A stretch of 61,566 bases of DNA. Origin: Chloroflexota bacterium (GTDB lineage Bacteria; Chloroflexota; Anaerolineae; Aggregatilineales; UBA2796). The DNA is taken from positions 1-61,566 of the forward strand of contig JBDTVG010000179.1 in assembly GCA_040007395.1 (NCBI GenBank). Direction: 5' to 3'. The first letter of the stretch is position 1, and each line of letters starts with the position of its first letter. The translations under genes and the position numbers were made by a program. The notes under the pieces were generated by a model. That model had not been told where the DNA came from. It did no database searches and saw nothing but the letters and a program-made list of their open reading frames with translations. Of this stretch, positions 1-61,566 are shown piece after piece.

Positions 1-154
1 ACTTCTTCCAAATCAAGGCGTTCGCTTTCCCGATCTACCATAAGACCCCAGTAGTTAATAGTGTTAATTTGGTTTGTAATCTCCGCACCTTACAGTATTT
101 TTAGGTCGGCACCGATCTAAAATTTTAGGCCAAATTGTTATTGGAATACCAACT

Positions 155-2239
155 ATGATTTCCCCAGAAGCCAGCAAGACTCGACGATTTACAGCACCCA
201 ACGCAGCGCGTAGTATTATGATGCTTTTACCCGACCGCTTGCGGAGTGCCTTTGCAATCTTGTTGGCATTGCTTGTCCTGACAACGCCGATTGCTGTGCA
301 GGCAACGGGTGGATCGCATGTTTCGCAAAATACCTTCAGTGAACGTGCGCGGATAACCATTCATGATGGCGTGGCTCACGATCAGGCTGGAACCTCGGTG
401 AGCATCAGTGGCAACACAGCGATTATCGGCGCATCTGGAGAGAATGACCATAGTGGGACGGCTTATATCTTTGTGCGGCATGGCTTGACGTGGGATCAGC
501 AAGCCAGTCTAACCCCCACTGATGCAGCAGCAGCCGACTACTTCGGCTACGCAGTAGCAGTGAGCGGTGATACTGCATTGGTGGGAGCCTACGGTAAAAA
601 CAATTTCACCGGGGCAGCCTATGTCTTTGTCCGGACTGGTACGGTGTGGAGCCAACAGGCTAAGCTAACGCTCAACAATGGCGCAGCAGGCGACAATTTT
701 GGCGGGGCGGTAGCCCTCAGTGACGATACAGTGGTTATCGGTGCGGCTTACAAAGAAGGTGGTCGGGGATCTGCTTATGTCTTTGTGCGGAGTGGCTCCA
801 CATGGAGCTTACAGCAGATTATGACTGCCAATGACGGCTCGGCTCTGGATTATTTCGGTTATTCGGTGGCAGTTGAGGGCGATACAGCAATCGTAGGAGC
901 CTACAACTGTGCGAACACCGACAATGCTGGCGCTGCCTACGTGTTTGTTCGTCATGGGATAGCGTGGGATCAACAGCAGATCTTAACTTCTAACGATGGT
1001 GCGCCGGGGGATTATTTTGGCGGTTCAGTGGCGTTGAGTGGCGATACCGCACTCGTGGGAGCACCCTACCATCTCAACGATGCGACTGGTGCGGCGTATG
1101 TCTTTGTACGGAGTGGTGCAGTGTGGAGCCAACAGACCAAACTGACTGCCACTGACGGTATACCGATGGATTTTTTCGGTTATTCAGTCGCGATGAGCGG
1201 CGATACCGCGCTCATCGGAACCTTTGGTAAAAACGATCAAACGGGGGCTGCCTACGTATTTGGGCGTACTGGTACAGCATGGACTCAGCAGCAAACTCTG
1301 ACCGCCAGCGATGCCTCTAACAACGATCAGTTTGGTTGGTCTGTAGCTATGGATGGCGGCAGCAGTTTGGCCGGTGCGCCGATGAAAAACCATATACAAG
1401 GCGAAGCGTATGTGTTTGCCAACAACAGCGCAGGTGAGACAATTGGTGTCTTTCGTCCAGCTATGACCACGTTCTTTTTGCGAAGTTCCAATACTACTGG
1501 CGTTGCCTCGGTTGCAACACCATTAGGGATAACTACCGATCTGCCGATGGCGGGCGACTGGAATGGCGATGGCATCGATACCATTGGTGTCTATCGGTCT
1601 GATACAGGGCAGTTCTTCCTCAGAGACTCAAATATGGCGTCTGCACCCATTGTCTATAGTTTTTCGCTGGGAATGACTGGCGATCTACCAATGGCAGGTG
1701 ACTGGAACGGCGATGGCAAGGATAGTGTCGGTGTATTCCGACCCTCTAATGGGTTGATCTATCTCAAAAACGAGCTAAGTACAGGCTTCGCGGATTTCCA
1801 GATGATAATGGGCGTGCCAGGCGACCTGCCGTTGACAGGTGATTGGAATGGCGATGGCAGTGATAGCCCCGGTATCTATCGTCCCGCCACTGCTACTTTC
1901 TATCTGACCAATCAGGTTTGCAATTGCAGCACCTTTGGGGAGTATGCTGCGACGATGGGCGTTTCTGGAGATCTACCTTTCGCGGGTGACTGGGATGGCG
2001 ATGGCAAGACAGGGATTGGGGTTTTCCGTCCTACCAATGGCTTGATCTATCTCAAGGATGAACCAACCAGCGGGTTTGCTGATCTACAGATTGTGTTTGG
2101 CATTGCTAACGATTTGCCCGTTGCTGGACACTGGTCATCGCTGACGATGACTAACCCCGCTGCTGCGACCATTGCCAAGCCCAGTGTGCCGATCCAGACA
2201 TTGGCTGCCCCCAAGCTCGCGCCGACATTTGTCCCCTGA
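155..2239 (+). CDS. Secreted FG-GAP / VCBS-like repeat protein. It has an N-terminal signal peptide, seven FG-GAP-like units (DYFGYAVAVSGDTALVGA) and C-terminal GDWNGDG repeats.
   Basis: Long ORF with a hydrophobic N-terminus (LLALLVLTTPIAVQA). Reiterated FG-GAP-like and DLPxAGDWNGDGxD motifs are visible in the translation. Confidence 0.75.
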   Translation: MISPEASKTRRFTAPNAARSIMMLLPDRLRSAFAILLALLVLTTPIAVQATGGSHVSQNTFSERARITIHDGVAHDQAGTSVSISGNTAIIGASGENDHSGTAYIFVRHGLTWDQQASLTPTDAAAADYFGYAVAVSGDTALVGAYGKNNFTGAAYVFVRTGTVWSQQAKLTLNNGAAGDNFGGAVALSDDTVVIGAAYKEGGRGSAYVFVRSGSTWSLQQIMTANDGSALDYFGYSVAVEGDTAIVGAYNCANTDNAGAAYVFVRHGIAWDQQQILTSNDGAPGDYFGGSVALSGDTALVGAPYHLNDATGAAYVFVRSGAVWSQQTKLTATDGIPMDFFGYSVAMSGDTALIGTFGKNDQTGAAYVFGRTGTAWTQQQTLTASDASNNDQFGWSVAMDGGSSLAGAPMKNHIQGEAYVFANNSAGETIGVFRPAMTTFFLRSSNTTGVASVATPLGITTDLPMAGDWNGDGIDTIGVYRSDTGQFFLRDSNMASAPIVYSFSLGMTGDLPMAGDWNGDGKDSVGVFRPSNGLIYLKNELSTGFADFQMIMGVPGDLPLTGDWNGDGSDSPGIYRPATATFYLTNQVCNCSTFGEYAATMGVSGDLPFAGDWDGDGKTGIGVFRPTNGLIYLKDEPTSGFADLQIVFGIANDLPVAGHWSSLTMTNPAAATIAKPSVPIQTLAAPKLAPTFVP

Positions 2240-2271
2240 CGTAATGCGCCAACGATTAACCAAAGATTAAT

Positions 2272-2320
2272 CTCTCTCTGCGCGAAGTCATTTTCGCGCA
2301 GAGAGAGCGTTTGTTTTCCT
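2272..2320 (+). terminator. Rho-independent terminator: 15-bp GC-rich stem (ctctctgcgcgaa / ttcgcgcagagag) followed by a T-rich tract.
   Basis: A perfect inverted repeat sits immediately after the stop of the FG-GAP gene, followed by gtttgttttcc. Confidence 0.5.
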
Positions 2321-2467
2321 CTGAAGTTGTCACAAATTTTACACTGCTGTCACATCTTCGGGGAGTTTGCTGACTCTTTTGATATACTCTATATCATCGC
2401 CAGTTCAGCGTTTACATTATGATTATAATGCTACGCTTTGAGTCTCAAGTTCAAGAGGTAACTATAT

Positions 2468-3565
2468 ATGGCTGCTATTTCCACGACTCCCCCTAAGAAG
2501 GGTAAACCCGCTTGGGTCAAAATCATTGCTCAATATCAAAAACCAGTATTGTCGGCAAGTGTTTCGCAGCTTGCCAACAGTTTTCTGCCCTATGCTGCTG
2601 TCTGGGCTTTGGCGGCAGCAAGCGTTCTGCTCGGCTGGTCCTACTGGATCACATTGGGGCTGGCGGTGCTTGCTAGCGGTTTCCTGATGCGTATCTTCAT
2701 CATCCAGCATGACTGCGGTCATCAGTCGTTTTTTAAGTCCAAAAAGGCTAACGATCTGACCGGATTCATCTGCGGTGTTTTGACCATGACTCCCTATGAA
2801 TATTGGCGTACCAGCCACGCGATCCACCATGCGACAGCAGGCAACCTTGATCATCGTGGCGTGGGCGATGTTTACACGATGACCGTCAAGGAGTTCTTGG
2901 CAGGCACGCCGACGGATCGCTTCAAGTATCGGATGTATCGCAATCCCATCTTGATGTTCCTCCTAGCTCCCGGCTTCATGTTCATGATTAACCAGCGCAC
3001 ACCCTTAGCGCTGCCCTTCGCAACCTCCAAGCAGGGCCGCCGCAGTCTGTATTACACTGATCTGGCAATCTTTAGCCTTGCCGTTGTGCTATCACTCATC
3101 ATCGGCTTCAGAAACTACCTGATCATCCAAATTCCGATCAACATCATCGCCGCGACGGTAGGGGTATGGCTGTTCTACATCCAGCATCAGTTTGAGGAAG
3201 CCTACTGGAAGCCCGAAGACGATTGGGATTACACTACCGCTGCACTCAAGGGCAGTTCTTATTACAAACTACCGAAGGTGTTCCAGTGGTTCACCGGGAA
3301 TATCGGTCTGCACCACATCCACCACCTTAGCCCCCGCATCCCGAACTACCTGCTGGAAAAAGTCCACAACGATAACCCGGAATTCCAACAAGTCCCGATC
3401 ATTACCTTGTGGGCCAGCGCGAAAATCCTGCTTTCCCGGTTGGCGCTCTGGGACGAGGATGAGAAGCGATTGGTAAGCTTCGCTGAGGTAGATCGCCGCC
3501 AGCGGGCTGCTGCAATCGCTGACACGGCTAACCCTACGAACACAGAAACCGAGACAGCAAGCTAG
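2468..3565 (+). CDS. Membrane-bound fatty acid desaturase (acyl-lipid desaturase, three His boxes).
   Basis: His boxes HDCGH, HAIHH and HHIHH with TM segments between them. The RBS-like gaggtaac lies upstream of the ATG. Confidence 0.85.
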   Translation: MAAISTTPPKKGKPAWVKIIAQYQKPVLSASVSQLANSFLPYAAVWALAAASVLLGWSYWITLGLAVLASGFLMRIFIIQHDCGHQSFFKSKKANDLTGFICGVLTMTPYEYWRTSHAIHHATAGNLDHRGVGDVYTMTVKEFLAGTPTDRFKYRMYRNPILMFLLAPGFMFMINQRTPLALPFATSKQGRRSLYYTDLAIFSLAVVLSLIIGFRNYLIIQIPINIIAATVGVWLFYIQHQFEEAYWKPEDDWDYTTAALKGSSYYKLPKVFQWFTGNIGLHHIHHLSPRIPNYLLEKVHNDNPEFQQVPIITLWASAKILLSRLALWDEDEKRLVSFAEVDRRQRAAAIADTANPTNTETETAS

Positions 3566-3636
3566 CACCTGTCTTAAAAATTAACCTTGACATCTCACCG
3601 AAAAACGCGATAATACCCATCAGACAGAGATGTCTT

Positions 3637-3709
3637 GCCGAGGTAGCTCAGTGGTAGAGCAACGCACTGAAAATGCGTGGGTCGCCAGTTCAACTCTGGC
3701 TCTCGGCAC
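3637..3709 (+). tRNA. tRNA-Phe (anticodon GAA).
   Basis: Cloverleaf: acceptor GCCGAGG/TCTCGGC, D-loop AGCTCAGTGGTAGAGC, anticodon stem ACGCA/TGCGT with loop CTGAAAA, T-loop GGTTCAACTCTGG. Confidence 0.85.
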
Positions 3710-3712
3710 ACA

Positions 3713-3750
3713 AAAGCCACTCCCAAATTTGGGAGTGGCTTTTTATTTTC
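3713..3750. terminator. Bidirectional intrinsic terminator (aaagccactccc aaattt gggagtggcttt) between the tRNA-Phe/desaturase and the convergent flotillin gene.
   Basis: 12-bp perfect palindromic stem flanked by A/T runs on both sides. Confidence 0.6.
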
Positions 3751-3792
3751 TGACTAACCTTGCCTATATAAAACAGGTTTAGCGGAAGTATG

Positions 3793-5847
3793 CTAGGCAG
3801 GATTAGTATCGGGTGGGTTGACAGGCGGATCGGTATGTGTCGCAAGCTGCTGCAAAATGCTGTTGCGAATGCGCTTGACCTCATTGTCGTTCCGGCTAGC
3901 AGATTCGCTTTGTCCATTTTGATTACCGCCATTAGTGCTTGGCTTGGTCTCAATGTTTAACTTGTCAGACAGTAACATCGCAATCAAACCTTCGAAGGCG
4001 CTGTAACTACCAGTCCCATTGCCATCTGCACCTTTGCCGCCCGTGATAACCATTCGGGGGACAATCTCAACTCCCGATTTTTCGATAGCGGCACTAAAGC
4101 GTTCCATGACCTGTTGCAATACTTGATACTGCGGGCCACCGTAGGCACGAACTTGTTCTTCAACCGCCAACGCACGGGCAATACCAGTCCGGGCATCGCG
4201 TTCTGCTTCAGCCTCGGCAATAGCTTTGATTGTGGCGGCTTCTTGGAGCGAGCGCTGGTACGATGCTTTACCCTGATTGCTCTGAACCGTAATGGCAATC
4301 TCCGATTCGGTCAGGGCGGTTTGCTGCTGTGCAATCGCCTCGGCCTGACGGAGTTCGCGCTCTTTGTTGGCGGCGAGTTCCTTCTTGCTATAGGTTTCGA
4401 TCTGTTCTACCGCGATTTGGCGATCCCGCAACTGAGCAAGAATCTCTTCGATCTTGCGGTCATTGGCAGAGGAGGACGGCGTGCCGATCAACACTTCCTC
4501 TAGTTCCAGATTATAGTGAGCGAAACGCTCTTTCATTTCTATAGATGACTGGCCTTGAATCTGGCTACGTTCCTGAATTAACTGGATCAGGGTTCTAGTT
4601 TGTCCGATGTTTTTAAAATATGCAGCAACCATCGGGTCGAGAGTCTGATCCACCAGCCGTTTGATGTCACCGAAACGCTGAATAACCAGCGGCGCTTTGC
4701 GGTAGTCGATGTGGATCACGACGGACAAAGGCAGCGATGGCTCAAACGCATCTTTGGTGATCAGTTCAACTGCGGTCAGATTTTCGTCGTAGCGATGCAC
4801 TCCCACCTCGGCACTATTCCACTTGAGGATAATATTGGTCGTGGGTACGATAATGACCTTGCCTGCATAGGTGTTGAAGGCATATTTACCGGGCATGAGT
4901 GCCGTACTCCACACACCCTTAAACCCGCGTTCTACCATCTCGCCGTGTTTGTAATCTTCACCGGAAAGATCGCCGCCCTGTTCGCCTGTATAGGACACCA
5001 CTACGCCCACACTGCCGACTTCAATCGTTGTTTTGGGGATCATTTCGACAGTAGCAAACAGACAGTTGATATAGTAAGTTCCCTCGACAACTGTTTGGAA
5101 TTGGCGACCTCGCCGTCCGCCTGCCGCCAAGAACTTTTCTGGGTCTTGAAAGTTATTGTGATAGGTTGCGGGATTCTTTGGATCGTCGCCCACCGTTGGG
5201 GCGATAATATCACCTTGCGCTAGCGATGGCCCTTCATGGACTGTTACCACGCCAACCAGATCGTCAGCACCTTTGATAACCACCGGACGGAAACCTTGCC
5301 GTTCCGCAATAAGCGCAGCGGTACGCTTGAAAGTAACTTCGTCCTCGCGGCTTAAGGGAAGATAATACGTGCCTGTCTCGGTAAAAATGACAAACTGCGC
5401 TAGATTGAGCGCGTAAGTGCCTTCACGCAAGACTTCGCGCTGTGGGCCGCGCTGTCCACGATTTTTGAGAAAGCCCTCTACGTCCTGAAAATTCTTAGAT
5501 TCCGGCACATTTTGGGCGATGGTTTGTGAAGGCTGCAATGGTAGGCCATCACGGGCGAACACATAGCCGATCTGTCCCTGTGGAATAGTGACAAGGGGAG
5601 CCAGATGGACGCGAAATTGGAAGGGCATTAACAGGCGAATACCACCACGCAGTACATTAGGCTGGTAACCTGCTTCGCGGTTGAGCGCGATGAACCCTTC
5701 TTTAACCGACCCTTTCTCAGAAAAGATTTTCTCGACAATCCCTACGCGGTTGTTCGGAATAAATCGAATGGCAGAGAGCAACGCCACGAAAGCAACAACA
5801 ATCAACAACAGTACCAAGATAAGCGGAACTATCGCGAAGCCGTCCAC
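3793..5847 (-). CDS. Flotillin-like SPFH/band-7 domain protein (YqiK-like). N-terminal TM anchor and C-terminal coiled coil rich in E/A/Q.
   Basis: N-terminal hydrophobic helix, SPFH-like core, and a long EA-rich coiled coil (AEAEAERDARTG...). Confidence 0.75.
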   Translation of the reverse strand: MDGFAIVPLILVLLLIVVAFVALLSAIRFIPNNRVGIVEKIFSEKGSVKEGFIALNREAGYQPNVLRGGIRLLMPFQFRVHLAPLVTIPQGQIGYVFARDGLPLQPSQTIAQNVPESKNFQDVEGFLKNRGQRGPQREVLREGTYALNLAQFVIFTETGTYYLPLSREDEVTFKRTAALIAERQGFRPVVIKGADDLVGVVTVHEGPSLAQGDIIAPTVGDDPKNPATYHNNFQDPEKFLAAGGRRGRQFQTVVEGTYYINCLFATVEMIPKTTIEVGSVGVVVSYTGEQGGDLSGEDYKHGEMVERGFKGVWSTALMPGKYAFNTYAGKVIIVPTTNIILKWNSAEVGVHRYDENLTAVELITKDAFEPSLPLSVVIHIDYRKAPLVIQRFGDIKRLVDQTLDPMVAAYFKNIGQTRTLIQLIQERSQIQGQSSIEMKERFAHYNLELEEVLIGTPSSSANDRKIEEILAQLRDRQIAVEQIETYSKKELAANKERELRQAEAIAQQQTALTESEIAITVQSNQGKASYQRSLQEAATIKAIAEAEAERDARTGIARALAVEEQVRAYGGPQYQVLQQVMERFSAAIEKSGVEIVPRMVITGGKGADGNGTGSYSAFEGLIAMLLSDKLNIETKPSTNGGNQNGQSESASRNDNEVKRIRNSILQQLATHTDPPVNPPDTNPA

Positions 5848-5947
5848 GTTAGCCTCAATTCATGAGAATACTTATTCAAATCAAACATTTGGATCAGGAT
5901 CAGCTTAGCACAGATCCAAAAGCGGCGCGTCCCAATTTTGTGGGTAC

Positions 5948-7138
5948 TCAGTCTGCTTGACTCTTTATCTCGCCTAGACGACGCAGAAGCGGAGTAACCG
6001 TTAAGCCCTGAACCACAAGGGAAAACGTGACTACAGCAAAGGCAATGGTCAGGATCTCGTTCCTATGCTCAATTTCCAGCGGAAGCCCCAATGCCAGAGC
6101 TAGCGCCAACGCTCCGCGTAACCCACCCCAAAATAGCAGATGTTGATGCGACCATGCAACACGTAGTGCTGAGCGCGAAAACAGCGCACAACACAGGTAG
6201 ATCGCGACTGCACGCCCTACCAGAACCAGTCCAATTGCGACTAAGGCAGGCATCAATACCTCCCTAATCATCTGATGCGTTCCTTGGATACCAATCAAAA
6301 TAAAGATCAGAGAATTAACCACAAAGGCAACATATTCCCAGAACGTATTCAGCGTATCGCGCCCTTTATGAGAAATAAACCCAAATGAGCCAACATTGCC
6401 GATGAGCAACCCCGCGACGAGCGAAGCTAGAACCCCCGAAAAGTGCAAGTGTTCTGCCACCAGAAAAGAACCATAAGCGACAACAGTGGTAAGCGTAAGT
6501 TCTACAAGATGATCGACAGTCCGTCCAGAAAGCAGTAACATGCCGCCACCAAAAACCGCCCCGCATACGATGCCACCGATAATCGATAACAGTAGGCTAG
6601 GTACGATTTGTGAACCATTGATGCTGCCACCCGCAGCAATCATCACGACGATACTAAATGCGATCGCGACAGTACTATCATTGAAAAGACTTTCAGCTTC
6701 AACCAGTAAGCGTAAACGCCCCTGTACCCCTGCTTCATTGAAAGTCGCAATTACCGAAACTGGATCAGTGGCGGCGATGAGGATGCCGAACACAGCAGCG
6801 CTGGCCCAATCCCACTGGACGAGATAGTGCATTCCAAGCGTTGTAATGCCAGCGGCAAGCAGCACACCGACTGTCGCCAGAGTCAGGATAACTGCTAAAT
6901 CTTTGCGAAGTTCTACCCAGCGAATATACAAAGCTGCTTCAAAGACTAGGGGCGGCAAGAAAATATTGAATACGAGGTTTTTCGTGAGACCTATCTCTGG
7001 AAAGTTACCAAAAACAGACAAAACTCCGCCTGCTATTACTAAACCAACGCTATAGGGAATCCGCAGCCGTCGAACGACAACGGCAACCACGGCTGCTACC
7101 AATAGCAAAATTTCAACTCTCTCAACGGTCAGGTCCAC
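5948..7138 (-). CDS. Na+/H+ exchanger family (CPA1/NhaP-like) cation:proton antiporter. Start placed at GTG with the SD aagaggtg; the six-frame ORF extends to 7339.
   Basis: Polytopic membrane protein with the ATDPVSV motif typical of Na+/H+ exchangers. The SD sits 7 nt upstream of GTG at 7138. Confidence 0.7.
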   Translation of the reverse strand: MDLTVERVEILLLVAAVVAVVVRRLRIPYSVGLVIAGGVLSVFGNFPEIGLTKNLVFNIFLPPLVFEAALYIRWVELRKDLAVILTLATVGVLLAAGITTLGMHYLVQWDWASAAVFGILIAATDPVSVIATFNEAGVQGRLRLLVEAESLFNDSTVAIAFSIVVMIAAGGSINGSQIVPSLLLSIIGGIVCGAVFGGGMLLLSGRTVDHLVELTLTTVVAYGSFLVAEHLHFSGVLASLVAGLLIGNVGSFGFISHKGRDTLNTFWEYVAFVVNSLIFILIGIQGTHQMIREVLMPALVAIGLVLVGRAVAIYLCCALFSRSALRVAWSHQHLLFWGGLRGALALALALGLPLEIEHRNEILTIAFAVVTFSLVVQGLTVTPLLRRLGEIKSQAD

Positions 7139-7536
7139 AGTCGCACCTCTTGGGAAATATTCAGATCCGAGCCTAAATAGTCCACATTGATTTCCTCCAC
7201 TGCTATAGAACAACAGCGGAGTTATACATTTTGACAATCTCGTGCGACGTATTGGAGAAAACTGGAAGGCAAAGAATATTAGCCTATCACGGGCTATAAC
7301 CACCTTTATCAAACCGTGATCCATGAAAATTGGAAACAATTAACGACACAGCCCATCTTAATTCGAGTTATATACGTATTTAACGCAACTTTGTGGAGTT
7401 TGCCGTTATAATGCCATCAAGCTATTGAAATCCCGTCTATCTGATCAGGCTGCTTGCTTGGTCGTTCTAAAATCCCATCTCACTTCATTGCATTCACACT
7501 GTAGAGAAATAAAAACAATATGGGGAAGGAGGAGGC

Positions 7537-8772
7537 ATGGAAACTAACCCTACGATTCAACTATTCCTAGCACTTGGAATCATTGTGTTTATGGCGAAAA
7601 GCGCAGGTTACGTTAGCCGTCTGCTTGGTCAACCTGCCGTTTTAGGGGAACTTATCGCTGGGATCATTTTGGGGCCAAGTGTTCTTAATATGCTTGGCTG
7701 GTCGGTCTTTACCGATCAACACCTATCCGAAATGGTAATACACATTGCCGAACTTGGTGTACTGCTGCTCATGTTTAACGCCGGGTTGGAAATCGATCTA
7801 GTTAGTCTACGTCGAGTGCAAAACGTAGCGCTAAGTGCCGGGACATTAGGAGTGGTATTCCCTTTGCTTTTAGCGGTGCCAGTAGCTTTGGTTTCTAATT
7901 ACTCGCTTGAAGCAGCGCTGTTTATTGGCATGAGTATGGCAGCAACCAGCGTGAGTATTTCGGCACAGACGATGGTCGAGCTAGGTGTATTGCAGACCAA
8001 AGAAGGGATTGCCCTGTTAGGTGCTGCGGTTATTGATGATGTGCTGGCAATTTTGTTGCTGTCAGTGCTCATTGCCCTAAGCTTAGCGGGTGGTGGCGGT
8101 TTGGGAGATGTAATAGGCGTTGTACTCCGTATCACCATCTATATTGCGGCTGCTTTAGGAATTGGCTGGCTCCTGTTGCCAAGAATAGCCAACTGGATCG
8201 CTAACCGTCCGATTAGTAGCGGGGTTCTTGCCTTTAGTATCGTCGCTGCTCTACTGTTCGGATGGTCAGCGGAGTTGTTCGGCGGCATCGCGGCTATCAC
8301 TGGAGCCTTTATTGCGGGAGTTTGCCTTAGTCGTGCGGACAAGAAGATCCGGCATCAAATTGACGAAGGGTTGCATGAGATCAACTATGGGCTGCTTGTG
8401 CCGGTCTTTTTCATTAGCATCGGACTCAGAACTAATCTGCGTGATCTAGACAGTTCGCACATTCCATTTACCATTGCGCTCCTCGCCACCGCTATTGCTT
8501 CTAAAATTATCGGATCGGGGTTGGGCGCACGCTTGACTGGATTCGATAATCAGTCTGCATTACGGGTAGGCGTGGGAATGGTATCACGCGGCGAAGTGGG
8601 CCTGATTATTGCCACCGTTGGGTTACAAGCAGGAGTAATTCCAGCCAGTATATTCCCTGCCATTGTTCTGGTTACATTGGCAACCACTGTAGTGACTCCC
8701 CCTTTAGTGAGGTGGGCATTTCGAGAACCAAAATCAGCCCCAGCGGTAAGCCTAACCTACGATAAGGAATGA
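7537..8772 (+). CDS. CPA2-family (KefB/NapA-like) cation:proton antiporter.
   Basis: Strong SD ggaaggaggagg before the ATG. GELIAGIILGPSVLN and a Gly-rich TM core are typical of CPA2 transporters. Confidence 0.8.
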   Translation: METNPTIQLFLALGIIVFMAKSAGYVSRLLGQPAVLGELIAGIILGPSVLNMLGWSVFTDQHLSEMVIHIAELGVLLLMFNAGLEIDLVSLRRVQNVALSAGTLGVVFPLLLAVPVALVSNYSLEAALFIGMSMAATSVSISAQTMVELGVLQTKEGIALLGAAVIDDVLAILLLSVLIALSLAGGGGLGDVIGVVLRITIYIAAALGIGWLLLPRIANWIANRPISSGVLAFSIVAALLFGWSAELFGGIAAITGAFIAGVCLSRADKKIRHQIDEGLHEINYGLLVPVFFISIGLRTNLRDLDSSHIPFTIALLATAIASKIIGSGLGARLTGFDNQSALRVGVGMVSRGEVGLIIATVGLQAGVIPASIFPAIVLVTLATTVVTPPLVRWAFREPKSAPAVSLTYDKE

Positions 8773-8778
8773 TATACG

Positions 8779-9135
8779 ATGGCATATATGATTATGTATA
8801 TATTAGATCACATTCAGCAAATGCCTCAGATCCTTAAAGCATGGGAAGATGAAGGCGCACCGGGCATTACTATTCTCGATAGCACAGGTGTAAACCGACT
8901 GCGCCAAGCAGGCTTCCGGGATGACTTGCCCCTCGTCCCCTCGCTATCAGATCTATTGGAAGACAAATCTATCGAGCACAAAACGTTACTGATGATCGTT
9001 AAGACAGAGGCCGACGTAGATCGTTTTGTTGAAGCAGCCCGCGCCATTGTCGGGGATTTCAACGATCATCGTACTGGGATTATATGTGTTTGGCCTCTAG
9101 CACGGGTTTATGGCTTGGATCGGCCTATTGGTTGA
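8779..9135 (+). CDS. P-II-like (GlnB fold) small signalling protein, genetically coupled to the CPA2 antiporter.
   Basis: 118 aa. It aligns by eye to GlnB: the N-terminal beta-alpha-beta, then KTLLMIVKTEADVDRFVEAARAIVGDFNDHRTGIICVWPLARVYGL against [43 protein letters not shown]. It starts 7 nt after the transporter stop. Confidence 0.6.
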   Translation: MAYMIMYILDHIQQMPQILKAWEDEGAPGITILDSTGVNRLRQAGFRDDLPLVPSLSDLLEDKSIEHKTLLMIVKTEADVDRFVEAARAIVGDFNDHRTGIICVWPLARVYGLDRPIG

Positions 9136-9186
9136 AAACATAGTAAGTCGGCAGGTTGTTTTCCTGATCTAATAAATTCTACCCAC

Positions 9187-10686
9187 CTATGTCGTAGATT
9201 CAGTGGTGCTGATGTCATGCTGTACATCGTGCAGTTGGCGGGCGAACCAATGATGTATATCGTTGTCAGTCACTTGCTGTGCCAGCTTTTCAGCCCTGCT
9301 ATGTCGATCTTCTTGAGGCATATTCAACGCTTGGTAGATCGCTTCGCGTGCCCCATACACATCAAAGGGCGAAACTAAGAGCGCTTGTTCGCCAAACTCT
9401 TCGGCAACACCCGCTTCTTCAGAGAGGATCAACACCCCATTCCGTTGATTCAAAGCTACCCCTTCTTTCGCCACCAGATTCATACCATCGGCAAGCGGGT
9501 TAACCAACAGCACGTCGTATTGCGTAAGCGCCGTGAGCGCCCGAATATAGTTATTGCCCAGCATTACGCGCACAGGTTCCCAATCGCTTTGCCCCAATGT
9601 CGCGTTGATCTCGCCTACCAACGCCATGATGTCTCTCAGGTAGCGTTTGTATTCCGTCACCTCAGTGCGAGAAGGGACAAGCAGCGCCAACATATACACT
9701 TGTCCTCGGTACGCTGGGTAAACATTCAGAAAATTTCGATAGGCCATCAGCCCACGCAAAATATTCTTACTCGGCTCAACCCGATCCACCCGCAAGATCA
9801 TGCGTCGCGAGCCACTCAGCAGTTTCATGGAGGCATGGTGACTTTGCGCTTCCACACTGCCCGCAAGCTGCTTGAGTTCATCGACATCTACCGAAATAGG
9901 ATAGGGCTTGGCTTCGGTCTCCCGATTCTGATACGTAATACGTCGCCACGGGACTACCACACGGGCTTTCGGCAAGTTATCGAGGCATGTTTGCAGGAAG
10001 CGGCGTGTATCGCGTTCTGTCTGAAATCCGATCCGATCCGCCTGCAACATGGCGATCAGCAGTTCTTGACGGATAACCAATGGCAGCACCCGCCACGCAT
10101 CGGGGCCGGGCCAAGGAATATGGATAAAAGACTGGATGACAACGCGATCTCCCACCAATTCCCGCAGATAGCGTGGAAACAGATACAGGTGATAATCCTG
10201 CGGCATCACCAGCACCGGACCTTGGATTGCGGTGATGCTTTCCGCTGTTGCTGCCGCCAATTGGCGATTAATGGCGGTGTAGCCCTCAGTCCAAGCTCGC
10301 CAAGTCGTCTCATCAACCACTGGCAGCCGCGGCGTATCGTGTAACTGGTGCTGTACAAACCATAACAGCGGATTACTGATGACATTATAGTACTGCTTGT
10401 ATTGTTCAGGGTCGGGGACAACCAAGCGAATTTTCATATCCTGAACGGTATGAACGCCATCGCCCACATGATCCAGCCACTCACGATCCCCTTTGCTTAA
10501 GGCGCACGAGATCCATAAAATCTCATGTTGTCGCGCAAGGCTGCTGATCGCTGTGACTAACCCTCCTGACCCCCGTTCGATGACGGGTTCGCCGTCTTTC
10601 ATGGAAAACGAAAAGGGACCCCGATTCGAGACAATCACAATTTGCAGCGGCCCTGTTGAGGCTTGCTCTGGTGATACCATACTCAT
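9187..10686 (-). CDS. otsA: Alpha,alpha-trehalose-phosphate synthase (GT20).
   Basis: GT20 hallmark segments (LLVNPLADGMNLVAKE, HDYHLYLFPRYLR). It sits downstream of otsB in the same orientation. Confidence 0.9.
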   Translation of the reverse strand: MSMVSPEQASTGPLQIVIVSNRGPFSFSMKDGEPVIERGSGGLVTAISSLARQHEILWISCALSKGDREWLDHVGDGVHTVQDMKIRLVVPDPEQYKQYYNVISNPLLWFVQHQLHDTPRLPVVDETTWRAWTEGYTAINRQLAAATAESITAIQGPVLVMPQDYHLYLFPRYLRELVGDRVVIQSFIHIPWPGPDAWRVLPLVIRQELLIAMLQADRIGFQTERDTRRFLQTCLDNLPKARVVVPWRRITYQNRETEAKPYPISVDVDELKQLAGSVEAQSHHASMKLLSGSRRMILRVDRVEPSKNILRGLMAYRNFLNVYPAYRGQVYMLALLVPSRTEVTEYKRYLRDIMALVGEINATLGQSDWEPVRVMLGNNYIRALTALTQYDVLLVNPLADGMNLVAKEGVALNQRNGVLILSEEAGVAEEFGEQALLVSPFDVYGAREAIYQALNMPQEDRHSRAEKLAQQVTDNDIHHWFARQLHDVQHDISTTESTT

Positions 10687-10713
10687 TTCGTCCCCTTTTG
10701 TGTCTTGAATACT

Positions 10714-11562
10714 TCAGGATAAGGTTGGAGAAGGCACTGTCAATGGCACTGGCAATGCAGGCAATTGATCTGCGATCCAGTTGAGCAGATGAGCCACATC
10801 ATCGGGATCGTAAGCGATAAGATCGCTGTGCTCCTGCAACTGTAGCGGCGCACCTTCGGAAATTACCCCAACGGTTAATCCTTGTAACAGACCATCTCTG
10901 GCCTTTTCGTGCAGCAGCGACATCGCCGCCAAATCAGTTGTATCGTCGCCTAAGAAAATCGCGCCATCTAGCTCATAATCTGTGATCAAGGTTCGCACAG
11001 CAGTTCCCTTGTTGACGCTTATAGGCGGCTTGATCTCCAGAATTTCGCGGCCTTCGGTGAGGAGCAATCCATAGTGTTCAGCCAACGGCTGTAAGCGATC
11101 TAACAGTCGCTGCCGAACCGCCACAGGATCAGAAGTGGCACGGTAATTTACCGAGGCCGTTGGCCCCTTGTTGTTGATATAGACTCCCGGTTCGGTGAGT
11201 GCGCCGAAGGCTGCCAGCAGGGCTTGCAGAGGTTTCTCCCAACCGCGTGCCACTTCGACGAGCTGAACCGCCTCATCATGCCAGTAATCCATACCATGAT
11301 TGCCGTAATAGACCAGATGGGGTCGCTCGAATCGTTGTCGCAAGTCAGCGGTAGAACGCCCCGAAATCAGCGCAACCAGCGTGACCTTCTCTACCAATAC
11401 GTCTAGCGCTTGAGCATTCTCAGCCGTCATCGCTGCTTGCGACGACTCCGATACGAAATGGCTAAGTGTACCGTCAAAATCGCTGAGAATGCCCAGCCTT
11501 TTCGCCGCGATCACCTGCTTGAGGCGATCCTTATGTAGCGACCAATGCAGCGTATCGATCAT
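10714..11562 (-). CDS. otsB: Trehalose-6-phosphate phosphatase (HAD superfamily).
   Basis: HAD motif I DFDGTL, motif IV LGDDTTD. Operonic with otsA. Confidence 0.85.
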   Translation of the reverse strand: MIDTLHWSLHKDRLKQVIAAKRLGILSDFDGTLSHFVSESSQAAMTAENAQALDVLVEKVTLVALISGRSTADLRQRFERPHLVYYGNHGMDYWHDEAVQLVEVARGWEKPLQALLAAFGALTEPGVYINNKGPTASVNYRATSDPVAVRQRLLDRLQPLAEHYGLLLTEGREILEIKPPISVNKGTAVRTLITDYELDGAIFLGDDTTDLAAMSLLHEKARDGLLQGLTVGVISEGAPLQLQEHSDLIAYDPDDVAHLLNWIADQLPALPVPLTVPSPTLS

Positions 11563-11581
11563 AGCCTTTGTGTCATCTTCC

Positions 11582-12313
11582 TTATCCTGTAATCGGGAGG
11601 TCGGCTACTCTGGCGTTCAGCAGCCGTACATAAGGCGCAAAGATCCACCCAGTCTGGCCTTCAAACTGTACCTGTATCCAAGTTTGGTTGGCATTGCGGC
11701 CTACCACATTTACAATCGTTCCCCAGTCGAGCGTCTGAGTAAAAAAGAAATTTGTTCCCGGCCCACCACGCAGATGCAAAAAGGCTACGAGTTTGCCTTG
11801 TACACCTGTCGGCACCCCCGCAACGGTTACGGGAAGTCCGATAGCACCAGAAGCGATCTGCTCAGTGAACCTGATCTGCGACAGATTTGGACCATCGTAA
11901 TATTCCACCCGCAGAGTATGGTTTCCGGCAGAAAGCGGACGATCAACGGTATAGGCTGTGAATGGCTGGTCGTGCCATTGGTCGATAACCGCCGTGTTGT
12001 CGATAAATAACCGCAGTCCATCGTTCGCCGCCAGTGTGAAGCGATAGGTTCCAGCATAAAAAAAGGCCGTTTTAGTCCAGCGGATGCTGAAGTTGTCCGG
12101 CGGTAACGAAGCCGCAGGCGAAAACTTGGCCCAATAACTGCGGATAAAAGTAATATTGCGTGTAAGGACTGGCTGACCTTGCAGATTGCGATTGTTGAAA
12201 TATTCCACGGCCCACTGTGAGCCTTGCGCCGAGATAGTCACCACCAAGCCCAATCCGGCAGCCAACACAAGCATGATAATCACTAGCTTTGTGCGTACAA
12301 ATCGACCAAACAT
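11582..12313 (-). CDS. Secreted or membrane-anchored PA14 domain protein.
   Basis: N-terminal TM or signal (LVIIMLVLAAGLGLVV), then the PA14-like region YFNNRNLQGQPVLTRNITFIRSYW...YRFTLAANDGLRLFID. Confidence 0.65.
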   Translation of the reverse strand: MFGRFVRTKLVIIMLVLAAGLGLVVTISAQGSQWAVEYFNNRNLQGQPVLTRNITFIRSYWAKFSPAASLPPDNFSIRWTKTAFFYAGTYRFTLAANDGLRLFIDNTAVIDQWHDQPFTAYTVDRPLSAGNHTLRVEYYDGPNLSQIRFTEQIASGAIGLPVTVAGVPTGVQGKLVAFLHLRGGPGTNFFFTQTLDWGTIVNVVGRNANQTWIQVQFEGQTGWIFAPYVRLLNARVADLPITG

Positions 12314-12663
12314 GATTTTTTTCTCCTTATCGGAATATTATGGGATGCGAAAGTAAGAAAAGTAATCTATTCGAGGAACTATAGATGCTGCCCAGAATCG
12401 GTAGCGAATAGGATGAGTGAGTGGCACAGCAGAGTAATGAACAAGGTTAATTTAGCATAAACAGGAGTGCATGTGAAGTCAAGTAGTTTCTTAGGATAAA
12501 CGCATCAAAGTTGAGAAATAAGGTCAAAAAGGAAACGGTCATACACAACCGCCTTATTTCGGACAGATCCTCTTTTCATTTTACCCCTGTTCGCATTTAG
12601 ACACTCCCTTAAAGAATTGGGGCTTACCAAGATGAAAAAACGTCTATATAATAGACTATATTA

Positions 12664-12735
12664 ACGGGGTGTAGATCAGTGGTAGATCGCTGCGTTTGGG
12701 ACGCAGAGGCCGCCGGTTCGAGTCTGGCCACCCCG
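12664..12735 (+). tRNA. tRNA-Pro (anticodon TGG).
   Basis: Acceptor CGGGGTG/CACCCCG, anticodon stem CTGCG/CGCAG with loop TTTGGGA, T-loop GGTTCGAGTCTGG. Confidence 0.8.
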
Positions 12736-12741
12736 ACTATA

Positions 12742-12814
12742 GGCGGCTGTAATTCAGTGGTAGAATGCTTGCCTTCCAAGCAAGACGTCACGGGTTCGAA
12801 TCCCGTCAGCCGCT
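12742..12814 (+). tRNA. tRNA-Gly (anticodon TCC).
   Basis: Acceptor GCGGCTG/CAGCCGC, anticodon stem CTTGC/GCAAG with loop CTTCCAA, T-loop GGTTCGAATCCCG. Confidence 0.8.
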
Positions 12815-12820
12815 TTTAGA

Positions 12821-12896
12821 GGGCCCATAGCTCAGCGGTTAGAGCAGCCGGCTCATAACCGGTCGGTCGCAGGTTCGAATCCTGCTGGGCCCACCA
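12821..12896 (+). tRNA. tRNA with CAT anticodon (elongator Met or Ile-lysidine), with encoded CCA.
   Basis: Acceptor GGGCCCA/TGGGCCC, anticodon loop CTCATAA, T-loop GGTTCGAATCCTG, 3-prime ACCA. Confidence 0.8.
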
Positions 12897-14581
12897 AACG
12901 GGAGCCAAATCGAACCAGCAGCACTCCTGCTGGTTTGGGTTTTCTGTCCACGGGATCCATTCAATCGGGGCTGCATCACGGGAACGTTATTTGACGATAA
13001 TTCGTGCAGATAACTAAAAGGTGTCCGCAGCTCCATCCTTAAGATTTTCCCCTCTGGGCTGATTACAACCCGCTTGACCATATGTCTCAGCAAGCGTTGT
13101 TGTCCTTGCTGATCCAACTTTTCAAATAGTATACCAGCTTTCGCAATCAGATTGAGTGCGTCATCTAGCGATGCAATATGTGCTCCACAATTCTGGTCAA
13201 TGGCAAGCAATGTTGACTGAATTGCGCTACGTTGATCCTGCCAACCTTTCCAAAGTGTATCCCACACTTCCTCCGAAAGTTTCCCCTTCGTATGAAGACG
13301 AGCAGCCGCAAGCTCTTCTTCGTCAAGACTCTTCAAGGCTTTCTCCAGCATTGACCGATCCGTGCCGTCAGGCTTATTCAAATAATGATCTACATCTGCG
13401 AGATAAACTTCACGAATCCTCGGTAGTAATTCAGTGTCTATTTGAATATTTCTCAAATGTCCAGAAATCTGCTTGTCTATTTGATGGCAAAGGAAATTGT
13501 GCTTGCTGCTGGCAATACAATAATAAGCGACACCTCCTCTAACCCGGTTTGCGTTAGATGTCGAGCAAGTAAGCTTGATTGGCTGATTGCCTCCGATTTG
13601 TATATAGACCAGAGTTTGCAACAAATAAAAGTGGCGTGGTCTATGTTCACGAACTTCGTTACGCCGATCCAGAATCGCTAAACCTGTCTCAAATTCCTCG
13701 GTCGAAACGACTGGTTCCCAATCTCCACGTACTGTTTTGGGTGGTATTGTTGCCCATTTATTTTCGACGACTACCCAACCTGCATAGAACCAGTTGTGAA
13801 AAATATCTGAGAGCTTGTTAGCAGCGGGAACACGTTTGCCATTCGCCTTGACCGCTACAAATGGACGACCAGAACGCATACAGTACCCTCTCGCGTGAAG
13901 CACTTCGCAAATTTCGGCGAGGGTATGTTTGTCTTCGAGAAGAAGGTCCCACGCTTCTCGCCAGACTTTGTATTGCACTGGATCAGCGGCGATCCAGCGT
14001 TTATATTTCGCGTGTTTTAGGCGCTCCTCACGTTGGAGGCCAGCTTTTTTCTTCTCCTTATTGACGTAACCATCTGGCGCTCTCCACGACCATCCACCTT
14101 CGATAAGTTTCGTATGCATCCCTTCTCGACAACGTTCGCCGATCCGATCGGACTCGAAACGAGCCATATTGAACAGCACACCAACGATCATACGACCATC
14201 AGACTTCGCAGGATCGAGACTTGGATAAGTAGCTATTCGGAGCGTGATCCCTAGGGCCATCAATTCATCAAACGCACGTAGACCCTCAACATCATTCCTC
14301 CCAAAGCGATCAACGAACGCAATTGCTACGTGAGAAAATTTGCCAAGGCGGGCATCGGCAAGCATTTGTTGATAGTATTTGCGACCGGTTGATTTACCAG
14401 TAAACGTGTCGGCATAGCGCCCGATGTAAGGCAACCCTGAACTATCAATGAGCCGTTCGTGGTTGAGGCGACTCTGGCTTGTTTGTGAACGTTCTGGCGC
14501 TTGTGCATCCTCATCGCTGGTACGTAGGTATTCGACCCAGCCGGGTGTCAAAGTCAATTGTTGAACTTTGCGCTTACTCAT
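12839..14581 (-). CDS. Large serine recombinase (resolvase catalytic domain plus recombinase and zinc-ribbon domains). The 3-prime end is antisense to tRNA-Met.
   Basis: N-terminal YLRTSDEDAQ catalytic-serine motif and the resolvase core (AIAFVDRFGRN...GITLRIAT...MIVGVLFNMARFESDRIGER). At 580 aa it is typical of large serine integrases. Confidence 0.85.
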   Translation of the reverse strand: MSKRKVQQLTLTPGWVEYLRTSDEDAQAPERSQTSQSRLNHERLIDSSGLPYIGRYADTFTGKSTGRKYYQQMLADARLGKFSHVAIAFVDRFGRNDVEGLRAFDELMALGITLRIATYPSLDPAKSDGRMIVGVLFNMARFESDRIGERCREGMHTKLIEGGWSWRAPDGYVNKEKKKAGLQREERLKHAKYKRWIAADPVQYKVWREAWDLLLEDKHTLAEICEVLHARGYCMRSGRPFVAVKANGKRVPAANKLSDIFHNWFYAGWVVVENKWATIPPKTVRGDWEPVVSTEEFETGLAILDRRNEVREHRPRHFYLLQTLVYIQIGGNQPIKLTCSTSNANRVRGGVAYYCIASSKHNFLCHQIDKQISGHLRNIQIDTELLPRIREVYLADVDHYLNKPDGTDRSMLEKALKSLDEEELAAARLHTKGKLSEEVWDTLWKGWQDQRSAIQSTLLAIDQNCGAHIASLDDALNLIAKAGILFEKLDQQGQQRLLRHMVKRVVISPEGKILRMELRTPFSYLHELSSNNVPVMQPRLNGSRGQKTQTSRSAAGSIWLPFGGPSRIRTCDRPVMSRLL

Positions 14582-14726
14582 GGCGTTCAGTGTTCCCTAT
14601 AATGCGACACGGAAATCTGTTTTAAACGCATCATGACTCCTGACCATCGCGGATACGTTGCAGCATTATAGGACGCATTCGCGATTTTGTGTTTTTAGGT
14701 CGTCACCCACACCTAGGAAGCCCAAT

Positions 14727-15506
14727 TTATGACTGCGCCTCACGGCGATTTGGCAACTCTGTGGCATCAACGAGCAACTGCCATGTAGCAAGAATGGTTC
14801 CTTTGACTTCTAACTTGATAGCTCTGTCTTCATTGAAGTGGCTCAGATAGTAAAGACGGCTCAAACCGGTCGGCACATCCTTTTCTGGCAGAATCTCGCC
14901 TAATATTGCCTTACCTACAGGGTGCTGCGTCACATGTAAAATATCATCGCTGGTGGGCGGTGTGTTGGGCAGCAACAAACCGAGGTGGAATTCGATACTC
15001 CGCAGCATTGCCTCTTCGGAAATCCCCCCCAACAGACGGGTGAGTAGTTGATCAGGCTTGATGAACCACAGCGAACGGTTGCCTCGCAGCTCGTGGGCCT
15101 GCTTCTGCCACTTGCGAATTTCCTGTCGATAATGCGGAAGCCCATTAGCTTTCTCGAAATCTTCGAGCGTGTCTAACAACCCATTTTGCTGATCCAGTGT
15201 CAGTTCTTCAAAACGTGCAGCGACATACTCACCCATTACGCCGATCTCACGGCGTGTGGTCGGCAAGTAACCCGCCAATGAAAACAGCCAAGTCGGATCG
15301 AGCCGCAGAAAATCCGCTACTGCAACCAACAACTTTGGGCTAGGAGCAGGGGCATCATCCTCTAGGCCGAAGCGCAGCATGTTTCGAATCGAGTTTTCGG
15401 CGACCCCTGCGGCTTGCGCCAGCTTTCCGGCACTAACGTCATTTTGTGCCATAACATAACTTAGAAATGTGCCGAGTGACTCAGTTTCGTGTCTCTGCAT
15501 CGCCAC
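14727..15506 (-). CDS. XRE-like helix-turn-helix domain protein with an uncharacterised C-terminal domain. A candidate regulator or directionality factor next to the recombinase.
   Basis: N-terminal HTH-like segment LSYVMAQNDVSAGKLAQAAGVAENSIRNMLRFG. Placed between the recombinase and the cargo. Confidence 0.5.
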   Translation of the reverse strand: MAMQRHETESLGTFLSYVMAQNDVSAGKLAQAAGVAENSIRNMLRFGLEDDAPAPSPKLLVAVADFLRLDPTWLFSLAGYLPTTRREIGVMGEYVAARFEELTLDQQNGLLDTLEDFEKANGLPHYRQEIRKWQKQAHELRGNRSLWFIKPDQLLTRLLGGISEEAMLRSIEFHLGLLLPNTPPTSDDILHVTQHPVGKAILGEILPEKDVPTGLSRLYYLSHFNEDRAIKLEVKGTILATWQLLVDATELPNRREAQS

Positions 15507-15523
15507 CTCGCTTTGAAATACGC

Positions 15524-15608
15524 AACAAATTGATGTATTTTATTAAAGCAAAATAAATCTATTTTGTCAATAAAAGCGAGTCGAAATAGAATATACATCA
15601 ATTTGTTG
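15524..15608. promoter_or_regulatory. Pair of perfect 16-bp inverted repeats (caacaaattgatgtat / atacatcaatttgttg) bracketing an AT-rich 53-bp spacer in a divergent intergenic region.
   Basis: Read directly from the sequence. Located between the HTH gene (minus) and the cargo genes (plus). Confidence 0.35.
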
Positions 15609-16031
15609 ATGTATATTGAGCGTTGAAAATGAGTGAAGAACTTGAAATAAAGCGGATGGTGGCACGGCTCATTGACCTTGCGAAACTCTTAGCCGAAGTA
15701 GAGCAGCAAGATAACACCAAATTAGTGCAACCCTGCCAATCGATTCTGGATCGACCCCTCACAAAGCCGGCAGTGGAAAAGAAAGAGTCTCCCCAACCCA
15801 AAAGCGGAACTCGCTAAGGAACTACTCAACTGACAATATTTCGGCACCCCCACACTACTTGGCGCATAGCTCCAAAATCTGACCGCCCTCTATAAGCCCT
15901 TCAAAATTGTCGCTGCACAAGCGGCATTTTGGCTTATTGCCCATAAACATCCACTAGCGCTTTTGATAATTATTATATAATCAGGCTAGTGTCTCTCTAG
16001 GGCCTGTCTCACACATCAAAAGGATGTCCGC

Positions 16032-18770
16032 ATGACCTTCATGGACCAGTGGAGTGCAGAGCTTCCCGGCTCCCTCGCTGCCTGCCGCAAGGCGATTCAG
16101 GCGGCGGGCAAAAGCGCACAAGGTATCGATCCCAAATATGGTGTATTCGCCGCTGGACTGCTCTGGCCCGTGCGTGAGGCAGGCGCAGAAGATGACCAAC
16201 GCGAGGCCGTGCGCGAGATCTGCGGCGGCAAAGACGAGGCCAAACCGCTGCTGACTGCCATTCGCAATTGGTCGGATTATGTTGTGGCAGCGCGTGAACT
16301 TTCCGAGTCGACGAAGGGCAATCTACTGCTACAAATCGCGCTGGAAAAAGTGATCACACACTTTCAGGACGCGCTGGTTGCCGCCGAGTTCATGACCATC
16401 GACATTCGCGACAGCACCATACAGGGCGCGATTGTAAACATCGGCGGCAAGCAATATTTCTACGGCGATGTGGTGATCAATATCGTGCAAGAAGCAGTGA
16501 TGACCTGCCCACCACCCCCCGAAGACCCTGCCCAATTCGGCGGACGCGATACGGTATTGACCGATCTGTGCGATCAGCTTAAGCGTGGCGAGGTGACGGC
16601 GATCACGGCGGTGCATGGCTTGGGCGGGATCGGCAAAACGACACTGGCCCGCCGCCTCGCCAATGTGCTGCACCATGAAAAGACATTTCGGGCGGTGCTA
16701 TGGGCGAGTGTGACACGCAGCCCCGATCCGCTGAGTATTTTGCAGGTCTGGGCGAAGCACGGCAATCCTAACTATGCGCTGCCCGATGCCAAACCGGATC
16801 AGATCGCCTTGCAAGTCAAGGGATTGCTCGAAACCGCGATTGCCCAAACGTGCGAACACTGCGAACCGGATCGCGTGCTGGTGGTGCTGGATGATGTGTG
16901 GGATGACGCGGAGGGCAAAGGCAAAGCCGCCGCTCGACTGCTGCAAGCTGCCGCGCCGACTAACTCCACGATCTTGATCACGACCCGTTCGCAGAATCTG
17001 GCTATCGATCTGCACGCCAAACAGCCCTATGCGCTGGACCGCATGGCTGCCGAGGACGGGCTGGCGATGCTGCTGACCTATGACGATCTCAAAGGGCTGC
17101 CCCACGATCCCTTGAAGGCGCTGGTGATGGCGCTCGGTGGACACCCGCTGGCGCTCGATCTGGCAGTGCGGCGCGTTCAGAAGGCGGAAAATAAGGCCGA
17201 TGCGTTGACGGCGCATACTACGCTTTATCAGAAAGGATTGCTAGCAGGTGAAGGCTTCGGCGGACTGAAACTCGATCAGGGGCCAGATCGCGAAGACAAC
17301 CTGACGCTGGTGCTGTCGTACAGCTACGACGACCTGCCCGACCCCGATCAGGCGCATTTCCGGGCATTGGGGATGCTGCCGCCCGATGTGCCGTTTGACC
17401 GGACGATTCTGGCGGCGCTGTGGGAAGTCCCGCCTGAGGCAGTGATCGACTCGTGCGATACGCTGCGGCTGCTCTCGCTGCTCCAGCCCGATCCCGTTAG
17501 CGGGGAGGGTTGGTATCGCCAGCACCCGCTGCTGCGAAGCCGTGCGCTGGATCTGCTGAAAGGCGCGGCTGAGACGGACGCAGTATTCGCCCGCTACGCA
17601 GATCGGGTGATTGAGATTGCCGAGGGCTTTTATCGGCTGCCGCCGGAACAATGGGCCGAACTGTCGGCCTACCTACCGCATGTTCACGCTGTTGGCAGTG
17701 GCTTGGTCAAGGCGTTCAGCCCAGAGACACTGGATGATGCGCAATTGAGCCGCGCCCAACGCTTCGCCCTGAAGACCAGCCGCTATCTCGCCAACCGCCG
17801 CGAAGTGCACCAGATCGACTGGTTGGAGATGGGGCTAACTGCCAGCCGCCAGTTGCACGATGTGAAAAACGAATCCTATTTCTGTAACGATCTGGGTTTG
17901 GTCTACTCGGCGCTGGGGGAGAAGCGGCGGGCGCTGGACTTCTACGAGCAAGCCTTGCCGCTGTATCAGGCGGTGGGCGATCGCGGCGGGGAAGCCACCA
18001 CCCTCAACAACATTGGTTTGGTCTACTCCGCGCTGGGCGAGAAGCGGCGGGCGCTGGACTTCTACGAGCAAGCCTTGCCGCTGTATCAGGCGGTGGGCGA
18101 TCGCGGCGGGGAAGCCGTTACCTGTTTCAATATCGGCATGGTTTATCGCGCATTGGGCGATCTGGATCAGGCTATTGACTATGTAGCCCGCTGCGTTGAA
18201 CTCGATGAACAAGTCGAACACCCCGATCTGGAAAGTGATCGGCGGGCGTTGGAACAGTTGAAGCGCGAACGTGACGGTCAGCCGGAGCCGACAGTAGGCC
18301 AAACCCCAGAGGAAGTTATGAAAATGATAACTAACCTCTACCGCCAGCGTGGGCCGGACGCAGTACGCACGCTGCTCAAGCAGTCCGATGTAGCAGACGA
18401 AACTATCGAAGCGCTGCTCGCGCAGTTAGCCGCCGCTGGCACGCAGGCTGCGCCGAGTCAGCCTGTGCAGCCGCCCTCGACCCTGCCCGATGAAACGATC
18501 AATATGTTGGCAGGCAATACATTTGCCGTCAAAACCAGTGCGCCGGATAAGCTGGACAATTGGCGCACAAAATTGCAGAGTATCCGCGCCGATTTCGCTG
18601 CCAAAGGGGCCGACTGGCAGCTCGAAGTAGATTTTGTCGATGCGCTGCTGGCGGTGTTGGCGGATCAGCCCGCCGCGTTACCGGATGGCAACCCCTATCA
18701 ATCTGTTGTGCAGCAGGTGATCGCAGCCATTGAACAGTTTAGCAGTAATAGCAATCCACAAGGAGAATGA
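16032..18770 (+). CDS. STAND NTPase of the NB-ARC type with C-terminal TPR repeats and an N-terminal region of about 190 aa with no recognised fold.
   Basis: P-loop GLGGIGKTTLARRL, Walker B VLVVLDDVWD, NB-ARC-like GxP (GGHPLALDL), then repeated TPR units (LGLVYSALGEKRRALDFYEQALPLYQAVGDRGGEA). Confidence 0.85.
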   Translation: MTFMDQWSAELPGSLAACRKAIQAAGKSAQGIDPKYGVFAAGLLWPVREAGAEDDQREAVREICGGKDEAKPLLTAIRNWSDYVVAARELSESTKGNLLLQIALEKVITHFQDALVAAEFMTIDIRDSTIQGAIVNIGGKQYFYGDVVINIVQEAVMTCPPPPEDPAQFGGRDTVLTDLCDQLKRGEVTAITAVHGLGGIGKTTLARRLANVLHHEKTFRAVLWASVTRSPDPLSILQVWAKHGNPNYALPDAKPDQIALQVKGLLETAIAQTCEHCEPDRVLVVLDDVWDDAEGKGKAAARLLQAAAPTNSTILITTRSQNLAIDLHAKQPYALDRMAAEDGLAMLLTYDDLKGLPHDPLKALVMALGGHPLALDLAVRRVQKAENKADALTAHTTLYQKGLLAGEGFGGLKLDQGPDREDNLTLVLSYSYDDLPDPDQAHFRALGMLPPDVPFDRTILAALWEVPPEAVIDSCDTLRLLSLLQPDPVSGEGWYRQHPLLRSRALDLLKGAAETDAVFARYADRVIEIAEGFYRLPPEQWAELSAYLPHVHAVGSGLVKAFSPETLDDAQLSRAQRFALKTSRYLANRREVHQIDWLEMGLTASRQLHDVKNESYFCNDLGLVYSALGEKRRALDFYEQALPLYQAVGDRGGEATTLNNIGLVYSALGEKRRALDFYEQALPLYQAVGDRGGEAVTCFNIGMVYRALGDLDQAIDYVARCVELDEQVEHPDLESDRRALEQLKRERDGQPEPTVGQTPEEVMKMITNLYRQRGPDAVRTLLKQSDVADETIEALLAQLAAAGTQAAPSQPVQPPSTLPDETINMLAGNTFAVKTSAPDKLDNWRTKLQSIRADFAAKGADWQLEVDFVDALLAVLADQPAALPDGNPYQSVVQQVIAAIEQFSSNSNPQGE
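17881..18120 (+). repeat. Near-perfect tandem duplication (2 x about 120 bp) inside the STAND gene that duplicates one TPR unit.
   Basis: tggtctactc(g/c)gcgctggg(g/c)gagaagcggcgggcgctggacttctacgagcaagccttgccgctgtatcaggcggtgggcgatcgcggcggggaagcc appears twice in tandem. Confidence 0.8.
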
Positions 18771-18773
18771 ATC

Positions 18774-19193
18774 ATGTCCGACGACAAACCAACTATCAAT
18801 ATCAGTGGCAGTAACGTTCAGGGCGGGATCGTGGGAATTGGCGGGACGCAAAATTTTCAGCAAGCCGTGACCCTCACGCTCGGCAATCTCTCGTCCACCG
18901 TCGGTGCGCTGCAAGCCCCCGACCCAGACAAAGCCGAACTGCAAAAACTCATCGCTGAGCTGGAAGCCGCGCTCAAGAACGCACCCGCCGCTCATCAGGA
19001 CGATGCGAAAAAGATCGCTAAGCGTGCGAAAGAAGCCGTCGAGGAAGCTGCCGCCGATCACCCCGATAAGGATGGGGTCGAGGCGAAGGCCAATCTGCTC
19101 AAGAAGGCGGCGGAAAACGTCGCGGGCGCGATGCCGATTGTCCTGACGATTGCCACGAGTATCGTCGCGCATCTGCTCAAGTTGGGCATGTAA
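18774..19193 (+). CDS. Small protein (139 aa) with a C-terminal hydrophobic helix. Its N-terminal motif is shared with the upstream STAND protein. Candidate effector or adaptor.
   Basis: Starts 4 nt after the STAND stop. TINISGSNVQGGIVGIGGTQNFQQAV parallels STAND residues TIDIRDSTIQGAIVNIGGKQYFYGDV. The C-terminal MPIVLTIATSIVAHLLKLG looks like a TM helix. Confidence 0.5.
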   Translation: MSDDKPTINISGSNVQGGIVGIGGTQNFQQAVTLTLGNLSSTVGALQAPDPDKAELQKLIAELEAALKNAPAAHQDDAKKIAKRAKEAVEEAAADHPDKDGVEAKANLLKKAAENVAGAMPIVLTIATSIVAHLLKLGM

Positions 19194-19920
19194 GCACGCG
19201 GAGCATCGATTCTAAAATACAGATCAAATTTTGTTGGATGTGAGCGACTCGATGCAGATTTCACCGGCGCACGTCCTTTGCTTATCCGACAAGGTTGTTT
19301 TCTACGAATACTGCCGCGAATCTAACACGCCGCGCAGCCCTGTAAAGCGCAAGCGCTTCGCTGTGGATTTTTGCTTTGGCTTGTGCCGCTGCGCTCATGC
19401 AAAAATCCTTGCGCCCTGACGGGTACAAGACTGCTGAGATCGGCGTGTTGCAGGGAGGGCAGTATTGTAGAACAACCTGTCGATAAGAGGACATGCATAC
19501 GGTATCTGCACGAGCCGCAGAACGCCCGAAAGGGCACTGCCGAAGCAGGCTAACGGATTAAACGTTAGTGGATACCTGACGGTGCATGGCGCAATTGAGA
19601 CTGCATACTCACCCCGCTGCCGGAGGCGACCCTGCCTGCGGCAGTGTTGGCGTTTAGGACGGTCGTGAACTGTACAGCACACGCTGCTGTACGCCGGATC
19701 GGCCTCTGAATGGGCTTGTGCCGCAGATACAGCCACTGTATCAGCACAAGTCTTTGCACGTTCAGGCCACGCTCCAGACGAACCGGGTGAGATAGACCAA
19801 CCACGCAAGACAATCCTCTGCATCAAGCCGGACTCCCCTTTACCCGGCTGTTGCCCCCACGCGGTTGGTTGCTACTTTCAGAACATTTTGTTTTACAGCC
19901 TCTCGAAAGGAGTCTCCCCT

Positions 19921-20835
19921 ATGTCCACTGAAAGACCGCTCGTGTATAGCTGCCGTCAGTATCGTCTCCTTATCGCGGGCAGCCGCCAAGCAACTGAGGC
20001 CATGCTTCACGCTGCGTATAAAGCAGTTGTGCGGGCCAGAGCCAACGGCTGGGCCATTCACGTCGGCGACGCACAAGGGGTCGATGCGGCAGTCGTCGCG
20101 GCGTGCAATGAACTCGGTGTGAACTATGTGTGCTTCGGATTGGGCAGTGCTCCCCGCAATTCACAGGTTAGCGGCAGTGTCACCGGGCGCTACTGGCGAG
20201 TCGCGCCTGATAAGGCGAAAGACTACGCGGCACGGGATCGCGTCATGGTGGATTGCTCAGATCGCGGTCTGTTCATCTGGAACGGGCAGTCGAAAGGGAC
20301 GCTGGCAGGCCACACTTACATGCAGCAGTTGGGCAAACCGGTAGATCTGCTCACCTTTGGCGAGCAAGCGCAGGTCAAAGAGCAGGAAACCCAAGCGAAA
20401 TCACCTGACAAGCCATGTGTTCCTCACCCTGCCGTGGTCGAAGTTATCCTCGATACCACCCTCACGGACACTGCCCAGCAAGGCATCTTTGGCCTGCGGG
20501 CGCTAGATGCCACCGGGGCTGTCCTGTATCAGAAGCGCGTGGAAGTCGCGCATCTCGACACGACGACGGCTGACTATGCCAAACTGCAAGTGCTTATCAC
20601 GGCTCTGGACACGCTCAAAGGGCGACTGAAAGGCAGTGAGGCGGTCTACACCTTGCGCGTTGTGCAGTCCAGCAAAAATGTCGAGGGGTGGTTGGGTAAG
20701 CAGTTCAAGCGCAACATGCCGCAGGTCAAGGCACTGGGCAGCACCGCAGACGAGCTGCTGAAAGCATTTCCGTCTGTCGAGTGGGTCAAAATGCCCCGCG
20801 CCCAGATTGTGTCAGCTCTCTCAAAAATTCGCTAA
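19921..20835 (+). CDS. SLOG (DprA/LOG-like Rossmann) domain fused to a catalytically degenerate RNase H-like domain.
   Basis: SD aaggag 10 nt upstream. LIAGSR...GWAIHVGDAQGVDAAVVAA matches the DprA/SLOG signature (GSR...SGxAxGxD). The C-terminal half aligns to RNase HI (TTTADYAKLQVLITALDTLK against TTNNRMELMAAIVALEALK; VEGWLGKQFKRN against ITQWIHNWKKRG), but the E and two D catalytic positions are replaced. Confidence 0.55.
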   Translation: MSTERPLVYSCRQYRLLIAGSRQATEAMLHAAYKAVVRARANGWAIHVGDAQGVDAAVVAACNELGVNYVCFGLGSAPRNSQVSGSVTGRYWRVAPDKAKDYAARDRVMVDCSDRGLFIWNGQSKGTLAGHTYMQQLGKPVDLLTFGEQAQVKEQETQAKSPDKPCVPHPAVVEVILDTTLTDTAQQGIFGLRALDATGAVLYQKRVEVAHLDTTTADYAKLQVLITALDTLKGRLKGSEAVYTLRVVQSSKNVEGWLGKQFKRNMPQVKALGSTADELLKAFPSVEWVKMPRAQIVSALSKIR

Positions 20836-20968
20836 ACCCCTGGGCAGGTATTCATTCCAGATAGACGACCTTATCGGTCGTTTTTTGTTTCCAGCCAAAA
20901 GCAAAGGCGACTGCTATGAACAGTCGCCCTTGGCTTGCAAAACTTTGCAATTTGATGTGGAGGAAAGT

Positions 20969-21598
20969 ATGACAGACAATGCAAATTTTGGCAAACCGCC
21001 ACTGGTAGATCGTACCAAAGGCCGGCGGTTGCCAACGCCGCGTTCAGATCGCCCGCACCGCGAGGATTTGTGCTTCCCCGTGCGGTGCGCCAATCCCTCG
21101 TGTAACCATGTCCGCTGGTTGACTCGCTCTGATGCTGACAAAGCCGAAGCCGAACAGCGCGTCTGCAAGAAGTGTCAAACCTCGGAAGCGGGTAAGAAAG
21201 GCTACGCTGCGACCGCAACCTTGTATGGAGCCGATTTTGCGCTCAAGGCTGTCCGACAGCAGCAACTTGAACACCCGTCACGCTACGAACGCATCGTGGA
21301 AAGCTGGTTGGCAGAACTCGCGCTGGCTCATGACCTGCATGTTCTGACTCAGGTGGCTTTCACGGCGACAGATCTTGGCAATGTGGCCCATCACTTCCTG
21401 ATTGACTTTGTGGTGGAGACCTCTAGCGATGCACTGGCGGTGGAAGTGAACGGCTATCATCACAAGAAACTCCGGGCGGAGCGTGACTACTGGTTGACTC
21501 AATTGTATCCCGGCGACGTGTACTTCATCGACACCGATGACATTGACCACACCCCACAGGCGATCAAGGATACCTTGCGTCAACTGGTTCAACGCTAG
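20969..21598 (+). CDS. Zn-ribbon plus DUF559-type (Vsr/PD-(D/E)xK-like) endonuclease-fold protein.
   Basis: SD ggaggaaag before the ATG. CxxxC...CxxC ribbon (CANPSCNH...CKKCQ). The C-terminal IDFVVETSSDALAVEVNGYHH...RDYWL...GDVYFI matches the DUF559 pattern (DF-x-EVDG-xH...R). Confidence 0.5.
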   Translation: MTDNANFGKPPLVDRTKGRRLPTPRSDRPHREDLCFPVRCANPSCNHVRWLTRSDADKAEAEQRVCKKCQTSEAGKKGYAATATLYGADFALKAVRQQQLEHPSRYERIVESWLAELALAHDLHVLTQVAFTATDLGNVAHHFLIDFVVETSSDALAVEVNGYHHKKLRAERDYWLTQLYPGDVYFIDTDDIDHTPQAIKDTLRQLVQR

Positions 21599-21648
21599 GA
21601 AAATCCGTTACAATCGGGCCACAATGTCTCGCATTCAGAGGGTGTCCC

Positions 21649-21891
21649 ATGACGATACGTGCCGAACATCTGGTGCTCATCACTCATCGTACTGCTGGCG
21701 ATCAAGTGGTATCGGCGTGGTATCGCGTCTTGCCAGAGGACGATCTGGCCCTCATTACGGTACGGCAAGGGACATGGAAAGCCGACATTGTGTATACCTT
21801 CACGGCACCACGCGCATACCTTCAGGCACTAGTCGAGATCATTAACGAGACTATCCCCGATGCCAACGCCCGCTTTGTAACGTCTTTCTAA
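21649..21891 (+). CDS. Hypothetical small protein (80 aa).
   Basis: ORF in the same orientation as its neighbours. No recognisable motif. Confidence 0.3.
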   Translation: MTIRAEHLVLITHRTAGDQVVSAWYRVLPEDDLALITVRQGTWKADIVYTFTAPRAYLQALVEIINETIPDANARFVTSF

Positions 21892-21985
21892 CCGTCCGTC
21901 GCCACAACCGAAGCTATAAGGTAAGCCCACGCTGTGTTCGGCAGCGTGGGCTTTTTCGTGTCTCGTTTGAGTTGAGGAGTATGAA

Positions 21986-22630
21986 ATGATGACGCAATCG
22001 GTGAAGTCCTATACGAACATTCCCGCCAAAGTCTACGAGCATTACAACACGCGGTACAACAACTATACCTACCGTCTGTTTGAAGCGAAGCTGCTCAAGC
22101 TCATTGCCCATAGCCCAGCGTATGGTGGTCATGCTTTTGCCCATACCACGCTCAATCTCCTGATCGATGCCAGTTTGGAGCGTTCCGGTGCTACCTTTTA
22201 CGCTGGCGCCGAAGTCAGCCTGATGCAGCTTATCCGCCCCATAAGTGCGGATCTGGTGGCGCTGGCTCGCCAACACCTAGAAAACTTCGCGCCATCGACC
22301 CGACCAGAACGCCCTCAATCCGAAACCGATTACGCCCTCTATGAAATCCTCTATGCCCAAGAGAGTGTCGAGTTGGCAGTCTGCCGGACAAGTGAGGTGC
22401 ATTCGTGGCGGGGACGGGTGGCTTACGCTTGGGTGAGCGCAGCCTTGTCGCTGCTGCACGCCGCGGCGGCAGTGCTGGTCGAGAGCCATTACGACAGCTA
22501 TCCGCTTGAGAAGCTGGACCAAGCCATGAACTCGCTGCGAAGCGCTGCGCTCGAAGGTCAGGCTCAGCATTTCGCCTTCGCTGCGGACTTTGTGACGTGG
22601 ATGCGCCAGTTGGTTAAAGCACGAGATTAG
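21986..22630 (+). CDS. Hypothetical alpha-helical protein (214 aa).
   Basis: Good SD (gaggag) before ATGATG. No recognisable domain. Confidence 0.45.
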   Translation: MMTQSVKSYTNIPAKVYEHYNTRYNNYTYRLFEAKLLKLIAHSPAYGGHAFAHTTLNLLIDASLERSGATFYAGAEVSLMQLIRPISADLVALARQHLENFAPSTRPERPQSETDYALYEILYAQESVELAVCRTSEVHSWRGRVAYAWVSAALSLLHAAAAVLVESHYDSYPLEKLDQAMNSLRSAALEGQAQHFAFAADFVTWMRQLVKARD

Positions 22631-22689
22631 TCCCTATCGCAGTGGGGTCAGCGTGACCCCGCTGTTTGTTCAGTGAAAGGAAGCGTTCT

Positions 22690-23139
22690 ATGACGACTAT
22701 TTCTCCCAAGAAAAGTACAAAGTCGAAGCTACCACCCCCGTCGACTATTCTGACGATAACCCTCAATCCCGACGGCACAGGGACACTCCTCACCAAACGC
22801 GGTGAGCTGGCCTGTGTCAACAGTTTTACTTACCACGACCTGAAAGGCATCCTGAACGCCATTCAACAAGGTGCGGCTCGATTGGTCGAGGTTGAGCAGA
22901 ACCCACCGCCTGCGTTATTTGAAGCCTCGCCTGTTCCCGCCACAACTTCAGTCACCGACGTTGACACTACGGCAGGTGACGACGAAGGTGCTGAAACCGC
23001 TAGCGCCGATAACCCAGCGGACTCCGAAGCACAAGACGCATCCAGTGAAACACCAACTTCCGCCGTACTGGCTACCGAGGGCGATCCGCTGATTCGTGTA
23101 GCTCCTCCGGTCAATTCTATCCAAATGTCCTTACTGTAG
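22690..23139 (+). CDS. Hypothetical protein with an acidic low-complexity C-terminal half.
   Basis: SD aaggaag precedes the ATG at 22690. The N-terminal 70 aa look structured; the C-terminus is D/E/T/A-rich. Confidence 0.4.
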   Translation: MTTISPKKSTKSKLPPPSTILTITLNPDGTGTLLTKRGELACVNSFTYHDLKGILNAIQQGAARLVEVEQNPPPALFEASPVPATTSVTDVDTTAGDDEGAETASADNPADSEAQDASSETPTSAVLATEGDPLIRVAPPVNSIQMSLL

Positions 23140-23161
23140 TGATCGAAAGGAAAACCAGATC

Positions 23162-23452
23162 ATGTCTGACCAGACGATAAATTCTCAACCTGAAGCTACT
23201 GAGACAAATGCAGAACCGCAGCTGTCCACACCGGATAATGCAACCACTGCGGCCCAACCCAGCCACGTTATCTTCAAAATTGGTGCGAATCGTATTGTGG
23301 CAGACGAGGCAACCGCCAAATTGTCGCCAGAACAGGCTCGCACGTTCTTGAAAGCCACTTATCCAGAAGTGGTCAATGCTACCGTCCGTGAGCGTATTGA
23401 GGGCGATACCAAAATCGTCGAATTTCTCCCGCAGCCGGGACGCAAAGGCTAA
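23162..23452 (+). CDS. Small protein (96 aa). A disordered N-terminus is followed by a compact domain of about 60 aa. Candidate ubiquitin-like (beta-grasp) partner of the downstream E2/E1-like genes.
   Basis: VIFKIGANRIVADEATAKLSPEQARTFLKATYPEVVNATVRERIEGDTKIVEFLPQPGRKG has a beta-grasp-like alternation. It ends GRKG rather than GG. Inference only. Confidence 0.3.
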   Translation: MSDQTINSQPEATETNAEPQLSTPDNATTAAQPSHVIFKIGANRIVADEATAKLSPEQARTFLKATYPEVVNATVRERIEGDTKIVEFLPQPGRKG

Positions 23453-23489
23453 GTATTATGTTCACGGGCATCACAAGTTGTAACTTAAA

Positions 23490-23826
23490 CCATAAAACTT
23501 CCGTTTGGAAGCATTATGGTTCCAAAGTGCATGGAAGCGTTATGGTTCTAACCCGATGCAAAAAGGGCGGGATTTGAGGCACACTGCGCCGAAATCTGGC
23601 GATCCCACAATACCCTCGGAGTAGAGCCAAAGTAGATGCTGCTCCACCACTTTGGCTCTACTAGATAACTCCCGCCTATCAATTTTAGGAGGCTTTATGC
23701 TTCAAAATCCCACTTTAGGAAGTTTTATGCTTCCAGAAAGGATGGCAAACCCTTGCCAAAACGTTTCCAACGACCATTTTTAGGAAGCTTTATGCTTCCA
23801 AGAGAGGAGATTTTATGCTTCAAGTC
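23490..23826 (+). repeat. Array of six copies of an 18-20-bp palindromic motif (T)AGGAAGCTTTATGCTTCCA and the variant GGAAGCATTATGGTTCC. The last copy contains the start codon of the next gene.
   Basis: Copies at about 23507, 23533, 23687, 23717, 23782 and 23806, plus an inverted half-copy at 23490. Each copy reads as GGAAGC-N5-GCTTCC and also looks like SD (AGGAGG/AGGAAG) plus ATGCTTC. Confidence 0.6.
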
Positions 23827-24075
23827 ACAACAAGTTTAGAACTTGCCGATTGCCTGAGAGAGATCATCCCTGTGGAGCTACAAGGGGTGGAACTGCTCAA
23901 GCAATTCCGCCATAACACCGGGGCATGGTTTCCTCAGGTTCCTGCGGCGATTATCATCGAAGCCACTACCCAGATGATCGCCTATACCAAAGACTGCGCC
24001 GCCGCAGTCTGGAAACTACAGGTACTGCCGCCGACGACGCTGGCTACACTGCCTTGCAGGGAGTTTTGTCTATGA
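23815..24075 (+). CDS. Hypothetical protein (86 aa), first gene of the E2/E1 operon.
   Basis: Its ATG is embedded in the last repeat copy. Its stop overlaps the next start (ATGA). Confidence 0.4.
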   Translation: MLQVTTSLELADCLREIIPVELQGVELLKQFRHNTGAWFPQVPAAIIIEATTQMIAYTKDCAAAVWKLQVLPPTTLATLPCREFCL

Positions 24076-24929
24076 ACACATTACTGGCGGCACAAGCCTT
24101 GCTGGGAAAGGCGTTGTTGGCAGATCCCCGATTAGCGCTGGCTCAGGCCGCCGCTTGGCTGGACCCATCAAACATCCTCACGCATCCCAGTGACAGCAGT
24201 GACGAGGCTTTTGACGAAGCTGTGAACGAGATCACCTGGGCTTTGCACCTCTGCCGGAAGTTATTTCCAGAGGTATACGCTGGGGCCTCACAGTTGGTCT
24301 GGCAAGGGGCAAATGAGCAGACAATAGATAACTTCCTCTTGGACGGCATCAATGCCCACCTCGTGATGAAACTGGACGCGCTTGAAGAAATACCAGGTGG
24401 TGTGCCGGTGGAGATGCTGGGAGTCTCGTTCTACGAAGACGACTTTTTCGAAAACTATCCCCAACTCGTCGCTATCCTCACCGATTTCGGTATCCAGCCA
24501 GATTGCACCGAGACTGATATCTGGCGGGCTGGCGAATTAGCGAACACGTTATACGCCAGCGTCGAGCGACAATCTGGCACCACTTACCATCACCTCTGCT
24601 CACTGCTCAGTTGGCTGTTTGCCAGCAGTGGCAATACCTGTTTAGATATGACGACAGAGGAGTTTTGGGAGTCAGGCATTGCCCTGTTGGAGTGGCACGC
24701 AGAAAACGTTGAGGCGATGAATGCCATGGCGACCGAAGCAATGTCTATCTTTGACGAGGCCCAAGCCGGGTTGCAGGTGCTTCAGACTGATAGCGAACTC
24801 CGTCAGGTTTTCCAGCATAACCTTCATAAATTGCTCAATGCTTCGGCTCAGTCGGGTCGAAAGAAAGGAACATCCTCCAATGACCGTACTAGGCACACTC
24901 AGCGCTTTCAATGGCCTGAACGCCCTTGA
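24072..24929 (+). CDS. Hypothetical alpha-helical protein (about 286 aa), translationally coupled to its neighbours.
   Basis: ATGA overlap with the upstream gene. No JAB, ParB or other motif recognised. Confidence 0.45.
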   Translation: MNTLLAAQALLGKALLADPRLALAQAAAWLDPSNILTHPSDSSDEAFDEAVNEITWALHLCRKLFPEVYAGASQLVWQGANEQTIDNFLLDGINAHLVMKLDALEEIPGGVPVEMLGVSFYEDDFFENYPQLVAILTDFGIQPDCTETDIWRAGELANTLYASVERQSGTTYHHLCSLLSWLFASSGNTCLDMTTEEFWESGIALLEWHAENVEAMNAMATEAMSIFDEAQAGLQVLQTDSELRQVFQHNLHKLLNASAQSGRKKGTSSNDRTRHTQRFQWPERP

Positions 24930-25617
24930 AGCGGCAGTCCAAGAACTGCCGCACCTCACCTTGAATTTCTATTCGTATGGAATCCTTATGCGCCGTCGGC
25001 TAGAAAATGGCGGTGAAACTGAATACCCCGTCAGTCCAGAGCAGCTAGCGACGGCCCTCTCTGCCAAAGTGCGTTTTGAGACAGGACTGCTGTCCAGCAA
25101 TACCCTCTATGTTGCCACGGAAGGCATCCAAAAGCTTATCGTGGACTATCGCAAACCGCAGCAGACGGCCCTCTTTTTGGATGGCTCAGAAACATCCGTC
25201 CGGGTGCCACTGCCAGGATTGGTCATGATCCGGGTCACGAGCGCCAACGATAACCCGCGCTATGGAGTCTATGCGGTCAAACGCCGTCCGACAACGCTTG
25301 ACATGCCTCTGTTCCTAGCACCACTGCCGAACATGGATAGCCATTCCGTGTGTTGGGGGTCCGTCAAAAAAGTCTCGCCGGAGGGATTAGCCAATTCCAC
25401 ACTCGATGAAGATTGGACGCTGCTCTTGGGCAGTATATTTACCAGTCACAGCGTCCATGGGAAGAGCAAGAGTCACCCCGCTGACATTCGCCAGAAACTC
25501 ATCAATGTAGAAAAAGGTGGGGCGCGTCGGTATCCCACCGGTGATCTGGTAAAACTCGACTTTACACTGTCCGATGTTATCCGGAAGGTGCAGCATGACT
25601 CAAGTACACGCTTTTAA
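24879..25617 (+). CDS. Candidate prokaryotic E2-like (UBC-fold) protein.
   Basis: SD aaggaa 8 nt before the ATG at 24879. Beta-rich core (LPGLVMIRVT...YGVYAVKRR), then LAPLPNMDSHSVCWGSVKK, which resembles the HPN-x-CL active-site loop of E2s. Lies directly upstream of, and overlapping, the E1-like gene. Confidence 0.4.
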
Positions 25618-26368
25618 CCCCGACAATACCCTGACCGAGATCGTTCTGGTGGGGTTGGGCGGGACGGGAAGCCAGTGGGCGCGGACGATCTGCCGCATCG
25701 TCTGGGATCTCCGCCGACGGCGACAGCATGTGCCAACTATCCGCTTTGTAGACCCCGACAAAGTAGAAGCTAAAAATGTAGGTCGTCAGATGTTCACGCA
25801 AGCTGATATAGGCTACTACAAAGCGGAAGTCCTCGCCCGACGTTTCAATCTGGCCATGGGCCTGAACATTATCTGGCATAATGCACCATTCGATACTGAG
25901 CAACATACGCAGGGGCATGGCACAGTATTGTGTGGAGCCGTCGATAATCATTTAGCTCGCCTTGAGTTGTCGAAAGTCAAAGGGGTCTGGATTGACAGTG
26001 GCAATGCGGCTAGCAGTGGGCAGGTCATCATTGGCTGTTCGAGCGATAAGTCAGAGGTGCTTCGCAGCATCGAGTCAGGCCGATTCAGCCGTCTGCCCAA
26101 CGCGGCATTAGTCTTTCCAGCACTGCTGGAACCAGAGCCAGAACCTGTGCCTACGCCGACCCTCGACTTATCCTGCGCCGATCTGATGGAGAGCGGTGAA
26201 CAGCGGCTTTTGGTAAATGACCTGATGGGCCATGTGGCGGGAGAATATACTTTCAAGCTCTTGAACCGCCTACCCATCTATTCGTTTCTCACGTTCGTCG
26301 ATGCCGAGGGGTTAGCAATACGGAGTGTCCCCATTACGAAGGACGACCTGCTGGCCTACCTCAACTAA
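25595..26368 (+). CDS. ThiF/MoeB/E1-like adenylyltransferase (ubiquitin-activating-enzyme superfamily).
   Basis: Rossmann VLVGLGGTGSQ, the DPDKVEAKNVGRQ (D-x-D-x-v-e-x-sNL-nRQ) motif, and LCGAVDNHLARLEL. At about 258 aa it is the size of PRTRC-type ThiF proteins. Confidence 0.8.
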   Translation: MTQVHAFNPDNTLTEIVLVGLGGTGSQWARTICRIVWDLRRRRQHVPTIRFVDPDKVEAKNVGRQMFTQADIGYYKAEVLARRFNLAMGLNIIWHNAPFDTEQHTQGHGTVLCGAVDNHLARLELSKVKGVWIDSGNAASSGQVIIGCSSDKSEVLRSIESGRFSRLPNAALVFPALLEPEPEPVPTPTLDLSCADLMESGEQRLLVNDLMGHVAGEYTFKLLNRLPIYSFLTFVDAEGLAIRSVPITKDDLLAYLN

Positions 26369-27014
26369 CCTTGTCAGCATACACTTCACGCCAACCGGGA
26401 GAAAGCACTTCCAGGTCGGCAAGCTCAGCGCAGGCCGCTGGGTTCACTTCGCGGTCAGTCATGAGATTGTTCAGTCGAGCAATGGAAAACTGTGGATAAG
26501 GGCGTTCTAGCAGCTGGTAGGCATCGCCAGCTTGCACATAGCCGGTGTGCAGCACACGATGATACCAGCCACCCCAGCCTTTGGCCTCTACACGAGCCGT
26601 CAGATCCCTAATTCCCATCCGACGCGCCAGTTTCCAGCAGGGAAAACGGGGTTGAGCGACTTGCAAACGGGCTTCGCCTACCGCATAGATGTCTCCCAGG
26701 CAAACAGTCGCTTCGGTCACCTCGGAAACCGTGAAGTTCTCGCCAAAGCTTCCATAGGGAAGATCCACAACCGATAGTTCCTGTAGCCAAACTGGATAAT
26801 GGGCCGCACTATAAGCCAGCACAGCGCGGAACGGGCCACCGTGATTGTGTAAATCCTGCTGACCGTCGCCTGCCAGGTTGAGTGGATCAAGCCAGATGGG
26901 ACCACTAACGGACTGCTTGAAGATGCCCGACTGCCACGATTTGCGTGAAATGTGGTCTGGGCCATAGTCGGCGGGCAACCCAACTTGAACGGAAAGTAAG
27001 GTAGAGGGGGTCAA
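26361..27014 (-). CDS. MOSC domain protein (YiiM-like).
   Basis: GENFTVSEVTEATVCLGD...GEARLQV...RFPCWKL matches the MOSC beta-barrel signature with the conserved Cys. Confidence 0.7.
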   Translation of the reverse strand: MTPSTLLSVQVGLPADYGPDHISRKSWQSGIFKQSVSGPIWLDPLNLAGDGQQDLHNHGGPFRAVLAYSAAHYPVWLQELSVVDLPYGSFGENFTVSEVTEATVCLGDIYAVGEARLQVAQPRFPCWKLARRMGIRDLTARVEAKGWGGWYHRVLHTGYVQAGDAYQLLERPYPQFSIARLNNLMTDREVNPAACAELADLEVLSPGWREVYADKVS

Positions 27015-27212
27015 GATCTATACCTCAATTCTACAAGACGAAGCCGTAAAAGGTCGGCCTGTTCAAGTTCTCCATGGTGTGATGTTGCACCCCTTAGAAG
27101 GTGCAAGCTGACGCTTCCTTACGATTTCTACAAGCTAATTCTCTCGAAGTTGCCTGGCCTCTGTCAGGCATTTTTGATTCCGCTTCAAACCATGAATGGA
27201 GGTCAACTAAAG

Positions 27213-28841
27213 ATGCACGCGATTGCACTTTTTATCTATGGTACCGAAATGCGACAGGAGCTGTTGTGTATCAAATGCACCCAGCTTGTGCCGACTATCT
27301 TGCTGCGTTTGTTCGGCAACCATGCGTCGGACTTGACATCTTCCCACTCTCCCTACCAATACATCTACATACCAGGTGTGCAGTACCTTGTCCACAGTTT
27401 TCTAATCCTGCAAGTAACAGACGAAGAAAAGAAGGTCGTTGAGACTATCACATGGTCCTATCGAAGCTCGCCACAGACTTTTCTATGGCAGGATAGCCAC
27501 TGGTATGAATTTCCGTTTGGGGATGGCAGTCGAAGTGGTCATCGGGATTATCGTCTCGTCTCTGCTGCGACGTGCGCCACAAGTTATCCGACAGTTCCGG
27601 GTAGCGATGGCCCTTTCGTCATTCCATCGGCGCTGGGATCTGCGCCAAGTTCAGACATCACCATCCAACGCTCTGCCAGAGAAGGAAAGGGCAAGACTTG
27701 GTGGTGGATCGGCGGCAATACAAAACCGGTAAAGGATATTCTGGATGAGGCTGGAGCGCGCTGGTCGCGCCGCCGTCAACAATGGTATTACATTGGTGAA
27801 GTTTTGCCCGTTGCTATCCAAGCCCTTGGCGAAGCGAAACCATCACTTGCTGCTTCAGCCGACCTAGTCCAGTCGCGTTCGGATAGTGGGCTGTTTCCTA
27901 ACAACGGCGGAATCGCCATATCGCAGACGGTCAGTGAATCTCATCGAACTTCACTTGAGCTGTTGCCGGAAAATGCGAACACAACTTCCGCCCCAGAGTT
28001 GGTGCGTTATACAGCAACCCCTGTGGCTGCGATGCCAGCGGAATCCGGGTCGAATGAAGAAAGCGTGATGCGCTCGGTGCAGACCGACGATGTACAGGCA
28101 GCGCTCATCGCGCACATCCATGATTGGGAACGGGGTAAACCTATCCTCATTGATTTCGTGGGATCGCGCAACGCGATTAAACAACTCCTCGCCAAACCCT
28201 TCAACCCCGGCAATATAGGGCGGGGCGATGGGGTGGGATTCATCCTCGTCAATGGCAGCAGTTTCTCCAACTTCCGCTTGCCCGACCTGAATTACAAAGC
28301 AATCTCGGCGAGTCTCAAGAACCGGGCCATCGAAGGGCGCATTGTCTCTCTGGACGCGACTACTGCTGCTCCCAAGCAAGAGTGCTATGTCCTCGTGTCT
28401 GGGCCGATCCGCATTCCCGAAACAGACGATCCGGAAACCGTGGCCGCGATCTGGCAGCGCTATGTCCGTTATCGGCAAGCCCCCAATCGTCCAGAATTTG
28501 CCCGCTATGAACCCACAGCTTGGACAACAGACCTATACAACGTCTATCAAGCCCTGCGTGTGCGACTAGGACGGCCCCTGCATATCGGCTGGATGCCTTG
28601 GCTGTTCCAGCAAGTCGCTGACCAGCAGTTAACTTCTCCCAAACTCGGCTTGAGCGGAGTCATGGTGTGCAAGTATATCGGCGGCTACATCACGCCTAAA
28701 GCCGCTGGTGCCGTCGAGCAAGGTGCCTATCGGCTGACGTGTAGTGAGGTCAGTGAGCTATGGGGTGAGGTGATCATGGCCAATCCCCAGCGGGCGCAAG
28801 GAATTGTGTTCAAGTCTGATGAGAAAGGAGCCGTGTCATGA
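27213..28841 (+). CDS. Hypothetical protein (about 540 aa), translationally coupled to the methyltransferase-helicase gene. Contains a Trp-rich KGKTWWWIGG...ARWSRRRQQWYYIG segment.
   Basis: SD ggagg before the ATG at 27213; the ORF could start earlier (27150 or 27192). The stop overlaps the next ATG by 4 nt. Confidence 0.45.
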   Translation: MHAIALFIYGTEMRQELLCIKCTQLVPTILLRLFGNHASDLTSSHSPYQYIYIPGVQYLVHSFLILQVTDEEKKVVETITWSYRSSPQTFLWQDSHWYEFPFGDGSRSGHRDYRLVSAATCATSYPTVPGSDGPFVIPSALGSAPSSDITIQRSAREGKGKTWWWIGGNTKPVKDILDEAGARWSRRRQQWYYIGEVLPVAIQALGEAKPSLAASADLVQSRSDSGLFPNNGGIAISQTVSESHRTSLELLPENANTTSAPELVRYTATPVAAMPAESGSNEESVMRSVQTDDVQAALIAHIHDWERGKPILIDFVGSRNAIKQLLAKPFNPGNIGRGDGVGFILVNGSSFSNFRLPDLNYKAISASLKNRAIEGRIVSLDATTAAPKQECYVLVSGPIRIPETDDPETVAAIWQRYVRYRQAPNRPEFARYEPTAWTTDLYNVYQALRVRLGRPLHIGWMPWLFQQVADQQLTSPKLGLSGVMVCKYIGGYITPKAAGAVEQGAYRLTCSEVSELWGEVIMANPQRAQGIVFKSDEKGAVS

Positions 28842-31800
28842 GACGCGCTGCAATTGAAAAGATTGGCTACTACCCCATTCCTGATGCGATGATGCACTGG
28901 ATCGTCGCCCAATTGAGCATCGCCGCCGGGGCGACCATTTCGTTCATCGACCCGTGCATGGGCGAAGGGGCAGCACTGAAGATCCTCAAAGATCAGGTGA
29001 AAGCCCATAAGGCTGAAGCCCTAGTCTATGGCTGCGAAATCAGTCGCCAGCGCTATGCCACGGCGCTCCAAACGGTACTGAACGAGCGACGCGAGGGTAT
29101 CAGTCGGCTGGTCAGTGGTGCGGCAGAGTTTATCGACACCAGCAAGCATACGTTCTCGTTGCTGTACCTCAACCCACCCTTTGATGAACGTGGCAAGGAG
29201 CAAAACCGCTGGCTCGAATTGACCGAGGAGTGGCTGGTGCCGGGCGGCTGGTTGATTTTCATCACGACCGAGGACTCCGCCCTTCGACCCGACACGCAGC
29301 GCTTGCTGGATCGCTGCTACGAGCAGGTGGTGTGCTATCGCTATCCAGACGCACAGCGTCATTTCAAGGAAGTGGTTGTCTTTGCCAAGCGTCGGCAGGC
29401 GAATAAGCGTGAGGCAATCCGCTCCGTGATCTACACCGCTAGCAGCCTGGCGACCTTGACCCTGCAAGAACAGTTCAGCTTCGAGGTTCCTGCTAGTAAG
29501 GCTCCGCAGCGCTTCACGATGACGGTGCCGGATCTGGAAGACAGCCTGACTTGTCTCCACGAGATGGGCATCAGCACCACCGCGTTATGGACACGCCTCA
29601 CCCAGTCCGCTTCATTGTCCAGCAAATGGCAGCCTCTCCTTGAACTCGGCGATGGACACATTGCCAATCTCATCAGTTCCGGTGCCTTTGATGGAATGCC
29701 TATCGATGATCCTGACTTGGGTCGCTGCCTGATTACGGGCTACGGCACAAAAGAGAAGACCGAGCCAGTCGTCGAAGTCGATGAGGATGGCATCACCGAG
29801 AAAGAGACTGTCACTGAGATTGCGGTGGTGCATCTGGTGGTGATGAATATCGACACAGGTGAACTGCATAAGTTCAGCAGCCGCGATCCCGGCCGGATGG
29901 AGTCATTCATCCTGCGCCACCTACACACGCTCAAAGCGGCCATTGCCGATACCCTCAAACCTATCTTCGACCCTGAAACGATGTTGGATGCTTACCTGCC
30001 GTATGTGCCACATTTCAAAGCGCCCGGTGTGTTACCTGGTGCAACCCGGCTGCGACTGCACAATGGCGACAAACTGCGTGTGAAAGCGAAACACGATGGC
30101 TATTACTTGGCCCAGCGCGACGAGGGTGAGGCAGTTAAGGTACTCAAGTCTGAGGTGGCCCACCTTTACCAGAATATGCTACCGGCCCAAATCATCAAGG
30201 CCGCGGCGATGGCTTATGCCATGCAGCACACGACGACCAGCGTCATCGAAGTTGGTCAGATGGGTGTGGGCAAAACCAGTACGGGAATGCTGACGTTGTA
30301 CCTGTATCTGGCGAAACAGATCGAACGCGCCATGCTGCCTCTCAAAGACACCTTGCAAAAACTCGGTGAGTTGGAGAGCGATCTGCTTGAGGCACAGCGC
30401 ACAGGCCACCGCCAGCACGTCCGCAGCCTCAAGGAAGCGATCCGATTGACCGAGAAGACGCTGAAAGCGATGTTCAAGATCGTCGTGGTCTGTCCCGGTC
30501 ATCTGGTCAACAAGTGGGCACGGGAAGCGACCACTAACTTCTCCGAGATGCAGATCGGCGGTCAGAAGGCGACGGTCATTATTCCGGGTCGTGCGCCGCA
30601 CCGTGTGACACATTATGAGTTACTCGGCAGCCGTGTGGTTTGCCAGGACTGCGGCGCTGTGGCTGATATTAGCCTGTCCCGTGCAGAGATCTTGAAAGGT
30701 CTCAAGCTCAAGGACAAGCTGCTGCGGTTGAGCCGCCTGAAATGCAGCAATCCTGAGTGCGGACATTGGCTTATCCAGACTTACGAGGACTGTGCTGTTG
30801 AAGACATCGACAATGCTTTCGCGGCACCCGGCTTGACCATCTTGGTACTGTCCAAAGAGGATGCCAAACTCGGTGCCAACTGGGAGGCTGCATTCATCCC
30901 GAAGGCGATGCCGCTCTGGGATGAAGCAGGTCATCTCCAACGCAACGCGGAGGGTCGCCTTCAGACCTATACGGTCGCCCAATGCCCGGAATGCGGGGCG
31001 ATTGCCATGAACCGCAAAGGCGACGAAGCGTTGTCTGTCGAGCAGATCACCGACCCAGATAAGCGCAAGAAATACTACTGCAAAGGCACAGTGCAGCGGG
31101 TCAAGCGCGAAGGGGGCAAAGTCGTCATGGAAGCTCAAACTTTCTATGTGTGGCAGGGCCGCAAATATCAATCGCAGCATCTGCCCGAAGGGACTGATCC
31201 CCAGAAACTCGTTAAGGTGACTCGGATGGTGCCAGCAACCGTAACTGAACGCTGTGGCGCACCCCTGTTTACTTTCACCCGCTTGGGCAGCACAACCAAG
31301 CATTCTAAGATTAGTCCCAAGCCGCGCAACCGTTATGCGTCATGGACACGGGGTGAAGTGTATCCCAATCACGGATCGGCCCGGTGGGAGCTGGCGAAGG
31401 TCATCGCTCGGCAGCATCGTGGCGAGTATCTCCTTGTTATTGATGAATGCCATATGTTCAAGGCGCAAACGTCGATTCAAGGACTGGCAGTACAATGGCT
31501 CATCGAGAGTGCCACGCGCACCATTGCCCTGACGGGGACAATCTTTGGCGGCAAAGCCTCCAGTTTATTCTACCTGCTGTACCGACTCTCACCTCGGTTC
31601 CGCGAAACCTTTGGCTGGAAATCCGTCGAGCGCTTTGTGGATCTGTTTGGTGTCCATGAATACATCACCAAGCGAACCCGCGTAGACAGTGAAGGCACAC
31701 CCAGCGCCTACGGGGCGCATATTAAGAAAACTGAACGCACCGACGAAGGTAATGGGGTCGATCCGTCCATCGTGCGCTGGCTGCTAAGTATTGGGGTGTT

Positions 31801-33310
31801 CCTCACGCTGGACGACTTGGGGATTGAACTACCGGAGAAGCAAGAGCAGTTTCATTTCCTGACTCCGGAACTGGAACTGAAAGCAGGGTTGCATGGCCTA
31901 AGCCAAATCCGGCAGGAGGCTGCCAAGCTCGCCGCCCGCGGCGATTTTTCGCTGTTTTCGGCGTGGATGCAGGCGGCACTGGGCTGGAGTCTCTGCCCGG
32001 ATCAGGATGAGATCTATATGGCCCCTGAGCATCGTCAGAAGGTGGCGAAACTGCTCGTTGAGGGGAAAGTCGAAGAGGCTAGCCTCCATGAGAAACTGCA
32101 TAGCGACCTGTGGGCATCGGCGGTCCCGTTTACCCCGGAGCGTCCCGAAGGCAGGATTGTCCAAGAGATAGCCGATGCCTGCCTGAATGGTTGGCGCGAT
32201 TTGGGTGACCGGTCGGTGGTGTATGTATCCGGCGTAAAGCGGCCTGCCAACAAACACCTCTATCACGCGATGAAACGGCGCGGTCTCAAGCCGTTCATCC
32301 TAGCGACCCCCGGCGATATGGAAGTGGTTAAGTGGTGTGCGCCAGAGGACTTCGCCCGCTGCGATCTGGAAGACCGGGAAGCGGTGATCACCGAGGCGCT
32401 CGAACACAAAGACAGCAATGTCCTCATCGTCAATCCACCGCTGGTAGCCACTGGTCTGGATCTGATTGCCTTCAATCACCTGCATTTCTGTGGTGTGCCG
32501 ACCTACAGTGTCTACCTCTTCGAGCAGGCGATGTGTCGTCTACACCGTCCGGGCCAGCAAAAGAAGGTCACAATCCACTTCTGGGTCTACGGGTGGAATC
32601 CGACAGAGGGCAACGCCAAAGAGAACGAACTACAGGCGTTAGCCATGGCGGTCATGTCAGACAAAGTGCGGGCTTCGGCAGTTGTCTCCGGCAGTGTCGG
32701 CGCAGCGCTAGCCGCGCTTAACCAGACACAGGGCGACATCATGAATACCTTGCGTGAGTTGCTGCTCAGTGGCGAAGCCGACCAGATTACCGTGGCTGAG
32801 ACGAGCGACCAAGTGATTTTCAAAGAAGCGCTGCGCGTAAACCCACTCTATGCCAAAATCGAGGCACTCGTCGAGCAATACGATGATGCACGGCAACCTT
32901 TTGTCGAGGCAAGTGTACCGGAGCGATTTATGCCAATGACCCCTGTTATCTATCAGCCCGAACTGACTCCTGCGACGGCTGAACCACTGCTGGTCATTGC
33001 CGTAGAACCGGCTTCCCCATTGGAGCCTGATTGGAAAGGCGATCCCTTGCTGCTCCTGCTGGCGGATTTGGGCGGGAGTATCACGAATATCTCCAATACC
33101 GTGTTTGCTATCCAACTACAAAAGCCAGCGCGTTCGCCCAAAGTTAAGGCACCACGCCGCAAACGGCGTGTAAATCTATTGGATGCGCCTGACGACCTGC
33201 CAAAGCCTCCCCAAGTGCGCTGGCTGCCTGATCCTTGCCTAGATCCCATTCGTGAAACTACGCCCAACGGCACACCTTTGATGGAAGTCGTGCAGCTTGA
33301 GTTGTTTTAA
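28838..33310 (+). CDS. Giant fusion protein: N-terminal N6-adenine DNA methyltransferase plus a SNF2/DEAD-like helicase with inserted zinc ribbons. Typical of plasmid/ICE anti-restriction and transfer modules.
   Basis: MTase motif I FIDPCMGEGAAL and motif IV NPPF. Helicase DExH box LVIDECHMF and motifs V/VI (LIVNPPLVATGLDL; QAMCRLHRPGQ). CxxC pairs: CQDCGAV...CSNPECGH, CPECGAI...YYCKG. Confidence 0.85.
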   Translation: MRRAAIEKIGYYPIPDAMMHWIVAQLSIAAGATISFIDPCMGEGAALKILKDQVKAHKAEALVYGCEISRQRYATALQTVLNERREGISRLVSGAAEFIDTSKHTFSLLYLNPPFDERGKEQNRWLELTEEWLVPGGWLIFITTEDSALRPDTQRLLDRCYEQVVCYRYPDAQRHFKEVVVFAKRRQANKREAIRSVIYTASSLATLTLQEQFSFEVPASKAPQRFTMTVPDLEDSLTCLHEMGISTTALWTRLTQSASLSSKWQPLLELGDGHIANLISSGAFDGMPIDDPDLGRCLITGYGTKEKTEPVVEVDEDGITEKETVTEIAVVHLVVMNIDTGELHKFSSRDPGRMESFILRHLHTLKAAIADTLKPIFDPETMLDAYLPYVPHFKAPGVLPGATRLRLHNGDKLRVKAKHDGYYLAQRDEGEAVKVLKSEVAHLYQNMLPAQIIKAAAMAYAMQHTTTSVIEVGQMGVGKTSTGMLTLYLYLAKQIERAMLPLKDTLQKLGELESDLLEAQRTGHRQHVRSLKEAIRLTEKTLKAMFKIVVVCPGHLVNKWAREATTNFSEMQIGGQKATVIIPGRAPHRVTHYELLGSRVVCQDCGAVADISLSRAEILKGLKLKDKLLRLSRLKCSNPECGHWLIQTYEDCAVEDIDNAFAAPGLTILVLSKEDAKLGANWEAAFIPKAMPLWDEAGHLQRNAEGRLQTYTVAQCPECGAIAMNRKGDEALSVEQITDPDKRKKYYCKGTVQRVKREGGKVVMEAQTFYVWQGRKYQSQHLPEGTDPQKLVKVTRMVPATVTERCGAPLFTFTRLGSTTKHSKISPKPRNRYASWTRGEVYPNHGSARWELAKVIARQHRGEYLLVIDECHMFKAQTSIQGLAVQWLIESATRTIALTGTIFGGKASSLFYLLYRLSPRFRETFGWKSVERFVDLFGVHEYITKRTRVDSEGTPSAYGAHIKKTERTDEGNGVDPSIVRWLLSIGVFLTLDDLGIELPEKQEQFHFLTPELELKAGLHGLSQIRQEAAKLAARGDFSLFSAWMQAALGWSLCPDQDEIYMAPEHRQKVAKLLVEGKVEEASLHEKLHSDLWASAVPFTPERPEGRIVQEIADACLNGWRDLGDRSVVYVSGVKRPANKHLYHAMKRRGLKPFILATPGDMEVVKWCAPEDFARCDLEDREAVITEALEHKDSNVLIVNPPLVATGLDLIAFNHLHFCGVPTYSVYLFEQAMCRLHRPGQQKKVTIHFWVYGWNPTEGNAKENELQALAMAVMSDKVRASAVVSGSVGAALAALNQTQGDIMNTLRELLLSGEADQITVAETSDQVIFKEALRVNPLYAKIEALVEQYDDARQPFVEASVPERFMPMTPVIYQPELTPATAEPLLVIAVEPASPLEPDWKGDPLLLLLADLGGSITNISNTVFAIQLQKPARSPKVKAPRRKRRVNLLDAPDDLPKPPQVRWLPDPCLDPIRETTPNGTPLMEVVQLELF

Positions 33311-33332
33311 GGCAAGCCGCAAAAAGTGAAGC

Positions 33333-33370
33333 ACAGGATGTCATCGCACGATGACATCCTGTTTGTCGCA
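33333..33370 (+). terminator. Intrinsic terminator after the methyltransferase-helicase gene (caggatgtcatcg cac gatgacatcctg, then tttgtcgc).
   Basis: 13-bp perfect stem followed by a T-rich run. Confidence 0.5.
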
Positions 33371-33497
33371 ATTATCGACTTTCTACGCGCAAAACTTGTT
33401 TAATAGAACGTTTGTGCTATAATCTAGGTGAGAAACATCAGCCTTCCGTCGTAATGGTTGCATCAAACCGTAGCTATCTAGCACGAGGACACGCACG

Positions 33498-34421
33498 ATG
33501 AATGCTGAAACGGAAACTTTCATTCGTGACCTATTTACGGGCTGTAGTACAGAGCCAGTTTTCTTGACGCTAACTGCCATTCACCCCGATGGCGATAAAC
33601 CTACGCCATCGCGTCATGTGCGGCTAGGCGATACTGTCGCCCTTGAACAGGCCTTGTCTGGACTACACAAAGCGAATGATCTAGGATGGGGTGCTTATAT
33701 CGGCATTGCGCCGCGCCATCAGGACTTGGGCCGTTGGTCACGCGGTCGCAAAAGCAATCTGGCTTGTTTGCCCGCGTTATTTGTGGACATTGACCAGCCC
33801 GATAATGCGCTTATCCGTCTGGGCTGGTTTGATCTCCCGGCCTCATGTATTTTGCATAGCGGGCGCGGGTATCACGCCTACTGGTTCCTCGACCCACCAA
33901 CAACAGATTTTATCCAGGCTGATAAGCTGCTGCATGGTCTGGCTCAACGTCTCAATGGTGATGCAGCCTTGTCAGTAGCGCAAAGTATGCGTCTGCCAGG
34001 AACCATAAACACCAAATTGGGGCGCGCTCATGCCGTGTGTCATTTCGTGGGCTACCATCCTGAACGGCGCTACGATCTGACTGAGTTCAAACCCTTCCTG
34101 CCCAAAGTTCTATCGTACACGAACCGTCGCCACACTTGGGAAACTCAGGAACGCAACACCGCTAAACTATCGCCATTAGCACTTGATACGTTGACCGATG
34201 CTGTGCTTTACCAGTTAGAGGGGCGCTGGCGCTCTAACGGATTCATCGGTGCGCTTTGTCCACTGCCGCATCTGAGAGATAGACCAGGAATGCATTTCAG
34301 CTATCACGCTGAGACCGGCTGGGGCCATTGTTTTGGGAAACACGGAAAAATATCCCCAATGGACCTAGAGGAGTTGTTAGGTGTATCTGTACAGCATCAT
34401 TCGTCGGTTGGCGCAGCATGA
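33498..34421 (+). CDS. Primase-polymerase (PrimPol/bifunctional primase) like protein.
   Basis: LFVDIDQPD...ILHSGRGYHAYWFL resembles the prim-pol catalytic motifs (DxD...SGxGxHxY). Sits in a mobile-element context. Confidence 0.55.
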   Translation: MNAETETFIRDLFTGCSTEPVFLTLTAIHPDGDKPTPSRHVRLGDTVALEQALSGLHKANDLGWGAYIGIAPRHQDLGRWSRGRKSNLACLPALFVDIDQPDNALIRLGWFDLPASCILHSGRGYHAYWFLDPPTTDFIQADKLLHGLAQRLNGDAALSVAQSMRLPGTINTKLGRAHAVCHFVGYHPERRYDLTEFKPFLPKVLSYTNRRHTWETQERNTAKLSPLALDTLTDAVLYQLEGRWRSNGFIGALCPLPHLRDRPGMHFSYHAETGWGHCFGKHGKISPMDLEELLGVSVQHHSSVGAA

Positions 34422-34448
34422 GCTTGCTCAGAAAGAGGCTATATTTCG

Positions 34449-34826
34449 ATGAACCATGACATACTCCATCGGCTTCGTACTATCTGCCTTGCCTTACCCG
34501 AAACAATAGAACAAAACGAGGGGAGTGTCGGCAAGCCTGTCTTCAAAGTGCGGAATAAAATTTTCGCCATGCAACATCTTATGGAGGATCGCCCGTCGCT
34601 GTGGTGTAAATCGACTCTGAGCTTTCAGGAGATGCTCGTCAGTTCCGAACCCGAACGCTATTTTGTCCCGCCCTATGTAGGGCATCACGGCTGGATTGGG
34701 ATATGGCTTGACGTTGACCTTGACTGGGGGTTTATCGGACATCTGGTGGAGGAAAGCTACCGCAAGACGGCTCCGAAGAAGCTTTCAGCGGGTATTGGAC
34801 AAAACAAGAGACAGGCCACTGGATAA
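34449..34826 (+). CDS. MmcQ/YjbR-family small DNA-binding-like protein.
   Basis: VRNKIFAM...YFVPPYVGHHGWIGIWLD matches the YjbR pattern. Confidence 0.55.
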   Translation: MNHDILHRLRTICLALPETIEQNEGSVGKPVFKVRNKIFAMQHLMEDRPSLWCKSTLSFQEMLVSSEPERYFVPPYVGHHGWIGIWLDVDLDWGFIGHLVEESYRKTAPKKLSAGIGQNKRQATG

Positions 34827-34846
34827 ACAGTGACGCTGTTGCTTGC

Positions 34847-36121
34847 TTACCGCTCATAATCCTGTGCTTTTAGGCCCGTCGTCGAAACCGTGCGAAGTTC
34901 ATTATACGCATGAACAAGGCTGAAATTATCGTCGTTCATGTGCTGACGTTGCTCCGGAGGCATGGCGTTCCATTCACCGTTGAGACGGTTGCCTTGAGCC
35001 TGCTTTGTTAGCCAGTGGACGGTCTTTTCAACATCGCGATTGTGGCCTGACATCAAGTAGCCCCGCTTGTTGAGAGTTTGCCCCAACTCGTGCGTGTAGT
35101 CCTCAGCGCGTTCCTTTGCCTTCGGGTTAAAGTGAGCAACTTCCAGCATGGCACTGTTATCTTGCTGACTCACGAACGCAGCGGCAGCATACCCAATTCG
35201 TGTCCGACCATCCGGCGAAATAATGGGCAGAAGCTTGAGCGTGACCCTTTGCCGATCCGAAGGGAGTCTCAGTTGGTTAGCCGTATGGTTAATGGCATGG
35301 TCGCCTTGTTCCCACGCTGCATTTCGTTCAGGGCTGAGTGGCTTCCATAAGCCAGATAAGCCATTTTCTCTAGCCTCATCAGTCAACAGTTTCACAGTCT
35401 CCTGAATATCCTCAGCACGCCCTATCGTCACACGTTTATCCTGCCTCAGACTCACCAGCAAATGATCGGCATATTTTTCAGCCTGTGTTTGTTCATCAGG
35501 CGCAAAGTGGCCTATTTCCATCAGACGGCGCTGCTGTGCCTGAGTGACAAGCGCTGCTGTCGCAAAGCCGACAGGCGTTTTCCCATTCGGCGAGATCACT
35601 GGGACCACTCCAACCTGAACTTGCTGTCGGGCTGGATTATCGGGCGCTAACCACAGTTTTCCCGTATGGGGATCGATTTCGCCACCCCGCTCAAAAGGCA
35701 TAGCATGGACGGCGGCAACCTTTTCTAGGACATCGACTGCAATATGGCGATGACAAAAGGTGCTAGGTGAGCAGTAGCAGGTCAGCGTCACCTGTTCCCC
35801 TTGCAGCAGATCCAGAAAGGGCTGCTTGTCTCGCGCATATCTATCTCGCAACAGCCCTAAATACTGCGTCGTATAGGCCTCGTCGGTGAGCGGCGTTGTT
35901 GGTCGGCCTGTCACTTTATCAATTTTCCAGCGATCTATTTCTATCTGATTCTGACTCTGCATCGCTTCATACAACTTATGTCCAGCAACGAGCGGCCAAG
36001 TAGGAGCCAGAACGCTGCCTCGACCTTGCTGACCGGATTGCACCGTTGTATTAATACGCGTATTCTGAGAGTTCGTTTTATCATCGTCTCTGGTCAAGCG
36101 ACTGGTAAACACTTGGACCAT
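34847..36121 (-). CDS. Protein with an N-terminal DUF4326-like Cys/His motif (LTCYCSPSTFCHRHI) and an internally duplicated C-terminal domain of about 110 aa.
   Basis: VVPVISPNGKTPVGFATAALVTQAQQRRLMEIGHFAPDEQTQAEKYADHL repeats as LLPIISPDGRTRIGYAAAAFVSQQDNSAMLEVAHFNPKAKERAEDYTHEL. Confidence 0.45.
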   Translation of the reverse strand: MVQVFTSRLTRDDDKTNSQNTRINTTVQSGQQGRGSVLAPTWPLVAGHKLYEAMQSQNQIEIDRWKIDKVTGRPTTPLTDEAYTTQYLGLLRDRYARDKQPFLDLLQGEQVTLTCYCSPSTFCHRHIAVDVLEKVAAVHAMPFERGGEIDPHTGKLWLAPDNPARQQVQVGVVPVISPNGKTPVGFATAALVTQAQQRRLMEIGHFAPDEQTQAEKYADHLLVSLRQDKRVTIGRAEDIQETVKLLTDEARENGLSGLWKPLSPERNAAWEQGDHAINHTANQLRLPSDRQRVTLKLLPIISPDGRTRIGYAAAAFVSQQDNSAMLEVAHFNPKAKERAEDYTHELGQTLNKRGYLMSGHNRDVEKTVHWLTKQAQGNRLNGEWNAMPPEQRQHMNDDNFSLVHAYNELRTVSTTGLKAQDYER

Positions 36122-36489
36122 CAGAATCGCCCTTTATCAAGCGTTATCTCGACCAGTGGGATTACCAGAGAATCCAACTTAGCCGCAGCCTGACGAAAAG
36201 CAGCTTCGTCCAAGACGAAGGGCTGCCAGTCACTATGGGATGTAGGCAAAGGAATAAGCATGGGCTGACGAGGGGCGTAAATGGCTTCGGTTGCCATATC
36301 AAAGATGATATCTACTGGCAGCTCATCTGGCGTTCGACTTGTGATCTGGTAGACGAGCTGCCAAATCATTGTCCCCATGACAGCATAAGCAAGCTGCCGA
36401 TACTCATCGGTAACTAGGTCGTATTGAATCAGCCACGCATAGAAAAGCTGGGTTGTTCGCCCGTATGCCTCTATCCAATCCACAAGCAT
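36121..36489 (-). CDS. Hypothetical protein (about 122 aa).
   Basis: SD gggagg before the ATG at 36489. Stop adjacent to the start of the next gene. Confidence 0.35.
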   Translation of the reverse strand: MLVDWIEAYGRTTQLFYAWLIQYDLVTDEYRQLAYAVMGTMIWQLVYQITSRTPDELPVDIIFDMATEAIYAPRQPMLIPLPTSHSDWQPFVLDEAAFRQAAAKLDSLVIPLVEITLDKGRF

Positions 36490-36673
36490 GGAGCCTCCCT
36501 TCACTTCAATGGTCGGTAATGATTGTGCGATTAAGGCGTGGAGCCGACAAAACCTATCAGGTCAGGCAGTGGTCAGAAATGGCACTAAAAATCAATGTAG
36601 GCTCTATAACTTGTACTCCAACGCGGGTCGCCATTGAATATTGTTTTGCCAAGTTAGTGAGTTATCCACCGCT

Positions 36674-36942
36674 TCCAGCGGCCGCGCCGCTGGCCATGGT
36701 CGCCATCGAGGCGACCATACGATGTTGCATTGCAACATCGCTACTCACCGCGCCCGTCCGGTGTCACCTCAGGGGTGACGGACGCGGGAGTAGCCAGCTA
36801 AAGCTGGCCCCCGTCGCTGCGCTCTGGGGGAGTACGGTGCGCTCTACCGCGCACCGTGCAGGGCAAGTCGCCGACTTGCCCTGCATCGTCGTTGCCTCAT
36901 CAGGCAACGACACAACACCCTGCCGCTGGCGCGACAGGTGTT
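36674..36942. other. Cluster of seven or more consecutive perfect hairpins in about 270 bp. Candidate origin of transfer (oriT), single-strand origin, or structured RNA, located about 300 bp upstream of the relaxase module.
   Basis: Palindromes ccagcggccgcgccgctgg, gatgttgcattgcaacatc, ccggtgtcacc/ggtgacgg, gccagctaaagctggc, gtacggtgcgc/gcgcaccgtgc, gcagggcaagtcg/cgacttgccctgc, gtcgttgcc/ggcaacgac and caacacc/ggtgttg. Confidence 0.4.
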
Positions 36943-37260
36943 GATATAAGACAGCCTGTAAGGTGCTTTGCTTGGTCATCGCCTGACGAGGCTATCACAG
37001 ACTACCTTATGCCGTTGTGACCCGATCTAAGCAAATGGGTCTCTTGGCAGCGTTTGTAGCGTATGGCAAAGGGCCGCCAGTGGCGGTTGAAAGGCACATC
37101 CAGCGAGTCGCCAAGCGGCACATTTCACAACGTGTCAAGAATCTATCGGGTCAGGTTGTGGTCAGAATTGGGACTAAAGCTAGCGAGGGGCTGCGGGCAA
37201 GAGAGCCGTACACCTATATACTTTTGGACCATAGGGTAATGGTAAACAAGGTTCGATCCG

Positions 37261-37716
37261 ATGTCCAAACGCCGGATATTTACTATTCAGCACACCGCCT
37301 ACTTCAGTACCGAGATGTGGGCGCTGCTTCAACAACTTGCCAACCATCGAGGCAATGGCTGTACTGAAAATGACCTTATCCGTGAAGCAGTGCGCGGTCT
37401 GATCGATAATGAAAGTGGCATCATTGGCAGTCGCCGTCACTTCCAAAAATCCCTTCAAGAGCGTGTTGAGGCGCTTGAAACGACTCTTTCAATGGCCTCA
37501 GAACAATCCACGCATTTAATCGTGTTTTATCTGAATATCATCATTCAACTACTCGCCTTTGGCTTGGCTCACCTCATTTCACTGTTGAGCAAGCATCAGA
37601 TTTCTCCACAACAGCTTATTCAGAGAGCTGTCATCGAAGCCCGAAAAGAAGAACGGGTCTTTGCCGAACAAGTCCAAGCAGTTCGAGCGATGGACATTCC
37701 TGAGAAGTCCTCATGA
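37261..37716 (+). CDS. Putative relaxosome accessory protein (about 150 aa). Its stop overlaps the relaxase start.
   Basis: Position and ATGA coupling to the relaxase. N-terminal region compatible with a small DNA-binding fold. Inference. Confidence 0.35.
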   Translation: MSKRRIFTIQHTAYFSTEMWALLQQLANHRGNGCTENDLIREAVRGLIDNESGIIGSRRHFQKSLQERVEALETTLSMASEQSTHLIVFYLNIIIQLLAFGLAHLISLLSKHQISPQQLIQRAVIEARKEERVFAEQVQAVRAMDIPEKSS

Positions 37717-38450
37717 GCAAAGCGACCATTGTCTTCGATCTGGCTTTCTCATCTTGGAAAGGACAGCGTGGATCTGGCTCGACTGGCTATACCGAGCTAA
37801 AAGCCCGTTTGAAATACTTTCAATATCGAAATGATCGCAATGGGCATATCCCGCAAGAAGAAGGCTTGGAACGCTGGACAGATCGCGGCTTGGGGCCGAG
37901 TTGGGGCGACATCTTGAGCAATTGTCAAGCGCTTGGTTCGGAGAAAGTGTTGGCGTGGACGCTCGTGGTCAGCCCCGCCCCAGACTTGATGGCGCTCGTA
38001 CCGGAAGGGCAGCGTCCTGAGCTAGTCAAGTCTATCACGGAGCAGATTGTCGAGACCTATTACACCGAACGTGGTGTCGAGGTACCTGAATACTCCTACG
38101 TGTTACATGACCGACTTACGAACGGCAGCCAAAACGGTGGTGACAGAATACAGCAACTGCATACCCATGTGGTGCTGCCAGGCACGGTTCCCGTTGTCGA
38201 AGGAGGGCGCGAACCCTTCTATAACCGCAGTCGCAAAGGCCATTTTGAGCAGCTTCGAGACATTACCAACACGACCTTTGCAACGGCATTGGACAAGCGC
38301 ATCGGCCCTGAGTGGCGAAATTTAAGAGTGCCTGAAAGACCCCTGCTCGAACCAATCGTCCCCCTACCTGAAATTAGCGACGCTGATGGGCGCAGTGTTT
38401 CTGAACTGGATCGTTGGTTCCCGCGTCCCCCTACGCGGGAGATAGAGTAG
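37713..38450 (+). CDS. Small relaxase/mobilisation nuclease (MobA/VirD2-like, MOBP/Q-type).
   Basis: Motif I-like segment with Tyr (SSWKGQRGSGSTGYTELKARLKYFQYR) and a histidine-triad-like motif (IQQLHTHVVLPG). Confidence 0.55.
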   Translation: MSKATIVFDLAFSSWKGQRGSGSTGYTELKARLKYFQYRNDRNGHIPQEEGLERWTDRGLGPSWGDILSNCQALGSEKVLAWTLVVSPAPDLMALVPEGQRPELVKSITEQIVETYYTERGVEVPEYSYVLHDRLTNGSQNGGDRIQQLHTHVVLPGTVPVVEGGREPFYNRSRKGHFEQLRDITNTTFATALDKRIGPEWRNLRVPERPLLEPIVPLPEISDADGRSVSELDRWFPRPPTREIE

Positions 38451-38461
38451 AAGGCGCTTAT

Positions 38462-38704
38462 ATGTGGCATAAATTGCATGACACGCTCAAAGGCTATGTC
38501 CCGTTGATGATCGGCGCAGGGACAATTATCTTGGTTATCGATAGCATCGTTTTCTTTTTGCATCGTCTTTTAGGCCTCGACAAGGGGACAGCGTTCTACT
38601 TGGCTGTTCTACTGCTCTGCTGTATCGCCTATCTGGCGCTTTATCACCAAGCTTATCACCCTCAACCAGACGAGGCAGATTCCGAAACATCACAAGACCG
38701 CTAG
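38462..38704 (+). CDS. Small two-TM membrane protein (about 80 aa) between the relaxase and the coupling protein.
   Basis: SD agaaggcg before the ATG. Two hydrophobic helices (LMIGAGTIILVIDSIVFFL; AFYLAVLLLCCIAYLALY). Confidence 0.35.
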   Translation: MWHKLHDTLKGYVPLMIGAGTIILVIDSIVFFLHRLLGLDKGTAFYLAVLLLCCIAYLALYHQAYHPQPDEADSETSQDR

Positions 38705-38739
38705 CGTCGGATCGCGGTGTAGAAGGGAGTCATTCTACG

Positions 38740-40917
38740 ATGTTCTTCTGGCTGTTCACGGAAGGTCGAGCACTGGTATCCGGCCTGCTTTGTCCACTCA
38801 GCGTTTTGGCGGTGTTGATTCCAGTCGCGGTGACATTCATTTTAGGGGTGGGTATTCAACGCCGTGCCGAAGGTACACCACTCAGTACCAACGGTTGGTT
38901 ATCGTTGGCTAAATGGGTGGCTTTTATTGCGTCTACTATTGGCGCAGCGTCGCTCTATATCTCGCTGCTTGGTGGACTGGCCGTTCAGCGAGCGACAGTT
39001 CACCAAAAGCCATGGGTCGGGTTGCTCAGCGCATTGGTCGGTGGACCTATGACGATCAACCAGCCACGCCTGCTCATCATGGGGAGTGGCTTGTGGATTA
39101 CCCTGCTGTTCTTGAATATGGCGCTCTGGCAAGGGTTGCGGAATGGCGGTTGGTTGCGTGAGTGGATCGACACCCTGCGCCGTCCTAGCCAGCAGCGGGG
39201 CGAAATGGGATCGGCCCATCTGTGTACGCGCCGGGAATATCGCCGTTATCGCCGCGTTGACCCGGAAGGAATCACCTTTTTGGGTGCGTACTGGGGCGAA
39301 CGCAACCTACGTCTCGATGTGGGCTGGGGTCGTTTTTGTCTGAGTAGTGAAGATGCCGCAAGGGGTGTTTTAACGCTTGGTTCGCCCGGTTCAGGGAAAA
39401 CGCAGGCCGTCATTTTACCTGTGATTGCTGACCGAATGCTGGCAGGACACAGCCTGATTGTGGCTGATCCGCAAGGTGAATTGACCCCGCATGTGATGCG
39501 CTTTGCCAAACGAACACACCATTTGGTCGTAGTGCATGATCCCACCAGTCGCGATGGCCCACGCTACAACCTCGCCGCCGGCCTCACCACTATTCCTGCG
39601 GCGGCTGCTATTGCTAAGGTGTTGATCCCCGGTACCCAAGGTGACAATAAATTTTGGTCCGACGCTGCCACCGATCTGCTCTCCGCTTGCTTGATTCGCT
39701 TTGACAACCTCGGTGAGATAAAAGCCGCGTTGGATGATCCCATGACGCTGTCGAAAAAGCTGACCGAGCCACGCGATGACGCAACGCTGGCCGCCAGCGC
39801 TTTCATTGCCAGCGTATCGAGCGATGGCAAAGTCGCGTCCAATACGATTGCGACCCTCGGCACAGCCTTGACGGGCTGGGCCTCTGCCGAAGTCCGCAAG
39901 AATACGAGCGTCTCTGATTTCAATGCGGATTTGATCGTATCGCAAAAGACGATTGTGGTCCTGACCTGCCCCGGTGAGATGCGGGAAGTGTATGCGCCGT
40001 ATCTTGGCGCAACCCTGCGTAAATTGATGCGGGACTTGGATCGCATCGGGGAACAGAATAAAGATCCGCGTCAACCCGGAGCGCTGCCTGTGCCAGTCGG
40101 CATCATCCTCGATGAATTTCCCACACTGGGGCGACTCGATTCGCTTGTGTCTGACGTGAACCTCGTGCGAAAACGAAGGATAAGTATTCTCATTGGTGCC
40201 CAGACCAAAGGCCAATTTCACCTGATCTATGGCGACGAGGCGACCAAAGCACTCTTAACCGGCTTGGCGACGCAAATCGTTTATGGGGCGTGTGACCATG
40301 ACACCGCCGAGTTTTACAGCAAAGCTTCTGGGACTGCCACCGTTGATACCGATCCCGATCCACATAAAGCCAGCCTGCGGCAGCGGCCCTTACTTACTGC
40401 TGATGAAATCGTTAATCCACAGCACGGTAACTGCACGATCTTTTCGCGTTTTGTAGAAGCTAACCATGCACTGCAAGTTATCTTTCAGGCCGAGCTAACC
40501 CGGCTGTACGAACGCGAAGATTGGCAGGAGCATCTGGCAGCTTCGCAAAATAACGAACCCATGATCTTAAAACGTGGCATTTGCCTGACGTTGCCTACTG
40601 TGGCACAATCTGAGGCAGTATCGAGCTTCTCACCACCACCAACGACCTTATCCTCTCCACCGCCTGCATCCCAACATGCTATGCAGACCACAACCGCACA
40701 GCGTTTGAGTCAACCCAGCGCAGATGAGTTGGATGCTATTTTTGGGTCCTCTGAAACCGATTTAGCGATGGTTGAACAGTTGCAGAAAGTGCGACAGCAG
40801 CGTGAAATAGCCAATCACACAAATGTGTTACAGGCGGCAGGTATCATAACGACTACCGTAGACACGTTTAAGAGCAATCTGCATGGAACAGGAGCGCAGA
40901 AAAATGACCTCGACTGA
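38740..40917 (+). CDS. Type IV coupling protein (VirD4/TraG/TraD family).
   Basis: N-terminal TM helices, Walker A GSPGSGKTQ, the T4CP DPKGE motif as DPQGEL, and Walker B ILDEFPTLG. Confidence 0.85.
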   Translation: MFFWLFTEGRALVSGLLCPLSVLAVLIPVAVTFILGVGIQRRAEGTPLSTNGWLSLAKWVAFIASTIGAASLYISLLGGLAVQRATVHQKPWVGLLSALVGGPMTINQPRLLIMGSGLWITLLFLNMALWQGLRNGGWLREWIDTLRRPSQQRGEMGSAHLCTRREYRRYRRVDPEGITFLGAYWGERNLRLDVGWGRFCLSSEDAARGVLTLGSPGSGKTQAVILPVIADRMLAGHSLIVADPQGELTPHVMRFAKRTHHLVVVHDPTSRDGPRYNLAAGLTTIPAAAAIAKVLIPGTQGDNKFWSDAATDLLSACLIRFDNLGEIKAALDDPMTLSKKLTEPRDDATLAASAFIASVSSDGKVASNTIATLGTALTGWASAEVRKNTSVSDFNADLIVSQKTIVVLTCPGEMREVYAPYLGATLRKLMRDLDRIGEQNKDPRQPGALPVPVGIILDEFPTLGRLDSLVSDVNLVRKRRISILIGAQTKGQFHLIYGDEATKALLTGLATQIVYGACDHDTAEFYSKASGTATVDTDPDPHKASLRQRPLLTADEIVNPQHGNCTIFSRFVEANHALQVIFQAELTRLYEREDWQEHLAASQNNEPMILKRGICLTLPTVAQSEAVSSFSPPPTTLSSPPPASQHAMQTTTAQRLSQPSADELDAIFGSSETDLAMVEQLQKVRQQREIANHTNVLQAAGIITTTVDTFKSNLHGTGAQKNDLD

Positions 40918-41212
40918 GCGTCCAGCCCTGACAAAAAGACGCATGGTGCAGTTAATCCATTATCGCACTCGGCTTACCCACAAACAGGTCACCAACGTAC
41001 TGGAAGCGTTCATCGAGTTGGTCAGTCAGGAAATTGCCACAGAAGGGCGTGTGGAGCTAGAAAACTTCCTGACGCTCGATGTAAAAACGGTGAAACATCG
41101 CAGTCCTTACGGGAGTGCGGTGATTGCTTATAAGGCAGTCCGCTGCCGACCCGGACGACGGTTGCGTGCAATGCTGCGTGAAAACCCGCCAGGAAACCAT
41201 AAACGACGGTAA
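40904..41212 (+). CDS. HU/IHF-family DNA-bending protein.
   Basis: LTKRRMVQLI...KQVTNVLEAF...GRVELENFLTLDVKTVKHRSPYGSAVIAYKAVRCRPGRRLR matches the HU/IHF arm and body. The ATG at 40904 is preceded by caggagcg. Confidence 0.7.
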   Translation: MTSTERPALTKRRMVQLIHYRTRLTHKQVTNVLEAFIELVSQEIATEGRVELENFLTLDVKTVKHRSPYGSAVIAYKAVRCRPGRRLRAMLRENPPGNHKRR

Positions 41213-41227
41213 ATCGGAAGGTATCCC

Positions 41228-41947
41228 ATGCGTGTGGTAATCGTGGATGACAATGAGGTCGCTCAGAATTTTGCCATCAAGATCTTGTGCAGCCATCAGA
41301 TTGATGTTCTTGCGTTCAGCAATTCTATTGAAGCGCTGAATTATTTGACCACCCATGAGCCTGATGCGGTCTTGATCGATTACATGCTACCCGGTGGGCC
41401 TGACGGCCTTAAACTGGCGGCGCAGGTTCGCCGCCTCTATCCGGCGTGCATCATTATTATGATAAGCGCCTACGCCCAGATAGAGGATGTGGTGGAGGCC
41501 ATGCGGATTGGTTGTGACGATTTCTTATTCAAGAAAAATCTTCAGCCAGAGGAATTGTTAAACCGGATCGGCAGTGCGGTGATGCAGCGGAAGGCGTGGT
41601 TCCCCGCCCCGACTCCGACGCGCTTATCAGACGGGGAAATGTACCTCGACGTGGAAGCCTATCGGGCGGTCTGGTACGGCGCGGAGTTGACCCTCACCCC
41701 AACGCAATTCAATGTGCTGATTCAATTACTCTCGAAGCCTGGTCATATTTTTAATTATGGCGAACTGTATGCGCGGTGTACGGGAATACGGCTGGCTCCC
41801 GGTGAGGCACGCTCCAAACTTAAAACGCACATTATCAACTTACGCCAGAAACTCGAACAGGAGGAGCATCCCCGCACCATCTGGAATGTGCGCGGTGCTG
41901 GCTATAAATGGGAAATCCGCAGTGAGCCGTTGCCAGATGATGGCTGA
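41228..41947 (+). CDS. OmpR-family response regulator (REC plus winged-helix trans_reg_C).
   Basis: REC domain with D at IVDDN/LIDY. C-terminal LTPTQFNVLIQLLSKPGHIFNYGELY...IWNVRGAGYKW. Confidence 0.8.
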   Translation: MRVVIVDDNEVAQNFAIKILCSHQIDVLAFSNSIEALNYLTTHEPDAVLIDYMLPGGPDGLKLAAQVRRLYPACIIIMISAYAQIEDVVEAMRIGCDDFLFKKNLQPEELLNRIGSAVMQRKAWFPAPTPTRLSDGEMYLDVEAYRAVWYGAELTLTPTQFNVLIQLLSKPGHIFNYGELYARCTGIRLAPGEARSKLKTHIINLRQKLEQEEHPRTIWNVRGAGYKWEIRSEPLPDDG

Positions 41948-41982
41948 TGGCGGACAGACATAATGATGAGTACTCGCAAAAC

Positions 41983-42345
41983 ATGAAAATACTGTACATT
42001 GAGGACAATCCGACGGCCGTCAAAAATGTCCAACGGCTGGCGGCCCTGATAGGCTGTGAGTGCTTAGTGGCAGTCACGGGAGCGCAGGGTCTAGCCTTAC
42101 TCGATGACCGCCCGGATATCGTCTTGACCGATATGGAGTTACCGGATTATGACGGCATTCCCCTTATCCGCGAAATCCGGTCAAGGGGTTCCACCGTTCC
42201 AATTATTGCTATCACGGGTTTTGCGTTGGTGGGTGAACGTGAGCAGTGTTTCGAGGCAGGCTGCAACGAGTATCTGCGTAAACCCTATGAGCTATCCGCG
42301 TTGATGGACTTACTCAGGCGTTACGGACCCGCCACCAGCAGTTAA
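41983..42345 (+). CDS. Single-domain CheY-like response regulator (the six-frame ORF begins at 41947).
   Basis: MKILYIEDNP...DIVLTDMELPDYDG...K motifs of REC domains. Confidence 0.7.
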   Translation: MKILYIEDNPTAVKNVQRLAALIGCECLVAVTGAQGLALLDDRPDIVLTDMELPDYDGIPLIREIRSRGSTVPIIAITGFALVGEREQCFEAGCNEYLRKPYELSALMDLLRRYGPATSS

Positions 42346-42641
42346 TATCTTCTGTAGTCATGATTTGTACCTTTCTTTAGCTTCGATATCTAAAGTTTGG
42401 CACTTTTCATGGCTATTTCAACCCGCACCATTGGTTATTATAACTCGACACCAAAAGTGTTTTCCGAGCCTTGACCCGCTCGAAGGAGGTATGGACCAGC
42501 CGATGAGCCTCAATCGCTATGGCCGGGTGCAAGGCAATATCGTCAATAGAGTCGATTCAAGTGGATTAATTATGGGAATATCATCCTATTGTTAAATGTA
42601 ATTTTTGTGCAAATAGATACACTAAGATTTAACCAAACTAC

Positions 42642-42670
42642 TTGACAACTTGTGAGCGCCTAGTTATTAT
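42642..42670 (+). promoter_or_regulatory. Sigma70-like promoter (TTGACA-17 nt-TATTAT) in the AT-rich region upstream of the giant RHS gene.
   Basis: Hexamers read directly from the sequence with a 17-nt spacer. No experimental support. Confidence 0.35.
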
Positions 42671-42824
42671 CCCCTAAACAAAGACATTTCCCATTCAAAA
42701 AAGCTTCTCTGTTATACACGGGAAAGGGCTTGAGCTATTATGTTCCTCAGGCGCTGCTAGTTCCCCTACTAGTCAAAGTTGCTTTTTCATCTAATTCTGA
42801 ACACTTACCTTGAGAAGGCTACTC

Positions 42825-45800
42825 ATGACCTATCGGTGGATCACGTCGCTGCGCCGTTCGTTGAATCTTGTCCTTATCCTCGGCCTCGGTATCAACCCAC
42901 TGACACCGATTATTCTCTTGAGAGCCTCGCTCGAAAACGGAAAATCTACTGCCAGTGTTGTCAGTCCCGAAATTGCTTCGGCGGCAGGAGCAACAGCATC
43001 AGCGATTATACCCCCCTCGATACCTGCCAAGTCGCCCGTAGCGAGTGTGTCATCTGCCACCAGCAATTCATGCGATACTAGCCTTGCTATAAAACGGGTG
43101 GGTTTTATGAACATCGGTACTAGTACCGGTTGGACTTATTCCTCTTCAATCTCTGGTAATGGGCGTTATGTCGTTTATACAACCCACAGTAGTCCTTATA
43201 ATCTCAATGAAGATGACTATGAGGATATTAGTCTTTTTGACAGACAAACATGCACAAACACCGGGATTATCTCTACTAGATATGTACCCAACAACTCATT
43301 TGCAATGGAACCTGCCATTTCAGCAGATGGGCGATATGTCGCTTTTATTTCTGGTGGTAGCGCTATAGTACCTAATGATACGAATAATGTTGCAGATGTC
43401 TTTGTCTATGATAGAGACACTCCACAAGGAGGCTCTCACTTTACACGGGCCTCAGTTAGCTCTACGGGGATACAGGCGAATGGTCCTTCTATCGGAAGTA
43501 ACTGGCCTATTTATAATCGCACACTATCAATTTCAGCCGATGGACGTTATGTAGCATTTATTTCTGATGCGAGTAATTTATCGCCAAGCGATACTAATCA
43601 AGATCCAGATGCTTTTGTGCATGATATGGTAACAGGCGAAACATCCCGTGTATCGGTACAAACGGGTGGTGGGCAAGTAGATGGTAACTCTGTGGGAATA
43701 GATGCTATTTCCATTTCTACACCGACTTACGACAATGCACAGCTTCCACAGGATGGCCCTATTGTGGCGTTCTCCTCGAATAGCACGCAACTGGTCTCAT
43801 CTGATAACAATAATTACTCTGACGTTTTTATCCACAACATGAAAACAAATATAACAAGTCGTATTTCTACAAACATAAATGGACAAGAGGCAAATAATAA
43901 TAGCGATAGTCCGTCAATTTCGGCTAACGGTGGCTATGTTGTTTTTCGCTCCGATGCCACAAATTTAGTTGATAATTCATATAATAACCAAGGGGATCTA
44001 TTCCTCTATAAAATTCCAACCGCTACCTTAGCCGCCACTATCACACTAATTACGATGGGTTATGACGGATCTCACACGGATTATGGGTCACGTTTGCCCG
44101 ATATTTCAGCCAATGGTCGGTTTATAACTTTTGCTAGCCAAGCAACCCATTTGGTTTCTGGCTATGACATCAGCGGTGCTCAGTATAATTTCTATAGATA
44201 TGACAGTAAAACAAAAACAACGACCCTATTGAATATAGCTTTTGATGGTCGCTATTTGGGTGGATTAGCACTAACAGCTTCACTTGATTTTTCGGTCACA
44301 ATTTCTGATGATGGGATCAATGCTGCATTTCCTTTTTGGAATTACCTTGGCCCACATAGACTAACCCCACCTGAGTTCCTTGATATATTTCCTCACGCTA
44401 ACCCATCTATCTTTGTGACAAGTATTTTACCGAGCAATCTCGATGCCGTCTCTGGGGATAACCTAGATAGTACCTGCTTGGACTCTAATACCGCTCATCA
44501 GGCGCAAGCCTTCGTGGGTCATTCGCCCAATATTAACCCGCTCACCGGAAATTATGCCTATTCGACCACTGATCTGACCATCCACAGTGAAGGCGATCCG
44601 ATCAGCTTCCGTCGGATCTATTCGACCCATCGGCTCGGTTACACCACTGATAACGACGATATGCTTGGCCCGGGTTGGACTCATAATTTTGATATACGCC
44701 TTCTTTTCAGTTCGCCAGATGCGGTGACTCTCCAATCCTGCAATGGTGCCCGACAGCGTTTCAACAGGGATGGAAATGGCATCTATACGCCGGAGCCAGG
44801 TCTACTGGCGAGTTTAACGGTCGCAACAGGATCGAATGGTGGTTATGTCGTCAAGCTACGTAATCAGACTACATACGTATTCAATGCTCAGGGGCAACTC
44901 ACTCAAATCACACGTGTACCCGGTCTGAAGACTGAGTGGAACGTTTTAAATTTTTCCTATTACACTAATCTCCCCGCAACTGCCTCTAGCGTTGAAAAGC
45001 GCTTGGCATGGATTAAATTTGACAATTTTCGCAACGAAAATGGCACACAACCAGAGCGCTATCTAAGATTTTGCTATTACGATAGCGGGCGGTTGAACTC
45101 GGTGATCGACACTCAGTTGCCGGACTCAACTGCGCCAGACTACTGGAACGATTGCCCAGAGACTAGCAGTACAAATATCGTTCGCGCAAAAGTGAAATTT
45201 ATTTACTCAAATGGTTATGATAATAGCCTTGGCAATTTAATCGCTGCGCGTGATGTTCGTGGACAGGTATGGGACTATATCTATGGACAAACTATTGCAG
45301 ATAAGCCATATCTGACCAAAGTACTCAGCCCATTAGATTACCCCGAAGGTGCAGACCAACCGTGGATAGAGAAACAAGAATATAACTCTGATGACGGGCG
45401 GCTTCTAAGACAATTCAACGGCAATAACAATTTAACTGTCGAATTGTCGCCTCAATCTAATAGTAAACTTCGCATTGATGTTAAGGATGGTCGGGCTAAC
45501 ACACAAACTTATTTCTACAATACGCTGAACAGCTTCGCGGGTATCGAATACCCATTTAAACCCGTAGGAGCGACCGCAACTACCACAATACAAACTGAAA
45601 CACGCTACGACGAAAATTATCGACCAGTGTATCGTAAAGATGGCAACGACAATGTCACCCGGTTAGAGTGGAGTGCCAACGGGCACAACCTGAAATCGAT
45701 TACGGACGCACTGAATCAGACTACGAGCTACGAATACGATACTGCTACTAACAACCTGCTAAAGATTTCCAATCTTGCAGGGAAGAGAAGGACCACTGAG

Positions 45801-48800
45801 TATCGTTATGGAAAAGATTGCGATGATAATCTAGTCAGTAATTCTTTCCCGATGTTCGTTACGGCAATCAAAGAGTCTTCGCTGTCTTCGTCAGATGGGA
45901 CCATACCGACCTGTACTCGCTTTGTCCCGACAGCTTCTGGAAATTTGGGCGAGGTTATCGATACCCAGAACAAAAAGACGGTATATGCGTATCATCGCGA
46001 CGATGCCTATAAGCGCAGTGTTACGGTTGTTAAGAATTACGATGGTGAGACAACCACCTCAGATAAAAATGTTATCACGACCTATTTGTATGACGAACAG
46101 TGGAATTCGCAGTTGGCATTTATCTCAAATGACCGCGATACCCCCATGCCACCGACCCCTACGCCACAACCCGCGGTCCGCCAGTTAACTGCTAGCGACC
46201 CCTCCCAGTGCTCATGGAAAGACAATACACATCGAGGACGGTTGGTTACCGTAGTAGATCCGGCTGGTCATTGGAACCTCACTGGGTACGATGGAGCCGA
46301 TCATCTTATTGTCATTGACAAGAATAGAAGACCTCAATCTCTTAATGATCGGGAGCCGGAACGACCTGGCAATGCTATTATCACGTGCCAGCAGTACGAT
46401 GCCGCTGGACGACTAGAAATTATGTACGAAACATTATCGAGACTCACTAATAATTCGGACTTACTAAACATTTTTAACCGACCTGTGCCAAATGGTATGG
46501 ATCTAGATAAACGCTATACACACTTTAGATATGACGACGCTAACCAGTTGACCCGAGTTATTCGCAATGCGTTTCCCAGCGGTACTGACCCATTAGATCT
46601 CTATAGTTTCAATACTCAATATCCTGATATAAACATTAGTACTGGCTATATTTACGATGAAGCAGGCAATGTAACTAGCTCCTTTAATGCAGGTGGTTTG
46701 CCTGAACGTGTTGACCAAACTTGCTATGACAATTTGAACCGTCCGGTAATGCGTGTTCAAAATGCAAAGACTGGTATAAGTAGCACAGCGTGTACATTTC
46801 TAAGCACCTCATCCGCCAAGCCCGATGAAGACGTTACGACTCTGATGAGGTATGATGCAGTCGGTAATGTCATCCAAACGACGAATGTTACTAACTCAAG
46901 TAATACAGACCTCGTCACTCAATTCAAGTACGATGCCCTGAATCGCCAAACAGCGACGATTGAGAATGTGAAGCCTGTCTCTGTTACGACAGATCAAAAC
47001 GTAAAATCTTATACATTTTATAACCAGCTTGGGCAAGTTCAAAGCAAAGTGGATCCAGTGAAGCATGTCACTTGGTTATGTTATGATGGCCTCAACCGCC
47101 CCAACCGCCAAGTGGTCAATTTCAGCAACATTTCCAATCTAGGCAGTATTGATGAAAACACGCCACCTGTTCACGCTCCCGATAAAGATCCTTGTCTATC
47201 CACTTACACCGAAGATCCATCTCCAGACAAAGACCTTGTTTCTCTGACTGTCTATGATGGGCTTGGACGCGTTTTGGATACGATTGATCCACTAAAGCGT
47301 AAGACTCACCTCGACTATGATGCTCTGGATCGCCCAACGCTAAAAATTGCCAATTATCAGAATGGCGAATTTGATCCAAGCCTGCCTGATCAAGATGTGT
47401 TTGAACAAACCCAGTATGATCCTCTGGGGCGAGTCATCAGTGTCGCCACAGCATCGCCAGCTCTTACGCCTTCAACTACCGCTTTTGCACCAACATGTGT
47501 TTCTACAAGCAATACTATAGATAACCGATGTCGATACACAAAGATTTCTTATGACGACTCGCTCTTGATGGTCACGACTACTCAAAACTATAAGGATGGA
47601 AATCTAGACGCGAATAATCCTGACGAGGATATATCAACCGTCGTATGGTACGATGCAATGGGTCTGCCCAATCGACAAGATACACCTAAACGTCAGAACA
47701 GTATTCATGAGCCGATTTTATACTCTTTTTATGATGGTATGGATCATCTGCTCAAAGTCACTAACAAGTTTTGGCCCGATGGTAAAAAAACCTATGTTTA
47801 TGACGCGTTGGGTCGGCTGATCACACAAATCAATGCCCTTGAGAAGAATACTGAGATTACCTACGACGGGCTGAACCGTCAATGCTCCATTAAGGATGCA
47901 CGACAATCCCAAACCAAGCTTATCTATAACAAATTAGGCCAAGTTATCCGCCGCATTGATCCCAATGGTGTAGTCACCCGCCTAGACTATGATGGAATGG
48001 GGCATTTGAAGTATGTCTGGGAGAACTATCAAGGGTCCGATAACCCTCCTCCGTCTAATGGGTGTGAATATTTAAGTACAGATAGTGCTACCCCTACTCC
48101 AAACAACCAAGCTTTTCCAGATAGGAATGTGCGTACCGCCTACGAATACGATGAACTCGGCAATCTGACAAAAATGACCCTGCCAAATGGCAGCGTTACT
48201 AATTATACCTATGATCAGCTGAATCGGCGGCTCACGGTAGTTGGTCCGTTGGCTGGACCAAACAACACTTGGACGACTACCTATTCAAAAATATACCAAA
48301 ATGATGCTGATGCCCCCGGGATACCAGTCCTTATAACTCAAATGACAGATCCTCTTGGAAAGGTCCACAAGACTGAGTACAACGGTCTCGGTCAAGTCCT
48401 CCGCACAAACCATACCGATGCCAATCAACCTAAACTTGATACACAATTTAGCTACGATCCGGCGGGTCGGTTGTTGAAGATGACCGATTCACTGGCAGGC
48501 ACCCCAGTAGCGAATACCGACTTTAAACATGATGGCATGGATCGGCTCACTTCAGTCACGGATTCTTTCAACAAAACAGTGGGCTATCAATACAATGTTG
48601 ATGGCACCCGCAAGGAACTTGATTTACCTGATAGTCGCAAAATTAACTACGAGTATTTTGATAGTGGTCTCTTACAAAACGTTCATACCACTGGAATCGG
48701 TTGGAATACCCAAACCCAGGCAACATATGACTATGATGTCGCCGGGAACGTGAAAACAATGGTGCTCGGCAATGGGGTCCGGGCGACCTATGATTATTAT

Positions 48801-51800
48801 GAAGACAACCGCCTAAGGTCACTGGAATATCAGCCCCCTTCATCCGATGCAGTGCTATCAGCCTATGTATATTCACTGGATAAGGTCGGTAATCGCTGCA
48901 TCACCCAAGAATATTTTGAACAGCCCCCTGCAACGCTAAATGCACCTGAACCCTGCCCGACAGAGACGGCGACTGAAATACCGACGAATACTCCCACGGT
49001 TACGCCGACATTTACCGAAACAGCGACTAGCACAGCGACAACTACATCTACTGATACACCAACCAATACGGCAACCGCGACAGCAACCAACACGGCGACT
49101 GCAACCCCCAGTAATACAGCAACAAAAACAGCTAGCGCAACAGCGACAAACACGCCAACCGCGACGTTTACGACCAGCAATACACCAACCAATACCGCCA
49201 CACCAATTACGCCAACAAAAACGGCGACCAATACCGCAACGCGAACTCCTACCAATACGGCAACAGCCACCGCCACACCCACACGGACTCCCACTTTTAC
49301 GGCAACGCCTGTGCCAAGTGTCGGGGATACTATTGGGGTTCTCCACCCCTCAAACCAAACTTTTTATCTGCGTAATTCGAATACCACAGGAAACGCCGAT
49401 ATTACAGCACCGTTCGGCACTAATAGCGCGGAGGTGCCGATTACAGGGGATTGGAACGGCGATGGCATCGATACCATTGGCTACTTCCTGCCCAGCACAG
49501 GTGAGTTTGTCCTACGCGACAGCAATAGTGCTGGCTCCCCAACTTATGACTTTACGTTTGGTGCTTCAGGTGACATTCCAATCGTTGGTAACTGGAATGG
49601 CAATACCGGTGGCATCGTCCCAGGCAATGGCAAAGATGGTATTGGTGTATACCGGCCTTCCAATGGTACGTTCTACTTGAGGAACACTTTGTCGTCCGGC
49701 TTTGCTGACTACACCATAACGTTCGGCAATCCTAGTGATCTACCTATCGCAGGCGATTGGGATCACGACGGTAAAGACAGCCCAGGGGTTTTCCGACCTT
49801 CTACTTCCCAATTTTTCTTGACTAATCAGGTGTGCAATTGCAGTGGCGTTGCTGCCTATACTATGACGTTTGGAGCCAGCGGGGATCAACCCATTGCAGG
49901 CGATTGGAATGGCGATGGCATCAGCGGTATTGGGGTATTCCGTTCTACGACTACACAAATGTTTCTACACAATAACCCAACTACTTCCGGTGCAGCGACG
50001 GCGGATTTCAGTTTCACTTATGGCTCAATTGGTGATAAGCCAGTTGCTGGACACTGGGCAGCTGGTAGCTTGCCTAGCCAAGCCCTGACCCTCTCGACAA
50101 ATAATCTGTGTACGCTGCCCACTCAGCCGCGAGCATGGGAAGTACAGAATCCCAACACACAGCCCGTGAAGTTTGTATGGACAATCCTGAATTCCACACG
50201 GGGGCAGAGTGGCAAAGGCATCGTGCCTGCTGGTGGTACTATGACGTTTATGACGCTACCTGAGCCGGCCAACGGCATTGTGCAGATCTATGTCAACGGT
50301 ATCTTGCAGGCTGCTCAAGCTAGTACTGTCCCGGCTTGCACAGCCACCCCAAGCGCTACCCCTACGGCTAGCGCCACACCGCGAGATACAGTGACGGCTC
50401 CGCCAACCCACATACCCAGCAGTACCAATACCATGCTACCGACAAATACGGCAACGCTTAACATGGTCACCCCAACGCGGACTATCGTCGTGACGGCAAC
50501 CTCAACGAATGCAGCAACACTAACGATTGAAGTTGCCACAGCAACACCGATCTTTATCGTCACTCCCACCGCGACACCGACAAATACCGCGACTCAAACG
50601 GTTGCACCTGCCACAGCAACGCCAACTTCGACAGTCACAGCCACTCTCACGCCATCGGTTACGGCAACTCCGACTTATACCGCCAGTGCAACCAACACAG
50701 CTACGACCACCGCCACGCCATCCAATCATGGCGGCCGGATTGTCTTCGCCTCGGATCGGGACGGCGGCAACTGGGACATCTACAGCATGAACGGCGATGG
50801 CACAGATGTCCAGCGCCTAACGAGCGACCCCGCAGTGGATGGACAGCCTACTTGGTCGCCGGATGGCACACAGATTGCCTTCTTCTCGGCGCGAGACGGG
50901 AACTGGGAAATCTATGTGATGAACGCCGATGGCAGCCATGTCCAGCGGATCACGCACAACAATGTTGTTGACGAACAGCCCGCGTGGTCGCCCGATGGCA
51001 AACAGATTGTCTTTGCCTCTGGGCCAAGCGATCATCTGGATCTGTACACCATGAATGTCGATGGGTCTCAGCTACAGCGCTTAACCAACAACGGCAGTTC
51101 GAATCAGCAGCCCGCCTGGTCACCCGATGGCAAAGAGATCGCCTATACCTCTGGGCACGGTGCGGATACCGACTTGTATGTTATGGCTGTCGATGGTTCA
51201 GCTACGCGACGACTGACGAACGACTTTCACACCAACCAGCAGCCCACCTGGTCAGCCGATGGTCAGCGCCTGCTGTACAGTTCCAATCGCGGTGGCAACT
51301 TCGATGTCTACGTGATGGATGCTGCCGACAGCGCCAACAACCAAAACCTGACGAACAGCCCCACTGCCGAGCAGCAGGCGGTGTGGTCGCCCGATAATCA
51401 CCAAATCGCTTTCAGCAGCAAACGCGCCGACCATCTGGACATCTACGTCATGAACGCCGATGGCAGTGCCGCGCATAATTTGACCGCGCAGCATGGGGAA
51501 AATGGGTCGCCGAGCTGGACCGACACCGCGACAATCACTGTTACACCGAGTAGCACCCCCCACCTCGCGCCGACTTTTGTGCCGAACCAAAGTTCGATAG
51601 TGAATGTTCAGTTTGTGCCGCCAACGCTCGCCCCGGTGCGGCCAAATCGCCAGATAGTCAATAGGCCCGCCCTACAGCCTGTAGCGCAAATTTCGCCTAC
51701 GCTCACCCTGAATTTTGAAGCGGACAGCTATAATGCAGCGCCTGAGACAGTAGGCAATTGTAATGTAGCTGGCGATGCAGGTATTTGGGCAGTCAACACT

Positions 51801-53936
51801 GGTTGGTCAGCTAGGGTTGTTTACAACCTTAATAATTCGGGCTGTGAAATCGGGCATTTGCTATACATTCAAGTGCCGTCTTCGGCCTTTACAGGTTATG
51901 TTGACCGCGTTACCGTTACTTATGATTATAGTTGCCCCAATACAAGTAACTGTGTTGGGCAAGGTCGATTTGGAAACGATTCGCAGACCACTACCCTCAT
52001 CAAAGGAGACAATGTCCATCAGACGGTTAAGCTTGACACTATGCAATCTGGCCTTTCATTCTATATGCAAGGCGACAGTGGGGGTACAGGTTATGTTCCT
52101 ACGGGCTACATCAATCTCCGTAAAGTCGAGATATACGCAACAAGTGACCACGCCTCCCAGCAGACCATCCATTACACCTATGACAAGCTCTACCGCCTGA
52201 CCCAAGCCGAGTACGAGGGTACCGATGGGATTCCGACTCGGCAGTACGATTACACCTACGACCTGATGAATCGCACACAGGCCAAATTGACTCTGCCCAG
52301 TCTAACGCCTGTTATCGACGTGTTTACGTATAACGAAGCCAACCAAATCAAAACACGGACGCTAAACAATCAAACAGTCACTTATGACTACGACTTTGCG
52401 GGGAACCTGAAAAGTGATGGGCCTAACACCTATGGCTATGATCCCGCCAACCGCTTAAGGCAGTTTAGCAATATTGGTAACAGCATGTACACCGAATACC
52501 AATATGACGGGCTGGATCACCGCTCCAAGCAGATCGTGAATGGTGTTAACACGACCTACCTATATGACATCAACGCGGGGCTGCCCCAGCTACTCAGTGA
52601 GTCGGCGGGAAGCTCATCAACGTGGTATCTGAACGGTCTTGATGTGGTCGCCCAGCAGACTGGCCCAACATGGAGCTACTTCAGTCAGGACGGACTAGGG
52701 TCTGTCCGCCAGATGCTCGATCCGACGCAGAGTGTCACGATGAGTGCAGAGTACGATCCGTATGGCGTACCGATTGCGTCACCCACAACGACGCTGGGCT
52801 ACACCGGAGCACCGACCGACCAGAATAGCTTGGTGTACCTGAACGCCCGCTACCTCGACCCAGCGACAGGCACCTTCCTGAGCCGCGACCCCTTCGAGGG
52901 CATGGCAGACAGCGTTATGTCGCGCAACCCGTACAGCTATACGGGCGGCAACCCGGTCAATCGCACTGACCGCAATGGCAAATGCTTTTGGGATGGTTGC
53001 ATTGCCGAAGCCATAATAGTCGGAGCCGTATTTGGGGCAGTAACCAGCGCTGGCATTAACGGCGCAATCCAAATTGGCGCTGGGATGGCCTTCAAGCATC
53101 AGTCTTTGGGCGAGGCTTGGACCAACCTCAATTGGGGTGAGGTGGCGGTATCTGGGATTGAAGGTGCGGTCTTTGGTGCAATTGCAGGGCCAATTGGTGC
53201 GTGGACCGGTGGTTTGGTCAAAACAGGTAGTATCACTGGGGCGCAAGCATTAATCGGTGGATTCGCGTTCAATACGACAATCGGCACTGCTTCAAGTGTC
53301 TTCATCCATCGACAAGACTTTGCTTCGGCGGCGGTTGCTAATGTGGCAGGCGGTTTGATCGGTGAGGCAGTCGGTTATGGCTTGAGTAGGGCTTTTAGAC
53401 GACCGTCAATTGTTCCTGCCGAGACCGAAAATATGGCTGGGACAGGTGGTGTAACTTCATATGTCAATGAACAGCCGTCCACCAACATGCAAAACCAAGA
53501 GAAAAATATGTCATGTGGCGCTGCATGTATTCGACAATATTTACTCGATGTAGGTAAGGACGTACCAGAATCTGAGATCCGACCATTAGCAGGATTTTGG
53601 GAGAAATATGGAATCGAAGGTGAGCGAGCCGCAGATGCATTAAATGAACTCTATCCTGACAAAGAAGCTTTATTTTATGGTGGTGGGGTTCGTTACGATA
53701 CACCACTAGAAAATTTGAATCGTACAGGGACGTGGATGGCCCAGCTTGGATTATCAACCGGCCCTCACTGGGTATTGGTTGATGGCTTTAATGAAGCAGG
53801 ATTGTTAATGATTCGCGATCCATGGGGAGTAACTGGGCCTGGTTCTGGCTTCGGCTCTGAAGCTACAATAAAACCTGAAGATTTTCAGCATCTTTGGGAT
53901 CTCGCAGCAAATCAAGTGGTATATCGAAAGAGATAA
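42825..53936 (+). CDS. Giant secreted RHS/YD-repeat polymorphic toxin (about 3,700 aa). Order of domains: signal peptide; PD40/TolB-like propeller; long YD-repeat shell; Thr/Ala/Pro/Asn linker; FG-GAP/VCBS module; second linker; second TolB-like propeller; beta-rich domain; YD repeats and RHS core; Gly-zipper hydrophobic segment; C-terminal C39-like papain-fold peptidase domain.
   Basis: Repeats such as ISADGRYVAFIS (PD40), YDxxGRL/YDGLNR (YD), WSPDGxxIAFxSxRDGNWEIYVMNADGS (TolB), the RHS core end RYLDPATGTFLSRDP...NPYSYTGGNPVNRTD, then AIIVGAVFGAVTSAGINGAIQIGAGMAF and NMSCGAACIRQYL...GPHWVLVDG...IRDPWG (Cys...His...Asp, C39-like). Confidence 0.85.
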   Translation: MTYRWITSLRRSLNLVLILGLGINPLTPIILLRASLENGKSTASVVSPEIASAAGATASAIIPPSIPAKSPVASVSSATSNSCDTSLAIKRVGFMNIGTSTGWTYSSSISGNGRYVVYTTHSSPYNLNEDDYEDISLFDRQTCTNTGIISTRYVPNNSFAMEPAISADGRYVAFISGGSAIVPNDTNNVADVFVYDRDTPQGGSHFTRASVSSTGIQANGPSIGSNWPIYNRTLSISADGRYVAFISDASNLSPSDTNQDPDAFVHDMVTGETSRVSVQTGGGQVDGNSVGIDAISISTPTYDNAQLPQDGPIVAFSSNSTQLVSSDNNNYSDVFIHNMKTNITSRISTNINGQEANNNSDSPSISANGGYVVFRSDATNLVDNSYNNQGDLFLYKIPTATLAATITLITMGYDGSHTDYGSRLPDISANGRFITFASQATHLVSGYDISGAQYNFYRYDSKTKTTTLLNIAFDGRYLGGLALTASLDFSVTISDDGINAAFPFWNYLGPHRLTPPEFLDIFPHANPSIFVTSILPSNLDAVSGDNLDSTCLDSNTAHQAQAFVGHSPNINPLTGNYAYSTTDLTIHSEGDPISFRRIYSTHRLGYTTDNDDMLGPGWTHNFDIRLLFSSPDAVTLQSCNGARQRFNRDGNGIYTPEPGLLASLTVATGSNGGYVVKLRNQTTYVFNAQGQLTQITRVPGLKTEWNVLNFSYYTNLPATASSVEKRLAWIKFDNFRNENGTQPERYLRFCYYDSGRLNSVIDTQLPDSTAPDYWNDCPETSSTNIVRAKVKFIYSNGYDNSLGNLIAARDVRGQVWDYIYGQTIADKPYLTKVLSPLDYPEGADQPWIEKQEYNSDDGRLLRQFNGNNNLTVELSPQSNSKLRIDVKDGRANTQTYFYNTLNSFAGIEYPFKPVGATATTTIQTETRYDENYRPVYRKDGNDNVTRLEWSANGHNLKSITDALNQTTSYEYDTATNNLLKISNLAGKRRTTEYRYGKDCDDNLVSNSFPMFVTAIKESSLSSSDGTIPTCTRFVPTASGNLGEVIDTQNKKTVYAYHRDDAYKRSVTVVKNYDGETTTSDKNVITTYLYDEQWNSQLAFISNDRDTPMPPTPTPQPAVRQLTASDPSQCSWKDNTHRGRLVTVVDPAGHWNLTGYDGADHLIVIDKNRRPQSLNDREPERPGNAIITCQQYDAAGRLEIMYETLSRLTNNSDLLNIFNRPVPNGMDLDKRYTHFRYDDANQLTRVIRNAFPSGTDPLDLYSFNTQYPDINISTGYIYDEAGNVTSSFNAGGLPERVDQTCYDNLNRPVMRVQNAKTGISSTACTFLSTSSAKPDEDVTTLMRYDAVGNVIQTTNVTNSSNTDLVTQFKYDALNRQTATIENVKPVSVTTDQNVKSYTFYNQLGQVQSKVDPVKHVTWLCYDGLNRPNRQVVNFSNISNLGSIDENTPPVHAPDKDPCLSTYTEDPSPDKDLVSLTVYDGLGRVLDTIDPLKRKTHLDYDALDRPTLKIANYQNGEFDPSLPDQDVFEQTQYDPLGRVISVATASPALTPSTTAFAPTCVSTSNTIDNRCRYTKISYDDSLLMVTTTQNYKDGNLDANNPDEDISTVVWYDAMGLPNRQDTPKRQNSIHEPILYSFYDGMDHLLKVTNKFWPDGKKTYVYDALGRLITQINALEKNTEITYDGLNRQCSIKDARQSQTKLIYNKLGQVIRRIDPNGVVTRLDYDGMGHLKYVWENYQGSDNPPPSNGCEYLSTDSATPTPNNQAFPDRNVRTAYEYDELGNLTKMTLPNGSVTNYTYDQLNRRLTVVGPLAGPNNTWTTTYSKIYQNDADAPGIPVLITQMTDPLGKVHKTEYNGLGQVLRTNHTDANQPKLDTQFSYDPAGRLLKMTDSLAGTPVANTDFKHDGMDRLTSVTDSFNKTVGYQYNVDGTRKELDLPDSRKINYEYFDSGLLQNVHTTGIGWNTQTQATYDYDVAGNVKTMVLGNGVRATYDYYEDNRLRSLEYQPPSSDAVLSAYVYSLDKVGNRCITQEYFEQPPATLNAPEPCPTETATEIPTNTPTVTPTFTETATSTATTTSTDTPTNTATATATNTATATPSNTATKTASATATNTPTATFTTSNTPTNTATPITPTKTATNTATRTPTNTATATATPTRTPTFTATPVPSVGDTIGVLHPSNQTFYLRNSNTTGNADITAPFGTNSAEVPITGDWNGDGIDTIGYFLPSTGEFVLRDSNSAGSPTYDFTFGASGDIPIVGNWNGNTGGIVPGNGKDGIGVYRPSNGTFYLRNTLSSGFADYTITFGNPSDLPIAGDWDHDGKDSPGVFRPSTSQFFLTNQVCNCSGVAAYTMTFGASGDQPIAGDWNGDGISGIGVFRSTTTQMFLHNNPTTSGAATADFSFTYGSIGDKPVAGHWAAGSLPSQALTLSTNNLCTLPTQPRAWEVQNPNTQPVKFVWTILNSTRGQSGKGIVPAGGTMTFMTLPEPANGIVQIYVNGILQAAQASTVPACTATPSATPTASATPRDTVTAPPTHIPSSTNTMLPTNTATLNMVTPTRTIVVTATSTNAATLTIEVATATPIFIVTPTATPTNTATQTVAPATATPTSTVTATLTPSVTATPTYTASATNTATTTATPSNHGGRIVFASDRDGGNWDIYSMNGDGTDVQRLTSDPAVDGQPTWSPDGTQIAFFSARDGNWEIYVMNADGSHVQRITHNNVVDEQPAWSPDGKQIVFASGPSDHLDLYTMNVDGSQLQRLTNNGSSNQQPAWSPDGKEIAYTSGHGADTDLYVMAVDGSATRRLTNDFHTNQQPTWSADGQRLLYSSNRGGNFDVYVMDAADSANNQNLTNSPTAEQQAVWSPDNHQIAFSSKRADHLDIYVMNADGSAAHNLTAQHGENGSPSWTDTATITVTPSSTPHLAPTFVPNQSSIVNVQFVPPTLAPVRPNRQIVNRPALQPVAQISPTLTLNFEADSYNAAPETVGNCNVAGDAGIWAVNTGWSARVVYNLNNSGCEIGHLLYIQVPSSAFTGYVDRVTVTYDYSCPNTSNCVGQGRFGNDSQTTTLIKGDNVHQTVKLDTMQSGLSFYMQGDSGGTGYVPTGYINLRKVEIYATSDHASQQTIHYTYDKLYRLTQAEYEGTDGIPTRQYDYTYDLMNRTQAKLTLPSLTPVIDVFTYNEANQIKTRTLNNQTVTYDYDFAGNLKSDGPNTYGYDPANRLRQFSNIGNSMYTEYQYDGLDHRSKQIVNGVNTTYLYDINAGLPQLLSESAGSSSTWYLNGLDVVAQQTGPTWSYFSQDGLGSVRQMLDPTQSVTMSAEYDPYGVPIASPTTTLGYTGAPTDQNSLVYLNARYLDPATGTFLSRDPFEGMADSVMSRNPYSYTGGNPVNRTDRNGKCFWDGCIAEAIIVGAVFGAVTSAGINGAIQIGAGMAFKHQSLGEAWTNLNWGEVAVSGIEGAVFGAIAGPIGAWTGGLVKTGSITGAQALIGGFAFNTTIGTASSVFIHRQDFASAAVANVAGGLIGEAVGYGLSRAFRRPSIVPAETENMAGTGGVTSYVNEQPSTNMQNQEKNMSCGAACIRQYLLDVGKDVPESEIRPLAGFWEKYGIEGERAADALNELYPDKEALFYGGGVRYDTPLENLNRTGTWMAQLGLSTGPHWVLVDGFNEAGLLMIRDPWGVTGPGSGFGSEATIKPEDFQHLWDLAANQVVYRKR

Positions 53937-53938
53937 AA

Positions 53939-54262
53939 ATGACAATTCAGGATGCAGTAAAATACTTGGTAAATAATGGCTTGATAGCTGAGGCCATCAA
54001 TAATGAGACGCAGATTTCAGGTGGCACTGCACTCGTACCACTTGGAGACATTACTGGGGTTCGCAACGCGTTTACGATTTATCGAGATCAAAACCATTGG
54101 GTAGTTTATTTGCCAGCGCTATATAAAGACTTGCGCGAGGAATCTCTTTTAGCTGCTGTACAAACTGTAATTGAACTAACCGAACCTTTATTACATCAGG
54201 AAGATAATTTAGGGTCACAAAGTGAAAGTGATCTACCATCAGGTACCGATAGTGTAGCCTAA
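53939..54262 (+). CDS. Candidate cognate immunity protein (about 107 aa) immediately downstream of the toxin tip.
   Basis: ATG 3 nt after the toxin stop. Small soluble protein with no known motif. Assignment by polymorphic-toxin locus logic only. Confidence 0.4.
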   Translation: MTIQDAVKYLVNNGLIAEAINNETQISGGTALVPLGDITGVRNAFTIYRDQNHWVVYLPALYKDLREESLLAAVQTVIELTEPLLHQEDNLGSQSESDLPSGTDSVA

Positions 54263-54271
54263 ACATCATCC

Positions 54272-54795
54272 ACCAGTGTGATGGACTGGATCACTGCTAC
54301 AAGCAGACCGTAAACGGTGATTCCACGACCTACGTGTTTGACATCAACGCACAGTTACCCCAGCTGTTCAGTGAGTCAACGGGGAATTCGACGCGGTATC
54401 TGAATGGTCTGGATGTCGTTGCCCAGCAGCGGAATAACGAAGGGTGGAGCTACTTCGGACAGGATGGGCTGGGGTCTGTCCGCCAGATGATCGATCCGGC
54501 GCAGAATGTCACGATGAACGCCGAGTACGATCCGTATGGGGTGCCGATTGCGCCACCCACGACGACACTGGGCTACACCGGTGCGCCGACCGACGCAAAT
54601 GGCCTGGTGTACCTGAACGCCCGCTACCTCGACCCAGCGACTGGCACCTTCCTGACCCGTGACCCCTTCGAGGGCGTGGCAGACAGCGCCATGTCGCGCA
54701 ACCCGTACAGCTATACTGGCGGCAACCCGGTCAATCGCACCGACAGAAGTGGGAAATTCGCACCGGTACATTTTGCATGGCACCTTTTGAATTAA
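54272..54795 (+). pseudogene. Orphan RHS C-terminal fragment: a copy of the last part of the RHS shell/core of the upstream giant gene without a start, ending in a 12-aa stub (FAPVHFAWHLLN) instead of a toxin domain.
   Basis: DGLDHCYKQTVNGDSTTYVFDINAQLPQL...RYLDPATGTFLTRDPFEGVADSAMSRNPYSYTGGNPVNRTDRSGK is nearly identical to residues encoded at about 52,500-52,990 of the main gene. Confidence 0.7.
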
Positions 54796-54813
54796 GTCTC
54801 GGTGCCGAATTAT

Positions 54814-54855
54814 CAGCGCGTGAGGCAGGTATAGAATATTCTCACGCGCTTTGTT
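54814..54855 (+). terminator. Possible terminator hairpin (cagcgcgtgag ... ctcacgcgct) with a large loop, followed by ttgtt.
   Basis: 10-bp inverted repeat after the orphan fragment. Large loop, so weak. Confidence 0.3.
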
Positions 54856-54919
54856 AAGACACTTAAAAATAAATTTTCATTATGTGTGGGCATTGAGGTT
54901 GCCCCAAAAAGTTCAATAG

Positions 54920-56896
54920 TTAGCCGGAAAAGCGTACATTATCTCGATCAGCCAGAGTAGGATCTGCCAGTGGCAGTGTGAAGTGGAATGTGGTTCCTTG
55001 TCCGGCTTGACTCTCAACCCAAATTCTGCCGTTTTGCAGTTCGATAAAGCGTTTGCTAATGTGCAATCCCAGACCTGTCCCGCCGAATTCACGGGTAATC
55101 TCTTGTGAGCCTTGAAGGTAGGGCGTGAATAGGCTTTCCAGCACTTGTGGTGAAATGCCGGGTCCGGTATCGGCAACTGCAAAATGCAGCATCGTTGTTT
55201 CGGGATATACACTCAACGTGATGCTACCTGTAGTCGTAAACTTCACAGCATTTCCGACAATGTTAGTCAGCACTTGCGTGAGCCGTAAATCGTCAGCCAA
55301 GATAGCAGGTAATGAAGTACTGTATGCTGTGCGAAACTCTACGCCATTTTGGAGGGTGATCAGTGCGTTTTGGTGTACCTGTTCCAAAATAGGCAGCGGA
55401 TCAATCGCTTTGACGGCAATCTCCATTTTTCCCGCTTCAATTTTGGCAAGATCGAGTACTTCATCCACTAACTTCTTGAGAAGTTGTGCATTGTATTCGA
55501 CATCCACAATATCCAATCGATAGGCTTCTGGCAGAGGGATGTTCTGAAATGTCTCAGGGAAATTCAAGACGAACTCAGTAGTATGCAGGATATTGCTCAC
55601 AGGGTTTCTAATCTCATGGCTCATGTACGTGATAAACTGTGTTTTGGCGGCGTTGGCTTGCTGGGCCTCTTCGAATAGCTCGGCATTGCGGATGGCGATG
55701 GCAATTTGCCGAGCCAGGATCTGGAGTACTTCAATATCAGCGGCAGAAAACGCATTGAGTTGATCACTCTCAATATCGAGTACCCCTACGAGTTTTTCTT
55801 CGGATGTACGGACAAATAAGGGGATCGTGACTTCAGATAATGTTTGTGGGAATAACGCATCATAGGCAAATCGGCTATCCTTGCGGACATCAGCGACCAT
55901 AACCACTTCCCGCAGGACAGCCGCAGCCCCGACTAAACTGGTGATATCTAAAGCGTGCTGCCGACTATCCGTCGAAGTAAGCGGCGGAAAAGTTCCCGCA
56001 GCAGCACGTAAGATAAGGGCTTCTTGTGTACCATCGTAGAGGTAAACGGCAACGGCATAGTAGTCGAAAGTCTGCTGGATTTCCTCAACCATCACTTGCA
56101 ACAAATTATCTAAGGTCAAAAATGCAGTTATGTGCTGCCCTACACGTGTGATGGCGCTTAGTTGCTCAGCGCGATAGGATAGCTTGCGGTTGAGTTGCGT
56201 TAATGGATCAAACAATCGCTGCTGTAGCACTGGCCCAGCCAAAATGAGCACACTTAGCGTATAAAGATTGGCTCCTACCGAGAATTTAGGCAGAATATCG
56301 GTGATATAGGCGAAGCCCGCAACATGCAATAATATCAACCCCAAAAATAATCGTCGGTTAGTGTTCAGTGATGCTCGCTTAATTTCCGTGAGCAGGATAA
56401 GAAACGAATACCCATTAATGATTTCGCCAAGGGCCAACAAGACTAATCCTATCGTGCTTGTTGAGCGTTCCAGAGTTCCGTTAGGAAAATAGCTTACTTG
56501 GGGAAACAATAAATTCTGACTGCCAAAAACGGCAACGACGAATACATAAATCACTATCAATCTAACCACAATTCGTTGCGAAAAAGTCCATGCAATGAGG
56601 AATTCCAGGACAAAGATTAGGGTAAATAAGGGGATCGTCGATAAGGCTATTGCTGCCATATTGAAGTACGGTAGCAAGTGAGGTGGATCGAGGCGACCGA
56701 CAATGTCGATAACGCAATTCATTAGCCCAAAGCAGCCAATACAAAAGACCAGTGCGGCGAAGGCCTGTCCTTTGGTATCTCGTGTGAGCTGAAATAAAAC
56801 AAGCATTACCACCGAAAAGCTGGTGATGGCGGTGAGCGCTTCGGACAGCAGTACTAAGCCTGCAAACCACTGCCCAACTTCGGTGAGCTGTACCAT
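54920..56896 (-). CDS. Membrane sensor histidine kinase (polytopic N-terminal sensor, GAF domain, HisKA, HATPase_c).
   Basis: Six or more N-terminal TM helices, H-box HEIRNPVSNIL, G-boxes GTGLGLHISKRFIELQNGRIWVESQAGQGTTF. Confidence 0.85.
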   Translation of the reverse strand: MVQLTEVGQWFAGLVLLSEALTAITSFSVVMLVLFQLTRDTKGQAFAALVFCIGCFGLMNCVIDIVGRLDPPHLLPYFNMAAIALSTIPLFTLIFVLEFLIAWTFSQRIVVRLIVIYVFVVAVFGSQNLLFPQVSYFPNGTLERSTSTIGLVLLALGEIINGYSFLILLTEIKRASLNTNRRLFLGLILLHVAGFAYITDILPKFSVGANLYTLSVLILAGPVLQQRLFDPLTQLNRKLSYRAEQLSAITRVGQHITAFLTLDNLLQVMVEEIQQTFDYYAVAVYLYDGTQEALILRAAAGTFPPLTSTDSRQHALDITSLVGAAAVLREVVMVADVRKDSRFAYDALFPQTLSEVTIPLFVRTSEEKLVGVLDIESDQLNAFSAADIEVLQILARQIAIAIRNAELFEEAQQANAAKTQFITYMSHEIRNPVSNILHTTEFVLNFPETFQNIPLPEAYRLDIVDVEYNAQLLKKLVDEVLDLAKIEAGKMEIAVKAIDPLPILEQVHQNALITLQNGVEFRTAYSTSLPAILADDLRLTQVLTNIVGNAVKFTTTGSITLSVYPETTMLHFAVADTGPGISPQVLESLFTPYLQGSQEITREFGGTGLGLHISKRFIELQNGRIWVESQAGQGTTFHFTLPLADPTLADRDNVRFSG

Positions 56897-56909
56897 ATGT
56901 TTTCTCAGA

Positions 56910-57548
56910 CTATTGGGGATTTCTTACCAAGAACCAAGCATGAAGCCTGCCTCTAGGGGTATTCCCTTCTTCGGCAATATGAAAACCTACTCGCTGGTAA
57001 AACCGTAATGTTCGCGGATTCAAAGTTTCCAAGTAACACGGAAGTCCTGCGGCATCAGCGCGGGATAAGATAGGTTCCAGTAGGCGTACTCCGATACCTT
57101 GCCCTTGCAAGCGTGGATCGACCCCAATCATAAATAAATACCAGTGCGGGCTAGGCATCACACGTTTTCGAATTGCTTCGGCATAGTTAACAAAATCGAG
57201 AGCACGCAGTACTCGGCGCACACCAATGCGGATATAAGCACCCAATAATCCCGATCGGATCATTTTGTTCAACGGAATACTGGTGTGCCCAGGTTTCATC
57301 CATAGCGCTACGCCGTTGACCGAGTTTGGTGTGGTGTAAACTTCATCATATAGAAGCGCGTAGTTGAGTACGCGACTGTATAGATCAGGGAGCAGTTTGG
57401 CACGAAGGTCATCTTCGGGGATATAGTACTTCGGTGCAGGATCATCGAAGAATGACTTGGCTAGGATTTGGCTTGCTACCTTGATTTGGAAACGTTGCAG
57501 AGGTACGGATGCAGAATTGACCAGTTGAGTTGCCATTACAGTACTCAA
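56910..57548 (-). CDS. GNAT-family N-acetyltransferase.
   Basis: Acetyl-CoA binding-like RLQGQGIGVRLLE and the overall GNAT layout. Confidence 0.65.
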   Translation of the reverse strand: MSTVMATQLVNSASVPLQRFQIKVASQILAKSFFDDPAPKYYIPEDDLRAKLLPDLYSRVLNYALLYDEVYTTPNSVNGVALWMKPGHTSIPLNKMIRSGLLGAYIRIGVRRVLRALDFVNYAEAIRKRVMPSPHWYLFMIGVDPRLQGQGIGVRLLEPILSRADAAGLPCYLETLNPRTLRFYQRVGFHIAEEGNTPRGRLHAWFLVRNPQ

Positions 57549-57763
57549 AAAATAATGTGTAGTGCCGGTCGAGCAAACATGCAGAGCTATGCAAAGAGGT
57601 GCTTGCTACAGCAATAGTGTTGAGAGTTCATTGAAGAAAATAAAGCGGCAATAACTCTAACCATTGATTATACAATAAATCTTAGAAATTTTCTATAGAA
57701 AATATATTTTTCCTTAATTAGGCAACGCTCTATTGACTATTACTGATAAACTCAGGCGTATTG

Positions 57764-58471
57764 TCAGTTATTTGCAATGGGCCAAGAAATATGCCAGGTT
57801 GAGTTAGCGAGTTCCTGCCCACTGGTTAGCCACAAGTTGCCATTATGAACTTCGGCGATCCGCTGGCAGATCAATAAATCCAGCCCTAACTCGCTATCAG
57901 GATGAGCACGCAAGAAATCCCTTATCGGTACTTCGTGCGGTATCGCTGCACTTTGACCGTCCTGCACCGACACAATTACAAAGCGTTCGGCTGCTCGTAC
58001 TATGATATGAATTGTGTCATTATGGGCTAATCGAATCATGGTTGTGAGGAGAATATGTAGAGCTTGTTGGAGATAATCGCTATTGGCATCCAAGAGCGTT
58101 AAGTCATCTTCCATATCGAGAACAAGCTGACGATGAAGCGTATTGGCGAGTGGTTGTACTTCGTTGTAGACTCGCTGGATTGCATAGGCAATTTCAATTA
58201 CGGAGTGTTCCTGAGGCAAACTATCGATACTGACCAGCCCAAGCAATTTTTCAGCAATCGCCAGTACCCCTTCGGCAGCACCCCGCATTTGTGAGATGTT
58301 CTCCCGAACGAGCGGACTCACCTCACCTTCCGCTCCATATAAAATCGTATCAGCAAGTTGCATAATATCCGTTAGCGGTGTGGAAATTTTATGCCCAACA
58401 TTTTGTAGGAGTGTGCGTCTATCCTGTGGGCTGCTCATTTTAGTTTCCCAATAGCGGTATCTATCTATCAC
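57764..58471 (-). CDS. Soluble histidine kinase (HisKA plus HATPase_c only, no sensor or TM). Last gene of a three-gene coupled operon.
   Basis: H-box VGHKISTPLTDIMQL near the N-terminus. G2 box ELGLDLLICQRIAEVHNGNLWL. Confidence 0.65.
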   Translation of the reverse strand: MIDRYRYWETKMSSPQDRRTLLQNVGHKISTPLTDIMQLADTILYGAEGEVSPLVRENISQMRGAAEGVLAIAEKLLGLVSIDSLPQEHSVIEIAYAIQRVYNEVQPLANTLHRQLVLDMEDDLTLLDANSDYLQQALHILLTTMIRLAHNDTIHIIVRAAERFVIVSVQDGQSAAIPHEVPIRDFLRAHPDSELGLDLLICQRIAEVHNGNLWLTSGQELANSTWHISWPIANN

Positions 58472-59850
58472 TTCGAAAATGTTACAGTATACTGATACTG
58501 CGAGAACACTATCAATGTGGCATAGGGTTCACTGTGCCACGCAATATTCACCGTTAAATCGACCGCCTGCCCAGGCAGTACATCCGTTGCAGGGATTTCC
58601 GCTGCCATCTTGGGTCCTACCGGATAGTTCTGATACCCATAAATCACCTGCACAGCCTGATCATCAAGCCGCAAGGTAGTATAGTGGGTGTTGAAAATAC
58701 GCAACCGGAAAACAGCGACATTTTGTCGGGTTTCTACAGAAATGACCTCAACCCCTACATTGGGTATAACGGGAGTAGAGGTTAGAGTCGGTGTCGGCAT
58801 GTCCATTTTAGGCAGATCCAGTCCAGCGACAGATCCATTGCCGCTAAGCTCCAGATCGGCTAGATACTTGGCGATAACGACCATCCGGTTCGAGGTGGGT
58901 TCATTTGTATCGGGATCATGCTCACCAATGAGCGTGAGAACCAGCCCCGGACCACTCTGTTGGAATAAACTGGTATCGCTCCGGTTGACGACGTTCCGGG
59001 ACTCAAACGCGAAGCGCTGCGAAGTTCCGGTATTCATTTGCAAAACAAAAGTGGTGCCGTTGGTCATTTTCTCGAAGAGTGTTGCGTTTTCCGGTGACCA
59101 AGGGATACCCACTACAGGTCGGATAATCAAGCCGGATAGATAGGAGACGGTATCCGGATTCTCAGCGTAGTTCCATTCAGTCGTTTGGATGATTTTCCGC
59201 TGGACAATAAAAACACGCGGCTGTTTTTCAGTGTCCTGAATCACACGCAAATTGACTGGAAAAACTGTTGAACTTCGACTGCTTGTGTCGCCGCCCTGAA
59301 TAATGCTATCTTGGGCATCGAATGCCAATGGCGTTGGCGTTGGGCTGAAGATGGCGGTTATCGTTGGCTTCTGTATTGCTGTCCCCTTTAAGACGGCTTG
59401 ACCTTTGTTACGTGAGGTGTTGATGAAGATAAACCCAAAAACCAGCAGACTTAATCCCAGCATGAATAAGGTAACCATAGGGCGCTTTTTTGTTTGAGGC
59501 ACGTCCACTTCAAGGGCAGGTCGTACCACCTCAGCGTTAGCCGCTGCCGCGTCGCGTACCTGCTTGGGCACCCGAACCCAGATTTCGCCGTTAGGCAGAA
59601 CGGGTACCATATGTTCCTGTACATAGTATTGGTCGATGATCTGGTTGACCGCTTTTAACTCCATCGCGTCTGAGCCAACGACCCCTTCGCTGTGAATAAA
59701 CCGCTCATAAATCGCTCGATACTGTCGCTGGCGTTCCGTGGGAACCCCTTCCCAAAGGGCCTCAACTTCAGCTAGCGACAGGTGGCGTAGGGCTTCAATA
59801 GAATAATAGGTGAGTCCGTCTGGCTTGGTAACTGGGGTTAGTGTACTCAT
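58468..59850 (-). CDS. Single-pass membrane protein (460 aa) with a cytoplasmic N-terminal domain and a large extracytoplasmic beta-rich domain.
   Basis: TM helix MVTLFMLGLSLLVFGFIFI at about residue 125. ATGA overlaps with both neighbours. Confidence 0.45.
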   Translation of the reverse strand: MSTLTPVTKPDGLTYYSIEALRHLSLAEVEALWEGVPTERQRQYRAIYERFIHSEGVVGSDAMELKAVNQIIDQYYVQEHMVPVLPNGEIWVRVPKQVRDAAAANAEVVRPALEVDVPQTKKRPMVTLFMLGLSLLVFGFIFINTSRNKGQAVLKGTAIQKPTITAIFSPTPTPLAFDAQDSIIQGGDTSSRSSTVFPVNLRVIQDTEKQPRVFIVQRKIIQTTEWNYAENPDTVSYLSGLIIRPVVGIPWSPENATLFEKMTNGTTFVLQMNTGTSQRFAFESRNVVNRSDTSLFQQSGPGLVLTLIGEHDPDTNEPTSNRMVVIAKYLADLELSGNGSVAGLDLPKMDMPTPTLTSTPVIPNVGVEVISVETRQNVAVFRLRIFNTHYTTLRLDDQAVQVIYGYQNYPVGPKMAAEIPATDVLPGQAVDLTVNIAWHSEPYATLIVFSQYQYTVTFSK

Positions 59851-61532
59851 TCGCGGTAGCCTTCCTTGCCAGTAACTGGCATTTCAGTCGCTGTATTGAC
59901 TGGAACTTGCCGACTCCCATAAGCCGAAATATCGCTGGGCAGCATTCGCGCTGTGTGTTCAAGCCGCTGGGTGCTGGCGAGGCTGTCCTGCCAGGACTGA
60001 CCCCGTACCTCATGTTGATGATGAATGAGACTGTCGCGGCTCTCAGGAGACAGTTTACCGTCAGGATTGCTTTTTACCTCTTGAATGATATGTTCCACCG
60101 CTTTGCCAGACAGTCCCATGGTTAGCGCCTGATCCGCAAACATCTGGAACCGTGGCACATCCCGCTCGATAGGATCAATCGTTTTACCGTTACGCAGCAC
60201 AGGGGTGAGATCCAGCGCACCCGCCATGGCGGCGGAGATACCTGTATTATCCGTGCCAATGCGACCCGTTGCCGCATTCTCTTGTTGCAGGCTGTCAATG
60301 GCTTTGCTCATGACCAGTCCCACATTGTTGGAGCCATTTTGAGTCAGGCGGCCTTCCACCTGTTCAAACCGTTTTTGAGTATCTGCTGCCTGTACTGAAC
60401 GGCTCAGTAATTCAGCAGATCGCGTCAATGCGTCACCCGCTCTCATGGCAGTCGCTTCAAGCCGAGTGGCGGCTCCTTCTATCGCTTTGCCAGAACCATC
60501 ACTGCCCTCTGATTGGTTAGCGTTGCTGTTGGCGGCTAGCGTGCGCTGCATATCCTGCTGAATGGTTTCGTCCAGATTGCCGTCGTTGTTCAAGGGTAGA
60601 CTGTTGTTATTGGGATGCCCCTCATTTATTGATGACTGTACTGGCGTGAACTTTTCGTCCACCCCCCAGCCAGATAGCTTATCAATGGGGGCATCTCCAC
60701 GCCGAAAGGCATCTCCAGCCTCACCCCGCAGTGGTGAACCGCCTTGCCCACTCTTGGCTGCGGTGCCAGATTCCCAAGTTGGCCCCACCAGAGCATTTTC
60801 CATCAGTTGGCCGATGTTGGGACGCAGCATGGATCGCCGCCAATACTGATTTCCGGCTTCGTCGAGATAGGCCTCTTCATGTTGCGGATTACGATCAGTC
60901 AACAGGGCAGATCCTACGGATGGCCCCGCGAGTCGCTTAACGACACTGCCCGTGAGCGGTACGGCGCTAGTGATGCTTTCGCCAACCGCCTTGACGGAAG
61001 CCCCTTCGATGTACTGATTGGCGGCTTCCCCCAACGAGGTTTCACGTAAACCAGGTAAGCGCGTCAAGACGTAGGCCGCGCCATCTAATGCTTTGGTGCC
61101 GCCCATAGCCACACCTGCGGCTTGCGCCCAAGTACTGCCATTTGCTAGAGCGCTGTAGCCACCGGTTAATCCTCCTACACCATCCGCTATGCCCGTTCCT
61201 AACAGGGCTACACTACCGACCATGGCGCCGCCAGCGGCAAGCGCCAGATTTGCCGAGGCACCCGCCATCGTCCCCGGTGAAACAATAACATTGCCTGTGG
61301 CATTGCCAAAAGCCTCAAACAGCCGATTGAAGGCGTTCCAAACTGCCTTGAGGCCCGAAATGAGCAAGATGCCCATGACGAGTAGGCCTACGACGGAGAC
61401 TCCTAACGTAATGAGCGCACTACCTGTATTGGCAGCGGCGATATAAAGGGCAACGACCAGTGCTTGCAACAGCGCAATTACGATGGCTTGGATGATCAGG
61501 GCAAACCAGTGGTCAATAATCGCCCAAGCCAC
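59847..61532 (-). CDS. Gly/Ala-rich polytopic membrane protein (561 aa or more). The reading frame stays open upstream to the window edge, so the N-terminus may be incomplete.
   Basis: GTG start at 61532 with no in-frame stop upstream within the window. Two or three N-terminal TM helices, then long Gly/Ala/Ser-rich segments. Confidence 0.45.
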   Translation of the reverse strand: MAWAIIDHWFALIIQAIVIALLQALVVALYIAAANTGSALITLGVSVVGLLVMGILLISGLKAVWNAFNRLFEAFGNATGNVIVSPGTMAGASANLALAAGGAMVGSVALLGTGIADGVGGLTGGYSALANGSTWAQAAGVAMGGTKALDGAAYVLTRLPGLRETSLGEAANQYIEGASVKAVGESITSAVPLTGSVVKRLAGPSVGSALLTDRNPQHEEAYLDEAGNQYWRRSMLRPNIGQLMENALVGPTWESGTAAKSGQGGSPLRGEAGDAFRRGDAPIDKLSGWGVDEKFTPVQSSINEGHPNNNSLPLNNDGNLDETIQQDMQRTLAANSNANQSEGSDGSGKAIEGAATRLEATAMRAGDALTRSAELLSRSVQAADTQKRFEQVEGRLTQNGSNNVGLVMSKAIDSLQQENAATGRIGTDNTGISAAMAGALDLTPVLRNGKTIDPIERDVPRFQMFADQALTMGLSGKAVEHIIQEVKSNPDGKLSPESRDSLIHHQHEVRGQSWQDSLASTQRLEHTARMLPSDISAYGSRQVPVNTATEMPVTGKEGYRE

Positions 61533-61566
61533 TGGCTCAGTACGTTTGAAGAACGCGAACAGAATG

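Follow-up and report, generated by a model that had tools for sequence, protein, structure and literature searches.

A conserved hairpin array upstream of a relaxase-like mobilisation module as a candidate origin of transfer in Chloroflexota

The single-strand origin ssoA is marked by an RSB and a CS-6 motif (TAGCGT in the terminal loop), and ssiA and ssiB of RSF1010 are single hairpins of ~40 nt that the RepB' primase reads on ssDNA during conjugative establishment. Transferred ssDNA cannot be made double-stranded without a single-strand origin (sso), which most RCR plasmids carry upstream of the dso (PMC4595007). The sso1 of ICEBs1, for which a 418-bp fragment was cloned, comprises three stem-loops, works in one orientation and directly adjoins the relaxase gene (PMC4595007). 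The oriT of pMV158 (MOBV, MobM) is a 43-nt, AT-rich site with three overlapping, mutually exclusive inverted repeats; its hairpin or cruciform is recognised in single-stranded form by the HUH relaxase, and the site overlaps the mob promoter region (PMC5863519). Conjugation and mobilisation are almost uncharted in Chloroflexota, and in the literature we found no paper describing a relaxase or an oriT from this phylum.

Here we analyse an array of hairpins at 36675-36943 of a 61.5-kb stretch of Chloroflexota DNA (the window), which an earlier note, made from the sequence alone, had taken for a candidate oriT. We lean towards the view that it is the oriT region of an integrated mobilisable element of Chloroflexota (Anaerolineae type), acting as DNA and possibly doubling as a lagging-strand origin. 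Coordinates of the array, its flanking repeats and the genes downstream are collected in Table 1.

Table 1. Features of the hairpin array, its flanks and the downstream module in the window.
Feature	Position	Strand	Remarks
DR1, left direct repeat	36551..36589	+	GGTCAG units at 36560-36565 and 36571-36576, 11-bp spacing
Spacer of lower G+C	36590..36674		Between DR1 and HP1; unconserved in related loci
HP1 (CCAGCGGC-CGC-GCCGCTGG)	36675..36693		Left edge of conserved array; repeat finder, stem scan
HP2 (ATGGTCGCC-ATCGA-GGCGACCAT)	36696..36718		Sequence conserved in window clade
HP3 (CGATGTTGC-ATT-GCAACATCG)	36720..36740		Repeat finder, stem scan
Long imperfect stem CTACTC...GAGTAG around inner hairpin GTCACC-TCAG-GGGTGAC	36741..36793		From folds
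H_A (CCAGC-TAAA-GCTGG)	36794..36807		Most sequence-conserved hairpin of the family
H_B (CCCCC, 13-nt loop GTCGCTGCGCTCT, GGGGG)	36808..36830		Short stem, large loop
H_C (ACGGTGCGC-TCTACC-GCGCACCGT)	36834..36857		Repeat finder
H_D (TGCAGGGCAAGTC-GCC-GACTTGCCCTGCA)	36857..36885		Longest perfect stem
H_E (GTCGTTGCCT-CATC-AGGCAACGAC)	36888..36911		Repeat finder, stem scan
H_F (CAACACC...GGTGTTG)	36913..36943		Right array edge; carries family-wide ...ACGCACCCC-like motif
DR2, right direct repeat	37140..37178	+	GGTCAG units at 37149-37154 and 37160-37165, 11-bp spacing
151-aa protein, RHH-like N-terminus	37261..37716	+	Relaxase neighbour in nearly all loci
245-aa HUH relaxase candidate, unclassified family	37713..38450	+	By motif and fold
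T4CP (VirD4/TraG/TrwB family)	38740..40917	+	Pfam T4SS-DNA_transf 8e-34, TrwB_AAD_bind, TraG-D_C; NCBIfam agrees
HU-like DNA-binding protein	40883..41212	+	Pfam Bac_DNA_binding 5e-11, HU-HIG

The dense, back-to-back cluster described in the earlier note was recovered by both a repeat finder and a stem scan, and reading of the sequence likewise gave 10-11 consecutive hairpins over ~270-300 nt. Perfect inverted repeats returned by the repeat finder form HP1 (8 bp), HP2 (9 bp), HP3 (9-10 bp), H_C (9 bp), H_D (13-14 bp) and H_E (10 bp); the long stem between HP3 and H_A, together with H_A, H_B and H_F, is shorter or imperfect. Across the full window, a scan found just 16 perfect stems that reach 8 bp or more and enclose loops of 3-8 nt, five of them inside 36675-36911, and a sixth array stem was left out of this count solely because it shares one base with its neighbour. 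G+C is 0.59-0.66 in the hairpin block and ~0.50 in the flanks. When secondary structure was predicted, a check that had been named in advance, the fold lay about 11 standard units below shuffled sequences on either strand (RNA, z = -11.5 for the + strand and -9.6 for the - strand; DNA, z = -11.0 and -11.4 for the two strands), and no shuffle equalled it. The predicted RNA fold is a multi-hairpin structure with a long-range closing stem. The array occurs once in the window, and structure beyond chance on both strands in the sole such cluster of 61.5 kb argues for the oriT reading. The open reading frame that runs across it (36453-36944) had been judged non-coding; we agree, since homologous arrays carry compensatory stem changes and loop indels that are not multiples of three.

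With a covariance model of its 3' half, the array was found in both genomes and metagenomes of Anaerolineae/Chloroflexota, as 58 distinct sequences. Of the cells in this set 92% are paired, and compensatory double changes occur at 35 of 42 pairs (422 compensatory cells). The covariation score is 0.443, compared with 0.133 for shuffles (0 of 500 reach the observed value) and 0.03-0.07 for slid partners; within the window clade it is 0.194 vs. 0.068. RNAalifold on a plain MAFFT alignment had recovered 3 helices with the hairpins out of register, and it was replaced by a hand-specified structure and the covariance model. Ten different hairpins keep their order, with compensatory changes, across relaxases that are just 45-60% identical.

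Support differs along the array. Among the 58 sequences, double changes affect 12 of 12 pairs in H_D, 10 of 10 in H_E and 8 of 9 in H_C, which the window-clade alignment also supports; H_B is 99.6% paired with three covarying pairs, and its loop sequence is conserved within clades. Towards the left edge, the window clade keeps HP1 with compensatory changes at one pair, HP2 is paired throughout (100%), one T-A pair being exchanged for A-T in L124, and the HP3 helices are 98-100% paired with five pairs altered on both sides. In L001 the HP3-equivalent stem has a wholly different sequence. The long stem that follows is the weakest-supported part of the array (69% paired in the MAFFT window-clade alignment), and other clades have a three-way junction in its place. 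Universally conserved bases were found in H_A alone, loop sequences elsewhere varying between clades: H_A has three invariant stem pairs (C-G, A-T, G-C), two freely covarying pairs and an invariant T-A-A-A loop in all 58 sequences, and it is 100% paired in the window clade. The C-rich stretch next to it (CCACC/CCCCC) already belongs to H_B. H_A may be the hairpin that a protein recognises.

A selfish or structural cluster of palindromes (REP/BIME- or MITE-like) with no role in transfer is scarcely credible given this pattern. GC-rich intergenic palindromes would be expected of such repeats, and some array copies do sit away from relaxase genes, beside IS transposases. Against this, the window holds one copy in 61.5 kb, the number of copies per genome tracks the mob modules, the order of the hairpins is conserved with compensatory changes, and position and orientation are fixed relative to the RHH promoter.

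Structured RNAs tolerate wobble several-fold more often than is seen in the array, and on one strand only. Among the 2406 cells of the model, 2177 are Watson-Crick pairs, 39 are G-T (1.6%), 69 are A-C (2.9%) and 121 are other mismatches; G-T is thus no commoner than other mismatches, which argues that wobble is not favoured. We used these model-based counts because G-U counts from MFE folds (149 on the + strand, 136 on the - strand) were too noisy. Judged from the sequences, the way the array pairs suggests that selection acts on hairpins of DNA and not of RNA. Both strands fold almost equally well; the - strand fold is the more stable in 35 of 50 arrays, and - strand mismatches are mostly G-containing (G-U, G-A), a strand bias that is small and comes from sequences that are not independent. 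A search of Rfam at the gathering threshold returned nothing in the region. A lower-scoring resemblance to the radC motif (19.6 bits vs. a threshold of 40, E 0.22) did not recur in six homologous loci and was rejected. Counts in a promoter and terminator scan were at chance level, with no such signals bracketing the array. The scan also listed one weak promoter-like match at 37267-37239 that points leftward, in the direction of the - strand genes at 36504-34847.

Several of these features would also suit a stand-alone structured ncRNA, or a long structured leader, carried on mobile elements: the fold is very stable, covariation is strong, the hairpins are enclosed by a long-range stem, and orientation is fixed relative to the neighbouring genes. 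In addition, the leftward promoter-like match could drive transcription through the array, and the mismatches read on the - strand are mostly G-U and G-A. The ncRNA, which the earlier note had kept as an alternative, has nevertheless become less likely, and we regard it as distinctly improbable. The G-U share of cells, 1.6% for the + strand and 2.9% for the - strand, does not exceed that of other mismatches; the two strands fold near-equally; there is no match in Rfam and no terminator bounding the array; promoter-like matches are no more frequent than chance; and the promoter of the RHH operon lies downstream of the array. Genes to the left of the array are unrelated from locus to locus, which argues against a cis-regulatory leader.

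The array ends 318 bp before the first ORF of the mobilisation module, close to the ~300 bp given in the earlier note. The relaxosome-accessory, relaxase, T4CP and HU genes listed there are borne out to different degrees, the T4CP and HU by Pfam, the relaxase by motif and fold, and the RHH-like protein by weaker evidence. This last, 151-aa protein matches Pfam Antitox_RHH below threshold (E 0.14), and when a profile of 17 homologues was compared with the PDB the seven top matches were all RHH proteins, also below threshold (E 0.05-0.33). This evidence, weak but consistent, suggests a putative relaxosome accessory protein and autoregulator. For the 245-aa protein, searches of Pfam and NCBIfam with E values as high as 10 gave no family, the MOBF (TrwC/TraI) one included, and phmmer found no match to it in the PDB. 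It has an HxD...HxH motif, and Y35, H132, H150 and H152 are invariant. The top Foldseek matches of its AF2 model (pLDDT 80) are TrwC and the TraI of pCU1/pKM101 (E 2e-5, probability 1.0, TM ~0.44), followed by MobM. We therefore treat it as a relaxase candidate by motif and predicted fold. Its family is widespread: at E <= 0.001 it takes in 231 protein clusters, and among 185,579 species genomes 278 relatives were confirmed; a record look-up for a paralogue from the same MAG (P0034) returned nothing. The HU-like gene is the module's last gene in conserved synteny. A relaxase by motif and fold, a T4CP and an HU by Pfam and an RHH-like accessory protein together favour the oriT reading. None of the window ORFs scanned encodes a VirB4-type T4SS protein, so that transfer would need a helper or an unknown apparatus. 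Elsewhere in the window, a protein encoded at 33498-34421 gives a weak RepB_primase match (E 0.023).

Wherever mob genes adjoin the array, they are downstream of it and share its orientation. The array with an adjoining RHH-relaxase-T4CP-HU set was found at 31 of 80 genome loci in addition to the window, at 17 of 38 metagenome loci and, within the window clade, at all 7 further loci. The interval that separates the array from the RHH gene contains phased repeats and a conserved -10-like box (GACAAT/CACAAT), which places the array upstream of the apparent operon promoter. Recurrence in fixed orientation upstream of the RHH-relaxase-T4CP-HU genes, covariation, DNA-like pairing and a place upstream of the operon promoter all argue for an oriT. 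At about 45 of the 80 loci of the relaxase family (~60%), no array or unusual structure was seen in the available upstream DNA, within 4 kb, so the array is not a universal partner of the 245-aa family. Some 18 of the 38 metagenomic arrays have no RHH or relaxase gene in the 1-11 kb downstream. One orphan array (L111) lies 100 nt upstream of a PriCT_1/DUF927 primase-helicase gene, the product of which is 38% identical at its N-terminus to the protein encoded at 33498-34421. A primase-like gene is found near just 4 of ~65 arrays. Loci without an array, arrays without a module and the failure of any one nick site to stand out weaken the oriT reading.

Orphan arrays are easier to explain by a replication-type site. 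In a dedicated sso- or ssi-like origin, the hairpins of the displaced or transferred strand would attract a primase or RNA polymerase so that synthesis of the complementary strand can start, and the true nick would fall in a short sequence elsewhere. The length of ~300 nt, the many stem-loops, the few conserved unpaired bases and the fixed orientation match plasmid and ICE ssos (PMC4595007). The DNA-like pairing would fit as well, as would the RepB_primase-like protein on the element and the L111 array upstream of a primase-helicase, and both the mismatch spectrum and the DNA folding energies slightly favour the - strand. That strand bias, however, is small and the sequences are not independent; primase-like genes accompany 4 of ~65 arrays only; and a relaxosome site is suggested both by the invariant stem bases of H_A and by how closely, and in what constant orientation, the array is linked to the relaxase and the RHH operator-promoter. 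The hallmark ssoA motifs are absent: inspection of the alignments found TAGCGA in some clades only, within the H_A stem rather than in a terminal loop. We judge an origin of this kind, which the earlier note had named as an alternative, to be rather unlikely as the array's dedicated function; alternatively, the array may combine this role with that of an oriT.

Homology between loci breaks off at both edges of the array, with breakpoints clustered at about -130, +8 and +138 to +166 of the core. L084 is 91-97% identical to L099 and to L117 over 900 nt on the left and diverges from them at +138 to +166, and the pairs L048-L101 and L084-L098 are 92-96% identical on the right and diverge at about -130 or +8. 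L099, L117, L088 and L084 share one left flank and array, which adjoin chromosomal polysaccharide genes in the first three and RHH-relaxase genes in L084. Between related loci, homology ends at the first hairpin. Taken from these comparisons, the array acts like a separate unit on either side of which one flank can be swapped for another. Regions around oriT are known hot spots of recombination. A paper on IncA/C plasmids pairs oriT with a recombination hot spot in its title (PMC5587640). A single nic site could not be read from the breakpoints, as both edges show clusters, and no conserved candidate stands out in the array alignments. The G/T-rich complement of ...ACACCCC may resemble the F-type nic region.

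Some relaxases catalyse site-specific integration at oriT-like sites. With that precedent, the sharp breakpoints at both edges and the presence of one left flank and array beside polysaccharide genes (L099, L117, L088) and beside RHH-relaxase genes (L084) would also be expected if the array were an element end or recombination site, for instance in HUH-mediated integration or rolling-circle-type movement, and no conjugative origin as such. We think this improbable. None of the elements examined has a further array at its opposite end, the window holds one copy, and the window element has its own large serine recombinase beside a tRNA cluster, 22 kb from the array. Ordinary homologous recombination also yields breakpoints at the edges of conserved islands. 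Moreover, this explanation overlaps the oriT reading, since a nick site is a recombination site. Arrays at both ends of an element had been considered for L097, and were rejected on finding that the second array is followed by its own relaxase, which makes the pair tandem mob modules.

Two direct repeats bracket the array, as the earlier note had stated; the repeat finder gave 39 nt for each, slightly more than in the earlier note, and an identity of 85%. A degenerate consensus matched DR1 and DR2 alone in the window and had 0 matches in 100 shuffles. From DR2 to the RHH-like gene downstream the distance is 83-121 bp. L081 and L123 likewise have an equivalent repeat on each side of the array, and phased repeats of ~11-12 nt (two or three) lie between the array and the RHH gene in every related locus and in all clades. 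The 39-nt repeats themselves were absent from the distant clades that we searched and are confined to the window clade. Within that clade they recur with 11-bp-phased sub-repeats, which fits accessory-protein sites, but they are no general feature. We suggest that DR1 and DR2 are putative binding sites of the RHH-like accessory protein and that DR2 is also a putative operator. Repeats conserved in the window clade, exchange of flanks at the array and the lack of an Rfam match add to the case for an oriT.

If the array is an oriT, transfer might proceed as follows. The hairpins would form once the region becomes single-stranded, or would extrude from supercoiled DNA. The 245-aa HUH relaxase would recognise one sequence-conserved hairpin, for which H_A (AGCTAAAGCT) is the best candidate, and would nick a single-stranded stretch near it. 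The RHH-like protein would bind the 11-bp-phased GGTCAG repeats in DR1 and DR2, the module's HU may bend or hold the structured DNA, and the T4CP would deliver the nicked strand. The other hairpins, in which structure is conserved and sequence is free, probably give the transferred strand a folded end, which could serve termination and recircularisation and perhaps priming of the complementary strand, as in an sso.

The proposal of an oriT is supported in part: a conserved element with DNA-like pairing sits at the 5' edge of the module in many related loci, but no nick site can be named, and the array is unlike the characterised oriTs. It is much larger, more GC-rich and more structured than these, a blastn search with 36400-37300 found nothing similar among 72,556 PLSDB plasmids, and the scanned window ORFs include no VirB4-type gene; all three points count against the oriT reading. 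A bolder possibility, which we consider unlikely, is a self-contained ssDNA device of ~300 nt and ten hairpins, swapped as a unit among Chloroflexota elements, that combines nicking, termination and priming or end protection and works with an unclassified, minimal family of relaxases. If that were true, the orphan arrays would mark a hidden network of elements mobilisable in trans. Stranger still would be a large structured RNA of a new type, nearly without wobble pairs.

The locus joins a widespread relaxase family invisible to Pfam and NCBIfam with a well-supported cis element and putative accessory-protein sites. For Anaerolineae of wastewater, mats and sediments it offers a concrete, testable way to trace mobile elements as well as orphan origins of transfer. 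Should all ten hairpins prove to work together, oriT and sso design would be more varied than is now known, and the array would provide a clean case of covariation on DNA rather than RNA structure.

Among known systems, GOLLD, ROOL, HEARO and the radC motif resemble the array in being multi-hairpin, covarying, several hundred nucleotides long and located on mobile DNA. They differ in that the array has no covariance-model match, nearly lacks wobble, folds equally on both strands and shows no transcription signals. The ssi sites of RSF1010 are likewise hairpin DNA, and the window element has its weak RepB_primase match and the L111 array abuts a primase-helicase gene; the array, in contrast, is multi-hairpin, and its link to a primase is weak (E 0.023) and concerns 4 arrays only. 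With ssoA, ssoU, ssoT and ICEBs1 sso1 the array shares a length of a few hundred nucleotides, many stem-loops, conservation of structure and a place beside a relaxase gene or dso. Unlike the ssos, which depend on orientation, it gives no more than a hint of strand specificity, and it shows no sequence similarity, no CS-6- or RSB-type motifs, and ten hairpins instead of about three. The pMV158 oriT would be the counterpart of the array as hairpin DNA recognised by an HUH relaxase, and MobM is the second-best fold match of the 245-aa model; the array, however, has hairpins that do not overlap, is GC-rich, has about seven times the length and stops short of the promoter, upstream of it.

The MOBF systems offer the broadest comparison. 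Their oriTs have one recognition hairpin at nic and a few repeats, whereas the array has 10-11 hairpins over ~300 nt at 65% G+C, and the candidate relaxase here, unlike theirs, is a 245-aa protein without a helicase domain and without a sequence-level match in Pfam, NCBIfam or the PDB. It shares with them an N-terminal Tyr and an HxD...HxH metal site, and the best structural matches of its model are TrwC and TraI bound to oriT hairpin DNA. Inverted repeats combined with phased direct repeats are common to MOBF oriTs and this locus, where the direct repeats are putative accessory-protein sites. A nucleoid protein has its parallel too, IHF in MOBF systems and the module-encoded HU here. Finally, the order of cis site, RHH accessory protein, relaxase and T4CP is that of R388 (TrwA/TrwC) and of F and pKM101/pCU1 (TraI).

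The candidate origin of transfer (oriT) is an array of hairpins that, by sequence reading and a repeat finder, runs unbroken from window position 36675 to 36943 (HP1-HP3 and H_A-H_F, left to right, in the table). The hairpin cluster and bracketing direct repeats described in the earlier note are both real. The cluster comprises ten named elements, and a mechanical scan for perfect hairpins with stems of at least 8 bp found 16 in the entire 61.5 kb, 5 of them within the array; a sixth array hairpin was dropped solely for sharing one base with its neighbour. The secondary-structure prediction that the note had proposed as a check gave the array a fold 10-11 SD more favourable than dinucleotide shuffles, with RNA or DNA parameters and on either strand. 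Array G+C is 0.59-0.66, versus ~0.50 in the surroundings. The direct repeats (36551-36589 and 37140-37178) are 39 nt each and 85% identical, and each carries two GGTCAG units 11 bp apart; their consensus has no further match in the window and none in shuffles.

Coordinates of array elements and genes in the window
Feature	Position	Strand	Remarks
Large serine recombinase, 580 aa	12839-14581	-	Resolvase and Recombinase domains
STAND NTPase, 912 aa	16032-18770		NB-ARC/TPR
DprA-like gene	19888-20835		
Prok-E2_D gene	24721-25617	+	
ThiF-family gene	25574-26368	+	adjoins Prok-E2_D gene
DUF6094 methyltransferase/SNF2 protein, 1490 aa	28838-33310	+	DUF6094 N-terminal; SNF2-helicase match weak
307-aa protein	33498-34421	+	weak RepB_primase match (E 0.023), no significant Pfam match
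HP1	36675-36693		
HP2	36696-36718		
HP3	36720-36740		
Long imperfect stem	36741-36793		encloses inner hairpin
H_A	36794-36807		loop TAAA
H_B	36808-36830		5-bp stem, 13-nt loop
H_C	36834-36857		
H_D	36857-36885		
H_E	36888-36911		
H_F	36913-36943		
151-aa protein	37261-37716	+	RHH-like
245-aa protein	37713-38450	+	HUH relaxase candidate
Small hydrophobic ORF, 96 aa	38414-38704	+	overlaps 3' end of relaxase gene
T4CP	38740-40917	+	Pfam T4SS-DNA_transf, 8e-34
HU-like protein	40883-41212	+	

The array is a conserved element, and we find it very hard to believe that it consists of passive palindromic repeats. Scanning one genome per species gave 278 relatives of the relaxase, from which 80 loci were kept; nearly all retain the RHH-relaxase-T4CP-HU (mob) module, and the upstream genes vary. 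In many loci, hairpin counts revealed clusters of perfect hairpins 550-900 bp upstream of the relaxase, and on folding these shared one architecture. With nhmmer, the 3' half of the array was found in 31 of the 80 genome loci plus the window, invariably pointing the same way as the mob genes. A covariance model built on H_A to H_E (five helices, 42 pairs) scored 49 bits on the window (E about 1e-11) and matched 29 loci of the genome-scan set, as well as 38 of 38 metagenome contigs, these having been retrieved by a short H_A-H_B pattern. Among 58 distinct sequences, standard pairs filled 92.1% of cells in an alignment fitted to the model structure, which inflates the percentage paired; double changes cannot arise that way. 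Both sides had changed in 35 of the 42 pairs, giving 422 compensatory cells. The covariation score was 0.443, versus 0.133 in shuffles (0 of 500 reached the observed value) and 0.03-0.07 with partners slid by 1-3 columns. The window falls in a divergent clade, of which seven other loci (L001, L081, L083 and L122-L125), with relaxases 57-64% identical, have the same ten hairpins. When seven sequences of this clade were aligned with plain MAFFT, 90% of cells were paired, 14 pairs showed double changes, and the score was 0.194 versus 0.068 in shuffles. The HP3 stem of L001 and L124 differs wholly in sequence, its shape unchanged.

We asked whether these hairpins act as RNA or DNA. Structured RNAs tolerate G-U several-fold more often, and do so only on the strand that is transcribed. 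Here, 2406 pair cells comprised 2177 Watson-Crick pairs, 39 G-T, 69 A-C and 121 other mismatches (1033, 8, 25 and 48 in a smaller set). Thus, wobble is no commoner than other mismatches, whichever strand is read, and stem changes jump directly between Watson-Crick pairs. The two strands fold almost equally well, a scan found no promoter or terminator bracketing the array, and no Rfam family matches it. A GACAAT/CACAAT box, conserved in all clades ~45 nt before the RHH start codon, and two phased ~12-nt repeats preceding it lie between the array and the RHH gene, so the array sits upstream of the apparent operon promoter, outside the leader. These features weigh against a non-coding RNA, which we consider improbable. 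Because wobble is rare, both strands fold, and transcript signals and an Rfam family were not found, we concluded that the hairpins are under selection as DNA, whether single-stranded or in cruciforms. Mismatches on the + strand are A-C, C-T or C-C in 151 cases versus 55 containing G; on the - strand they read as G-T, G-A and G-G, the least destabilising DNA mismatches in established nearest-neighbour data. When arrays were folded with DNA parameters, stability was greater on the - strand for 35 of 50, by a mean of 2.6 kcal/mol. This is a weak hint of a preference for the - strand, and only a lead, as the sequences are related.

The relaxase/T4CP/HU set named in the earlier note was borne out: the T4CP and HU-like genes by Pfam, and the 245-aa protein as relaxase-like by motif and fold. 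The latter had no sequence match in Pfam, NCBIfam or PDB; its 231 homologous protein clusters (E ≤ 0.001) are all unnamed and mostly from Anaerolineae. In the family alignment, Y35, H132, H150 and H152 are invariant, within LKY..QYR and LHD...LHTHVVLPG. The 14 best PDB matches of its AlphaFold model (pLDDT 80) were relaxase domains of TrwC and pCU1/pKM101 TraI (E 2e-5 to 4e-4, probability 1.0, TM about 0.44), followed by MobM. Given the invariant residues and these structural matches, we accept the protein as a predicted HUH relaxase of an unclassified family. For the 151-aa protein, the signal for an RHH-like fold is weak but coherent: Pfam Antitox_RHH matched at E 0.14, and with a profile of 17 homologues the top seven PDB matches were all RHH proteins (E 0.05-0.33), aligning to residues 9-53. 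The 96-aa ORF may be a small membrane protein of the module; tblastn located equivalents at this position in L002 and L003, and ORFs of 64-93 aa are called there in L081-L083 and L123-L125, matched by position alone. On another contig, the window's Chloroflexota MAG has a second relaxase paralogue (P0034, 57% identity); several genomes carry at least three module copies, e.g. Ca. Flexifilum breve (L045, L065, L075) and ANAER1 (L017, L041, L062).

Conservation begins exactly at HP1 and stops after H_F. In locus pairs with 92-96% identical mob sides, left homology ended at ~-130 (HP1) or +8 (H_A start), counted from the array core; in pairs 87-97% identical over the 900-nt left flank, right homology ended at +138 to +166 (H_F). 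L084 has a mosaic structure, with 97% identity to L099 across left flank and array and 96% to L098 across array and mob genes. By these breakpoints at both edges and the L084 mosaic, the array is a discrete module and crossover point. That it is itself an element end or recombination site we consider improbable, to the same degree as the RNA reading. In L099, L117 and L088, the L084-type left flank and array run up against chromosomal polysaccharide genes. On the single contig of L097, two different array subtypes (95-238 and 12680-12830) lie 12.6 kb apart, each with its own relaxase gene following it, which indicates tandem mobile elements. The window's 39-nt direct repeats were not found in distant clades; within the window clade, they flank the array as GGGTCAGAACTGGGTCAGAACTGG (left) and CAGTGGGTCACAACCGGGTGAGAACTGG (right) in L081 and as GTAGAGCAGAACTTGTCCAGAACTG (left) and GTAGAGCAAAACTTGTCCAGAACTG (right) in L123, and L083, L122, L124 and L125 have repeats on the right side at least. 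Because of their 11-bp phasing and position over the promoter region, the repeats fit putative operators of the RHH protein. Relaxosome accessory sites, too, are usually of this kind, e.g. with PcfF (PMC6514445).

Three tandem tRNA genes (12665-12893) directly adjoin the serine recombinase, 22 kb from the array, and together probably mark where the array-carrying element integrated and one of its ends; another tRNA gene lies at 3637-3708. YjbR and DUF488 genes also lie between recombinase and array. The adjacent E2 and ThiF genes make up a ubiquitin-like conjugation pair of a kind found in defence islands; they fall inside the putative mobile element, close to the STAND NTPase and DprA-like genes. 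The 1490-aa DUF6094/SNF2 protein belongs to a type of large methylase-helicase that is frequent cargo of conjugative elements. This last gene reads toward the array and is followed by a perfect 13-bp hairpin (33333-33362). No VirB4-type gene was found among the window ORFs scanned. After the mob module come two response-regulator genes and a polymorphic-toxin-like 3708-aa protein (42810-53936, +) with RHS repeats, PD40 beta-propeller repeats, DUF6531 and DUF6443. Isolated perfect hairpins with 12-15-bp stems lie at 2272-2307, 3712-3743 (terminator-like, after a tRNA gene, A/T runs on its flanks), 15590-15617 (an AT-only palindrome) and 21923-21953.

Some observations fit poorly with a plain oriT. 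No array was detected in about 45 of the 80 genome loci; these are often from lower-G+C genomes or have the T4CP inverted (many with the T4CP-HU pair inverted), and no unusual structure was found in their upstream DNA. Among the 38 metagenomic arrays, 17 have RHH-relaxase genes within about 330 nt downstream, and ~18 that leave 1 kb or more of room have neither; in four of these ~18 (L085, L089, L105 and L111), neither lies within 6-11 kb. In L046, L049 and L096, cargo or IS elements put 1.4-5.9 kb between array and relaxase. Neighbours of orphan arrays are varied (IS transposases, HsdR-like, DnaE2-like and polysaccharide genes) and in L111 plasmid-like (a ParM-like gene, a small gene and a PriCT_1/DUF927 primase-helicase). 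Orphan arrays may be oriT-only sites that could be mobilised in trans, or remnants. The L111 primase-helicase (967 aa, 2714-5617, oriented) starts 100 nt downstream of the array; the window's 307-aa protein is 38% identical to its N-terminus and has homologues upstream of arrays in L003 and L037.

The oriT proposal of the earlier note thus holds in part: position beside the mob genes, orientation and DNA hairpins speak for it, and the array-less loci, orphan arrays and unfamiliar architecture against. Since the array, wherever a mob module is adjacent, shares its orientation and lies just upstream of its promoter-operator, and since its hairpins are under selection as DNA, we favour, by a little over even chances, the oriT region of the mob module, with or without an added single-strand origin (sso) role. 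Three stem pairs of H_A and its TAAA loop are invariant, which makes it the best candidate for the hairpin that the relaxase would recognise, and the nick might fall in the C-rich stretch after H_A or near an array edge. The remaining hairpins, conserved in shape only, could aid extrusion and melting in supercoiled DNA, give HU a structured substrate, fold the transferred-strand end for termination, or serve as a lagging-strand origin. For this last option there is a precedent: the sso of ICEBs1, which is orientation-specific and made of three stem-loops, sits immediately next to the relaxase gene, and rolling-circle plasmids usually carry theirs a short way upstream of the nick site (PMC4595007). 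An sso or priming site without nic is unlikely, if less so than the RNA reading; the array resembles ssos in size and character but lacks their motifs.

A literature search found no description of Chloroflexota relaxases or oriTs, and blastn of the array region against PLSDB plasmids found no sequence similarity. Besides this lack of similarity, the relaxase is beyond current profile libraries and the hairpin architecture departs from that of described oriTs, so the array does not fit any known oriT family. It is also far larger than characterised oriTs, e.g. that of pMV158, which is 43 nt, AT-rich and built of three overlapping IRs (PMC5863519). The comparative signal is unusually clean, in an unexplored phylum. 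In gene order, and in the function we infer for the array, the locus resembles MOBF- or MOBQ-style relaxosome sites.

Follow-up and report, generated by a model that had tools for sequence, protein, structure and literature searches.

A predicted Sec-exported RHS/YD polymorphic toxin with a C39-like cysteine peptidase tip and an interrupted shell in Chloroflexota

Results and Discussion

The window analyzed here, a stretch of 61,566 nucleotides from a Chloroflexota bacterium, harbored an intact ORF of more than 11 kb that probably encodes a Sec-exported polymorphic toxin with an RHS/YD shell, the cargo of which combines a Gly-zipper module, an AGTGG linker, and a peptidase of the Cpe1/StbD-CT family, with an immunity gene adjacent to it. 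The tip belongs to a recently characterized peptidase family that kills rival bacteria through cleavage of DNA gyrase and is thus a weapon of a familiar type, and the carrier is unusually elaborate. A protease tip on a Chloroflexota RHS protein is not new; Tox-PLC39 domains on RHS proteins, including those of Chloroflexi, were catalogued in 2012 (Zhang et al., PMC3482391), and RHS-linked Cpe1 homologues, one of them from a Chloroflexota MAG, are found in a supplementary table published in 2025 (PMC12136450). On the other hand, gyrase-cleaving C39 toxins have been characterized only among proteobacterial CDI and T6SS effectors, whereas the present peptidase is carried by a Sec-type RHS protein of an environmental Chloroflexota, is paired with a Gly-zipper domain in place of a YajC-dependent entry domain, and is followed by an immunity family without detectable similarity to StbI or Cpi1.

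Gene Organization and Domain Architecture

The toxin gene extended without interruption from its ATG to the stop codon at 53934-53936, encoded a protein of 402 kDa, and was preceded by a Shine-Dalgarno-like GAGAAGG located 6 nt 5' of the ATG (Table 1). The N-terminus contained Arg4, Arg10, and Arg11 followed by a hydrophobic run, with a Kyte-Doolittle 19-residue maximum of 1.95. Propeller 1 consisted of approximately seven blades with an ISxDGRYVxF motif (GC3 0.33). Multiple RHS/YD repeats were recognized by PF05593 (E 1e-48) and TIGR01643 (E 2e-34), and a regular expression for YDxxG-like motifs matched about 26 times in block 1 and 5 times in block 2; a DUF6443 match was located inside block 1 at aa 1329-1406. 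The uncharacterized domain proper (aa ~2940-3108) abutted YD block 2 without a low-complexity linker, and direct Pfam and NCBIfam scans of this domain and of the small beta-rich domain yielded nothing above threshold. The variable C-terminal cargo comprised 318 aa (33.5 kDa) in three parts.

Pfam and NCBIfam annotation along the protein, together with motif positions, confirmed the domain order that a preliminary description of this DNA had proposed for a single ORF, and the YD repeats, the RHS core, and the variable tip bore out its identification of an RHS/YD polymorphic toxin. The embedded FG-GAP/VCBS module that it had also named was present as GDWNGDG repeats, but the module's own match to Pfam FG-GAP_3 was sub-threshold.

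Table 1. Features of the toxin gene and its downstream neighbors (positions in the window).
Feature	Position	Strand	Basis
Full RHS/YD toxin ORF, 3703 aa	42825..53936	+	Pfam and NCBIfam scans
Predicted signal peptide or membrane anchor at the N-terminus (aa 1-35)	42825..42929	+	Sequence only
PD40-type beta-propeller 1 (aa 96-560)	43110..44504	+	Pfam PD40, E 1.7e-11 on the segment
DUF6531 (aa 570-646) and YD-repeat block 1 (to aa 2032)	44505..48920	+	Pfam/NCBIfam
Linker 1, Thr/Pro/Ala/Asn (aa 2033-2163), start of the shell insertion	48921..49313	+	Sequence
FG-GAP/VCBS-like GDWNGDG repeat module (aa 2164-2415)	49314..50069	+	Pfam FG-GAP_3 sub-threshold, E 0.12
Small beta-rich domain (aa 2416-2500)	50070..50324	+	DUF4183 weakly, E 0.005, below the Pfam cut-off
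Linker 2, Thr/Pro/Ala	50325..50723	+	Sequence
TolB-type PD40 propeller 2 (aa 2634-2900)	50724..51524	+	TIGR02800, E 3e-67; PD40, E 3e-50
Linker 3 and uncharacterized domain (aa 2901-3108)	51525..52148	+	No Pfam, NCBIfam, or PDB match
YD block 2 and RHS-associated core (core aa 3310-3385)	52149..52979	+	TIGR03696
Module A, Gly/Ala-rich hydrophobic pre-toxin module (aa 3386-3527)	52980..53405	+	Hydropathy, zipper motifs
AGTGG motif (aa 3538-3542), candidate auto-processing site in linker	53436..53450	+	Aligns with StbD GGAGG
C39-like cysteine peptidase toxin domain (aa 3543-3703)	53451..53933	+	Profile, fold; GC3 0.32
Peptidase residues Gln3558, Cys3564, Cys3568, His3648, and Asp3665	53514-53516 (Cys3564); 53766-53768 (His3648); 53817-53819 (Asp3665)	+	
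Candidate immunity gene, 107 aa	53939..54262	+	Position, family; GC3 0.31
Orphan RHS core fragment, then just 12 codons	54265..54795	+	83% DNA identity to 52498-52983

C39-Like Peptidase Tip

The tip was assigned with confidence to the Cpe1/StbD-CT family of C39-like cysteine peptidase toxins. Characterized members were matched by phmmer with E-values of 1e-4 to 7e-4, and a family profile matched StbD-CT (8ssk) at E 1e-31 and Cpe1 (9l5u) at 3e-31, followed by PCAT1 (5e-10), ComA (4e-6), and LahT (1e-5). A single-sequence AlphaFold model of the tip was unusable (pLDDT 41), and an AlphaFold2 model built with an alignment (pLDDT 92) was used instead. The best Foldseek matches of this model were 8ssm, 9l5u, and 8ssk, and then PCAT1, ComA, and LahT; the match to 8ssm_A had an E-value of 1.4e-10, a target-normalized TM-score of 0.86, and an rmsd of 2.0, and that to 9l5u had a TM-score of 0.86-0.88. 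The score of the domain against Pfam Peptidase_C39 was sub-threshold (16.3 bits, cut-off 22), and no NCBIfam match of the tip exceeded the threshold either, whereas PF03412 (Peptidase_C39) was matched by 29 of the 44 longer homologues at E<=1e-3 and by the closest homologue, P0002, with 30.3 bits. Despite the low Pfam score, the profile searches and the fold comparison confirmed the C39 assignment and, with it, the papain-fold tip of the preliminary description.

An exhaustive HMMER search identified 188 representatives of the peptidase at E<=1e-3; a word-indexed search with the whole cargo returned nothing, and the query itself was not recovered either. His3648 and Asp3665 were invariant in a 60-sequence alignment, in which Cys3564 and Cys3568 were at least 90% conserved. 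Across 149 family sequences, the catalytic Cys was retained in 132 of 133 cases, the His in 136 of 137, and the Asp in 137 of 138, and the oxyanion Gln at -6 was present in all 124. Conservation of Gln3558 and of the three catalytic residues in the family was at least 99%. Cys3564, His3648, and Asp3665 aligned with Cys183, His258, and Asp275 of StbD, and they follow the Gly-rich zipper-like segment in the order that had been read from the sequence earlier. No ABC transporter adjoined the toxin gene, and the peptidase formed the C-terminal tip of an RHS protein, not the N-terminus of an ABC exporter.

The AGTGG motif was located 22 residues to the N-terminal side of Cys3564. Of 75 homologues, 60 contained a GG upstream of the peptidase, and both glycines of GxG were conserved to at least 90%. 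Alignment with StbD placed the scissile bond between Gly3539 and Thr3540, with Ala at P2 rather than the double glycine that is canonical; the motif has such a GG two residues past this bond.

Downstream 107-aa Gene

The gene that follows begins 2 nt after the toxin stop codon and encodes a soluble protein with a pI of 4.2 and without a membrane segment; its GC3 is close to that of the peptidase domain, in contrast to 0.69 in the core. Related small-protein genes were found directly after the five closest examined peptidase homologues, which included Rhs, stand-alone, and phage MuF carriers. The 107-aa protein matched four of these five at 19-34 bits, the MuF-linked member being joined just via the others, and a sixth gene, located after the more distant P0117, was weakly linked to other members of the family. 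The presence of this positional family after five other peptidase homologues supports the earlier proposal that the 107-aa gene is an immunity gene, a function predicted here from gene position and sequence relationship. The protein had no Pfam or NCBIfam match above threshold, and a word-indexed homologue search returned the protein alone. Searches of the PDB with the single 107-aa sequence and two family profiles gave no significant match, neither to StbI or Cpi1 nor to any other protein. A match to topoisomerase II (15 bits, E 0.18) was regarded as noise.

Gly-Zipper Module

Module A, which spans approximately 140 aa and begins with K-CFWDGC, had Gly and Ala contents of 18% each. It comprised four hydrophobic segments (Kyte-Doolittle maximum 1.9), and small-xxx-small zipper motifs were present in three of them. 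The module was common to five proteins with 23-54% identity and was always located directly after the RHS core, with at least four different tips behind it; the homologues P0001, P0033, P0085, and P0117 differed in their tips. A query of JGI metagenomes with the core and module A identified six loci (33-46% identity), and the two that were inspected, L007 and L010, were short cassettes. Module A had no match in the PDB, Pfam, or NCBIfam and none to Tse5, and its alignment with the StbD entry domain was not significant (2.5 bits). Its position before at least four different tips suggests that it may be a membrane-translocation module, and the glycine-zipper-dependent effector translocation of Tde1 provides a precedent (PMC10240207).

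It is quite improbable that module A is itself the toxin, a membrane-depolarizing pore former like Tse5-CT, EsxX, and TelE that the C39 peptidase merely frees. The Gly/Ala-rich hydrophobic segments and their zipper motifs would suit a pore former, glycine-zipper toxins have been documented on Rhs or LXG carriers, and some papain-like domains of polymorphic toxins act as releasing peptidases (Zhang et al., PMC3482391). However, a module that precedes at least four unrelated tips is more readily explained as a shared means of delivery than as a toxin. The zipper motif is all that module A has in common with the pore formers, and the absence of sequence similarity to Tse5 or a Pfam family also argues against this reading. 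Furthermore, the immunity-family gene trails the peptidase on MuF and stand-alone carriers that lack module A, and the 107-aa protein is acidic and soluble, whereas the immunity proteins of pore formers are usually membrane proteins. Homologous peptidase domains are also toxic alone (PMC12136450). If module A is instead a translocation domain, the locus would offer a simple test of redox-gated self-release as a general solution and could show how bacteria without a T6SS pass enzymes into their neighbors.

RHS Core and Its Orphan Copy

The RHS core matched TIGR03696 with 56-58 bits (cut-off 32.5) over profile positions 1-75 of 76, and the putative aspartyl autoprotease residues Arg3342, Asp3355, and Asp3382 were present with near-canonical spacing. 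The cleavage motif, PVNRTDRNG, has Arg where the canonical PxxxxDPxG has Pro; Arg in the same position (DRSG) was also found in the orphan core copy and in P0001. YD block 2 and the core aligned with the C-terminal ~200-270 aa of Rhs and teneurin-like shells of known structure.

GC3 fell from 0.69 to 0.32 between the core and the peptidase tip. The homology of the orphan core fragment downstream of the 107-aa gene ended exactly at the core/cargo junction, and a core copy with this degree of DNA identity is a signature of tip replacement. The peptidase and immunity cassette was probably gained by recombination at the core, with the orphan copy as its downstream remnant.

Interrupted Shell and Composite Carrier

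The protein lacked a continuous YD shell, as 1,076 aa of non-YD sequence (aa 2033-3108) separated YD blocks 1 and 2. The two propellers and the repeat module that had led to the protein being called an unusual composite were all present; nevertheless, the arrangement is better described as an insertion of approximately 1,076 aa that splits the YD shell and contains the repeat module, the small domain, the TolB propeller, and the uncharacterized domain. In the Rhs shell 8h8a, aa 1639-1976 aligned to residues 463-768 and aa 3183-3377 to residues 950-1144. Closure of the shell might fail because of this interruption.

The arrangement had been called uncommon. Searches of GTDB species genomes and JGI metagenomes recovered no relative with it; the former gave just one weak Viridibacillus YD match, and the latter gave nothing with a query for the uncharacterized domain and YD block 2. 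The N-terminal 1,005 aa had no sequence match in the PDB. P0117 was considered as a protein sharing the uncharacterized domain and was rejected, as it proved to be a short but complete RHS gene within an array of cassettes. The repeat module, on the other hand, was widespread: a two-part query containing it matched more than 5000 proteins, it occurred at the ends of many secreted hydrolases, and several homologues carried PF13517 in precomputed annotation. The matches ran into the thousands and were unrelated secreted enzymes; none of the 120 listed was an RHS protein. Paralogues in the same MAG shared 55-59% identity with the module.

The ORF could be non-native, either an inactive fusion that arose by recombination in the Thr/Pro/Ala linkers or a chimera of metagenome assembly in which pieces of two or three genes were joined at these linkers, and this is considered unlikely. 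Codon GC3 is strongly mosaic along the ORF: it ranges from 0.33 to 0.47 over the N-terminal 2,030 aa and is 0.47 in the uncharacterized domain, but reaches 0.69 both in the TolB propeller and in YD block 2 with the core. The MAG contains many paralogues of the repeat module, one of them on this contig, and the absence of the uncharacterized-domain/YD2 arrangement from the databases searched points in the same direction. StbD itself has been described as an inactive recombinant fusion (bioRxiv 10.64898/2026.05.07.723447). However, the reading frame remained open over 11.1 kb, and long DNA repeats in the Thr/Pro/Ala linkers were rejected as a cause of misassembly, as no exact repeat of linker DNA elsewhere in the window exceeded 16 nt. 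At the junctions of the uncharacterized domain, which are free of low-complexity sequence that might be misassembled, GC3 also jumps. Furthermore, the end of YD block 1 and the start of block 2 both coincide with repeat boundaries, and the spliced shell is roughly co-linear with 8h8a. A beta-propeller inserted in the shell-forming chain is also a feature of TcB toxins.

A more ambitious reading, which is rather doubtful at present, is that the interrupted shell is genuine and functional and represents a new carrier design among Sec-exported Chloroflexota RHS toxins, in which looped-out modules recognize the target and module A is an undescribed, reusable translocation domain. If so, approximately 113 kDa of tethered binding modules would loop out between two YD repeats as a target-recognition device, and RHS cargo would reach the cytoplasm of a neighbor without a T6SS or a CDI receptor pathway, where C39 auto-cleavage would free the enzyme. 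A split shell of this kind would also mean that the RHS cocoon tolerates very large insertions.

Proposed Mode of Action and Substrate

In the mechanism proposed for the Sec-exported toxin, the YD shell would enclose the cargo, and the RHS core, which is intact in its three autoprotease residues, would cut near Gly3385. The propellers and the repeat module may bind the surface of the producer or the target cell. Module A, with its hydrophobic zipper helices and its reuse before different tips, could then enter the target membrane and carry the peptidase across. By homology with StbD-CT and Cpe1, the peptidase would cut its own linker at AGTGG in the reducing cytoplasm and would inactivate an essential protein, most likely the GyrB/ParE ATPase subunits at a conserved Gly-Gly, and the adjacent acidic 107-aa protein would protect the producer.

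Studies of the two characterized homologues are consistent with both of the roles that the preliminary description had offered for the tip, a proteolytic toxin and a self-processing release mechanism. Cpe1 cleaves GyrB and ParE, and its toxicity is Cys-dependent (PMC12136450). StbD-CT undergoes redox-gated auto-processing in cis after Gly-Gly, which is needed for intoxication (bioRxiv 10.64898/2026.05.07.723447). Cleavage of GyrB/ParE at the ATP-binding Gly-Gly is known just for these two toxins (PMC12136450; bioRxiv 10.64898/2026.05.07.723447).

The substrate of the present peptidase could differ, because its identity to StbD and Cpe1 is just 21-26%. It may act on another protein with an exposed Gly-Gly, or on a cell-envelope target without entering the cytoplasm, and such a role is less probable than GyrB/ParE cleavage and yet merits consideration. 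The tip belongs to a distinct sub-clade, marked by MSCGAACxRQ, GPHWVIVDG, and a 7-residue insertion after DPWG, and has its own immunity family; furthermore, C39 recognition motifs are simple (bioRxiv 10.64898/2026.05.07.723447). In contrast, the strong profile match to StbD and Cpe1, as well as the conservation of the auto-processing motif and of the CxxxC pair, which are tied to cytoplasmic activation, argue for the GyrB/ParE substrate, and StbD and Cpe1 have a common target despite their own divergence (bioRxiv 10.64898/2026.05.07.723447).

Comparison with Known Systems

Among the closest characterized systems is StbD-CT of the CdiA-like protein of Citrobacter rodentium (PDB 8SSK/8SSM), which has the same C39-like fold, Cys/His/Asp triad, and CxxxC spacing. 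In both proteins, a Gly-rich auto-processing motif precedes the catalytic Cys by 22-25 residues, the cargo consists of a delivery module, a linker, and a peptidase, and a small immunity gene is adjacent. However, StbD is carried by CdiA (type V secretion) and not by an RHS shell, and it enters through a seven-helix YajC-dependent domain that does not resemble the Gly-zipper module; no relationship between StbI and the 107-aa protein was detected, and the peptidases share 21-23% identity. Cpe1/Cpi1 of Escherichia coli ATCC 11775 (PDB 9L5U) involves the same peptidase family and fold, but Cpe1 is linked to a PAAR-like domain and delivered by the T6SS, whereas the present protein has a predicted N-terminal Sec-type signal and the window contained no T6SS genes. 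Nor did Cpi1 show a detectable relationship to the 107-aa protein. The toxin also falls within Tox-PLC39, a class defined in silico as C39/ComA-related papain-like tips with C, H, and D; the entry for this group in the catalogue gives no immunity family, and the term "glycine zipper" is absent from the paper (PMC3482391).

Among carriers, the bacterial teneurin-like proteins (PDB 9PT5/9IFO; PMC13018210) are similar in being YD-shell toxins that are exported by the Sec pathway and displayed at the surface, in which the N-terminal adhesion modules vary and a beta-propeller adjoins the shell. They share the Arg-Asp-Asp residues of RHS-core autoproteolysis, with an Arg to Asp spacing of 13 in both, and YD block 2 aligned to residues 1879-2143 of 9pt5. 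In contrast, teneurin-like proteins combine an FN-plug, an NHL propeller, a continuous YD shell, and a cargo of ~15 kDa, whereas the present protein has PD40 propellers, a shell split by 1,076 aa, and a cargo of 33.5 kDa; sequence scans found no NHL or FN-plug match in it, and Chloroflexota is not among the phyla given for these proteins (PMC13018210).

The proposed logic of module A is the same as that of Tde1, an Agrobacterium T6SS DNase in which a GxxxG zipper before the toxin enzyme is needed for permeabilization and translocation into prey (PMC10240207). The two share no sequence homology, and the zipper of Tde1 is short and adaptor-binding, whereas module A is a 140-aa domain within an RHS cargo.

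In the TcB-TcC (BC) subunits of Tc toxins, a YD/RHS cocoon with an aspartyl-protease core encloses the cleaved toxin, as proposed here. No TcA-like partner was found near the toxin gene. In Tc toxins the propeller forms a compact gate docked on TcA, whereas in the present protein long flexible linkers bear the inserted propeller together with two domain modules.

Domain organization of the toxin gene

The toxin gene was a single unbroken ORF that encodes a protein of 3703 aa (402 kDa), with a GAGAAGG ribosome-binding motif located 5' of its ATG start codon. Domain scans reproduced the order of modules along the ORF that had been proposed in the preliminary description. The FG-GAP label given there to the GDWNGDG repeat module was supported by the annotation of homologues, although the module's own Pfam match was sub-threshold. 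Many secreted enzymes, including proteases and glycosidases, carry homologues of this module. Seven FG-GAP_2 repeats were also found in another protein encoded in the window (694 aa), whose C-terminal part is a paralogue of the module in the RHS gene (approximately 68% DNA identity).

The region upstream of the toxin gene looks like a mobile element. Its GC content was 52-60% (55-60% at 16-22 kb and 28-32 kb) compared with 45% for the 5' two thirds of the RHS gene. The toxin locus was flanked by two-component genes, with two response regulators upstream on the same strand. On the downstream side, a GAF/7TM histidine kinase and a second kinase fragment are encoded on the opposite strand.

Coordinates of the toxin gene, its encoded domains, and neighboring features (aa, residues of the toxin; otherwise nucleotides of the window)
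Feature	Position	Strand	Basis
RHS/YD toxin ORF	42825-53936	+	
Hydrophobic signal or anchor	aa 1-35		Hydropathy
PD40-type propeller	aa ~96-560		Pfam scan
DUF6531	aa 570-646		Domain scan
YD/RHS repeat block 1	up to aa 2032		Domain scans, motif positions
Thr/Pro/Ala/Asn linker	aa 2033-2163		Sequence composition
GDWNGDG repeat module	aa 2164-2415		Pfam sub-threshold, homologue annotation
Small beta domain	aa 2416-2500		Pfam scan
Second linker	aa 2501-2633		Sequence
TolB-type propeller	aa 2634-2900		Domain scan
Domain without match (Pfam, NCBIfam, PDB)	aa ~2940-3108		Domain and PDB searches
YD block 2 and RHS core	aa 3109-3385		Domain scan
Gly/Ala-rich hydrophobic segment (module A)	aa 3386-3527		Hydropathy, composition
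Cys/His/Asp peptidase domain	aa 3543-3703		Profile search, fold comparison
107-aa gene	53939-54262	+	
Orphan RHS core	54265-54795		
694-aa FG-GAP_2 protein	155-2239		
Apparent mobile element	12839-41212		
Large serine recombinase	12839-14581	-	
NB-ARC/TPR STAND NTPase	16032-18770		
DUF6094 methyltransferase-like protein, 1490 aa	28838-33310		
VirD4/TraG coupling protein	38740-40917		
HU-like protein	40883-41212		
Two-component genes, upstream	41228-42345		
Two-component genes, downstream	54920-58471		

The C-terminal peptidase

An HMMER search run exhaustively against 1.84 billion representatives identified 188 relatives, and it resolved the 318-aa cargo behind the RHS core into two independent modules. 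His3648 and Asp3665 were invariant in a 60-sequence alignment, and Cys3564 and Cys3568 were at least 90% conserved; across 149 sequences, the Cys was present in 132/133, the His in 136/137, the Asp in 137/138, and a Gln located six residues before the Cys in 124/124. A profile built from the 60-sequence alignment matched the characterized C39-like toxins StbD-CT of Citrobacter rodentium (E = 1e-31) and Cpe1 of E. coli (3e-31), followed by the PCAT1 peptidase domain (5e-10), ComA (4e-6), LahT (1e-5), and AvrRpt2 (5e-4). An AlphaFold2 model of the tip, with the alignment as input, reached a pLDDT of 92, and Foldseek superimposed it on StbD (8ssm; target-normalized TM-score 0.86, rmsd 2.0 Å) and Cpe1 (9l5u; 0.86-0.88), with ABC-transporter peptidases ranking behind both. 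The tip itself scored 16.3 bits against Pfam C39, below the cut-off of 22; its closest homologue exceeded this threshold, and 29 of 44 longer homologues matched at E<=1e-3. The profile ranking, the Foldseek ranking, and the Pfam matches of the homologues indicate that the tip belongs to the Cpe1/StbD-CT group of C39-like toxins, and the C39-like peptidase that had been recognized from sequence was thus borne out by the profile, the model, its structural matches, and the conserved Cys/His/Asp residues.

Cpe1 is a T6SS effector (PMC12136450), and StbD-CT has the same targets (bioRxiv 10.64898/2026.05.07.723447), namely GyrB and ParE. We infer the substrate of the tip from these homologues, to which it is 21-26% identical. 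StbD-CT cuts itself in cis, under reducing conditions only, after Gly-Gly in the linker between the entry domain and the peptidase, and intoxication depends on this cut (bioRxiv 10.64898/2026.05.07.723447). The corresponding linker of the window protein contained AGTGG (aa 3538-3542), which is located 22 residues before Cys3564 and aligns with GGAGG of StbD, and the CxxxC spacing of Cys3564/Cys3568 equals that of Cys183/Cys187 in StbD. An upstream GG was found in 60 of the 75 homologues with enough sequence, and both GxG glycines were at least 90% conserved among longer homologues. Strict alignment with StbD would place the scissile bond between Gly3539 and Thr3540, and the canonical double-glycine rule would favor Gly3542 and Val3543. 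Given the function of StbD-CT and Cpe1 and the conservation of AGTGG and CxxxC, the two roles that had been suggested for the tip, a proteolytic toxin and a self-processing release mechanism, both match the experiments on its homologues.

Candidate immunity gene and probable tip replacement

The 107-aa ORF (ABI947_19380) began 2 nt past the toxin stop codon and encodes an acidic protein (pI 4.2). Its GC content at third codon positions (GC3) was 0.31, with 0.32 for the peptidase and 0.69 for the RHS core. A word search of the database retrieved no homologue of this protein except itself. The immediate 3' neighbors of six peptidase homologues were surveyed; the homologues were encoded by stand-alone genes, as an orphan RHS tip, in a short RHS cassette, or as a phage MuF fusion beside a portal gene. 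Five neighbors, those of the closest peptidase homologues, encode small proteins that are related among themselves; the 107-aa protein matched four of these at 34, 32, 32, and 21 bits, and the MuF-linked one was joined via the others. Gly28, Gly29, Phe45, and Trp54 were invariant among these proteins. The sixth neighbor, a 197-aa gene following the more distant homologue P0117, was weakly linked through other members, and its product had no match to the 107-aa protein. Because the position is conserved across carriers, there is good evidence that these genes represent a cognate immunity family. A phage-borne version of the toxin-immunity pair was found in locus L014 (3230-6629), in which P0011, a fusion of a phage Mu F-like head protein with a C39 toxin domain, is encoded directly behind an SPP1-type portal gene and ahead of a 94-aa member of the family.

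Right after the stop codon of the candidate immunity gene, the window contained an orphan RHS core copy (490 bp) with 83% DNA identity to positions 52498-52983 of the main gene. The homology stops exactly at the core-cargo junction, after which 12 codons remain (FAPVHFAWHLLN, ending in a stop). The orphan core is a classic scar of RHS tip replacement, and seems to be a decayed leftover of a tip that was displaced. In addition, short YD-shell or HINT toxin genes (467-755 aa), among them the C39-tipped P0117 and a PT-HINT deaminase, formed an array on a 107-kb contig (ENA ERZ25072999; locus L001, 1-17400). Three of its units (280-3528, 9015-12256, and 16417-17372) start with a gene of 38-45 aa and a 279-aa gene of unknown function, and the array may be a delivery or cassette system that is so far undescribed.

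The hydrophobic pre-toxin module

Module A consisted of 18% Gly and 18% Ala. Its four hydrophobic segments ranged from moderate to strong in hydrophobicity, and small-xxx-small zipper motifs were present in three of them. Homologues of 23-54% identity were identified in four other proteins, directly after the RHS core cleavage motif, and shared conserved Gly, FA(F/L)(N/D), and SN motifs. Module A is more than a low-complexity stretch. The tips behind it were a peptidase (P0117), a deaminase-like domain (P0001), and two of unknown type (P0033 and P0085). P0001 is a 384-aa metagenomic fragment with an RHS core almost identical to that of the window and module A at 58% identity, followed by a different tip with deaminase-resembling motifs (HPIAACSE ... 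PRCLNC), which shows that tips behind module A have been swapped in a close relative.

CdiA-CT toxins follow the same logic, with a cytoplasm-entry domain in front and variable enzymes behind, and translocation of the Agrobacterium T6SS DNase Tde1 needs a glycine zipper (PMC10240207). On the basis of these two parallels, module A may be read as a membrane-insertion or translocation module. A role of module A as a pore-forming toxin in its own right is less likely, because the immunity family also follows the peptidase on carriers without module A, the immunity candidate is soluble, and module A matched no known pore former. The predicted core cleavage site is directly followed by a conserved Cys pair (CFWDGC; window 52983-53000, aa 3387-3392), which recurs in three of the four other proteins with module A and might, by forming a disulfide, provide a second redox switch.

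The interrupted shell

The YD shell was split by 1,076 aa (113 kDa) inserted between two YD repeats. GC3 was mosaic along the ORF: it ranged from 0.33 to 0.47 over the first 2,030 aa, reached 0.69 in both the TolB propeller and YD block 2, and was 0.47 in the domain without match that lies between them. The MAG contains numerous paralogues of the GDWNGDG module, a query that included this module matched more than 5000 proteins, and no relative with the same split-shell arrangement was found in GTDB species genomes or JGI metagenomes. These features, together with the precedent of StbD, an inactive recombinant fusion (bioRxiv 10.64898/2026.05.07.723447), would be consistent with a non-functional fusion or an assembly chimera. 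However, the reading frame is open across the whole ORF including the insertion, the linker DNA had no exact repeat longer than 16 nt elsewhere in the window, the domain without match joins YD block 2 without low-complexity sequence, and the two YD parts, when spliced, align in a roughly co-linear way with a solved Rhs shell; we regard such an origin as quite unlikely. A combined proposal, that the insertion functions as a target-recognition device and that module A is a translocation domain which Sec-exported RHS toxins can reuse, is possible but doubtful.

Comparison with known systems

The N-terminal hydrophobic signal and the lack of T6SS genes within the 61,566-nt window point to export of the toxin via Sec; RHS-linked homologues were labelled "T6SS" by Song et al. 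(PMC12136450). The nearest described carrier class is that of the bacterial teneurin-like proteins, whose YD shells leave the cell via Sec and are combined with adhesion modules at the N-terminus, a propeller, and an Arg/Asp/Asp autoprotease (PMC13018210). YD block 2 and the core aligned to residues 1879-2143 of a solved teneurin-like protein and to residues 950-1144 (of 1152) of a solved Rhs protein. Arg3342, Asp3355, and Asp3382 were all present in the core, with the same Arg-Asp spacing of 13 as in the bacterial teneurin-like protein BiTLP, and the final core motif was DRNG in place of DPxG. The window protein differs from the teneurin-like definition in its PD40-type propeller and in the lack of NHL or FN-plug matches in the domain scans.

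The tip is not new in kind, because a comparative-genomics catalogue of 2012 already lists RHS proteins of Chloroflexi that end in a "Tox-PLC39" tip (PMC3482391), the table of a 2025 study includes an RHS-linked Cpe1 homologue from Chloroflexota (PMC12136450), and the mechanism of the family (Cpe1 and StbD-CT) was elucidated in 2025-2026. New here are an immunity family for which PDB searches with the single sequence and two profiles detected no similarity to StbI or Cpi1, the immunity proteins of these toxins; the Gly-zipper module, which in the proposed reading substitutes for the YajC-dependent entry domain that StbD and Cpe1 possess; and the interrupted shell.
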